From: Acaryochloris thomasi RCC1774
GTDB taxonomy: Bacteria > Cyanobacteriota > Cyanobacteriia > Thermosynechococcales > Thermosynechococcaceae
Assembly (NCBI RefSeq): GCF_003231495.1
Contig: NZ_PQWO01000026.1
Coordinates: 20,987-52,986 of the forward strand
Direction of reading: 5' to 3'
Length of the DNA: 32,000 nucleotides
Under the pieces are notes generated by a model, which was given only the letters and a program-made list of their open reading frames with translations, did no database searches and was not told the origin of the DNA. This document shows, in pieces, positions 1-32,000 of the stretch. The translations under genes and the position numbers were made by a program. Position 1 is the stretch's first letter, and each line of letters begins with the position of its first letter.

Positions 1-90
1 AAGAACCAAGCGTTCGACGGGTTTAAGAGCGCGCCCTACATGGGATAAGACGGCCTGATTGACGTTATTGATCACGGCTTCAAAGTTCAT
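1..90 (-). CDS. Partial CDS: first 30 codons of a gene that continues past the left window edge; product unknown
   Basis: Reverse-strand ATG at 90-88 is followed by 30 sense codons (MNFEAVINNVNQAVLSHVGRALKPVERLVL), open to position 1. This is too short to assign a family. Confidence 0.35.
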   Translation of the reverse strand, partial: MNFEAVINNVNQAVLSHVGRALKPVERLVL

Positions 91-294
91 GTCCCACCCC
101 GTTATTACCCCTAGAGTTCATACTTTTCTGTACGCTTATTGTTAACAATGGTATGTTAATACCCTTGACACGTCAATAGTTCATATTGTATTAACTAAGT
201 TAATCTCTCGTTAAGTCCGAGGGGCAGCGCAGAATCAGTATCGTCCATAGGTATTAGGTTCCTGTTATCTATTAAACAAAGGAGTTTGAGGGCT

Positions 295-384
295 ATGAAA
301 TTAAGCACTAGCGCCACTATGACTGAGATAGGACGAAAAGCAGAAGTTAATAAGAAAGGATTATCTGCAAGTTCGGGAACCTAA
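295..384 (+). CDS. Candidate 29-codon small ORF (MKLSTSATMTEIGRKAEVNKKGLSASSGT)
   Basis: ATG at 295 sits 10 nt downstream of AAAGGAG (278-284), an unusually strong Shine-Dalgarno for this window. TAA at 382-384. It lies in an AT-rich divergent intergenic region. There is no homology evidence. Confidence 0.15.
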   Translation: MKLSTSATMTEIGRKAEVNKKGLSASSGT

Positions 385-558
385 ACAAAGCGATATTCAT
401 CTATGACTTTTAGTGAACAACTGCATAAGTTAATTTTGAGTTAATATTTCTGCAGCCCACTTACCATCGCACCCAACTGAAAGGGTAGACATTAGACCAA
501 GACAAGGCCAGCCACCGCTGCCGAATTAGACCCCTAATAGCACCCAGAGGAAAGAACG

Positions 559-1710
559 ATGAGTCAAATTAATCATCTCAATACCCATCTCAAGCTCGTC
601 AGAAAGTCCCGGCCCCCAATGCAAAAGAGCCGGAAGAGTAGTAAGGTGGAGCGCTTCTTACAGCTACAGATTGACCAGCTTGTCAGTCAACCTCAGATTA
701 AGTGGGCAAGAGTGGTCTGCGAAGATCCGTCATCGATCCACCATCAACTCGTGGCTCATGCCTCCCAGATCCCCTTCCAGATGTCTCGGGCGACCCTCGC
801 AACCATCCGAACTGAGGACTGGTTGACAGAGGTTTCTTCTCATTTGGGTTTAAATCCTGTTGCTGGACTGACGACCGGATTCTACTATTGCTCTCTTAAC
901 GATCAGAAACCGCAGTATTTGCTGCTCTTTATAGACGGATCTCCTTCTCATCTCTTGCGCCAGTGGATTAAGCGTACTTCTGAAGTTCTAGAGGAGTCTC
1001 TAGAGAGCTATCAACAGGCCGCAAAACAATCGCGCAAGATTGAATTGTTGGAAGAAGTTGTGCAGCGCGTGGGGCATCAACTCAGGCATCCGTTGAGCCT
1101 CATAAACCTGTATGCCAACAATCTAGCGGTGGTTCTACCTCAAGGGCCAGAGCAGGAGCAGGTCACTGTTATCAATCAAACTGCGCAAAGTCTCAACCAA
1201 ATGCTGACGGAGATTATGCAGTGCGCCAAAAATGACAAGCTGCAGCTCATTTCTCAAGATTTGCGAAGTCTAATGCAAGAGACGCTAGCAGATTTCCGAG
1301 GTTGGATTCAAGAGAAAGGAATTCGAGTCCGTTTACCTGAGCGCACGGTTAATCTGCCTCTTGATCCACTCCAGATTAAGCAGGCTTTCAATAATTTAAT
1401 CAGTAACGCCATTCACTTTAGCCCCGAAAACAGTGAGCTTTTGATCAACTGGGAGATGGCTCAGGGGAATGTACGGCTGAGTATTTCGGATGAGGGTCCA
1501 GGATTGCCGCAAGACGATCTAGATAATCTGTTTAAACCGTTTTTTACCCGTCGAGAAGGAGGAACAGGCCTGGGTCTAGCCATTGTCCAGAAAGTTGTCC
1601 GTGCTCACGGGGGCAAACTGTGGGCCAAGAATGTAGCCGGTCGCGGCGCAGAATTTTCAATGAGTTTACCCCGTCTATCTGCAAATCTATCCGAGGATAT
1701 CGCATGTTAA
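559..1710 (+). CDS. Sensor histidine kinase: soluble, uncharacterised N-terminal region plus HisKA and HATPase_c
   Basis: 383-aa ORF. H-box [13 protein letters not shown]-box [13 protein letters not shown]1 DEGPGLP, F-box FKPFFT, G2 [10 protein letters not shown]. No TM helix is evident. GAGG lies upstream of the ATG. Confidence 0.9.
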
Positions 1711-2393
1711 ATCAAGCCGAAAAAACCAAGACTCTCTCTGCTGTATTGGTGGATGACGACCATCAGTTTCGAGCAGGTATCCGCTCTCTTCTCAATTTCT
1801 ATACTGTTCAAGATCAGTCCATTTCGGTTGTGGGAGAAGCCAATCGCCCCGATCTAGCCCTCTCTTTAGTGGGCGATAAGCAGCCTGACTTTGTTCTAAT
1901 TGATATGGAGCTAATTGGAGGAGATGGTCTCTCCTTGCTTCAGCAGATCCAGGACAGTGGTTCATCCTGTAAGACGCTTGTTCTGTCGGGCCACGAGGAA
2001 GATAGCTGGATTTACCAAGCCATGCAAACGGGCGCAGATGGCTATGTGTTCAAAAGCCAGGTAACCCAGCAGCTTCAAGATGCGATCGCATCCATCATGG
2101 ATGACCAAATCTATCTCCCCCCTGAAGTCGCCACAGGTTTCTTCCGCCGCTTTCAGACCACCCAAGCCTCTCTACCTAGTCAAATCGGTCAACCCTGCGA
2201 CCTGTCTGAGCGAGAAAATGAGGTTTTGTATTGGCTGGTGCAGGGCGCTTCAAATGTGGTTATTGCCAAAGAACTCTATATTTCTGTGGCCACGGTTAAA
2301 GCACATCTCACTAATATCTTTCTGAAGCTGCAGGTGACAAGCCGTACCCAAGCGATTGTGGCCGCCATCAAGATGAATCTAGTTCAGTCGTAG
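1704..2393 (+). CDS. NarL/FixJ-type response regulator (REC plus LuxR-type HTH)
   Basis: Receiver motifs [14 protein letters not shown] and KTLVLSGH. C-terminal Lux[45 protein letters not shown] prefer ATG 1704, which overlaps the kinase stop as ATGTTAA, over the track start at 1620. Confidence 0.9.
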
Positions 2394-2407
2394 CGTGTGA
2401 GGACTTT

Positions 2408-4498
2408 ATGTCGATTGTTGATCCTCTCACTCAAGCCTATCGATGTACCCAAAACACACCGCTGGGCTGCAAAAAACCGAGAGAGACCATTAAAGAGATC
2501 CCCGGTGCCAAGTTCTGTCTAGAATGTGGTTTTCCAACGCCGCTGCCTGCTCAGTCAGAAATACGGGGCCGTTTGGGAACCTATCGCATCTCCAACCTGC
2601 TCCGATCTCAAGGGCTGGGGCGACTCTATAAAGCGATTCAGATCAGTAATGGTCAACCCGTAGTCGTGAAGGAATTTTTGCTGCCTAACCGCTGTTTTAA
2701 TTCTGCTGAGGCAGCTCAGCGGCGGTCAGTCGTACGTCAAATGCCATTCAATACGTCCAAGAGTCGCGAGTTTCGGGTAATCACACCCGTCGAAGCTATT
2801 GCGGATCCGAGTTGCGATCGCATCCACCTCATCTTCCCCAACTCAACAGCATCCACCTCCACACTCAAGCAAACGCTACAAAAATCAGGAGCCTTTCCCT
2901 CTGACAAAACTCGCCAAGTGCTATTACAGGTTTTGCAAACCCTACACTTTATCCATAATCAGTCCACTGCTGGCGCGAAGCCTTTCGGCGCAGCCCACGG
3001 TAACTTGAGCCTCAATAGTCTCCTTATCAGCGATGATGCCTATGTCTACACTTGTGACTTAGCAGACTGGGAACAACTTTTTACGACGGCTTCGCCCCAG
3101 GCATCGTCACCTGCACAGGATTTAATCGATCTCGGATTGATAGGCTTCTCCCTATGGACGGGACAGGCAATAGAGTCTGGCGCATTGCCCAATCTCAGAG
3201 AGACCCAACATTGGCCCCAGGATGATCCACCCCTCAAAGACTTTCTGCACCGCTTACTTGCCTTAGATGCACCTTTTGAGAATGCGGCCGAAGCGCGGCA
3301 GATGTTACTCAAACTCCCACAACCTGATTCAGCAAGGATTGTGCAAGCGAATCGAGAGCCAGAAAAAAAGCGTAAAAAGCGTTCTCGAAAATATTGGTTG
3401 TTGAGTTTGCTAGCCTTACCCATTTTGGGAGGATTACTGTGGCTAATCTTGCCTCGCTCTAGCTCCCATGCTGAGTCCAATCAGTTTAAGCGTCTGCTGC
3501 CCTCGTTTGCCGATGTGAATGGGATTCAGCCCGGACAGTATCCCTACACAGGGGAAGCACTGGGAACCTGGAGTACAGTTTTGGGGAAAAAGCCGGTCAG
3601 CGATCGCAACATCAGAACTTTGCTCACTCAACCTAAATCAGATGTTGAAGCAACGTTTGAGTATCGTGGGTATCGTCCTGAGCGGTCGCCACTGAATGAG
3701 GTGCTGACAGCGAATGGGAAAGCTGAGTTTGCGATCGCAAGTCTATCCACTCAACTTCCCGACGGCTTACTTCAGGAACCCATCGCCTACGATGGTCTTT
3801 TGGTCTACGTCCCTGCCTACAAAAGCAAAAATCTACCGCATCTCCTGAACGGTCAGATTAGCCTTGAGCAACTACAGCAAATTTTCACCGGGCAGATCAC
3901 CAACTGGCAACAGCTCGATTCTGGTTTGCCGGACCTACCCATTAAGCCCTATCGCCCCAAAGAACCTGAAGCCCTGCGTCTATTTCAACAGAAAGTCTTA
4001 GAGAATGATCCACAACTGATTGCCCAGTTTAGAAAAGTTGAGCAACGGTCCACCTTTGATACCCTGCGCTCCATTGCGACAGGGGAACAGCAGAGCGAAG
4101 CAGGCTCTATTAGTTTCGGCCTCTTGACCCAGACCTGGGACCAATGCAAAGTCTATCCTCTAGCCTTGAGCCAGAACAATAAAACACCAGTGCAGCCTTT
4201 GCTGCGGCAAACGACCAGTGGGATCGTGAAGTCGATCTCACCCACAGACAATCTTTGCCTAGAAAAAAAGCCGCTTCCCAACCTATCGGTCTTTCAATCC
4301 GGACAATATCCGCTCAACATGCCCCTGATCGTGGCCTATCCCCTTGACAACAATCTTCCTGGGCATAACTCAGGTCCACTCTTTGCTAAATTTCTCAAAA
4401 CGCAAGATGGGCAGTATCTCCTCCAGCAAGCAGGGCTAGTCCCCCTCCAGTCCACGCCCAAAACGCATCAATTATCACAGCCTATTGTCAATCGCTAG
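2408..4498 (+). CDS. Multidomain membrane protein: N-terminal zinc ribbon, degenerate Ser/Thr-kinase-like (pseudokinase) domain, one TM helix, C-terminal PstS-like periplasmic binding domain
   Basis: 696-aa ORF. C-x7-C-x15-C-x2-C near the N-terminus. Kinase-like GLGRLY and VVVKEF, but HGN (codons at 2996-3004) where HRD is expected and DLA where DFG is expected. KKRKKRSRK is followed by hydrophobic YWLLSLLALPILGGLLWLILP. C-terminal ISLEQLQQIFTGQITNWQQL resembles the PstS/PBP-like signature. Confidence 0.8.
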   Translation: MSIVDPLTQAYRCTQNTPLGCKKPRETIKEIPGAKFCLECGFPTPLPAQSEIRGRLGTYRISNLLRSQGLGRLYKAIQISNGQPVVVKEFLLPNRCFNSAEAAQRRSVVRQMPFNTSKSREFRVITPVEAIADPSCDRIHLIFPNSTASTSTLKQTLQKSGAFPSDKTRQVLLQVLQTLHFIHNQSTAGAKPFGAAHGNLSLNSLLISDDAYVYTCDLADWEQLFTTASPQASSPAQDLIDLGLIGFSLWTGQAIESGALPNLRETQHWPQDDPPLKDFLHRLLALDAPFENAAEARQMLLKLPQPDSARIVQANREPEKKRKKRSRKYWLLSLLALPILGGLLWLILPRSSSHAESNQFKRLLPSFADVNGIQPGQYPYTGEALGTWSTVLGKKPVSDRNIRTLLTQPKSDVEATFEYRGYRPERSPLNEVLTANGKAEFAIASLSTQLPDGLLQEPIAYDGLLVYVPAYKSKNLPHLLNGQISLEQLQQIFTGQITNWQQLDSGLPDLPIKPYRPKEPEALRLFQQKVLENDPQLIAQFRKVEQRSTFDTLRSIATGEQQSEAGSISFGLLTQTWDQCKVYPLALSQNNKTPVQPLLRQTTSGIVKSISPTDNLCLEKKPLPNLSVFQSGQYPLNMPLIVAYPLDNNLPGHNSGPLFAKFLKTQDGQYLLQQAGLVPLQSTPKTHQLSQPIVNR

Positions 4499-4511
4499 GA
4501 AGAATATCATC

Positions 4512-5054
4512 ATGGGAACCCATCGCTGTCCCGAGCCAAGTTGCTCCTTTTTTAATCAGGTACTACCCCACAATGCCAAAGTCTGCCCCATGTGTGGCAC
4601 CCCCCTCGGGCAGGCTGTCCAAACCCTACCAGAAACAAGAAATTCCTACCCTCAGCCCTTTTCTTTACCGACCCAATCGGCTGACATACCAGTCGATCAG
4701 CCTCGCCCGCAAATACAGCTACACCATGCCAGTGGAGCAAGCTTTGTGCTGATTAGAGAATCGGGCATCATCGGTCGACAGAACTCAACAAGTGGGACTC
4801 GTCCCGAGATTGATTTAACCAATGTTCCCCATGCAGGGGTCATCTCTCGCACCCATGCTCACCTCTTTTGGGATGCAGGACAAAGCACCTACATGGTGAT
4901 TGATGACAGTCGTAACGGCAGCTACCTCAATGGAGAACTCCTTTCTCGGGGTGCACCTCATCCCATTCATCAGGGAGATGAACTGCAGTTAGGTCAAGAT
5001 CGACTGATTTGCCTTCAGATCGAACTGAAGCAACCAGCAAATCAGTTTGCGTAG
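4512..5054 (+). CDS. Zinc-ribbon plus FHA domain protein
   Basis: C-x4-C-x13-C-x2-C (HRCPEPSC...VCPMCG) at the N-terminus. C-terminal FHA signature GRQN...IDL...VSRTHAHLFW...YMVIDDSRNGSYLNGELL. I prefer ATG 4512, preceded by AGGAAG, over the TTG at 4485. Confidence 0.85.
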   Translation: MGTHRCPEPSCSFFNQVLPHNAKVCPMCGTPLGQAVQTLPETRNSYPQPFSLPTQSADIPVDQPRPQIQLHHASGASFVLIRESGIIGRQNSTSGTRPEIDLTNVPHAGVISRTHAHLFWDAGQSTYMVIDDSRNGSYLNGELLSRGAPHPIHQGDELQLGQDRLICLQIELKQPANQFA

Positions 5055-5378
5055 CGTCTTAGTTTACCAACGGTCAAAAAATTGGTCCAACATCTAGGTC
5101 ATTGGGCAAATACCTCCAAATAGTGAAGGAATTTCTACGACAATAATGAACACCTCAATAAAGCGGGCTTTCGCAATGACGAAGGTCCAAACATCAAACA
5201 CAACCAGGGTATTGAGTAAAATATTTTCTTCGGTACTACACGAGTTACCAGCAATGATCACAACAGGATATGCCGATCAGCTGCATCTATGAAAAGAATG
5301 CTTACACCGAGAATTTAAATCCTCACTCCTTAGTTGAACACGACTAAGGCTCATAAGTTTCTACCCAGGAATGATCTT

Positions 5379-6314
5379 ATGTATTCAGAATCAAGACAAG
5401 CACCAGCAAGACAAGACTCACGACGACAATCACCACGACTAGTAGAAAAAAGAGGGCGAGATAGCAGTGAGGATAATGATACCCAGAGAAATCTAAGATC
5501 TAGACATAATAGGAATTTACTTGCAGGAATAACTCAAGTTCACCCAAGCCCCGACGAAGAAGTCAATAACTGCCATGAAAGATCTAATTATTATCGTGAG
5601 AATGTCAGTACTGTTGAAAGAGACGGGGAAGAAATAGAAATATATGATCTGAATACCATTAGCAAGAAAAAGTATGATCAAGCATCTAAAGGAGCACGCG
5701 TTACCAAAGAGACGGGACACACGAGCATTGCTCTTCAAAAGGGTGAAAAGCGAAAAGACTGGGTGATCAATGAGTCAGTCCTTGAATGGAACTCAATTCA
5801 AAAAAGGTTCGTAGCAAAAAGAAATTTCAAATTACCAGTAAGCTGTATTGAATCTACAGAACATATTATTAATTACGCAGACGAACAAAAAATTGAAGAC
5901 TGGGACAAGGATGATAAAAACAAAAAAGTCAATCTTTATTTGGGGTCAAATAAGCATGGCGATAAAAATCGTAAAGCCTTTAGCATAAGTGAAAATAATA
6001 TAAGCACAGAAAACCTGCCTAAACAGCCTAAAAGCTATAACTTCGACACCTCAAACTTAAATATAAATGAAGGACTTATGGTTTTTAATCCTGATGAACC
6101 AGAAAGCTCAATTCACGCTGTTGCAGTCGTAGGCATAAACTCTGTAAACAAACACATTATTGTTGTCGAGCGAAATGCTGGATACACCTCGGGTGGAGCA
6201 AATTTTGTTGATAATAATTGGCTAATAAATTCTTATGATTCACCTAACGCGTTTAAGCTAGATGTATCTGGTGATGACAAAGAACTAGTCATTGGTAAGC
6301 TAAAAGCTGGATGA
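5379..6314 (+). CDS. Hypothetical protein (ORFan): Arg/Ser/Asp-rich disordered N-terminus and a possible papain-like Cys/His/Asn C-terminal domain
   Basis: Long ORF in an AT-rich stretch; the track start is TTG 5334. ATG 5379 is preceded by AGGA. Lys/Asn-rich translation. Motifs are VSCIES (Cys codon 5844-5846) and IHAVAVVGI...IIVVERNAG (His codon 6114-6116). Confidence 0.6.
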   Translation: MYSESRQAPARQDSRRQSPRLVEKRGRDSSEDNDTQRNLRSRHNRNLLAGITQVHPSPDEEVNNCHERSNYYRENVSTVERDGEEIEIYDLNTISKKKYDQASKGARVTKETGHTSIALQKGEKRKDWVINESVLEWNSIQKRFVAKRNFKLPVSCIESTEHIINYADEQKIEDWDKDDKNKKVNLYLGSNKHGDKNRKAFSISENNISTENLPKQPKSYNFDTSNLNINEGLMVFNPDEPESSIHAVAVVGINSVNKHIIVVERNAGYTSGGANFVDNNWLINSYDSPNAFKLDVSGDDKELVIGKLKAG

Positions 6315-6543
6315 GACAGAGATAAAAGTAAATAATTTCATTGAAACACGTACTGACCAGCGTAAGCTTTACACGAACTTCTGCATCAACCTAAAGCTTT
6401 AACTCTTGATTTTTCTTGTAAAATAACGCCTAATTTAATCAGTTTTTTTAACAAGCGTACTTCAATCCTCTTTTAGATAGGGAGTCAACAGCTATAGAAT
6501 ATAGATTTTAATATTAAATATCTGGATCGCCATCAAGTTTGCA

Positions 6544-7440
6544 TCAATCAAATAATCGATTAAAGAATGCTCCCCAGCCTGAGGAGCTTTTTTGTCCAGG
6601 TTTAGACATCGCTTCTAAGTCAGCTTTTGACGACTCCTGTCCCTCTTTTGCTGCCGCTAGATCAGTGGCATATCTGTCCGCAATACTCGATCCTGTATAT
6701 TTTGCTTCGTACACCCTGTATTTTCCAAATTCACGGTAGCCAATCTCATCCACTCCTCCCTCATCAGTTTGATCAATCCATGCACTTTCATTAGCGGCTT
6801 TTCCAAGGAAAAGGAGATCGATGGAACCAATAGGAGAGTCAACCCAATAGTGACTGGTGAAGACCCAATGCTTTCCACCATCGACGTTCCCTGTGGCATT
6901 GTTTTGATCCAAAACTTTCCCGCCTCCAGGGACAAAAAAGTCTTTCGTCTTAGAACAGACCTCTAAATTCTCAATACCAAAGTACTCGTGGGCAATTTTG
7001 ACATAGGCTCTTGCCAGCGTACTGCAGTCTCCATCTTTTCTTCCCTTAAGAAAAGCCTCGGGTGCGGTAGCAGCCATACTGTAAGTAAATCCAGATTTGA
7101 GAAATGCCTCCTTTAATGCCTGCAGGCTTTTTTGCGGATCGGTTTCATTGATCTGTTCCACCATCTTGGCTGCGACTGGATAGTCTTGTAAGAATTTTTC
7201 TCTTTCAGCGCTTGTATCAGGCTCCACTAAATCCGATGCTGAGGTGCCTCGTTTAGGAGGATAAGCGGAGACCTTGCTCAGTACATTGCTAGTTCCAGCA
7301 TCACCCTGTCTACTGGGTCGTGACGTTTCTTGGGTCGTTCTTCGTGATGTTACGCCATCTGCACTGCGCCCTCGCTCTGGCGTTGGTGCTTGTCGTCGTA
7401 GACGATCAGAGGAAGAGTCTGAAGATTGTCGCTGGAACAT
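6544..7440 (-). CDS. Hypothetical protein: Arg/Ser/Thr-rich disordered N-terminus and a possible transglutaminase-like Cys/His/Asp core
   Basis: 298-aa ORF convergent with the previous gene. GDCSTLARAYVKIAHEYFGIEN (Cys codon 7024-7026) resembles the G-x-C-x-x-[FL]-A...GI motif of the transglutaminase-like core. It is followed about 58 aa later by HYWVDSPIGSIDLLF (His codon 6850-6852). Confidence 0.65.
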   Translation of the reverse strand: MFQRQSSDSSSDRLRRQAPTPERGRSADGVTSRRTTQETSRPSRQGDAGTSNVLSKVSAYPPKRGTSASDLVEPDTSAEREKFLQDYPVAAKMVEQINETDPQKSLQALKEAFLKSGFTYSMAATAPEAFLKGRKDGDCSTLARAYVKIAHEYFGIENLEVCSKTKDFFVPGGGKVLDQNNATGNVDGGKHWVFTSHYWVDSPIGSIDLLFLGKAANESAWIDQTDEGGVDEIGYREFGKYRVYEAKYTGSSIADRYATDLAAAKEGQESSKADLEAMSKPGQKSSSGWGAFFNRLFD

Positions 7441-7590
7441 GCAAAACCTTGTACTAAGAAGAAAATAGGAAACAATGAATCAAGCCGAGTCTATCTAAAC
7501 CGACACAGAGAAGCAGATGTATTTAGTAATGAGAACGGGAAGCACTGTTTCTGCAATTAAGGCCGATGTCTCGCTCTATGCTCCTGCTCA

Positions 7591-7785
7591 TTATCTCGAG
7601 CCGACAAAAGACATGAGGGGCTGATGGCGAGTTTCTGCCGCTTGCCGTGCAATTCTCACTGCAGACTGATAGTGAGAGACGAGACAGATTAGTTCAGAAT
7701 CGGTCGGTTTTTCCTGTTCAGTTCGCAACTCTATGCCCTGGGAGGTTTGATAAATCGCAAAAGGCTTAGCTGTGGGGATAGCCAT
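7591..7785 (-). CDS. Hypothetical small protein (64 aa)
   Basis: This is the only ORF over 60 codons in the 560-bp gap upstream of the baseplate operon. The composition looks native. No recognisable motif and no clear RBS. Confidence 0.25.
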   Translation of the reverse strand: MAIPTAKPFAIYQTSQGIELRTEQEKPTDSELICLVSHYQSAVRIARQAAETRHQPLMSFVGSR

Positions 7786-8002
7786 ACTGCCTGAGTTAAG
7801 TACATCAAACTGGACTCTACAGCTTTCCTTAGAGAGTTCCTTGCTACCTTCGGATAGATTGGGTGACGCTATGCCGCCGAATTATCAATGAATCTACGTT
7901 TGTGGCCATATCATCCTTTGCGTACCTAGACTTTCGACTGATAGAGACTTACTGATTGCCAGATAGTCTGATTCTCATACCCGAATTCTGAGGGCAAAAA
8001 GT

Positions 8003-8425
8003 ATGGCATATCTCATAGGTGAGCAGCCACAAGAACATCTGGGGACAGGTCTAGCTTTTCCCTTACAGGTCAATGTGCAGGGCGGACTCCAGCTCAGCTC
8101 TGAGGCCCAGAAAGTCAAAGAGTCGATCTGGCTGATCTTGCGAACTGATCTAGGAGAGCGTCTGTATCGCCCTAACTTTGGCTGTCGGCTATCAGAATTG
8201 GCGTTCGCCCCCATGAATACCGATACGCTGCTGCGAATTCGAATCTATGTGCAAGAGGCACTACAAACCTGGGAGCCTCGGATTCTACTTGATGAGGTGC
8301 GCACAGATACCGACTCGATCAGGGGACGGGTCAATATCGTGATCAACTACCGTCTCAAGTCTCATCCTGATCCCTACAGTTTTGTCTATCCGTTCTATTT
8401 ACAGTCAGAGGTTGAGGAAGACTAA
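8003..8425 (+). CDS. GPW/gp25-family baseplate wedge protein
   Basis: 140 aa. LGTGLAFPL...ESIWLILRTDLGERLYRPNFGCRLSELAFAPMN is the classic gp25/GPW signature (G-x-G-x-x-FP ... GER...P.FG). Confidence 0.92.
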   Translation: MAYLIGEQPQEHLGTGLAFPLQVNVQGGLQLSSEAQKVKESIWLILRTDLGERLYRPNFGCRLSELAFAPMNTDTLLRIRIYVQEALQTWEPRILLDEVRTDTDSIRGRVNIVINYRLKSHPDPYSFVYPFYLQSEVEED

Positions 8426-10632
8426 TGGAATTTGATTTTCTACCCGAACTCCCCAGCTCTCGCCTTGATGACCGGAGCTTTGATGATTTAGTTGAAGAGT
8501 GCCTGCTCCGTATTCCCCGCTATTGCCCAGAATGGACCGATCATAATCTCAGTGATCCAGGAATCACACTGGTTGAGCTATTCTCTTGGCTTACCGATCA
8601 GATGCTGATGCGGTTTAACCAGGTACCGCGTAAAAACTATGTTGCGTTTCTAGAGCTATTGGGAATTCGTTTGCAGCCCCCGGCCTCGGCCCAGGCTCGC
8701 CTCACGTTTTATCTGAGTACGAATTTACTCGAAGACTACACAATTCCAATGGGAACCGAGGTCGCAACAGAGCGAACAGAAACCCAAGAGGCTATTAGCT
8801 TCAGCACGGACCGAGATTTGGTGATTGGTCAGCCGCAAATTAAGCATATTTTGTCAGCGGTGGGCGATTCTCTCCAGTCTTTAAACGACCATACGGGGGA
8901 GTGGCAACCTCAGCAGAGCAGTCTGGCATCCAATCATGAATTCATGGTGTTCCCACAGCAGCCGCAGCCCGGTCATAGCTTCTGCCTTGTCTTCGAGCCA
9001 GACGCACTATTGGAGGGAAATGTGCTGGCGATTCATTTCACTGGAACCCAAGGAACCCCAACGGGCATCGATCCCAATCATCCCCCCCGCCGTTGGGAAG
9101 CCTGGGATGGTGAGGCTTGGATAAATGTGCTACTTCAGGAGGCCGATGATACGACCAATGGCTTTAGCTTCAATGAGCATAAGGTCGAAGGCAGGCAGTC
9201 AGAACCCAGCGGAGAGGTGACGCTCCATTTGCCAGAGTGCTGGGCTGCTCAGAGCTTTGCGGCTTATCGAGGGCGGTGGCTACGCTGTATCTTGACTGAG
9301 CCGACGGCTCATCAGCCGGGATATTCACATCCGCCTCGAATCCGAACAATGGGTCTCCGGGCGATGGGTGGGTCGGTTCAGGCCAGCCAGAGTGTGAAGG
9401 TGCAGGATGAACCCTTGGGCGTTAGCAATGGGAAGCCGGGGCAGAGTTTTGAGATCCAGACGGCTCCGATTCTAGAGCGTCGAGTAGGAGAGCATTTACT
9501 TGTTTCCCCGCCGGGACAGCCCCCCGAGATCTGGGAAGAGGTGGAGGACTTTGCGGAGTCTGGACCACATGATCGCCACTATCTGATTAATTCATTGGAG
9601 GGCACGCTTCAACTGGGGCCGCTGATTCGCGAGCCTCAGTCCCTCAAGCGCCAAACTCAGGCTCGTGCCTACCTGCAGCAGGTTCTCCCCGAAGAAAGAG
9701 CGCCCGGTCAAGATCTCGATGCTCAAATGATGGAGCATCAATATGGCGAGATTCCGCCCCGAGGGGCCGAGCTGATGTTCTCTTATCGGACGGGGGGTGG
9801 TAAGCAGGGGAATGTGCAGGCACGGACGCTGAATTTTCTGAAGACCACCATTCCCTACGTGGCTCAGGTGACAAACCATGAGGCAGCGGTAAATGGGGCA
9901 GATGCTGAGTCCCTGAATCAGGCGGTTTTACGCGCTCCGCATTTGTTGCGATCGCATGATCGGGCCGTAACCGCAGCCGACTTTGAAGCCTTGACCTTAA
10001 AAGGAAGCGGGGGTGCGATCGCAAGATCAAAATGCTTACCGACATCAGCAAACCAACCGGCTGGCAGCGTTAGCATCTGTGTTATCCCCCAAGCCAATAC
10101 CGATCTGATTGATCGGGGGCAGGGCATCGCACCAGAGACCTTCAATCTCAATCCTGCGCTGCGGGAGCAGGTCATGCATTATTTAGACGAGAGACGGTTG
10201 CTCGGCGTGCAGCTCCAGCTCCAGCAGCCCAACTACGTGGGCGTTTCTGTACAGGCAGAGGTCACGTTGGAACCAGCCTATCAAAATCCGGTTGCCCAGG
10301 CTGAAATCCTGCACCAAATTCAAGTCGATCTGTATCGCTATCTCAATCCATTAACGGGTGGTCCCGAGAGGGACGGCTGGCCCTTCGGTCGCCCAGTTTA
10401 TCCCTCAGACATTATGGCTCTGCTCCAGCAGAGGATCGGTATTCAGTATCTAGGTGCCATTCTTTTATTCCCTATTCAGTACAACGGACAGACCTGGCAG
10501 CGGCAAACAACACCGGTTCCCTGTATTGATCCGGGTCCCCTGGGCTTGCTGTGTTCGTGGGCAGATATCCATGAGCGAACCGGACATAGCGTCAATGTCC
10601 TGACGCCCCAAGCTGTTGCCATGAGGGCTTGA
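8425..10632 (+). CDS. Baseplate J / gp6-like baseplate assembly protein (large, CIS-type)
   Basis: 735 aa. The start overlaps the gp25 stop (TAATG). N-terminal CPEWTDHNLSDPGITLVELFSWLTDQMLMRFNQVPRKNYVAFLELLGIRLQPPASAQARLTF matches the conserved N-terminus of baseplate-J-like proteins from phage-tail-like loci, as I recall it. Confidence 0.9.
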   Translation: MEFDFLPELPSSRLDDRSFDDLVEECLLRIPRYCPEWTDHNLSDPGITLVELFSWLTDQMLMRFNQVPRKNYVAFLELLGIRLQPPASAQARLTFYLSTNLLEDYTIPMGTEVATERTETQEAISFSTDRDLVIGQPQIKHILSAVGDSLQSLNDHTGEWQPQQSSLASNHEFMVFPQQPQPGHSFCLVFEPDALLEGNVLAIHFTGTQGTPTGIDPNHPPRRWEAWDGEAWINVLLQEADDTTNGFSFNEHKVEGRQSEPSGEVTLHLPECWAAQSFAAYRGRWLRCILTEPTAHQPGYSHPPRIRTMGLRAMGGSVQASQSVKVQDEPLGVSNGKPGQSFEIQTAPILERRVGEHLLVSPPGQPPEIWEEVEDFAESGPHDRHYLINSLEGTLQLGPLIREPQSLKRQTQARAYLQQVLPEERAPGQDLDAQMMEHQYGEIPPRGAELMFSYRTGGGKQGNVQARTLNFLKTTIPYVAQVTNHEAAVNGADAESLNQAVLRAPHLLRSHDRAVTAADFEALTLKGSGGAIARSKCLPTSANQPAGSVSICVIPQANTDLIDRGQGIAPETFNLNPALREQVMHYLDERRLLGVQLQLQQPNYVGVSVQAEVTLEPAYQNPVAQAEILHQIQVDLYRYLNPLTGGPERDGWPFGRPVYPSDIMALLQQRIGIQYLGAILLFPIQYNGQTWQRQTTPVPCIDPGPLGLLCSWADIHERTGHSVNVLTPQAVAMRA

Positions 10633-11726
10633 TGGTGTCAGCTCTAATGACGAAAGGTGTCAGCCTCCAGCTCACGCCTATGCAGATTCCTGACTCAATT
10701 GCTCAGTCGGGAAGTGATGTCGGGATTGAGAAAAATGCCGTATCACAATCAGAAATTGTGGTCCATCCGGGCGAACTTTGCCGGGTTGCTCTAGAGCTGA
10801 AAAACTGGGAATCGCAAGCCCAGCAGCTCACCCTAAAGCTGGATGGAACCTTTCCCTTAGAGTGGTGTAAAACGGAGGCAGAGCCACAAAGAATAGCCCC
10901 GTTGGAACAGGGATCAACTCACCTGGTAACGGTGGAAGTCCCGGCTAAGAAAAGCTGGTACACTGACCTTTGGTTTCGGGTGCCTCAAGCGTTTTTCGAA
11001 GACCAGGAGGTCTTGTCTACCCATTCTGTCCAGCATCTTGAACTAAATTTTCGGGGCTGTCTGTCCGTTTGCCCAACATCGGAGTCAGAGGCAACGCGAC
11101 GGTCTCCGACCGGCCTACGGCCATCGCCTATTGAGCAGTCCAGTTTTGAACTTTACGTTCGACCCCGAAGCACTTACACCACGTTTTTGCCCACGGTCTA
11201 TCAAGAAATTGACGTCATTCATCGGTTCGTCAAAATCTTCGAGGAAGCCTTCGATCCAGTGGTGAATAGCTTCTCCTCCATGTGGGCCAATCTAGATCCA
11301 TTAACGGCTCCGCAATCGCTGCTGCCGTTTTTAGCCCACTGGGTAGACTGGCCCCTTGATGCACAGCTTAGTTTGACCCAGCAGCGGCGACTGATTCGCC
11401 GAGCGGTAGAAATTTATCGGTCACGGGGTACCCGTAAAGGACTGCGATTTTATCTGCATTTATATACAGGATTGCCGCTCGACGAAGAGATGAGCCGGGA
11501 AGAAGACAAATCAATCAGCATCACCGAACCGTCTGGACAGGGTTGTTTACTAGGCGTGGCCCAGATGGGTGTGGATACGGTTTTAGGAGGTGGCAAAGCC
11601 TACCACTTTGAGGTTCGCTTACGCTGTGAACCAGATTATCCCATCGATGAGCAGCTTGTTCGGCGAATCATTGAACAGGAAAAACCAGCGTTTTGTACCT
11701 ACGACCTATGGATAGAACATCGCTAA
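10632..11726 (+). CDS. P2 gpI-like phage tail/baseplate protein with an N-terminal extension
   Basis: ATG 10632 overlaps the upstream stop (TGATG). The C-terminal half LPTVYQE...RFVKIFEEAFDPV...LDPLTAPQSLLPFLAHWVDWPLD...RRLIRRAVEIYRSRGTRKGLRFYLHLYTG matches the gpI-type tail-protein signature. The roughly 180-aa N-terminal extension is unassigned. Confidence 0.8.
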   Translation: MVSALMTKGVSLQLTPMQIPDSIAQSGSDVGIEKNAVSQSEIVVHPGELCRVALELKNWESQAQQLTLKLDGTFPLEWCKTEAEPQRIAPLEQGSTHLVTVEVPAKKSWYTDLWFRVPQAFFEDQEVLSTHSVQHLELNFRGCLSVCPTSESEATRRSPTGLRPSPIEQSSFELYVRPRSTYTTFLPTVYQEIDVIHRFVKIFEEAFDPVVNSFSSMWANLDPLTAPQSLLPFLAHWVDWPLDAQLSLTQQRRLIRRAVEIYRSRGTRKGLRFYLHLYTGLPLDEEMSREEDKSISITEPSGQGCLLGVAQMGVDTVLGGGKAYHFEVRLRCEPDYPIDEQLVRRIIEQEKPAFCTYDLWIEHR

Positions 11727-11930
11727 GCAAATTATGGTCTGTTTTATACAAAATCTAGAGTTCAGCGATGACGGTCGTATACACAGATTATGAAAAGACT
11801 TCAATGCACTTCCCCACCGTCTGCTGAGCGCTCACGTCGAAGCCTAGCTTCCCCAGTTCCGGGGGGCAGTGCAGTCATGCTGCCTATCAGAAAAATATAT
11901 ATACAGTAGCCACTTTAAGGAGAGATAGTC

Positions 11931-13100
11931 ATGGCCCATTCATTTCCGACACCTGCGATCGCAACCTTACAGCGCCAACAAGTCAAAGACGGCCTCCTCC
12001 TCAATGCCGAACGCTGGCAGCGTGCCCATGCCTACCATCGCCAGCGCCAAAACGTTCACTATCAGTCGCTCAATCAACCCGGCATCGTTTGCGGTTTAGG
12101 AGTTCATGCGATTCCAGCTCCAGAATCAGTTGCGGCAGAATATCGTGATTCTCGCTGGGTCAAGATTCAGCCCGGAATTGCGATCGATTTAGAAGGAAAT
12201 CTGATTATTGTGCCGCAGCCGCTGAATTTTCGGCTGGCCACCGAGGTCAAGGAGTCAGAGCCACTCACCGTATACCTGGTCGCCCAATACCGAGATCCCG
12301 ATCAGCTAGAGGATACGCCTGACCACGAAGTTGTCCAAGAGACCTTCAGGATTGATGAAAGAAGTCGTCCCCCCGGTCGGTTAGACGTGGAGCTGTGCCG
12401 CGTGTTGTTGCGAGAGCAGCAGTCTTCCATCTCAAAACCCAGCGACGTCTTTTTCCCTGGATACGGCGATATCGATCTGCGCTATCGCCATCAGGCTCAG
12501 GCCCGCCCCCAGGGCTTAGTTCGCATTGCAGAACTGCAGCACGGCAGTGCAGACTGTAGCCGCAATTTTTTTAATCTCACCTATTTATCGCGCTCCGTCG
12601 AAGATATTTATCCATCACTGAGAGGAGCAGAAACAGTGGATCAGGTCACTTGGGAAGACGATCTACAGCCCTATGAGCTGATCTACTTGACAGGACGCGA
12701 GAGCTTATCTCTGAATAGCCGTCAATGTTCAATGCTGTCTAGGTTTCTGGAGCAGGGAGGAACGTTACTGGTGGATGCCCCCAGTGACGCAAAAGAGCTG
12801 ATTCAATCGGTTCAGATCCTAGCTCAACAACTACAGACACCGTTGAAGTCATTGCAAGAATCCCGCCGTGACCACCCGCTACGAATGAAGCCGTTCCTGT
12901 TCTCTGCATTGCCGGTGGCAGATCAAACTAGGATTCAGCTTTTATCAGGTGGAGGGATTATTCTCTCCATTGGCAACTTAGCCGGACTGTGGGGGTTAGA
13001 TGAGGGATTGTTGCGATCTCGAGATGAAATAAGAACGGCCCAGGAATTAGGGGTCAATATATTACACTTTGCGTGGAAACGCAGGCAAATGTTTGCTTGA
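11931..13100 (+). CDS. Hypothetical protein, last gene of the baseplate operon; C-terminal DUF4159-like domain
   Basis: 389-aa ORF with AAGGAG upstream. YELIYLTGRESLSLNSRQCSMLSRFLEQGGTLLVDAPSD ... DHPLRMKPFLF ... AQELGVNILHFAWKRR follows the DUF4159 pattern as I remember it (P.lymtG..f.ls..e...Lr.yl..GGfl..D ... HP ... GvNi..YA). The N-terminal 200 aa are unassigned. Confidence 0.7.
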   Translation: MAHSFPTPAIATLQRQQVKDGLLLNAERWQRAHAYHRQRQNVHYQSLNQPGIVCGLGVHAIPAPESVAAEYRDSRWVKIQPGIAIDLEGNLIIVPQPLNFRLATEVKESEPLTVYLVAQYRDPDQLEDTPDHEVVQETFRIDERSRPPGRLDVELCRVLLREQQSSISKPSDVFFPGYGDIDLRYRHQAQARPQGLVRIAELQHGSADCSRNFFNLTYLSRSVEDIYPSLRGAETVDQVTWEDDLQPYELIYLTGRESLSLNSRQCSMLSRFLEQGGTLLVDAPSDAKELIQSVQILAQQLQTPLKSLQESRRDHPLRMKPFLFSALPVADQTRIQLLSGGGIILSIGNLAGLWGLDEGLLRSRDEIRTAQELGVNILHFAWKRRQMFA

Positions 13101-13523
13101 GGAACAAGAAAAGTGAAGTACTGATGACGCGATTTGGATCGAAGAAACAGACACGGGCGCGACTATCCAATTCCATATCATCTATATCTCAGACCACATC
13201 CCTATAAACTCCCCGCTAGACCGAAGCGCGATCGCAACCACGCAAACCCGATATCACCGACAAGGCAACAGCCCCATGCTGCCGAGAATTTTGAGCGAGG
13301 AATCCTGGGAAGGATTGACGTATACAGAGTTGTCGCGAGAGGGGCACTTTTTGGCTGGGGCAGAAGTATACGTTGATGATGATGTACAGACTTCCGTCTC
13401 ATTCATCGTGATTGTTCTGATTCAAGAAGCAGATGGATAGCTTCCTATCAACACCGCTAGAATAGCAAAGCACAGTCTTTTCGAAACTGTGCGACTTTAC
13501 CTTCATTTTCTGGACAACAATCT

Positions 13524-13808
13524 ATGTCAATTTACGTCGGCAATCTATCCTACGATGTGGCCGAAGAAGACTTGAGCGGTGCTTTTGCCGAATATGGCAC
13601 TGTTAAAAGTGCAAAACTCCCTACTGACCGTGAAACTGGACGGCCCAGAGGCTTTGGCTTTGTGGAGATGAATACAGAGGCCGAGGAAACAGCAGCTATT
13701 GAAGCCCTTGATGGTGCCGAGTGGATGGGACGCCAGCTCAAGGTCAACAAAGCGAAGCCCCGAGAAAATCGCGGTGGCGGTAATCGTGGTGGTGGCTCTG
13801 GCTGGTAA
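13524..13808 (+). CDS. RRM-type RNA-binding protein with Gly-rich tail (cyanobacterial Rbp class)
   Basis: 94 aa. RNP2 IYVGNL and RNP1 RGFGFVEM. C-terminal RGGGNRGGGSGW. Confidence 0.93.
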   Translation: MSIYVGNLSYDVAEEDLSGAFAEYGTVKSAKLPTDRETGRPRGFGFVEMNTEAEETAAIEALDGAEWMGRQLKVNKAKPRENRGGGNRGGGSGW

Positions 13809-13859
13809 CTTCTTGGATTTAGGCTGCTAGCGATAACGCAGCTCTATCAATAGAAACGC

Positions 13860-13889
13860 AAGGGACTGTTTTTGGGCAGTCCCTTTTTG
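13860..13889 (+). terminator. Rho-independent terminator downstream of the Rbp gene
   Basis: 9-bp stem AAGGGACTG (13860-13868) / CAGTCCCTT (13877-13885) with an 8-nt loop. A T-run overlaps and follows the 3-prime arm of the stem. Confidence 0.65.
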
Positions 13890-14145
13890 GTGAATGCCTC
13901 TGTCTCTATGTCGGGACAAGGTCAATGCTGGTCTTCGAGGAAAATGGGACAACCAGGATTCAAGAAAAAACCACGATCGATAATGTTGTCTATTCTTGGT
14001 TGGGCAACAATAGTCTAAGTTAAAGCCGATAATAGCTGCTGAACGATCGCGATCTCCGAACGCAGACAACCGTTGCATCAACCGACCATGTTTTTATGTT
14101 CCGGTACAGCATAGTTGTTCGCCTGCTGGGACAACGGCATCCCTT

Positions 14146-14958
14146 TCACGGCTCGCTCGATGTCACACTGTCTAAAAACTGCATTACAGCTTGATTGAAT
14201 AGCTCAGGGAATTCCATCCAACAGTTATGTCCGCCACGCTCTAATTCTACTAGCTCAGCTTTTGGAATCTTGCCAGCAAGTTCTTCTGAAAACTCCACAG
14301 GAATGAAGATATCATCTCCACCAATCAAAACCAGAGTCGGAACTGAGATTTGGCTGATTCGAGATCGCGTGTCATGCTTAATTAGCGCAGCAACTTGTCC
14401 GGCAAAACCATGTGTAGATAGCGGATGAGGATGATTACTCGCAAGATTGACTGAAGCCGTCACCGTTTCGTCATGTTTAAAGAAATCGTCTGTGTAAACC
14501 CACAAAAACCCTTCTCGTATACGGGTTTCTAAAGATACATTTTCGTTAAGCATTCTCAGCCAGTTCTGAACTATGTATTTTGCTTTGGCAGGAAGTTGAG
14601 CAGCGGTTGTGTTGAGTATCAGACTTTTCACTAATTCTGGGCATTTTAGCGCAACGATTTGGGCAATCATGCCACCCATTGAAAAGCCCAAAACATGAGC
14701 GTTATCCACCTTCAAAAACTGTAGCAAGGCAATCGTATCGTCTGCCATCATTTCGGTTGAGTAATCTTCATTAGGAGCATCCGTTTGTCCAACACCGCGA
14801 TTATCGAACACGATGACTTGAAACTTCTGTGAGAGAACAGAAACTTGATTGAGCCATGTGCTGCTATCCATGCTCAAGCCGTGAATCAAAACGATAGGTT
14901 CACCTCTGCCGTGAACCTCGTAGTACATCTCAATATCACCGATCCTAGTTCTGGGCAT
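14146..14958 (-). CDS. Alpha/beta-fold hydrolase
   Basis: HG oxyanion motif VLIHGL, nucleophile elbow GFSMGG, and a C-terminal GGHN-type His. I prefer ATG 14958 (MPRTRIGDIEMYYEVHG) over the TTG at 14982. Confidence 0.88.
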   Translation of the reverse strand: MPRTRIGDIEMYYEVHGRGEPIVLIHGLSMDSSTWLNQVSVLSQKFQVIVFDNRGVGQTDAPNEDYSTEMMADDTIALLQFLKVDNAHVLGFSMGGMIAQIVALKCPELVKSLILNTTAAQLPAKAKYIVQNWLRMLNENVSLETRIREGFLWVYTDDFFKHDETVTASVNLASNHPHPLSTHGFAGQVAALIKHDTRSRISQISVPTLVLIGGDDIFIPVEFSEELAGKIPKAELVELERGGHNCWMEFPELFNQAVMQFLDSVTSSEP

Positions 14959-15320
14959 TTTGCATCTTCTCCACCGCAGCAACGACGATCCTATTTTGCT
15001 CCATCAGCATCTCTGAATCAGGAATGAGCCATTTCGAGGCAGCCTGGTTGATAATGACCATTAGTTAGGCACGGCCCATCGTTCAATGATGCAAAGCGCC
15101 CATAACCGATTTGCATAAGCTGTTTGGTTTTGGCACATTAACTTTTCAGAAGTCATGCCAAGACACGTGAAATAGAAAGTGTCAGAACTGAGTACACAAG
15201 AGGGCACTATTCACTTTTTCGTTCCGCCGCCAAAGAGGAAAATGAACTGCTTGCCATCTTGAGCCAGATAGATCCAATACCCCCTACCCCCCAATTAATC
15301 CAATACTCCCCAATGGGTTA

Positions 15321-15390
15321 TGTCGTCTCTCCAATCGCTAGCCTAACGGCTAGCCCTAGACACAACTCATCTACAGAGATAACACAACCC
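15321..15390. repeat. Solo copy (A) of the 5-prime end of the IS110-family element, containing a GCTAGCC-TAAC-GGCTAGC hairpin
   Basis: 15321-15372 matches 19218-19269 at 50 of 52 positions by eye, and weaker similarity continues to about 15390 / 19288. The match includes the first 14 nt of the transposase ORF, then diverges. It abuts the hisA stop codon (15391-15393). Confidence 0.7.
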
Positions 15391-16158
15391 TCAGGCAGTG
15401 GCTGAGGAACCTAAGTCCGGCGGCACATCTTGCCAGCGTCCCTGTCCCACAGCCTGAATCGCCTCTTTCAGAGCAACGTCACCGGTATACAGCGCCCGCC
15501 CCACAATGACGCTATTAACCCCTACAGGCTCTAGCGCCAACAGGCTCAGTAAGTCGGTCACCGAACTGACGCCACCAGAGGCGATCACGGGCACCTCAAT
15601 GGCCTGGGCCATTTCGCGCAGCATGGGAATGTTCGGACCTTTCAATGTGCCATCACGATGAATATCGGTGTAGACGATAGCAGCAGCATGAGGCATACGT
15701 TGAGCGAGATCGATGGCCTCAATCTCTGAGGTTTCTAGCCAGCCCCGGGTAGCAACCTTGCCGTCACGGGCATCAATGCCAATCACAATTTGCTGCGGGA
15801 ACTCCTGGCAGAGCTGCGTCACTAACTCAGGATTTTCGATAGCGACGGTGCCGAGAATGACGCGATTTACTCCGAGATCAAGAAGTTGGGTGACCCGGTT
15901 GCGATCGCGAATCCCTCCCCCGACCTGCACGGGCACATCAATGGCGTTTACAATCCGGCTAATCGGTTCAAGATTGACCGGCTCCCCAGTCTTGGCGCCG
16001 TCAAGATCCACCAGATGAAGCCAGTTTGCCCCTTGGTCCACCCAGCTTTTCGCCACCTCAACCGGATCTTCGGAAAAGACCTGTGACTGCTCATAGTCAC
16101 CTTGATAAAGACGCACACAGCGTCCTTCTAGTAAGTCGATGGCAGGGAGAATTTCCAT
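15391..16158 (-). CDS. hisA: 1-(5-phosphoribosyl)-5-[(5-phosphoribosylamino)methylideneamino]imidazole-4-carboxamide isomerase
   Basis: 255 aa. [22 protein letters not shown]..., [16 protein letters not shown] and ASGGVSS are characteristic HisA motifs. Confidence 0.93.
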
Positions 16159-16267
16159 TGTTGCTTTGAGAGTAGGGAACTAGTTCCATTGAAGCAGTTT
16201 CAGGCTCTGCTGGTTGCTGCTGCTCAGTTTATATTGAAGACGTAATGTCAGAGGACGAACAGACAGG

Positions 16268-17056
16268 ATGGGAACGGCACTAATTACTGGCGCATCTTCT
16301 GGGATTGGCGAGGCATTCGCCGAGGAACTCGCGCAGCGTGGGATGGATGTTGTGATCGTAGCGAGATCAAAGGACAAGCTGGAGCAATTGGCGGAACGGT
16401 TGAGATCGCAACACTCGATTCAAGCCGAGGTGATTGTCCAGGATCTAACGACACCCGAAGCCGCAACAGCCGTCTACAAGGCAGTGGAAACTCTAGGCTG
16501 GCCCATTGATCTGTTGATTAACAATGCGGGCTTTGGGGACTATGGCGTATTTTGCGATCGCCCCCGCCAAAAACAGCTCGACATGATCCAGCTCAATATT
16601 TCAGCGTTAGTGGATCTCACTCACCAGTTTTTACCCAGAATGATAGAGCGCCAGTCAGGCAGCATGATCAACGTGGCCTCTATTGCCGCCTTTCAGCCGT
16701 TACCCTACCTATCAGTTTATGCTGCCACCAAAGCCTTCGTCCTGAGCTTTAGCGAAGCCCTGTGGGAAGAGAATCGCAAGCACAACATCTCTATATTGGC
16801 AGTTTGCCCCGGTCCCACCGAGTCCCAGTTTTTTGAAGCCGCAGAGTTTCCCTCAGCCCTCGCGGGCGGCAGTCAGAAGGCAACCCCTGCAGAAGAGGTC
16901 GTCAAGGAAGCGCTTCAGGCTTTAGCCGAGAAACAATCAAATGTTGTGACCGGTGGTATCAGCAACTGGCTAATCAGCAATGTCCCTCGGCTTTGGCCGC
17001 GTCAGTCGCTGGTGAAGGGCGTTGCTAAGGTGATGCAGCCTCCAGCAACAAAGTAG
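16268..17056 (+). CDS. Short-chain dehydrogenase/reductase (SDR) family oxidoreductase
   Basis: TALITGASSGIGEAFA (TGxxxGxG), NNAG, and the catalytic YAATKAF (YxxxK). Confidence 0.9.
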   Translation: MGTALITGASSGIGEAFAEELAQRGMDVVIVARSKDKLEQLAERLRSQHSIQAEVIVQDLTTPEAATAVYKAVETLGWPIDLLINNAGFGDYGVFCDRPRQKQLDMIQLNISALVDLTHQFLPRMIERQSGSMINVASIAAFQPLPYLSVYAATKAFVLSFSEALWEENRKHNISILAVCPGPTESQFFEAAEFPSALAGGSQKATPAEEVVKEALQALAEKQSNVVTGGISNWLISNVPRLWPRQSLVKGVAKVMQPPATK

Positions 17057-17315
17057 GTTGCGGTCACTCAATTCACAAACAGTAACAGGAGATTCAGTTT
17101 TCTTTTTCTCCCATGACATAGAATTAAAGTATTGCAATGATTAAGGCTGTTTTTCAGAAGAGACGCTTAGACCGCTCTCGTTCTTAACAACCCCAGCCCC
17201 GTCATCCTGCCCGGTGTGAGAGAGATTAAGGCCATCAATACAGCGCCCCATAGAAATCTGTCTTGATACAGATTCTGTAGGGCTGCCGAAATTCACTCCC
17301 AAGGAAGAACTGGAC

Positions 17316-18632
17316 ATGAAAGGGGCAATTGTTGCTGCACTCACGCTTCCCTGTTTAATCGCGACAGGGACGACAGCCTATAGCCAAGTGCCAGGAGAAG
17401 CTGGCCTGAGGCTAGAAACAGACGAGATTACCACCACATTTCAGGGGTATCTAGCCCAGTTTGGGGGAGACTGTCCCGGTAGCGAATGGTCTGGACCTGC
17501 GGCCAGCGACGATATTCGGTTCATTTCTTTTTTGACGCCGCCTGCTGAGAGCCGGAAAGTTCAGCTAACGAGCCTAACGACAGGCGAAAGTCTGGAGAAG
17601 GCGTACGAACAGGAAAGTAAAGGATCGTCAGATTTCTCATTACAAAAGCTCGGAGAGACTGACGGCATCCACGAGATTGAATATCTAATCTTTGATAAAG
17701 ATACGGAGAGCGTTCTTGAAGAAGGTTCATTTACCTACACCATAACCACATCGCAGACCGTTCTTTACGATTCTGGTCAATGGCCGGAAAGCCACTATTG
17801 CCATGATGTAGCCAGCAGCTATACCCACTTTGGGGCTATCGGTTTTGGCGGTATAGGCCTTTACTATTGGCCTTACCTCGGAGGCCATCACGGCAGGCGG
17901 CTGCAGCACAGGCACTATCTGAAACACAAGCATTTTCTAAAAGGTAAACATCTAAAAGAAAAGCAGCACTTTAAATCTCACTTCAAGCAGCACGAACATC
18001 TGCCTCACAAACCTATGCAGGCGAAAAAGCGAGGAGACGCCCACAAAGCGCTGCCGTCAAAGATGAAGTCGCAGCAGGTCCATTCTCCTCACTCAAAAAG
18101 GAAAGCGCTGCCGCAGCAGCCCGCAAAACCGCGTCCTCAAAAGAAAGCTGTAGAAGTAAAGCAATCAGAGGTTGTCAAGCCGCGGCCAAAGACTACCCAA
18201 CAAAGGCAGAGACAGCCCTCACGCACGCAGGCTCCACCGCCAATCAGGCCAACAGAGAGGCAGAAGCGAGAGATAATTGTCCCTCGCAAGACTGAGCAGA
18301 GAAACAAACTCTCACCGCAGCGGATCAAGCCGAATCAAAAAGCGGCACCTATCAAAAAGCGGAAGGTCGTTAGGACAAGTCCTCGAAAAGCAATCAAGAC
18401 AAAAACGGTAAAGAAGAAGCAAACGCCTCTTCAACAGCGCAGAAGTCGTCTCCAAAGAAGGCGTGGGGTTAGGCCGCCGAGTCGAACCTCAACCCCTTCC
18501 CGGCAGTACGGGCAGCGAAGGGCGATTTATCAAGCAGCACCCAGACAAATACAGCGACGGAGCAGAAGAAGGGCTAAGCCTCAGTCCAAGAGACAAGCGA
18601 ACAGGCGAACTCGAAGGCCGATCCAAAGATGA
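17316..18632 (+). CDS. Secreted protein: signal peptide, globular domain of about 190 aa, and a long His/Lys then Lys/Arg/Gln/Pro-rich polybasic tail
   Basis: 438-aa uninterrupted ORF. N-terminal MKGAIVAALTLPCLIATGTTAYSQ looks like a Sec signal. The tail begins at HHGRRLQHRHYLKHKHFLKGKHLKEKQHFKSHFKQHEH and runs to the C-terminus (…RRSRRRAKPQSKRQANRRTRRPIQR). Confidence 0.7.
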   Translation: MKGAIVAALTLPCLIATGTTAYSQVPGEAGLRLETDEITTTFQGYLAQFGGDCPGSEWSGPAASDDIRFISFLTPPAESRKVQLTSLTTGESLEKAYEQESKGSSDFSLQKLGETDGIHEIEYLIFDKDTESVLEEGSFTYTITTSQTVLYDSGQWPESHYCHDVASSYTHFGAIGFGGIGLYYWPYLGGHHGRRLQHRHYLKHKHFLKGKHLKEKQHFKSHFKQHEHLPHKPMQAKKRGDAHKALPSKMKSQQVHSPHSKRKALPQQPAKPRPQKKAVEVKQSEVVKPRPKTTQQRQRQPSRTQAPPPIRPTERQKREIIVPRKTEQRNKLSPQRIKPNQKAAPIKKRKVVRTSPRKAIKTKTVKKKQTPLQQRRSRLQRRRGVRPPSRTSTPSRQYGQRRAIYQAAPRQIQRRSRRRAKPQSKRQANRRTRRPIQR

Positions 18633-18724
18633 GGGGGATGGAGCTGCTTACGAGACAAGGTCAGGTCTGGCTCATCCGCCGTCGATCTTCGACGGTTATC
18701 AATCCCCGTTGATGAGCCCTCAAT

Positions 18725-19231
18725 TCGAATTCTATTCTTGACGGCAGTTCGTTCCTCAACCAATTGTTGGCGTGTTCGTGATACTAATCGATGAGATTCT
18801 TCTGCTTCACTCGGAATACGAATTCCTGGCAAACGCCTCACTTCAATCAATGCAGAGAGTTTGAGAGCATCTCGTTGATCTATTTTGACCCGATTTTAGA
18901 CTGTCGTTTCAATGCTGGCGGCATTGACGACTTGATTAGCGATGCCTACATTTGTTAGCTGCCGATGCAAGATAAAGCCTGAGAAGCCGGCTTCGTAAAC
19001 ACTATGGAGCAGGGCTTTAGGAAAATAGGCTGTGAGCTGATGGGCAAGTTTCACTGGGTCTACTAACGTCTGCCATTTCTTGACCAGCCCTCCCTCCATC
19101 ACCACTGCAACTGAGTAGGTGTATTTATGACCATCAATACCAATGAAGAGGTTTTTACCTTCGTATGATTGCTGCCTTAATGAGCTGTTCAGAGCAATCT
19201 CCTTTGGGACGATTACTTGTCGTCTCTTCAA
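18725..19231 (-). pseudogene. IS110-family transposase, N-terminal (DEDD/RuvC-like) part only; in-frame stop and 3-prime truncation
   Basis: TTG start at 19231. LFIGIDGHKYTYSVAVV matches the IS110 GID.HK motif. An in-frame TAA at 18896-18898 interrupts ...AASIETTV*NRVKIDQRDALKLSALIEVRRLPGIRIPSEAEESHRLVSRTRQQLVEERTAVKNRIR. Recognisable similarity ends near 18725 (boundary approximate). The C-terminal half of a normal transposase of about 340-400 aa is absent. Confidence 0.75.
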
Positions 19232-19288
19232 TCACTAGCCTAACGGCTAGCCCTAGACACAACTCATCATAGAGACAACATGACCTTT
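19218..19288. repeat. Copy (B) of the hairpin-containing repeat, at the 5-prime end of the IS110 transposase gene
   Basis: See copy A. The hairpin GCTAGCCTAACGGCTAGC is at 19235-19252. Confidence 0.7.
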
Positions 19289-19412
19289 TTTCTGATTAAC
19301 CGCAGATTTTGTCAGCAAGATGCGATCTCGCTGAGTTCTGGCTTTCTAAGCCAAGCTATGATGAACGTCTAGGACAAACGCGATCGAGTAAGGAAAGCCT
19401 CGTTATTTTGCC

Positions 19413-20282
19413 ATGGTTAATTCTGCAGGATCAGCAGTTAGAGAAACAGGCGTCGATGGCCGAGAATGGTGGGCACAGCGCTGGGTTGACGTTCTAGAAT
19501 CCTTCGGATGGCGTCGCCGTCTTGAAAGGGCACGCAATTACGTGCGTGAAGGACGAGTGTTAGAGCTGACCTTCGAAGGGCCAGAGGTCTCAGCTCTAGT
19601 TCAAGGAACGGCTCCAGACCCCTATGAGGTCACTCTGTCCCTTGACCCTTTTGATGATGAGCAGTGGTCTTATGTGATTGAGGAACTATCACAACGCGCT
19701 ATCTTTGCTGCCAAGCTGCTGGCTGGTGAAATGCCGCAGAATATAGAAGAAGCCTTTACCGCTAGTGGATTGAGCCTATTTCCGTTTAGCAAGTTTGATA
19801 TTCACAGCCGCTGCAACTGCCCCGATCCGGTTAACCCCTGTAAGCACATCGGAGCGGTTTACTATCTCCTAGGAAATCAATTTAGCCAGGATCCGTTTAT
19901 TCTATTTCAGTTAAGGGGACGGACAAAAACTTCTATTATTGAGGCGCTGCGTCAGAATCGCAGTAAGACTTCTGAAACAGATCAATCAAAGGAGCAGAAA
20001 CAACAGACTGAATCATCTACTGCTGTGAAGCTTGACGCAGGGTTCTGGTCCTATAGCGAGCAGCTTGATCCTTCTTTAGTGGTGATCGCACCTCCCCCAA
20101 CGTCTGAGACCGTGATTGATGTTTTGGGGCCGATGCCTACTGAATCATTTTCCCAGACCGGCACCGGAACACCGTCCAAGATTTCTGATGGGCAAAAGTT
20201 ACTGGAGTATCTGAAGGATGTTTATCAGCGAACGGGACAGCAGGCTATGATGATGGCCATGTTGAGCCGAGATTCTGATTGA
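19413..20282 (+). CDS. SWIM zinc-finger domain protein
   Basis: 289 aa. CNCPDPVNPCKHIGAVYYLL is a C-x-C-x(n)-C-x-H SWIM signature. The N-terminal WWAQRWVDVLESFGW...RLERARNYVREGRV is typical of this bacterial SWIM family. Confidence 0.85.
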   Translation: MVNSAGSAVRETGVDGREWWAQRWVDVLESFGWRRRLERARNYVREGRVLELTFEGPEVSALVQGTAPDPYEVTLSLDPFDDEQWSYVIEELSQRAIFAAKLLAGEMPQNIEEAFTASGLSLFPFSKFDIHSRCNCPDPVNPCKHIGAVYYLLGNQFSQDPFILFQLRGRTKTSIIEALRQNRSKTSETDQSKEQKQQTESSTAVKLDAGFWSYSEQLDPSLVVIAPPPTSETVIDVLGPMPTESFSQTGTGTPSKISDGQKLLEYLKDVYQRTGQQAMMMAMLSRDSD

Positions 20283-21904
20283 TGCAGCCTCTAACAGCAT
20301 CCCCAAAATGGTTCGTGCCTGGGGATATTGATGGTTTTTTTGGCCTGTTGGTTGATAACTTAATTCAGATTCTACTGATTGTGGGATTGTGTCAGGGCGT
20401 ATTGGGTTTCCCTGCAGAACTAATCTTTGCTCGTATTTTGCCTGGAGTGGCCTTGAGCCTGATTCTAGGAAATGCTTACTATAGCTGGCTGGCCTATCAG
20501 CAAGGGAAGCGAGAACAGCGTGATGATTTAACGGCGCTGCCCTACGGCATCAATACAGTGAGTTTGTTTGCCTATATTTTTTTGGTGATGTTGCCGGTTA
20601 AGCTGTTGGCTATCAATCAGGGGAGCAGTCCGGCGCAAGCTGCAGAAACCGCATGGCAGGCGGGACTGGTTGCTTGTCTGGGATCGGGTTTGATTGAACT
20701 AGGTGGTGCCTGGTTCGGGGAGCGATTACGAAGGGTTGCCCCTCGTGCCGCGATGCTCTCGACGTTGGCGGGAATCGCGCTGACGTTTATTGCGATCGGC
20801 TTTTTGTTTCGCACGTTTGCCAATCCGATGGTGGGCATTTTGCCGTTGGGCGTCATTTTGCTCAGTTACTTTGGGGGTGTTAAGTTTGGAATTCCAGGCG
20901 GGTTGTTTGCGGTTCTACTGGGTGTTTTGCTGTCGTGGACTACTGGGTTAACGATCTGGGACGGTCAGCAGTGGAGTGCGGCGATAGATTCTTTGGGTGT
21001 ATACGTACCTAAGCTTTGGATTGGTGGACTTTGGGAGCAGCGAGGCGTGTTGCTGCAGTATTTCACCATTATTTTGCCAATGGGCTTGTTCAATCTGGTG
21101 GGCAGCTTGCAGAATCTGGAAAGTGCGGCGGCGGCGGGAGATCGCTATCCCACAACCCCCTGTCTAGCTGCTAACGGCATTGGTACCATCGTCGCAGCCT
21201 TCTGTGGCTCCTGTTTTCCTACCACTATCTACATCGGGCATCCCGGCTGGAAGGAGATGGGGGCTAGAGTTGGATACTCTTGGCTAAATGGATTAGTTTT
21301 AGGTGTGCTTTGCTTGACAGGCAGCATCAGCATTCTGACGTATTTAGTGCCAATTGATGCCGGGATGGCGATTGTTCTGTGGATTGGCATCGTGATCGTG
21401 GCCCAGAGCTTCACGGTGACTCCCCTGCGCCATGCACCTGCGGTCGTGGTAGGTCTTTTGCCTGGGATTGCTGGATGGGCTGCTTTGATCGCAAAGAATA
21501 GCTTCCGAGCCGCAGGACTAGGGACGCCGGAGCAACCCTTTCAACCCGACGTATTGGTTCCTGCTTTGCGGCTGAGTGATATCTATATTGAAGGGGCGTT
21601 TGCACTAGAGCAGGGCGTTATTTTATCTGCAATGCTACTGTCTGGAATGACGGTTTACATTATTGATCGAGATTTTGGGAAAGCGGCTCTGTGGTCATTG
21701 ATCGCGGCATTACTCTCCTGGATAGGGCTGATTCACAGCTTCCAGTGGACGCCCACTGACACCGTAGTGAAACTGGGATGGGGGGCTGGAGCGCAGTGGG
21801 CTGTTAGTTATTTATTACTTACCCTGTTGTTTCTCTATGCTGCTTGGCGGACTCGGCTACAGAAAAACAATACTCTTGAAGCAGATCTTGAACAAAGGCC
21901 TTAG
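20282..21904 (+). CDS. Polytopic membrane permease, NCS2/AzgA-like (xanthine/uracil-permease superfamily)
   Basis: About 540 aa and highly hydrophobic, with many predicted TM helices. ATG 20282 overlaps the SWIM stop (TGATG). FNLVGSLQNL...ANGIGTIVAAFCGSCFPTTIYIGHPGWKEMGARVGYSWLNG parallels the AzgA/AdeP pattern NLFDSSGTL...G..G.s..T.YiES..G...GgRTG. Family assignment is moderate confidence. Confidence 0.75.
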   Translation: MQPLTASPKWFVPGDIDGFFGLLVDNLIQILLIVGLCQGVLGFPAELIFARILPGVALSLILGNAYYSWLAYQQGKREQRDDLTALPYGINTVSLFAYIFLVMLPVKLLAINQGSSPAQAAETAWQAGLVACLGSGLIELGGAWFGERLRRVAPRAAMLSTLAGIALTFIAIGFLFRTFANPMVGILPLGVILLSYFGGVKFGIPGGLFAVLLGVLLSWTTGLTIWDGQQWSAAIDSLGVYVPKLWIGGLWEQRGVLLQYFTIILPMGLFNLVGSLQNLESAAAAGDRYPTTPCLAANGIGTIVAAFCGSCFPTTIYIGHPGWKEMGARVGYSWLNGLVLGVLCLTGSISILTYLVPIDAGMAIVLWIGIVIVAQSFTVTPLRHAPAVVVGLLPGIAGWAALIAKNSFRAAGLGTPEQPFQPDVLVPALRLSDIYIEGAFALEQGVILSAMLLSGMTVYIIDRDFGKAALWSLIAALLSWIGLIHSFQWTPTDTVVKLGWGAGAQWAVSYLLLTLLFLYAAWRTRLQKNNTLEADLEQRP

Positions 21905-23076
21905 CCAGATGTTTGCCAGTACTGATAGGCTGCATAGGCCATTGTCATTACTCCCGTAACAATAGCGGATTCATCAGCTTTAAATTCAGGGTGATGGAGT
22001 GGGTGATTGATCCGTTCGTGGTGTCCAACACCCAGGCGAAACATCGAACCTGGCGCATGTTCTAGATATAAGGAAAAATCTTCGGCTCCTAATGATGCTT
22101 CTGGAAGAACCTGGATTTTTTCTGATCCCCAGAGTTGTTGGGCGGAAGATTCAATCAGCTTTGTGAGACCGGTGTTGTTGCGCACTGCAGGAACTCCGGC
22201 CTGAAAATCAACATGGTACTTGGCGCCGTAAGGCTGACAGATACCCGCGACTATTGCTTCGATCCACTGGGGGAGTTGCTCGCGAGTTTCTGGATGCAAT
22301 GATCTCACCGTGCCCTGCAAATGGACCTGATCGGCAATCACGTTGGGGGCTCGTCCTCCATTGATTTGACCAATGGTGAGCACCACTGGTCGGAGTGGAT
22401 TTTGAGTTCGACTAATAGCTTGTTGAAGTGTTGTAATGACCTGAGCTGCAATCCAGATGGCGTCTGTTGCTTCGTGGGGGCGAGCGCCGTGACCTGATTC
22501 TCCGATGATTGTGATTTCTAGGTTGTCGGCAGCAGCTGTTAAGCTACCGTAGCGAACAGCAACGGTACCGGCAGGAATGCTAGGGAAGACGTGGGTTGAA
22601 AGAATAGCACTGACGTTTTCCATAGCGCCATCGTCGATCATCCACTTGGCTCCTTGGGCAATCTCTTCAGCGGGCTGAAATAGGAAACGAACGTTACCGG
22701 GGAGCTGCAGTTCTGCCAGGATCATGGCGGTTCCTAATCCCACGGTGGTGTGAATGTCGTGACCGCAGGCATGCATGATCCCTGGCTTGCGTGAAGCAAA
22801 TGTGAGCTCCGTCATTTCTTGGATGGGTAGGGCATCCATATCAGTCCGAATGGCTAACTGGCGAAGATCTTGACCGCTACCTCGAAGGTCACCGACGACT
22901 CCCGTTTTACCAACTCCCTCTTCTACTCGGAGACCGCAGGAGGACAATACTCCGGCAACATAAGCTGCCGTTTGGTGTTCTTGACCACTGAGCTCTGGAT
23001 AGGTGTGAAGGTGCCGGCGGATTTCAATAAGACGAGGTGCAAGGGTCTCGGCTAGGTTTTTAATCTGGGTAAGCAT
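21901..23076 (-). CDS. M20D-family amidohydrolase (N-acyl-amino-acid amidohydrolase / hippurate hydrolase-like)
   Basis: 391 aa. MHACGHDIHT, LFQPAEE, and GESGHGARPHEATDAI are the metal-binding and catalytic signatures of the M20D family. Confidence 0.9.
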   Translation of the reverse strand: MLTQIKNLAETLAPRLIEIRRHLHTYPELSGQEHQTAAYVAGVLSSCGLRVEEGVGKTGVVGDLRGSGQDLRQLAIRTDMDALPIQEMTELTFASRKPGIMHACGHDIHTTVGLGTAMILAELQLPGNVRFLFQPAEEIAQGAKWMIDDGAMENVSAILSTHVFPSIPAGTVAVRYGSLTAAADNLEITIIGESGHGARPHEATDAIWIAAQVITTLQQAISRTQNPLRPVVLTIGQINGGRAPNVIADQVHLQGTVRSLHPETREQLPQWIEAIVAGICQPYGAKYHVDFQAGVPAVRNNTGLTKLIESSAQQLWGSEKIQVLPEASLGAEDFSLYLEHAPGSMFRLGVGHHERINHPLHHPEFKADESAIVTGVMTMAYAAYQYWQTSG

Positions 23077-23266
23077 AGATTTGGGACGATCACGACTTTT
23101 GGTCAGGTCGTGCTGGATCAGAAAAGCTAAAGGCTATCTGTTCCTAGGATAAACGGATACAGAAAAACTCTGCATGCCAATAAACATTCAGGAATGCGTA
23201 TAAAAGCCGACATTCCGGCCTAAATTGGTGCTCGATCCACTATACGGAAGCTTAATATTTTGCTGA

Positions 23267-24895
23267 TTAGAGGCGCTTGAGGTTGTCAGCCTGCTTTGTG
23301 AATTTATCTGTGAAGATGCTCATGATCGTTCGCTTACGAACTTTGATATTTACATTGACTGACATGCCAGACTGCAGCGGCAGGTTAAGGTCATTCTTGG
23401 TAAGCCTTTGTTCTTCTAAATCAATCGTCGCGGGAAAACTATAGAATTGGCGCACTTCTGTCGGGGGCAGTGCATCGGACCCTATTGAGGTGAGTGTTCC
23501 TTTGACATCACCAAATTCACTGAAAGGGAAGGAGTCAATGCGAACATCGACCTTAAGTTCTCCTTTTTTTTCAAAATTTTGTTTCACAAAGCCAATCTCT
23601 TGATTGGTAATGAAAACCTTGGCTTGTAGATTATCTGCAGGCACAATCTTTAAAATTGGCTCGCTAGCGTTGACCACAAAACCACTGGTGTTGGGTTTGA
23701 GGTCAAATACGACACCATCGACGGGTGCTCTTAGCTCTTGGTATTTCATCGTCACCTGTGCTTGGTTCAGGCGGTTGTCGATTTCAGCGATTTGACGTTT
23801 ATTATCTTCAATTTGTTTGTCGTCTGCGATCGCTTCTTTGCTTAACTGGCTATCAATTCCCGCAATACTTTGCCGATTGGCTGCCATACGGTCTTGAATG
23901 GTTCGTTTGTCAGTGGCACCTTGGTTGCGCCCTTCCGCCCGTGTCTGAGCTGTGCGTTCTAGGATTTGACTTTTTTCTTTTCGTAACCGAATCTCTTCTT
24001 TCTGGAGGCGGGCGACTTCAGCTAGCCCTGTTTGCACCTCGTTTAACTGGTTTTTGTACTGGATTTTCGCAATTCCACCTTTTTCAAAAACCTCTTTGAT
24101 ATCATTAGCTGTTTCTTGATTAAGCTTTAGGGTTTCCTTGCTGCTCTCTAGCTGAATTTGGTTCTGCTCAAGTTCAATATTTTTGGCTGCCAACTCTTCA
24201 CTGAGCTGGGCTAAGCGTGCGGACAAACTGGCTTCATTCGATGATTTCTGTGCCAGACCAGATTGCAAGCGCGCCAACTCTTCTGCTGAAAAATTAGAGC
24301 TGGTTGCTTCGCCACTGAGCTGGGCTCTCAGAAGCCGATTCTCTTCAATGAGAGCTTGACGATCCTGTGTTTTAGAGCGTCGGGAGGATAAGTTTCCGAT
24401 CTGTTCACTACCGCTTCCCAGGGTTGGATTAGCATAAAGCTGATTTTGTCGTACTAAGTTGGCCCGAATGCGCCGTAGCGAAGCTAATTCCGAACTTGTG
24501 GCCTCAGGATCTAAACTAAGCAAGAGCTGGCCTTTTTTGACCCGTTCACCATCCTTGACGTGAATTTCGCTGACGACACCAGAGACAGGGGGCTGAATTT
24601 CTTTGACGGCTCCCAGAGGTTCTAATTGACCTGTTGCTGGGATCGCTTCTTCAAGTTTTAGGACGAACGCGAGCAAAATAGCGATAGCGGTGCCGCTGAT
24701 AATGGTCCAAATGATAATGCGTGACCACAGCGGTGACTGCTTGAGCACGACTGGACGATCGAATTGCGTAACGGCGCGATTCCGCTCTGCTGGCATCGGG
24801 AGCTGCCCGTTCCCGTTTTGGCTGATGCTTTTGCCATTGTTGTGACCGTTCGTCTGAGGAGACGTTTGGCGCCCATTCGCAGAAATATTTGTCAT
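23267..24895 (-). CDS. HlyD-family membrane fusion / type I secretion adaptor protein
   Basis: 542 aa. N-terminal TM (WSRIIIWTIISGTAIAILLAFVL), a long coiled-coil middle, and C-terminal beta-barrel motifs (LRAPVDGVVFDL, GMSVNVNIKV). The start overlaps the ABC stop (ATGA). Confidence 0.9.
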   Translation of the reverse strand: MTNISANGRQTSPQTNGHNNGKSISQNGNGQLPMPAERNRAVTQFDRPVVLKQSPLWSRIIIWTIISGTAIAILLAFVLKLEEAIPATGQLEPLGAVKEIQPPVSGVVSEIHVKDGERVKKGQLLLSLDPEATSSELASLRRIRANLVRQNQLYANPTLGSGSEQIGNLSSRRSKTQDRQALIEENRLLRAQLSGEATSSNFSAEELARLQSGLAQKSSNEASLSARLAQLSEELAAKNIELEQNQIQLESSKETLKLNQETANDIKEVFEKGGIAKIQYKNQLNEVQTGLAEVARLQKEEIRLRKEKSQILERTAQTRAEGRNQGATDKRTIQDRMAANRQSIAGIDSQLSKEAIADDKQIEDNKRQIAEIDNRLNQAQVTMKYQELRAPVDGVVFDLKPNTSGFVVNASEPILKIVPADNLQAKVFITNQEIGFVKQNFEKKGELKVDVRIDSFPFSEFGDVKGTLTSIGSDALPPTEVRQFYSFPATIDLEEQRLTKNDLNLPLQSGMSVNVNIKVRKRTIMSIFTDKFTKQADNLKRL

Positions 24896-27873
24896 CCTTG
24901 AGTCTCCTGTTGCTGGTAAAGCCAGTAGTATTGGCCTTTGAGGTCCATTAATTCGGCATGGGTGCCCATTTCTGCTACTTTGCCCTGATCCATCATCACA
25001 ATTACATCGGCAACCTGCAGCGTTTTGAGACGGTGTGTGATGAAGAAAACTGTTCGATCATGAAAAATCTTCGATAGATTCTGGATCACTTGGCGCTCAG
25101 CATTGAAGTCCAGCGCGCTTGTAGCTTCATCCAAAATCAGCATCTGGGGGTTTTGCAGGACGGTACGTGCGATCGCAATTCGCTGTCGTTGTCCTCCAGA
25201 AAGGGCGGATCCTCTTTCTCCCACGCGGGTGTTATAACCTTGCCCCAATTCCATAATGAAGTCATGAGCAAAAGCGACCTGTGCCGCTTCAACGATCTCT
25301 TCTGATGTGGAATCAGGAGCGGGGAGTGCAATGTTTTCCTGGATGGTGCCATCAAAAAGTAGGCTATCTTGCAAGACCATGCCAATCTGGCTACGCAAAG
25401 AATACAGCTCTACCTTGCTGACATCGTACTTATCCATTAGGATTTGCCCGCTCTTGGGCGTGTAGAGCCGCATCAGGAGCTTCATGAGGGTGCTTTTGCC
25501 GGATCCACTCTGTCCGGCTATACCCACAAAGGTACCTGGCTTGAAGTCTAAACTGACATTCTTAAGCTGCAGAGGGCCATTCGGCGTGAAGCTAAAGTTA
25601 ATCTCATTGAAGGAGATGCCTCCCTGAATCGGAGGCAGGGGGATGTTGTTGCGGTCCTCTTCGTTGACTTCCTGTGGATGGTCAAGAATATCACCCAGGC
25701 GCTCTAGAGAGAGCGCTGTTTCTTGGAAGTTCTGCCACAGTTGAACCAAGCGCAGGAGTGGGCTAGTGGTGTAGCTAGCAATAATTCGAAATGCAATCAG
25801 CTCACCTAGGGTTAGATCTCCCTGAAGAACGAGGCCCGCACCCACCCAGAGCAGTAGTAGACCCGAAAGCTTATTGAGGAAAGCACTGATGGAGCCGGCT
25901 GTGGTGGAAATAGTAACGGCTTTAAAGCCTTCGCTAACGTAACGGGCGTAGCGCTCTTGCCACTGCCAACGCGACTTGAGTTCAATATTCTGAGCCTTAA
26001 CGGTTTGGATGCCGGAGACGACCTCTACAAGATAGGACTGGGTTTTTGCATTTTCTTCAGCCTTGACGCGCACCTGTCGCCGGATCATGGGAGAGACGAG
26101 AATGGTCAGCAGGGCGAATAGGGGCACTGTGGCGAGCGCAATGATGGTGAGTAACCAGCTATAGAACAGCATCACAAAGATGTAGATCACTGAGAACAGT
26201 GAATCTAGAACGACGTTGAGGGCCGTCCCGGTTAGGAATTTGCGAATGTTCTCTAGCTCATTAACTCGGGTCGAGAGTTCCCCGACAGGACGACGGTTGA
26301 AGTAACTCAACGGCAGCCTTACCAAGTGATCAATCACCTGGGAGCCTAGGCTCATATCAATGCGATTGGTGGTGTCAACAAACAAATAGGTCCGGAAACT
26401 GGTGAGTAGGGCTTCAAGAAGAGCAACAAGAAGTAGACCCATGCCCAAGGCATTGAGGGTGTCAGGACTATTCTTGCTCAGTACCCGGTCAATGATGAAC
26501 TGGATTCCTAAGGGATTGGCAAGGGCAAATAACTGCACCAAAAATGAGGCAATCAAGACCTCAGTTAGCACCCCACGGTAGCGGGACACTGAGGGCCAAA
26601 ACCAACTTAGACCAAACTTTTTCTCAGGGGTAGAATCGGTTTTCTCCAGCAACAAAACCTGGCCTGATTCTCCCCAGTCGTCGAGGAAATTTTCAGGTTT
26701 TTTACGCCGAATGCCTTGCTCGGGGACGGCAAAGACCAGCTCCTTAGGAGAGTTCTCGTACAAAACAGCAAAGCTATCTTGCCAAGCAATAATAGCTGGG
26801 GTGGGCAGACGCGTAAAAACATTGGCTGGAGCTTCAATCAGTTGGGCCTTGAGACCCATCATTTCTGCGATCCCACCGCAGGTGGTCAGGGAAACCGTGC
26901 TGTTACGAGCTAATTGATTTTTTATGATGCGGCGAATGACGTCTTTGCGAAACGGTATGCGCCAATATTGAGCCAGCATCTGGAAGCAGGCCAACGGAGC
27001 ATCCGTTGGACCCCGACCTTTCACGTGAGGATACTTCCGGGATCGACTCTCTGTCTCGAGAACAAAGGGATCCTCTGTTTGGACGTTGGGGGCGTAGGGA
27101 ACTTCTATGGCTTCGGATTCTTCGACTGCAGCCAAGCCGCTGATCTCTACTGGAGGAGAGATAGAGGGTTTAGAAAGGTTCGCAGGGCTAATGATATGCT
27201 CTGGGAGACCCACCAGCCGTAGGGTCCCAGATTTGCCGATCTGGAGTGTTTCTGTCGGATCGAGTCGCCGACCAATGGAGCCGTTACTGGCCGAGCCGCC
27301 ACTGAGTAACCAAAGGTGCTGGTCATCAAGGTCAAGTTGATGCTGTCCACTGGAGAAGGTCTGCACCTTGCTCGCGTCATGGGCCTCTAGAGAAAGGGCT
27401 TTGAGATCGGAGATGCCATCGGCACGGCGCTCAAGTTCAGCACCCAGTAAATCGAAGACTTCAACTAAACTACAGCGATCGCGAAAACCTGCAGCAAAGT
27501 TTGGCTCAGTATCAATTAAGTCCAAGAAGTCCTGGCTTGGGAGATTCAGGCAAAGGGTTTCTTGAGATGCGAGGGCTGTCTCGCAGGCTTTATTTCGCAA
27601 TAAACTGATCCAGCCTAAAACTTCTCTCGGTTCTAGTAGCTTGAGGCTACGGGGGGTATTGCTGCGGGGATCTTGACCCAGTAGTCGCGCTTGCCCCTCA
27701 TAGATAATTGCGATTTGAGCAGGGAGACTGTCTCGTACGACAATCGCTTGCCCCATACGATAGCGGAGGAGTTTACAGCTCTTTAGACACTGCTCCATGC
27801 CTTGGCTAGAGAGTTGATCAAAGGGAGGGACTGATTGGAGAAAGGACTGGATATCCGTTTTGCTGTAGGTCAT
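24892..27873 (-). CDS. ABC exporter (TMD plus NBD) with N-terminal cNMP-binding-like and C39-peptidase-like domains
   Basis: 993 aa. Walker A GQSGSGKST, signature LSGGQRQRIAIAR, Walker B LILDEATSALD. There is an upstream six-TM ABC membrane domain. N-terminal CNB-like fold at about residues 15-125 and C39-like fold at about residues 283-410. Confidence 0.92.
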   Translation of the reverse strand: MTYSKTDIQSFLQSVPPFDQLSSQGMEQCLKSCKLLRYRMGQAIVVRDSLPAQIAIIYEGQARLLGQDPRSNTPRSLKLLEPREVLGWISLLRNKACETALASQETLCLNLPSQDFLDLIDTEPNFAAGFRDRCSLVEVFDLLGAELERRADGISDLKALSLEAHDASKVQTFSSGQHQLDLDDQHLWLLSGGSASNGSIGRRLDPTETLQIGKSGTLRLVGLPEHIISPANLSKPSISPPVEISGLAAVEESEAIEVPYAPNVQTEDPFVLETESRSRKYPHVKGRGPTDAPLACFQMLAQYWRIPFRKDVIRRIIKNQLARNSTVSLTTCGGIAEMMGLKAQLIEAPANVFTRLPTPAIIAWQDSFAVLYENSPKELVFAVPEQGIRRKKPENFLDDWGESGQVLLLEKTDSTPEKKFGLSWFWPSVSRYRGVLTEVLIASFLVQLFALANPLGIQFIIDRVLSKNSPDTLNALGMGLLLVALLEALLTSFRTYLFVDTTNRIDMSLGSQVIDHLVRLPLSYFNRRPVGELSTRVNELENIRKFLTGTALNVVLDSLFSVIYIFVMLFYSWLLTIIALATVPLFALLTILVSPMIRRQVRVKAEENAKTQSYLVEVVSGIQTVKAQNIELKSRWQWQERYARYVSEGFKAVTISTTAGSISAFLNKLSGLLLLWVGAGLVLQGDLTLGELIAFRIIASYTTSPLLRLVQLWQNFQETALSLERLGDILDHPQEVNEEDRNNIPLPPIQGGISFNEINFSFTPNGPLQLKNVSLDFKPGTFVGIAGQSGSGKSTLMKLLMRLYTPKSGQILMDKYDVSKVELYSLRSQIGMVLQDSLLFDGTIQENIALPAPDSTSEEIVEAAQVAFAHDFIMELGQGYNTRVGERGSALSGGQRQRIAIARTVLQNPQMLILDEATSALDFNAERQVIQNLSKIFHDRTVFFITHRLKTLQVADVIVMMDQGKVAEMGTHAELMDLKGQYYWLYQQQETQG

Positions 27874-28664
27874 GGCTCCGCCGTCTCTGGTTCTTGTAGG
27901 ACTGCTGGGGAGGCAGTTCGTTCTTCTGAGGGGTTCTCTTCTGGAAAATGCAGCGAAACGGTCTGTTGTTGCTGTTTTAACCAGCGCTGAAATAAATCGT
28001 TCAGCAATCGTTTTTCTGTGGGGTCATCGAGTTGTGCTGGGAGAAGTTTCTCTAGCTGGACAATTAGAAACCATTCATCTAAGCGAACGGGAGGGAAAAT
28101 CTGGCCGGGTTGGCTGGTGCGGAGGAGCTGCGCGAGTTTTGGATGGGCCTGGCTTAGCTCCATGGGACCAATGAGGCCGCCGGTCTGAGCTTCTGGGCCT
28201 TGGGAATATTCTTTCGCGAGTTCGGCAAAGGTCGCTTCGCCTTCTTGGATGCGAAAGTATAGTTCCTGTGCGATCGCAACATCTTTGGTGCGAATCAACG
28301 AATAGATGACTCGGTCAAGGTGCTGCTTCTGTTTCAGGAAATGATTGCCGAGCTGAGCGCCCCACGTGTTGCGTTTAAATGTCTCTAGCTTAATGGGTCG
28401 CAGTATTAGGTGCTTGAGCTGCGCTGGCGTAACGCCATTATGCTGCAGCCAAGCTTGGAGATCTGAATCTGAAGTCAGTTTATTCTGGGCAAAAAACTGC
28501 TGGCGTGCCTGCTCTTCTTCTTCTGGCGTGCATTCGACCTCAGCAATTGCTTGATCGATAATCATCTCCTGTGAGACCTGTGGCAGCATTTGATAGGCCA
28601 CTAAGTGTTGCACCACCTCTGTCGCAGAAAAAGATTGGTCACCGACCTGAAGAACTGCTTTCAT
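27870..28664 (-). CDS. Parvulin/PpiC-type peptidyl-prolyl isomerase-like protein (SurA-like N-terminus)
   Basis: 264 aa. The C-terminal half FAELAKEYSQGPEAQTGGLIGPM...GQIFPPVRLDEWFLIVQLEK resembles a rotamase (PpiC) domain. The stop overlaps the ABC start (ATGA), making it the first gene of the three-gene operon. Confidence 0.75.
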   Translation of the reverse strand: MKAVLQVGDQSFSATEVVQHLVAYQMLPQVSQEMIIDQAIAEVECTPEEEEQARQQFFAQNKLTSDSDLQAWLQHNGVTPAQLKHLILRPIKLETFKRNTWGAQLGNHFLKQKQHLDRVIYSLIRTKDVAIAQELYFRIQEGEATFAELAKEYSQGPEAQTGGLIGPMELSQAHPKLAQLLRTSQPGQIFPPVRLDEWFLIVQLEKLLPAQLDDPTEKRLLNDLFQRWLKQQQQTVSLHFPEENPSEERTASPAVLQEPETAEP

Positions 28665-28822
28665 TGACTTTGCCCACCTGCTCTAGTCCATACCCTTTGA
28701 GAGTGCCCGGAAATTTGCATAAACTGACGTTGAAAATAGCTGTAAGACTTTAGATACATCGGGAATTGGAGAACATTGTTATCGTACTTTTGATCGAACA
28801 GAAGACCTAAATATGAGATGTA

Positions 28823-29116
28823 TTAGCTTAATGATCTCTCTAATCTGTTTCTAGTCAAGCGGGCGCGAAGATATTCTTCAACACTACTGTATGACATAGC
28901 TTGCTTACGATCACTGGTTGCCCTCACTACAATTTCATTAAAAAGCTCGCAGCTTAGGCAAAGTCCTTGGTAGAGCCGTGACAGCTTCTGTTGATTTGCT
29001 ACGACCTTTATAATTTGTAAACTAGCCGTAACCCTCACACTGCTCAGGGCCGTTTCAAGCTCATGGAAGAAAAATTGGATCATTATTCTTGCGTACTGAG
29101 ATAGGCGATATTTCAA
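28823..29116 (-). CDS. Doubtful hypothetical ORF (97 codons, TTG start), predicted helical
   Basis: The ORF lies in an AT-rich intergenic block and has no ATG at its 5-prime end; an internal ATG gives about 86 aa. No recognisable motif. Confidence 0.2.
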   Translation of the reverse strand: MKYRLSQYARIMIQFFFHELETALSSVRVTASLQIIKVVANQQKLSRLYQGLCLSCELFNEIVVRATSDRKQAMSYSSVEEYLRARLTRNRLERSLS

Positions 29117-29421
29117 CTGCTCATGATGAGTCTTTGAGGCTTTTGATTTTTCTCTGGCGAGCTTAGAACATCCGAGTTATATTACAGCCTTGCCTCTCTT
29201 TGCGCTGGCTCTTAATTTATCAATCGGCGCGTCGTGAAGTTATTATGCATGACTGAGTTGAATTTGTGAGGTTGTTAGCTTTAGATAATGGAGACCTTGT
29301 GTAGCTGGTTCCAGCGGCCTTAGATTTCGCTAATTGTCTTAGTGCTGCGGCATAATATTAGCCAAGGGGAGCCTCGGGCCATCCCATTCGCAACTTATCT
29401 TGGATTACTCGAAGGCAATCT

Positions 29422-30516
29422 ATGACGAAGACCACCGTGAATACAAGCATCCCAGCCTCAATGGATACTGAAAAACGTGGACTGCCGGTCACTATCATTA
29501 CGGGCTTTCTCGGTAGCGGTAAAACCACGCTCTTGAATCACATTCTCAGCAATCAGGAAGGACTCAAAACAGCGGTTTTAGTGAATGAGTTCGGTGAGAT
29601 TGGGATCGATAATGATCTGCTGATCACCACGGGTGAAGATATGGTGGAACTCAGCAACGGCTGTATCTGCTGCACGATCAATAATGATCTGGTGGAGGCC
29701 GTTCATCGGGTGCTGGAGCGCTCGGACAAAATTGATTATCTGGTGGTGGAAACAACGGGGCTAGCAGATCCGCTGCCGGTGGCGCTGACTTTCTTGGGCA
29801 CTGATTTACGAGATTTGACGCGCTTAGACTCGATTGTGACAGTGGTGGATTCAGAAAACTTCAGCCTAGATCTGTTCAATAGTGAGGCGGCTCAAAGTCA
29901 GATTGCGTACGGCGACACGATTTTGCTTAACAAGGCCGATCTCATTGATGAGGCTGATCTCGATTTGCTAGAGATTCGGATTCGTGAAATGCGAGAGGGA
30001 GCCAGAATTTTGCGGACCGTGAAGAGCGAGGTGCCGCTGCCGCTGATTCTTAGCGTGGGTCTGTTTGAGTCTGAGCAGTATTTTGCTAAGGAAGAGCAGG
30101 CCGAGGCCCACGATCACGGAGACCACGATAATTGCGATCACGATCATGGACATTGTGAGCATGACCACGACCATCACGAGCATTCTCATCATTTAGATAA
30201 CGATGGGTTTGTCTCTCTCTCTTTTCAGAGCGATCGCCCGTTTTCTGTGCGTAAATTCCAGCATTTTCTAGATGAGCAGATGCCACTCAATGTCTTCCGA
30301 GCTAAGGGAATTCTCTGGTTTGATGAGAGTCCAAAGCGTCATGTCTTTCACTTGAGTGGTAAGCGGTTTTCGCTCGACGATGAGGAGTGGAGAGGCGAAC
30401 CTAAAAATCAGCTTGTTTTGATTGGCCAGAATTTGGATCTCGAAGGGTTGCGATCGCAAATCGAAAAATGCTTAGCCACGACCTCTCCTAATCGAGGTCA
30501 GGGCTTCGGTGGCTAG
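29422..30516 (+). CDS. COG0523-family GTPase metallochaperone (CobW/ZigA/YeiR-like) with His-rich insertion
   Basis: P-loop GFLGSGKTTLLN, metal-binding CICC (GCICCT), and NKADL. His/Asp-rich stretch EAHDHGDHDNCDHDHGHCEHDHDHHEHSHH. CobW C-terminal domain. Confidence 0.92.
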   Translation: MTKTTVNTSIPASMDTEKRGLPVTIITGFLGSGKTTLLNHILSNQEGLKTAVLVNEFGEIGIDNDLLITTGEDMVELSNGCICCTINNDLVEAVHRVLERSDKIDYLVVETTGLADPLPVALTFLGTDLRDLTRLDSIVTVVDSENFSLDLFNSEAAQSQIAYGDTILLNKADLIDEADLDLLEIRIREMREGARILRTVKSEVPLPLILSVGLFESEQYFAKEEQAEAHDHGDHDNCDHDHGHCEHDHDHHEHSHHLDNDGFVSLSFQSDRPFSVRKFQHFLDEQMPLNVFRAKGILWFDESPKRHVFHLSGKRFSLDDEEWRGEPKNQLVLIGQNLDLEGLRSQIEKCLATTSPNRGQGFGG

Positions 30517-30565
30517 CGGGCGTCTGATGTAAGCTTGGAAGCGTTGTTTTTGCGATCGCAACCCA

Positions 30566-31750
30566 ATGCCCCAATCTGTCTCGGCGCTGGCAAATCTATA
30601 CAAAGATGCGCTACTCGAAAACGTGCTGCCTTTTTGGGAGCATCACTCTATTGATCGAGAGCAGGGTGGATTTTTCACCTGCCTCAATCGAGAAGGAAAA
30701 GTCTACGACACCGACAAATTTATCTGGCTGCAAAACCGTCAGGTGTGGACCTTCTCAATGCTCTATAACCGGCTAGAGAAACGGGAAAACTGGCTGCAGA
30801 TTGCCGCCAACGGTGCTAAATTCCTCGCTCAGCAAGGCCGAGACAATCAGGGAAACTGGTATTTTTCTCTCAATCGCGCTGGGCAACCTCTAACACAGCC
30901 CTACAATATTTTCTCCGACTGCTTTGCGGCGATGGCCTTCAGTCAATATGCCTTAGCCTCTGGAGAAGACTGGGCTAAAGAGGTGGCCCAGCAGGCGTAC
31001 AGTAACGTTCTACATCGTCAGGCAGATCCCAAAGGGAAGTACAACAAGACCTATCCGGGAACTCGCCCGATGAAAACGCTGGCGGTACCGATGATTTTGG
31101 CAAATCTGTCCCTGGAAATGGATTGGCTGCTAGAGGGCGACCGCCTAGAAGAGGTTCTCAATCAAACGGTTCAGGCCGTGATGATGGACTTTTTGGATGC
31201 CGAGCAGGGGCTGCTTTACGAGAACGTGACGCCAGAGGGCCAACACCTCGACTGCTTTGAGGGCCGTTTGATTAATCCGGGGCACGGCATCGAAGCCATG
31301 TGGTTCATCATGGATATCGCCCATCGTCGTCAGGATACTGAGCTGATTAATCAGGCTGTTGATGCCGTCCTTAAGACGCTGCAGTTTGCCTGGGATCAGA
31401 CGCATGACGGCATCTACTACTTTATGGATGCAGAAGGCCATCCGCCTCAGCAGCTTGAGTGGGATCAAAAGCTGTGGTGGGTTCATTTAGAAACCCTGGT
31501 GGCGTTGGTAATGGGCTATCGATTGACGGGCCGGACCGAGTGCTGGGACTGGTTCTGTAAGGTTCACGATTACACCTGGAACCACTTTGTTGATGCTGAG
31601 CATGGGGAATGGTTTGGCTATCTCAATCGCCAGGGTGAAGTGCTGCTGAGTCTTAAGGGCGGCAAGTGGAAGGGCTGTTTCCATGTGCCGCGCGCTCTAT
31701 ATCTATGCTGGCAAGAGCTTGAGGGGACGAGTTCAAGTGGTGTCTGCTGA
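30566..31750 (+). CDS. N-acylglucosamine 2-epimerase (AGE / renin-binding-protein family)
   Basis: 394 aa. [48 protein letters not shown] and [20 protein letters not shown]...[17 protein letters not shown] closely follow the cyanobacterial AGE sequence as I remember it. Confidence 0.88.
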
Positions 31751-32000
31751 GTTTTGAGTGGTGTTAGGATAGCCCAGTAGGTCTATCGAATGTGGATTAA
31801 ACCCTGAATGGAACCTACGCCTGAGCAGCTATGGGAACTATACCTCTTAGGTCATGAAATGACTTTGCAGCTTAGGATCGAGGAATAAATAATATCCAGA
31901 ACCTCAATGGAAGAATGATAGTCTGAGCATCCTCCCCTATTTGGTTTGAGATGAATCCTTACACAGTGAATATTGAGCAGCAAATGCAACGGCTCTACAA

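Follow-up and report, generated by a model that had tools for sequence, protein, structure and literature searches.

A candidate payload slot between the regulatory and baseplate genes of a contractile injection system in Acaryochloris thomasi RCC1774

The window analysed here, 32,000 nt of A. thomasi RCC1774 contig NZ_PQWO01000026.1 (assembly GCF_003231495.1), probably encodes half of a contractile injection system (CIS), namely its baseplate and regulatory genes, together with two of its payloads, A and B, each composed of a leader and a thiol-enzyme domain (Table 1). This cargo reading is well supported by the comparison between genomes because slot content varies, slot proteins share a leader motif and both domains occur in DUF4157 fusions or behind system-specific leaders. 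The preliminary description had proposed A and B as cargo or toxin candidates with N-terminal loading leaders. Synteny, CIS neighbours and DUF4157 fusions speak for that proposal, but the RQAP context said to be shared by the two leaders does not.

Table 1. Features of the A. thomasi locus, in window coordinates.
Feature	Position	Strand	Characteristics
Histidine kinase	559..1710	+	HATPase_c 4e-27, HisKA; first gene of conserved module
Response regulator, GerE/LuxR DNA-binding domain	1704..2393	+	Response_reg 6e-20, GerE 4e-19
Membrane protein	2408..4498	+	Zinc ribbon and weak kinase-like stretch at the N-terminus; single predicted TM helix; PBP-like domain at the C-terminus
FHA-domain protein, N-terminal zinc ribbon	4485..5054	+	FHA 2.4e-13; left slot border
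Putative payload slot	5055..8002		FHA gene to gp25
Gene A	5379..6314	+	311 aa
Leader of A, residues 1–64	5379..5570	+	Arg/Ser/Asn-rich, predicted disordered; contains KRGRDSSE and RNLLAGITQVHP
Putative payload domain of A	5571..6314	+	Uncharacterised family; invariant C156, H246; also E111, G113, R265, A267, G268
Gene B	6544..7440	-	298 aa
Putative payload domain of B, residues 75–298	6544..7218	-	Transglutaminase/papain-like candidate
Leader of B, residues 1–74	7219..7440	-	Ser/Arg/Thr-rich, predicted disordered; contains SNVLSKVSAYPP
64-aa gene, no assigned role	7591..7785	-	Divergent from gp25, upstream of B
gp25-like baseplate wedge/sheath initiator (Cis9-like)	8003..8425	+	GPW_gp25 1e-23; right slot border
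Baseplate J-like protein (Cis11-like)	8425..10632	+	TIGR02243 1.9e-181; Baseplate_J 5e-12
Tail protein I-like baseplate protein (Cis12-like)	10629..11726	+	tail_TIGR02242 1.9e-37; Tail_P2_I 3.7e-10
Cis13-like N-terminal (baseplate-binding) region and C-terminal DUF4159	11931..13100	+	CIS13_fam and DUF4159 matches

The two convergent genes were identified as previously described, and so was an AT-rich block, with GC content of 0.36–0.41 over positions 5001–6500 versus 0.49 for the window. The GC content is 0.37 in gene A, 0.32 in the spacer (6315–6543) and 0.42 in the slot as a whole; the slot also lies below the locus average throughout the related loci. The 562 bp between the start of B and gp25, where the baseplate operon begins, had been taken as a gap of about 560 bp but contain a conserved 64-aa gene. 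Its orthologues are 70–91% identical at the same position in loci L001 and L013, and it is also found in L015, L016, L017, L019 and L024; a family search with this protein returned no match.

The four-gene baseplate operon (8003–13100) is genuine, with GPW_gp25, TIGR02243, tail_TIGR02242 and CIS13-like matches. The baseplate J-like protein has 474 relatives in species genomes, and 78 of the best 80 are titled cyanobacteria. The tail protein I-like gene scores 59 bits with CIS12_fam, far under the 860-bit cut-off. The Cis13-like protein matches CIS13_fam over residues 20–130 (1.7e-10; 41 versus 370-bit cut-off) as well as DUF4159 (1.7e-14), and has no predicted TM helix (Kyte-Doolittle maximum 1.48). 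The operon had been called an orphan, which is correct only within the window. For A. thomasi, a Cis15-like AAA+ protein (P0097; 68% identity with its L017 counterpart) is recorded on a 52,986-bp contig, as long as the window's own. Approximately 12–18 kb upstream of the kinase gene, the contig of the nearest relative carries genes for Pvc16_N, sheath, tube (three gp19 genes), a further Pvc16_N and AAA. Because of this protein and the sheath and tube genes of the relative, the operon is probably not an orphan; the remaining CIS machinery probably exists.

In the regulatory module, the histidine kinase has syntenic orthologues of 53–82% identity in L001, L004, L013 and L015–L029, and same-position orthologues of the response regulator are 73–94% identical. 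GerE regulators adjoining eCIS loci have been recorded (PMC8213781). The membrane protein, syntenic across all group-1 loci, matches PBP_like_2 (2e-10) and has its predicted TM helix at residues 330–348 (Kyte-Doolittle maximum 2.31 at residue 330). Its Pkinase match (2.5e-4) falls under the Pfam cut-off (21 versus 31.7 bits), and the kinase domain is weak or degenerate. The best NCBIfam match of the FHA protein, whose position is syntenic in related loci, is the T6SS TagH FHA model TIGR03354 (1.6e-10; 41 versus 120-bit cut-off).

The order of histidine kinase, GerE response regulator, PBP-like pseudokinase and FHA gene, followed by the slot and then by gp25, J, I and Cis13/DUF4159, is conserved in L001, L004/L029, L013/L016, L015, L017, L018, L020–L023, L025 and L026. 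The content of the slot differs between close relatives, with B-like, deaminase, methyltransferase and DUF4765 genes, as is typical of exchangeable effectors. Examples include a BMT5-like methyltransferase (6e-23), a DUF4765 protein (2e-11) and an OTT_1508 deaminase just under the Pfam cut-off (1.8e-5); divergent transglutaminase-like proteins and transposases were also found. Co-localisation of homologues with gp25, J and I genes, a check proposed earlier, was seen for B, whose homologues occupy the same slot in three independent long contigs. Distant B-like genes (31–38% identity) lie downstream of a Cis13-like gene, 0.3–5 kb off, in 14 further CIS loci; L015 lacks B altogether. Homologues of A lie beside CIS genes in two of three contexts, including L009, where the neighbours encode an AAA ATPase and a CIS tape measure, but the 13-kb contig of the L011 homologue (Bacteroidota) is free of CIS genes.

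DUF4157 is a marker of eCIS toxins (PMC8213781). This domain (PF13699, eCIS_core) is fused to the B domain in P0014 and to the A domain in P0019, and seven of the ten long A representatives scanned carry it N-terminally; it is absent from A and B of the window. A second cyanobacterial CIS lineage combines A and B domains with a different leader (...LT[IV]..GD.YEQEAD.VA..V), and the corresponding genes stand beside or end fuller clusters with tube, VgrG-like spike, PAAR and baseplate genes.

The N-terminal regions of both proteins are polar and disordered-looking, in line with the preliminary description: they are Arg/Ser-rich with few hydrophobic residues, and AlphaFold pLDDT is below 50 for residues 1–64 of A (25–29) and for residues 1–55 and 61–74 of B. 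Their lengths, approximately 65 aa in A and 75 aa in B, are less than the 80–100 aa given before. RQAP is indeed present in both leaders, but any shared 4-mer occurs in 18% of composition-preserving shuffles (P = 0.18), and the two leaders are not significantly similar (Smith-Waterman z = 1.1). Rather than to each other, the leaders are each significantly similar to leaders of unrelated cargo in other genomes. The leader of A shares the exact 8-mer KRGRDSSE with that of the L021 deaminase cargo (0 of 1000 shuffles; Smith-Waterman z = 3.5, P = 0.006), and the leader of B resembles non-B cargo leaders in L024 (z = 6.0) and in the L016 DUF4765 protein (z = 4.2). The motif recurring in the N-termini of baseplate neighbours is not of the RQAP type; de novo analysis gave N-[LIV]-L-x-x-h-x-x-x-P at residues 41–61, some 40–60 residues in, of ten slot proteins with differing C-terminal domains (score 141.4 versus 128.2 ± 2.6 in shuffles, 0 of 1000 as high). 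The leave-one-out test was significant for the leader of B (P = 0.0045) and not for that of A (P = 0.6), where the site falls at residue 46. The leader of B is kept in the L001 homologue (phmmer 3.6e-4) and missing from the NCBI model of B (227 aa, P0001).

These comparisons also bear on the possibility that A and B are passengers gained by horizontal transfer, such as stand-alone toxins or selfish elements, which settled in an AT-rich intergenic recombination hot spot beside the baseplate operon without being functionally tied to the CIS. We regard this as improbable despite the low slot GC content, the transposase genes in the slot of L022 and L023 and upstream of gp25 in L027, and the A homologue without a CIS neighbour. 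Both domains recur by CIS genes in two CIS lineages at differing positions and are fused to the eCIS-specific DUF4157, and a random landing pad would not yield a leader motif common to slot proteins with unrelated domains.

A and B had been described as ORFans, but B has 17 homologues and A has 63 cluster representatives; the A domain forms the C-terminal end in nearly all representatives covered enough to judge. As stated previously, each leader is followed by a different Cys/His set, invariant in its family: C139, H197 and D208 of B across 17 aligned sequences, and C156 and H246 of A across 41. The AlphaFold model of B (pLDDT mostly 87–98 over residues 81–280; 68 for block 71–80) places C139 at the N-terminal end of a helix, with H197 and D208 on adjacent strands that follow, as in transglutaminase-/papain-like Cys-His-Asp enzymes, including bacterial deamidase/protease effectors. 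The top Foldseek matches (transglutaminase, TG2, PNGase and arylamine N-acetyltransferases) all belong to that fold group, but at E 0.14 or worse they are non-significant, and B has no significant match in sequence or structure; Pfam Transglut_core reaches a sub-threshold E = 0.24 in two of the 17 family members. The three residue types are kept in a distant B relative in L025. Judging from the model, the domain of B is a candidate transglutaminase/papain-like fold with a Cys139-His197-Asp208 triad, and the protein a candidate protease, deamidase, transglutaminase or acyltransferase. The domain of A received no assignment from Pfam, NCBIfam, PDB or Foldseek, and its AlphaFold model is only moderately confident (pLDDT 64).

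Alternatively, A and B could be accessory or regulatory CIS parts, acting as processing enzymes for particle proteins or gating assembly or firing as Ser/Thr-rich substrates of the adjacent pseudokinase/FHA pair. Conservation would be expected of a structural or regulatory component, whereas the slot enzyme varies by genome (deaminase, methyltransferase, DUF4765) and L015 lacks B. Eukaryote-type lipidation motifs, present in many relatives though not in A or B themselves, are sensible only within a eukaryotic target cell, and because of them eukaryotic targets of the cargo are hinted at. We therefore give this alternative little probability, even with Ser/Thr-rich leaders (19% S and 10% T in B), neighbouring FHA and kinase-like membrane protein genes whose synteny holds across the lineage, and a proposed role of DUF4157 in maturation (PMC8213781). 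It is very improbable that A and B are polymorphic toxins sent out otherwise, for example by the Peptidase_C39/ABC/cNMP-binding exporter and HlyD protein encoded 16 kb off (23267–27873), since their leaders, which could in principle serve secretion, are 65–75 aa long, polar and disordered with no recognisable double-glycine cleavage motif in the translations inspected, relatives show no synteny between exporter and slot, and the domain fusions are to eCIS_core rather than to T1SS, T5SS, T6SS or T7SS trafficking domains.

Returning to the cargo reading, in eCIS cargo defined by experiment an N-terminal region that is disordered and specific to its system is required for loading, a DUF4157 may follow, and the C-terminal effector varies (bioRxiv 10.64898/2026.05.27.728243); the matching architecture of A and B counts in favour of this reading. 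We consider it probable that the stretch from the FHA gene to gp25 is a CIS payload slot, and that A and B are built alike, with a system-specific, disordered Arg/Ser-rich leader of about 65–75 aa preceding a folded thiol-enzyme domain (the triad in B, the uncharacterised Cys156-His246 pair in A). By analogy with AlgoCIS and PVC cargo, from which we infer loading, delivery, enzymatic activity and target, the leader would steer the protein into the tube lumen, probably via the Cis15-like AAA+ ATPase. Contraction would then allow the particle to deliver the payload, and the enzyme domain would modify or cleave a target-cell protein.

The regulatory module recalls the T6SS threonine-phosphorylation pathway (PpkA kinase, Fha1/TagH) in placing beside a contractile-machine locus the genes for an FHA protein and for a kinase-like protein that spans the membrane and has an extracytoplasmic domain. 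However, its TagH match is sub-cut-off, its kinase domain is weak or degenerate, and genes for a GerE regulator and a histidine kinase accompany it. The thylakoid-anchored tCIS of Anabaena sp. PCC 7120 likewise belongs to a cyanobacterium and includes baseplate genes of the gp25, J, I and Cis13 types (Cis11, Cis12, Cis13), and its putative effectors Alr3311/Alr3312 lie near them, as candidates A and B do here. The weak CIS12 and CIS13 NCBIfam matches agree with this relationship, but they score far under the family cut-offs given above, the Cis13-like protein has DUF4159 instead of a predicted TM helix, and the candidates A and B lack DUF4157.

Like A and B, the AlgoCIS cargo of Algoriphagus machipongonensis (Cgo1/Cgo2), and eCIS-associated toxins (EATs) of the DUF4157 type in general, combine a disordered system-specific N-terminal region with a variable C-terminal effector and have genes adjoining CIS structural genes; in relatives of both A and B, DUF4157 stands between the leader and the effector domain. 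DUF4157 is absent from A and B, whose leader sequence is different, Arg/Ser-rich and with N-[LIV]-L...P, and whose genes are flanked by the regulatory module and the baseplate operon instead of lying at the 3' end by the ATPase; their loading is putative. Although A and B come from a cyanobacterium and their domains represent unrelated uncharacterised Cys/His families, they resemble the Photorhabdus PVC payloads Pdp1 and Pnf in architecture, with a disordered stretch some tens of residues long at the N-terminus, ahead of an enzymatic toxin domain, no DUF4157, and payload genes adjoining the structural operon.

The convergent genes A and B, as they had been described, fill the interval between an FHA gene and the gp25 gene of a phage-tail-like baseplate operon (nt 5055–8002), and they quite probably encode cargo or effector proteins of a contractile injection system (CIS). 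This was also the central interpretation of the preliminary description; the reasons offered there did not hold up as its foundation, and the support comes from elsewhere. The AT-rich dip was confirmed, with GC values of 0.36–0.41 over nt 5001–6500 and 0.37 in gene A vs 0.49 for the whole window. Between gp25 and the start of B there are 562 bp. A promoter and terminator scan of nt 5000–8100 returned nothing above shuffled sequences, and the other 19 kb of the window hold unrelated genes (hisA-like, SDR-like, a C39-ABC exporter with HlyD and others). In the NCBI model of B (P0001, 227 aa), translation begins ~71 codons past the ATG at 7440, so that the whole N-terminal leader is missing; we favour the long form because the leader is conserved in homologues (loci L001 and L024). 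The 64-aa gene upstream of B has orthologues at the matching position in L001 and L013 (70–91% identical) and was detected too in L015–L017, L019 and L024; it could conceivably encode a chaperone, an adaptor or a regulator.

Features of the window that bear on the injection locus, with two further genes or operons of interest
Feature	Position (nt)	Strand	Remarks
N-terminus of divergent NB-ARC / HTH_VMAP STAND NTPase gene (MNFEAVINNVNQAVLSHVGRALKPVERLVL...)	1–90	-	gene order is that of the nearest relative, L016
Histidine kinase (HK)	559–1710	+	
Response_reg + GerE regulator	1704–2393	+	
Membrane protein: zinc ribbon, weak kinase-like region, one TM helix, PBP-like domain	2408–4498	+	
Zinc-ribbon FHA protein	4485–5054	+	
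Gene A	5379–6314	+	
Gene B	6544–7440	-	
64-aa gene	7591–7785	-	upstream of B, divergent from gp25; no family assignment
gp25, baseplate J (TIGR02243, 1.9e-181), tail-protein-I / Cis12-like, Cis13-like + DUF4159	8003–13100	+	
438-aa protein, signal-peptide-like N-terminus, very basic Lys/Arg/Gln/Pro-rich C-terminal half	17316–18632	+	no Pfam match; AT skew 0.49 at 18001–18500, within the gene
Operon: cNMP-binding + Peptidase_C39 + ABC exporter (993 aa), HlyD-family protein	23267–28664	-	export system of bacteriocin type or type I; in relatives, no synteny with the CIS slot

Neither gene is the ORFan it was taken for: B has 17 homologues in a set of 5.8 billion proteins and A has 63 cluster representatives. 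All B homologues on long contigs (L001, L004 and L013) are located between an FHA gene and a gp25 gene; the same HK, response regulator, PBP-like and FHA genes form one flank, and the same gp25, J, I and DUF4159 genes form the other. A homologues were CIS-adjacent in two of three contexts. When species genomes were scanned with the J protein, 474 relatives were identified (A. thomasi itself was not among the genomes returned); of the best 80 loci, all but two were titled cyanobacteria. In the closest group, with J identities of at least 72%, the flanking genes are kept and the content of the 1–3 kb slot differs from genome to genome. The occupants comprise B-like proteins, a BMT5-like methyltransferase (6e-23), an OTT_1508-type deaminase (1.8e-5, just under the Pfam cut-off), a DUF4765 protein (2e-11), a divergent transglutaminase-like protein in which the Cys, His and Asp of B are kept (E=4e-4), uncharacterised proteins and transposases (L022, L023). 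In every closest-group case, the GC content of the slot was below the locus average. Two positions are available in the slot: in the window, A takes the one that follows FHA in the same orientation and B the one on the opposite strand; both are filled in the window and in the nearest relative, L016.

In some Nostoc genomes, transposase-like genes, judged from translations only, were observed in the slot (L022, L023) or upstream of gp25 (L027), which is consistent with the slot being a hot spot for recombination. A nearly identical 5′ untranslated sequence (tagaaacagaaa.ctcaatcactaatacatcgaggatatt, followed by ATG) occupies the 40 nt before the cargo ATG in L018, L019, L024 and L029, where the encoded proteins differ, which suggests that cassettes are exchanged behind a promoter and ribosome-binding region that stay fixed. 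Nostoc-type slots (L018, L020, L021, L023, L025, L026 and L029) also carry a conserved 67-aa ORF (MKIMESIGYFF...RYKITDIAESKIRE...) between FHA and the cargo gene; it is duplicated in L018 (7177–7380 and 7718–7921) and gave no family match. In the Acaryochloridaceae MAG locus L017, a 132-aa ORF (8705–9103, +), likewise with no family match, lies directly downstream of a 323-aa slot cargo. This ORF could encode an immunity protein, in which case a bacterial or self target would be implied for the 323-aa payload.

The baseplate operon had been called an orphan, which is accurate within the 32-kb window, where we found no sheath, tube, spike, cap (Pvc16) or AAA+ ATPase gene, but probably not beyond it. 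An A. thomasi Cis15-like WHD+AAA protein (P0097) is recorded on a 52,986-bp contig, the same size as the window's own, and is 68% identical to the AAA protein beside the kinase in the Acaryochloridaceae MAG. The nearest relative (J 86% identical) possesses a Pvc16_N gene, a 571-aa sheath, three gp19 tube genes, a second Pvc16_N gene and an AAA ATPase, followed by ~10 kb of unrelated genes (TPS, CHAT, DUF928, kinase, NB-ARC) and then by the kinase-to-baseplate block; its Pvc16_N, sheath, tube and AAA genes lie ~12–18 kb upstream of the kinase gene. The left edge of the window falls inside the equivalent NB-ARC gene. Based on P0097, the gene order of the nearest relative and the NB-ARC gene at the window start, A. 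thomasi likely has the same split CIS arrangement. We considered and ruled out an AAA ATPase gene immediately beyond the left edge of the window, the arrangement of L001 and L017: the left end encodes a divergent NB-ARC N-terminus, as in L016.

DUF4157 (PF13699, eCIS_core) is an eCIS-specific marker that lies N-terminal to toxin domains (PMC8213781), and it marks putative effectors of the Anabaena CIS too (PMC8894136). A and B themselves are without this domain. In the B homologue P0014, the B domain is C-terminal to eCIS_core (2.4e-33), and the A domain takes the same place in P0019 and in seven of the ten long A-family representatives scanned. A second cyanobacterial lineage, with J proteins ~58–62% identical, has fuller CIS clusters composed of tube, a ~1000-aa protein, tube, a VgrG-like spike (577–588 aa, assigned by similarity to a Pfam-annotated gene of L006), a PAAR-like protein, gp25, J, I and a Cis13-like protein. 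In 14 loci of this lineage, B-like genes (385–433 aa) are found 0.3–5 kb downstream of the Cis13-like gene, and their products carry another leader type, containing ...LTIGQSGDRYEQEAD.VA..V. The A-like domain of P0024 sits behind the same LTIGQSGDRYEQEAD.VA..V-type leader, and its gene lies beside a CIS cluster and adjoins a gene that also encodes eCIS_core. Another A homologue has genes for an AAA ATPase and a CIS tape measure as neighbours; a Bacteroidota A homologue had no CIS neighbour within its 13-kb contig.

The N-termini of A and B are Arg/Ser-rich and hydrophobic-poor, in agreement with the preliminary description, and they are predicted to be disordered, with AlphaFold pLDDT values <50 at residues 1–64 of A and residues 1–55 and 61–74 of B and confident cores behind. 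On these extents the leaders span ~65 aa (A) and ~75 aa (B), shorter than the 80–100 aa first attributed to them. Both leaders do contain the tetrapeptide RQAP, but we rejected it as a common signal: a common 4-mer arises in 18% of shuffles (P=0.18), and the two leaders show no significant Smith-Waterman similarity (z=1.1). The pairwise A–B leader similarity first put forward is not supported by these sequence comparisons.

A different relationship emerged across the slot proteins, nearly all of which, in the closest group, start with 45–75 Arg/Ser/Gln/Lys-rich residues. Searching each leader with phmmer against the 3,191 ORFs of all loci recovered only the L001 B leader (3.6e-4), the method being too insensitive for low-complexity leaders. 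A 14-column HMM built from B-family leaders only gave its top rank among 3,179 ORFs to a non-B slot protein (L024, 16.3 bits) and left most other cargo leaders at background level; a de novo motif search was used instead. This one-site-per-sequence (OOPS) search, run with shuffle controls, took the N-terminal 90 residues from ten slot proteins whose C-terminal domains differ, and recovered the motif N-[LIV]-L-x-x-h-x-x-x-P at residues 41–61 in seven of the ten, an eighth being a looser match. The motif score was 141.4 vs 128.2 ± 2.6 for shuffled sets and was reached by none of 1000. The sites read NLLAGITQVH in A, with the proline one residue out of place, NVLSKVSAYP in B, and NLLEGCRLFP, SLLEGVTCYP, NILLTASPGP, NLLERLSPAP and NLLSSTSAYP elsewhere. 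Leave-one-out scoring was significant for B (P=0.0045) and three other slot proteins, and not significant for A (P=0.6). The A leader and the leader of the L021 deaminase have the exact 8-mer KRGRDSSE in common (0 of 1000 shuffles) and align with z=3.5; the B leader aligns with the leaders of non-B cargo from L024 (z=6.0) and L016 (z=4.2). Because they match leaders on unrelated cargo by motif, 8-mer and alignment, the leaders appear to be modular elements joined to unrelated enzymes, and the motif is a candidate lineage-specific loading tag.

The different Cys/His sets noted behind the two leaders proved real and conserved, comprising C139, H197 and D208 in B (17 of 17 sequences) and C156 and H246 in A (41 of 41). 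No match to either protein was found in Pfam or NCBIfam. The core of the B model is confident, with block means mostly 87–98 for residues 81–280. In this model, C139 forms the N-terminal start of helix 139–153, H197 is on strand 197–202 and D208 on strand 205–208; a Cys at a helix N-terminus with His and Asp on adjacent β-strands is the geometry of transglutaminase/papain-like enzymes, and the three residues are kept in a distant L025 relative. Foldseek searches of the PDB with B gave no significant match: the best was the transglutaminase 4xz7_B (E=0.14, TM 0.23), and all top matches, which included transglutaminase, TG2, PNGase, arylamine N-acetyltransferases and menin, had E values of 0.14 or worse. 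The Pfam Transglut_core profile reached E=0.24 in two of the 17 family members. Since the modelled geometry fits but the Foldseek matches are not significant, we consider B a candidate Cys-His-Asp thiol enzyme (protease, deamidase, transglutaminase or acyltransferase) and assign no named family. In the moderately confident model of A, C156 directly precedes a helix and H246 is at a strand start, an arrangement similar to that of B. PDB sequence searches gave nothing credible for either B (profile A1) or A (profiles A2 and A4). For A, Foldseek against the PDB gave nothing meaningful, and no structural or sequence relative was found.

Eukaryote-type lipidation signals are present on 12 of 27 cargo-like proteins; A and B of the window have no lipidation motif. 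CaaX, MGxxxS and CC signals would be read only by host prenyl-, myristoyl- or palmitoyl-transferases. Seven of the 27 proteins have a Cys at position -4 (C-terminal boxes CCQVM, CCTVM, CCNLM, CTIL, CCLLM, CSIM and CTIM), and five of these fit the strict CaaX definition. Two others show an N-terminal MGxxxS followed by a polybasic run (MGNCMSSREKKK, MGNEESSLKRKK), their ATG codons being preceded by GAGGA, and three an N-terminal GAP-43-like CC with a polybasic run (MTDFLCCSRRRKK). Under a stricter combined definition, 10 of 27 cargo-like proteins vs 7 of 983 background ORFs were positive (Fisher 5e-13), counts that are inflated by shared ancestry in the B family. Motif carriers include P0007, P0009, P0011, P0013, P0015 and P0016, together with L015:8294–8887, L018:8303–9067, L019:647–1300, L024:563–1507 and L029:8228–9241. 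Because the motifs occur on unrelated domains, as in the 197-aa protein of L015 ending in CTIM, they suggest that the payloads bearing them have eukaryotic targets. In the literature library searched, no paper paired 'contractile injection' with 'prenylation'.

The mechanism that we propose builds on what was observed: a conserved hypervariable slot by the baseplate genes, leaders of a modular kind, fusions to DUF4157, and conservation of the catalytic-type residues. The leaders would route A and B into the tube lumen, probably via the AAA+ ATPase, contraction would deliver them, and their thiol-enzyme domains would act on target proteins; the HK-GerE pair, the membrane pseudokinase and the FHA proteins may control expression or assembly. 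Tentative, and rather doubtful as a whole, is the fuller reading that the Arg/Ser-rich leader ending in N-[LIV]-L...P is a transferable, system-specific tag shuffled onto many enzyme domains, that the payloads are aimed at eukaryotic cells (such as grazers or symbiotic hosts), and that assembly or firing is gated by a module of membrane pseudokinase-FHA plus HK-GerE, much as in the T6SS threonine-phosphorylation pathway. If A and B are indeed CIS cargo, two unnamed Cys/His enzyme families would join the catalogue of CIS effectors, and a payload slot and candidate loading tag would be defined for a CIS lineage of hundreds of cyanobacterial genomes, whose hosts include many Nostoc assemblies and a marine Acaryochloris. 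The occurrence of one payload domain behind different leaders, and of one leader before unrelated enzymes, amounts to natural domain-swapping, the kind of evidence needed for designing leader-reporter fusions and reprogramming particles. The lipidation-type motifs of the relatives offer a concrete, testable hint on the targets of cyanobacterial CISs.

In both CIS lineages, the module of HK, Response_reg + GerE, membrane weak-kinase and FHA genes (559–5054, +) keeps its synteny with the baseplate operon. The module resembles the PpkA-Fha threonine phosphorylation system of the T6SS, here joined to a two-component system. That system has an active Hanks-type kinase; in the window, the Pkinase match is under its cut-off (21 bits vs 31.7), and the FHA protein scores under the cut-off for T6SS TagH (TIGR03354, 41 bits vs 120). 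The locus also differs from the Anabaena thylakoid-anchored CIS (tCIS): its Cis12-like and Cis13-like proteins are under the NCBIfam equivalog cut-offs of CIS12_fam (59 bits vs 860) and CIS13_fam (41 bits vs 370), and whereas Anabaena Cis13 has a C-terminal TM helix, the Cis13-like protein of the window has none (Kyte-Doolittle maximum 1.48) and ends in DUF4159 instead. For this reason, thylakoid anchoring of the Anabaena type is not indicated here. Experiments on AlgoCIS, PVC and MAC showed that a disordered N-terminal region of the cargo is needed for loading and DUF4157 is dispensable, and cargo leaders are alike within, not between, systems (bioRxiv 10.64898/2026.05.27.728243). A and B are similar in that their payload domains occur behind system-specific leaders. 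That CIS cargo combines a disordered leader with a variable effector domain is known from such systems; to these, A and B would add two unnamed effector families and a candidate lineage-specific leader motif.

Follow-up and report, generated by a model that had tools for sequence, protein, structure and literature searches.

How can the baseplate wedge genes of a contractile injection system (CIS) be conserved in a place where the rest of the machine is missing? The question is raised by four genes at 8003-13100 of the window, i.e. the whole 32-kb stretch of DNA that was analysed, for which the earlier note had offered two explanations, a system split across the genome or a stand-alone module with a different function. 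Comparison with related genomes (GCA_050330855.1, RU_4_10 and genomes with separate sheath units) supports the split and does not favour the stand-alone module. The region 559-13100 is likely to be one module of a chromosomally resident, dispersed CIS that is widespread in cyanobacteria and related to the type IId 'cytoplasmic' systems of Streptomyces.

The first three genes, all on the forward strand, are gp25-like, J/gp6-like and gpI-like and translationally coupled, as originally reported: the gene calls and family identities hold, and successive genes overlap in TAATG (8423-8427) and TGATG (10630-10634). The gene at 8003..8425 encodes a gp25/Cis9 sheath-initiator-type wedge protein, which matched GPW_gp25 (PF04965) in the Pfam scan with an E-value of 1e-23 (83 bits, cutoff 27) and Cis9 of the Streptomyces system CISSc (PDB 9gtp_V) with 3e-24. 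It is followed by the Cis11 (gp6/J-type) wedge protein at 8425..10632, with matches to Baseplate_J, to TIGR02243 (605 bits, cutoff 155.8; aligned from position 2 to 658 of a 659-position model) and to CISSc Cis11 (9gtp_1K, E 1.3e-114). The Cis12 (gp7/I-type) protein at 10632..11726 (alternative start 10629) matched TIGR02242 (128 bits, cutoff 51.9) and Tail_P2_I. It is 365 aa long, including an extra N-terminal ~180 residues, and the Cis12-family match is partial; residues 183-281 match CISSc Cis12 (9gtp_E, E 2e-6).

The fourth gene (11931..13100, forward strand) was correctly called but left unnamed in the earlier note. It encodes a protein of the tail-fibre slot, with a Cis13-like N-terminal domain and DUF4159 in the C-terminal half (E 1.7e-14). 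The CIS13_fam model matched residues 20-130 in 26 of 26 family members (best E 9e-12), with scores far under the full-length cutoff, and TM-segment prediction gave no transmembrane helix in the protein. The gene is located directly 3' of Cis12 in 79 of 84 loci and has a dN/dS of 0.04-0.09.

No other tail part was detected in the 32 kb, in agreement with the first reading of the sequence. Among the main ORFs that do not overlap one another and have at least 80 aa, most were scanned with Pfam or NCBIfam models. In tblastn, probes from this family for sheath, tubes, Cis7, VgrG, PAAR, tape-measure-like protein, AAA+ ATPase and cap gave no match to the window. A CIS with sheath, tube, spike, tape measure, cap and ATPase in one locus is not found in the window. 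The HIP1 sites (GCGATCGC) at 9948, 10015 and 11955 are present, and the window has 17 such sites compared to ~0.5 expected from base composition. The composition is host-like, as had been claimed, with a GC content of 0.50-0.57 in the module and a window mean of ~0.49.

At least 474 species genomes of cyanobacteria encode a relative of Cis11 (J). The synteny comparison that had been proposed showed that the four-gene module recurs across cyanobacteria, in 79-84 of 84 loci, with the gene order kept across cyanobacterial orders. In the commonest layout (52/84 loci) there is a single operon, in which tube, tape-measure-like protein, Cis7, VgrG and PAAR precede gp25, J and I, and the DUF4159 gene comes last. 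Six loci, the window included, have no spike within at least 7 kb on either side. Accessory clusters were annotated as gp19 tube, CIS_tube, PAAR, eCIS_core effectors and an AAA+WHD ATPase. The tape-measure-like protein has 137-205 aa in clade A compared to ~1000 aa or more in clade B; the former length is odd for a full-length tail.

The closest genome available to the window is a Thermosynechococcaceae MAG, GCA_050330855.1. Its wedge locus (L005) has the same gene order and a J protein 86 % identical to that of the window, while tube, Cis7 and VgrG (L084) are on another contig, among housekeeping genes. The same split was seen in Acaryochloridaceae RU_4_10, with the wedge in L006 and tube-Cis7-VgrG in L087. 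In relatives the cap-sheath-tube module forms a third unit, either 5 kb off or on another contig, and on the plasmid pBOCT2 the system is complete but dispersed, sheath, cap and ATPase included. Sheath proteins (PF04984/PF17482) are encoded in pBOCT2, PCC 7102, Scytonema and Chroococcidiopsis, on the same or different contigs depending on the genome; PCC 7102 has a clade-A wedge and its sheath module on another contig. The searches identified no sheath in a Thermosynechococcaceae genome. From the sister genomes we infer that spike, tube and sheath are probably present also in the genome of the window.

It could be argued that the missing genes are just beyond the window on the same 52,986-bp contig, of which ~21 kb is outside. 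This is rather unlikely, since at least 8 kb on the left and 19 kb on the right separate the wedge operon from the window edges, and the genes in these stretches are unrelated. Further, the left edge matches a STAND-like gene flanking two related loci (L004 and L005), in which no tail genes follow it within the stretch seen, and the spike module of the sister MAG is on a different contig. Even with the missing genes on the same contig, the system would be non-contiguous. A remnant of a prophage or tailocin, now decaying and without function, would fit with tail genes present only as a subset and with an IS110 fragment 6 kb downstream of the module. However, the four ORFs are intact and coupled, dN/dS is 0.04-0.12 at a dS of ~1 or more, the gene order is widely conserved, the HIP1 density equals that of the host, Pfam scans of the window detected no capsid, terminase or integrase genes, and relatives of the module were absent from 2.9 million viral contigs. 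These observations contradict a dead prophage, making this explanation very improbable, and together with the 474 cellular genomes they bear out the earlier view of a long-resident gene set, not a fresh prophage fragment.

A stand-alone baseplate deserves more discussion. Here a clade-A wedge, with or without a distal spike hub, would have been exapted independently of a sheath into a non-contractile, signal-gated complex, e.g. a platform close to the membrane or a puncturing device of very short length. The clade-A wedge and spike loci examined have no sheath gene within 7-19 kb, those inspected for PAAR showed none, and the clade-A tape-measure-like protein is short. Thermosynechococcaceae, Acaryochloris, Hyella and Pleurocapsa were all absent from the best 120 sheath matches, but these reach down to 78 % identity only and the absence therefore means little. 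On the other hand, constraint within the wedge module is strongest on the sheath initiator gp25 (dN/dS 0.04-0.06), and PCC 7102 has both a clade-A wedge and a sheath. To our knowledge, all characterised gp25/Cis11/Cis12 assemblies are parts of sheathed machines, which was also counted against this reading. We consider it improbable. The related proposal, that the clade-A baseplate (wedge and Cis13N-DUF4159 protein) and a distal spike hub, with its tape-measure-like protein of 137-205 aa, make up a sheath-less or ultra-short device under the pseudokinase-PBP/FHA/two-component cassette, is likewise improbable; if true, the system would be a signal-gated baseplate machine instead of a conventional contractile tail.

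The dispersed CIS appears to have its own regulatory genes. The earlier note had described an Rbp gene on one flank, which is present (RRM_1, 13524-13808), and signalling genes on the other; the latter are more than a flank, as the four genes at 559-5054, all on the forward strand, are conserved components of the system. The cassette begins with a sensor histidine kinase (559..1710; HATPase_c, HisKA), which has syntenic orthologues in Nostoc flagelliforme (55 % identity) and in 15 loci and a dN/dS of 0.08-0.09. The NarL/LuxR-type response regulator (1704..2393; Response_reg, GerE), for which the listed ORF starts at GTG 1620 and homology at 1704, is 79 % identical to the Nostoc orthologue (dN/dS 0.04). 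The third gene (2408..4498), syntenic in 19 loci, encodes a receptor-like protein with a zinc-ribbon, a kinase-like domain (Pkinase match of 21 bits, under the cutoff), one transmembrane helix near residues 329-350 and a PstS-like PBP_like_2 domain. GxGxxG, HRD, DFG and APE motifs were not found in the kinase-like domain, and an HGN motif of the window protein is kept at at least 95 % across 15 family members; the domain is predicted to be a pseudokinase. The last gene (4485..5054) encodes an FHA-domain protein (E 2.4e-13) with an N-terminal CxxC...CxxC, and it is directly upstream of CIS structural genes in 22 loci from both clades. The cassette as a whole is orthologous and syntenic with that of Nostoc (55-79 % identity) and adjoins also the sheath module in relatives.

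Between the FHA gene and gp25 there is a slot of which the content varies between otherwise syntenic loci; its cargo-like ORFs were not mentioned in the earlier note. The forward-strand ORF 5334..6314 in this hypervariable, AT-rich slot (GC 0.39) is a candidate cargo gene, with no Pfam, NCBIfam or PADLOC match and only one sub-threshold PHROGs match of unknown function. On the reverse strand, 6544..7440 encodes an effector-like protein with invariant GDC...H...D residues, possibly a Cys-His-Asp hydrolase. No significant PDB or Pfam match was obtained for it, and it is homologous to the C-terminal half of the c15 proteins (E 7e-30), which carry a 'QxGDxYEQEAD' leader and adjoin CIS of the window's family in ~16 loci. 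Inspected by eye, the slot proteins have in common a charged, disordered leader at the N-terminus that contains an 'NLL...P' motif. A conserved 64-aa ORF (7591..7785, reverse strand), directly upstream of and divergent from gp25, is 58-92 % identical and in the same position in five loci (L003-L006 and L008). The two hypervariable ORFs look like cargo, likely toxins, an assignment based on position, variability and homology and not on a recognised toxin fold.

By sequence, the nearest characterised relative appears to be the cytoplasmic CIS of Streptomyces (type IId) rather than the thylakoid-anchored tCIS of Anabaena. CISSc of S. coelicolor and S. venezuelae (eCIS lineage IId; PDB 9GTP/9GTR/9GTS, 8BKY, 8BL4) gave the strongest matches among solved structures for Cis11 (E 1e-114) and Cis12 of the window and for VgrG and sheath of the family, and the second strongest for gp25, within ~6 bits of the uncharacterised 2ia7. 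Plasmid matches at ~35 % identity are from Streptomyces and Deinococcus; type IId comprises systems of Streptomyces, Chloroflexota and Deinococcota. In both systems Cis12 is short and is followed directly, in the usual tail-fibre position, by a non-fibre accessory gene, and relatives of the window system also encode an AAA+ ATPase and a Pvc16_N-type cap. In CISSc this slot is held by CisA (PMC12237407), a membrane protein, whereas the slot protein of the window is predicted to be soluble with no transmembrane helix. CISSc is also one contiguous cluster (SCO4242-4260), while the modules of the window's family are dispersed, and the HK-RR-pseudokinase/PBP-FHA cassette has no described counterpart there; the word 'kinase' is absent from PMC12237407. 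The type IId systems are characterised by free cytoplasmic particles that cause stress-induced cell death.

The tCIS of Anabaena sp. PCC 7120 (all3313-all3327, PDB 7B5H) is likewise a cyanobacterial, chromosomal and intracellular CIS with gp25, Cis11, Cis12, Cis13 and DUF4157/eCIS_core effectors, but it is of a different lineage: 7B5H was not matched by the J protein of the window at E <= 1e-3, and for sheath, spike and gp25 the matches to it are far weaker than those to CISSc. The tCIS genes lie in one cluster, and a kinase/FHA cassette is absent. Its Cis12 has over 1100 aa with a membrane-contact extension (aa 610-1100), which the Cis12 of the window lacks, and its Cis13, which has a transmembrane helix, resembles gene 4 in the N-terminal domain only. 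Threonine phosphorylation in the T6SS proceeds via the PpkA-PppA-Fha1 pathway. There too the genes for a contractile machine are accompanied by those for a kinase-fold membrane receptor and an FHA protein, suggesting post-translational gating of assembly. However, TssB/C, TssJLM and ClpV were not found in the window by Pfam scans, the kinase-like domain lacks the catalytic motifs, the sensor domain is PstS-like and a classical HK-RR pair is also present. Relatives share the core parts Cis1, 2, 5/7, 8, 9, 10, 11, 12, 14, 15 and 16 with the extracellular CIS of the Afp/PVC type, as well as effectors with N-terminal leaders, but the relationship is distant, a tail-fibre gene encoding receptor-binding domains is missing and the genes are not contiguous.

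In most relatives the cassette precedes an operon of small protein, gp19 tube, tape-measure-like protein, Cis7, VgrG, PAAR, gp25, Cis11, Cis12 and Cis13N-DUF4159, while a separate cap-sheath-tube-tube module and the AAA+ ATPase are either close by or at other sites of the genome. We propose that in the lineage of the window the tube-to-spike segment has moved to another locus, leaving behind the cassette, the cargo slot and the wedge genes. gp25, Cis11 and Cis12 would form six wedges around a hub of VgrG, Cis7 and tube encoded elsewhere, and the Cis13N-DUF4159 protein would attach to the wedge via its N-terminus, filling the tail-fibre/CisA position as an anchor or trigger. The HK-RR pair may control transcription of the injection system, and the membrane pseudokinase-PBP receptor and the FHA protein may gate assembly or firing, as in the PpkA-Fha pathway. 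As the kinase-like domain has no catalytic motifs, PpkA-like phosphorylation would need another kinase or be absent. The two slot ORFs would be the cargo. By analogy with CISSc, its site of action is probably within the producing cell, which is the least certain step of this explanation.

The detection and classification of CIS usually presuppose that the genes form a contiguous locus. A conserved machine that is present in at least 474 cyanobacterial species genomes and can be spread over three or more sites would be missed or fragmented by cluster-based surveys; our literature search found no paper on the dispersed family, its sensor cassette or the Cis13N-DUF4159 slot protein. This new protein, with a Cis13-like N-terminus and DUF4159, holds the tail-fibre/CisA position and may be an anchor or trigger. 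With its own sensor cassette, comprising a two-component pair, a membrane pseudokinase-PstS-like fusion and an FHA protein, the system would provide an entry to the question of what signal triggers assembly or firing of a cytoplasmic CIS.

The baseplate genes reported in the earlier note were confirmed by an ORF map and family scans of the window. The gp25-like gene (8003-8425) matched PF04965 (E 1e-23), the J gene (8425-10632) matched Baseplate_J and, at 605 bits (cutoff 155.8), TIGR02243, named 'putative baseplate assembly protein', and the I gene (start at 10629 or 10632, end at 11726) matched Tail_P2_I, TIGR02242 and, in part, the NCBI CIS12 family. DUF4159 lies in the C-terminal half of the fourth gene (11931-13100), whose match to the CIS13 family is limited to residues 20-130. 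The gene overlaps TAATG (8423-8427) and TGATG (10630-10634) and the HIP1 sites at 9948, 10015 and 11955 lie exactly where they had been placed; 17 HIP1 sites occur in the window, compared with approximately 0.5 predicted from base composition. The reported lack of other tail parts also held. Family scans, which took in most of the main non-overlapping ORFs of at least 80 aa in the rest of the window, returned signalling and housekeeping genes, an ABC/HlyD exporter, an IS110 fragment or ORFs without a family match, and tblastn with proteins from relatives of the window's own CIS family gave no match to a sheath, tube, Cis7, VgrG, PAAR, tape-measure-like protein, ATPase or cap in the 32 kb. A promoter and terminator scan performed no better than on shuffled sequence.

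Three ORFs of 438, 289 and 541 aa (17316-21904) surround an IS110 transposase fragment (18896-19231, minus strand), with an AT skew peak of 0.26 at 18-19 kb. Pfam, NCBIfam and PADLOC gave no match for them, and none of the fetched loci contained a relative. A 97-aa ORF heads a minus-strand operon at 23267-29116, where it is joined by a PPIase, an ABC exporter (N-terminal cNMP-binding domain, C39 peptidase domain) and HlyD; this small ORF was considered as a leader peptide and rejected, having no recognisable leader and no obvious double-glycine. At the window edge (1-90, minus strand) the N-terminus of a putative STAND/NB-ARC-like protein of about 557-570 aa can be read. In the relative loci L004 and L005 this gene closely precedes the regulatory cassette in divergent orientation, and in L004 a CHASE2-type protein kinase comes after it.

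Relatives of the J protein were found in at least 474 species-representative genomes, and the best 80 J loci fetched were almost all cyanobacterial. Clades were defined as identity tiers of J: clade A is 72-88 % identical to the window J (the window, Thermosynechococcaceae, Acaryochloridaceae, Hyella and some Nostoc) and clade B 58-62 %. When all ORFs from the window and 83 loci were clustered, gp25-J-I-DUF4159 was present in 79-84 of the 84 sequences, and in 52 of the 84 loci it is the end of a longer co-directional operon, in the order 79-aa protein, gp19-type tube (PF06841), tape-measure-like protein of about 1000 aa, CIS_tube (PF19266, Cis7-like), VgrG, PAAR and gp25-J-I-DUF4159. Genes near the wedge operons of relatives include those for eCIS_core/DUF4157 effectors and for a Cis15-like AAA+ ATPase that has a winged-helix domain. 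The tube-to-VgrG block is downstream of DUF4159, in either orientation, in eight clade-A loci, and six loci, the window among them, have no VgrG within at least 7 kb on both sides; in 18 loci the flanks were too short to judge its presence. Sheath or tube candidates among ORFs upstream of the operon turned out to be RsgA, GDSL lipase or effectors, and genes that follow DUF4159 and the ATPase in the same direction, considered as tail parts, proved to encode polymorphic leader proteins, an outer-membrane-like protein or housekeeping functions. In clade A the tape-measure-like protein has 137-205 aa (L084 6428-6841; L001 17984-18403); in clade B it is repeat-rich and reaches about 1000-1177 aa (L088 12781-16314). 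A C-terminal 'ERERxG..G.LPW' tail is common to both forms and to the 79-aa protein at the operon head.

The earlier note had offered two readings, a system split across the genome or a stand-alone module derived from a baseplate, and the relatives bear out the first. GCA_050330855.1 is a Thermosynechococcaceae MAG with a J protein 86 % identical to that of the window. Its contig JBHJNL010000127 (L005) has the order HK-RR-receptor-FHA-slot-gp25-J-I-DUF4159, as in the window, and contig JBHJNL010000104 (L084) carries a separate locus, located between protein kinase genes and housekeeping genes, with a 52-aa gene, gp19 tube, a 137-aa gene, CIS_tube and VgrG. The same two-locus layout was found in Acaryochloridaceae RU_4_10 (L006 and L087); the wedge/hub split in the nearest lineage is real. 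The sheath is a third module, and none of the 84 loci showed a sheath within 10 kb of J. The Brasilonema plasmid pBOCT2 carries a cap-like gene (293 aa), a sheath (555 aa) and tube genes some 5 kb upstream of the regulatory cassette, in divergent orientation to it, with an AAA+ ATPase and a DUF4255 protein 12-16 kb downstream. Sheaths of this type are 78-92 % identical across cyanobacterial orders. Sheath and J are on one contig in Scytonema, Chroococcidiopsis, Phormidesmis and Stigonema, and on different contigs in Aulosira ZfuVER01, Nostoc DedQUE08 and D. desertica PCC 7102. The PCC 7102 sheath module reads Pvc16_N cap, sheath, two tubes, three small genes, FHA (519 aa), WD40 and a 772-aa gene; it diverges from a further HK-RR-receptor-FHA cassette and has no baseplate genes within 10 kb. 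The best 120 sheath matches listed were all at least 78 % identical and mostly from Nostocales, with no Thermosynechococcaceae sheath shown among them; names obtained for further hits through their clusters were Nostoc and Rhizonema. It is improbable that the clade-A baseplate is a stand-alone, sheath-less or ultra-short device, and this reading keeps its small share because the clade-A tape-measure-like proteins are very short (137-205 aa, where those of clade B have about 1000 aa or more).

The dispersed system is also not a prophage remnant. All eight conserved genes have dN/dS values of 0.04-0.12 at dS of about 1 or more, the ORFs remain intact, HIP1 sites are as dense as in the surroundings, and the patterns that found the 474 cellular loci gave no match in 2.9 million viral contigs. 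This supports the earlier suggestion that the genes are long resident and no fresh prophage fragment.

The signalling genes noted earlier are present, but they are not a mere flank. The HK (559-1710), RR (1704-2393), kinase-like/PBP protein (2408-4498) and FHA protein (4485-5054) have orthologues in syntenic positions in Nostoc flagelliforme (55-79 % identity). In both clades these genes stand ahead of the structural genes; they are found again next to the sheath module, and purifying selection acts on them as it does on the wedge genes. The 'signalling flank' belongs to the CIS system. The plus-strand product of 2408-4498 has an N-terminal zinc ribbon, one TM helix, a PstS-like extracytoplasmic domain and a kinase-like domain without glycine loop (GxGxxG), HRD, DFG or APE. 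An HGN motif, kept in at least 95 % of 15 family members, may be read as replacing HRD, and the protein is best described as a predicted conserved pseudokinase receptor. The FHA protein also has an N-terminal CxxC...CxxC. An HK-RR(-pseudokinase/PBP-FHA) cassette is likewise divergent from the cap-sheath module in L088 (6551-11618), L091 of PCC 7102 (4005-8613) and L092 (477-2273); the PCC 7102 copy is clade-B-like, yet the wedge of this strain belongs to clade A. A TM-plus-WD40 protein of about 740-750 aa accompanies the CIS (L091 15282-19874; L005 14548-18987; L001 1-1321), followed in L091 and L005 by a protein of about 770 aa. The pair is within the sheath module in PCC 7102 and directly after DUF4159 in L005, and the WD40 gene is upstream of HK in Nostoc clade-A loci; both are absent from the window.

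The segment between FHA and gp25 is hypervariable in clade-A loci. In the window (5001-7000) it is AT-rich (GC 0.39 compared with about 0.49) with a strong AT skew (0.27), and no HIP1 site occurs between 3731 and 9948, which is consistent with recent exchange. An effector-like ORF (6544-7440, minus strand) matches, at E 7e-30, the C-terminal half of 'QxGDxYEQEAD'-leader proteins, which adjoin this CIS in about 16 loci. Invariant GDC...H...D residues in its family would fit a putative Cys-His-Asp hydrolase; PDB and Pfam gave no significant match. None of the fetched loci has a relative of the candidate cargo ORF in the slot (5334-6314, plus strand), which by eye gives the impression of a charged, disordered N-terminal leader as in other slot proteins. 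A 64-aa ORF (7591-7785, minus strand) is conserved next to gp25. PADLOC gave no match for the unannotated ORFs of the window. Tandem proteins downstream of the clade-B ATPase share an N-terminal leader ('GMFxxRPFVVQ...KTSLMxAExYGH') with unrelated C-termini (L020 16627-19617; L031 13520-14977; L038 20375-21385) and look like a second polymorphic cargo class.

The fourth gene product is soluble and is encoded directly after Cis12, and CIS13-family matches cover its N-terminal ~110 residues in 26 of 26 members. Since the Cis13 N-terminal domain is the baseplate-binding part in the thylakoid-anchored CIS of Anabaena (tCIS; PMC8894136), we infer that this protein would dock on the wedge by its N-terminus, with DUF4159 facing outward. 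A single-sequence AlphaFold model was unusable (mean pLDDT 31.5), and the only natural structural relative in a profile search was the uncharacterised 4i66; matches to de novo TIM barrels in PDB were discarded as repeated beta-alpha-unit matches to designed proteins.

The best solved-structure match was CISSc, the cytoplasmic CIS of Streptomyces (PDB 9GTP, 9GTR, 8BKY, 8BL4), for Cis11 (E 1e-114), Cis12, VgrG (1.6e-53) and the family's sheath (6e-119); for gp25 it was second (E 3e-24), just behind the uncharacterised 2ia7 (3.7e-26). These matches were far stronger than those to tCIS (7B5H), to which J gave no match at E <= 1e-3, and the Cis12 extension and Cis13 TM helix that define tCIS are both absent here. 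Plasmid-borne relatives with about 35 % identity belong to Streptomyces and Deinococcus, the genera that host lineage IId (PMC12998442). CISSc has no tail fibre, and the gene after its Cis12 encodes CisA, a membrane protein required for firing (PMC12237407), whereas a soluble Cis13N-DUF4159 protein occupies this slot here. A literature search found no paper describing such a dispersed, sensor-coupled system. We assign it as a dispersed, sensor-coupled, probably type-IId-like cyanobacterial CIS with Cis13N-DUF4159 in the fibre slot.
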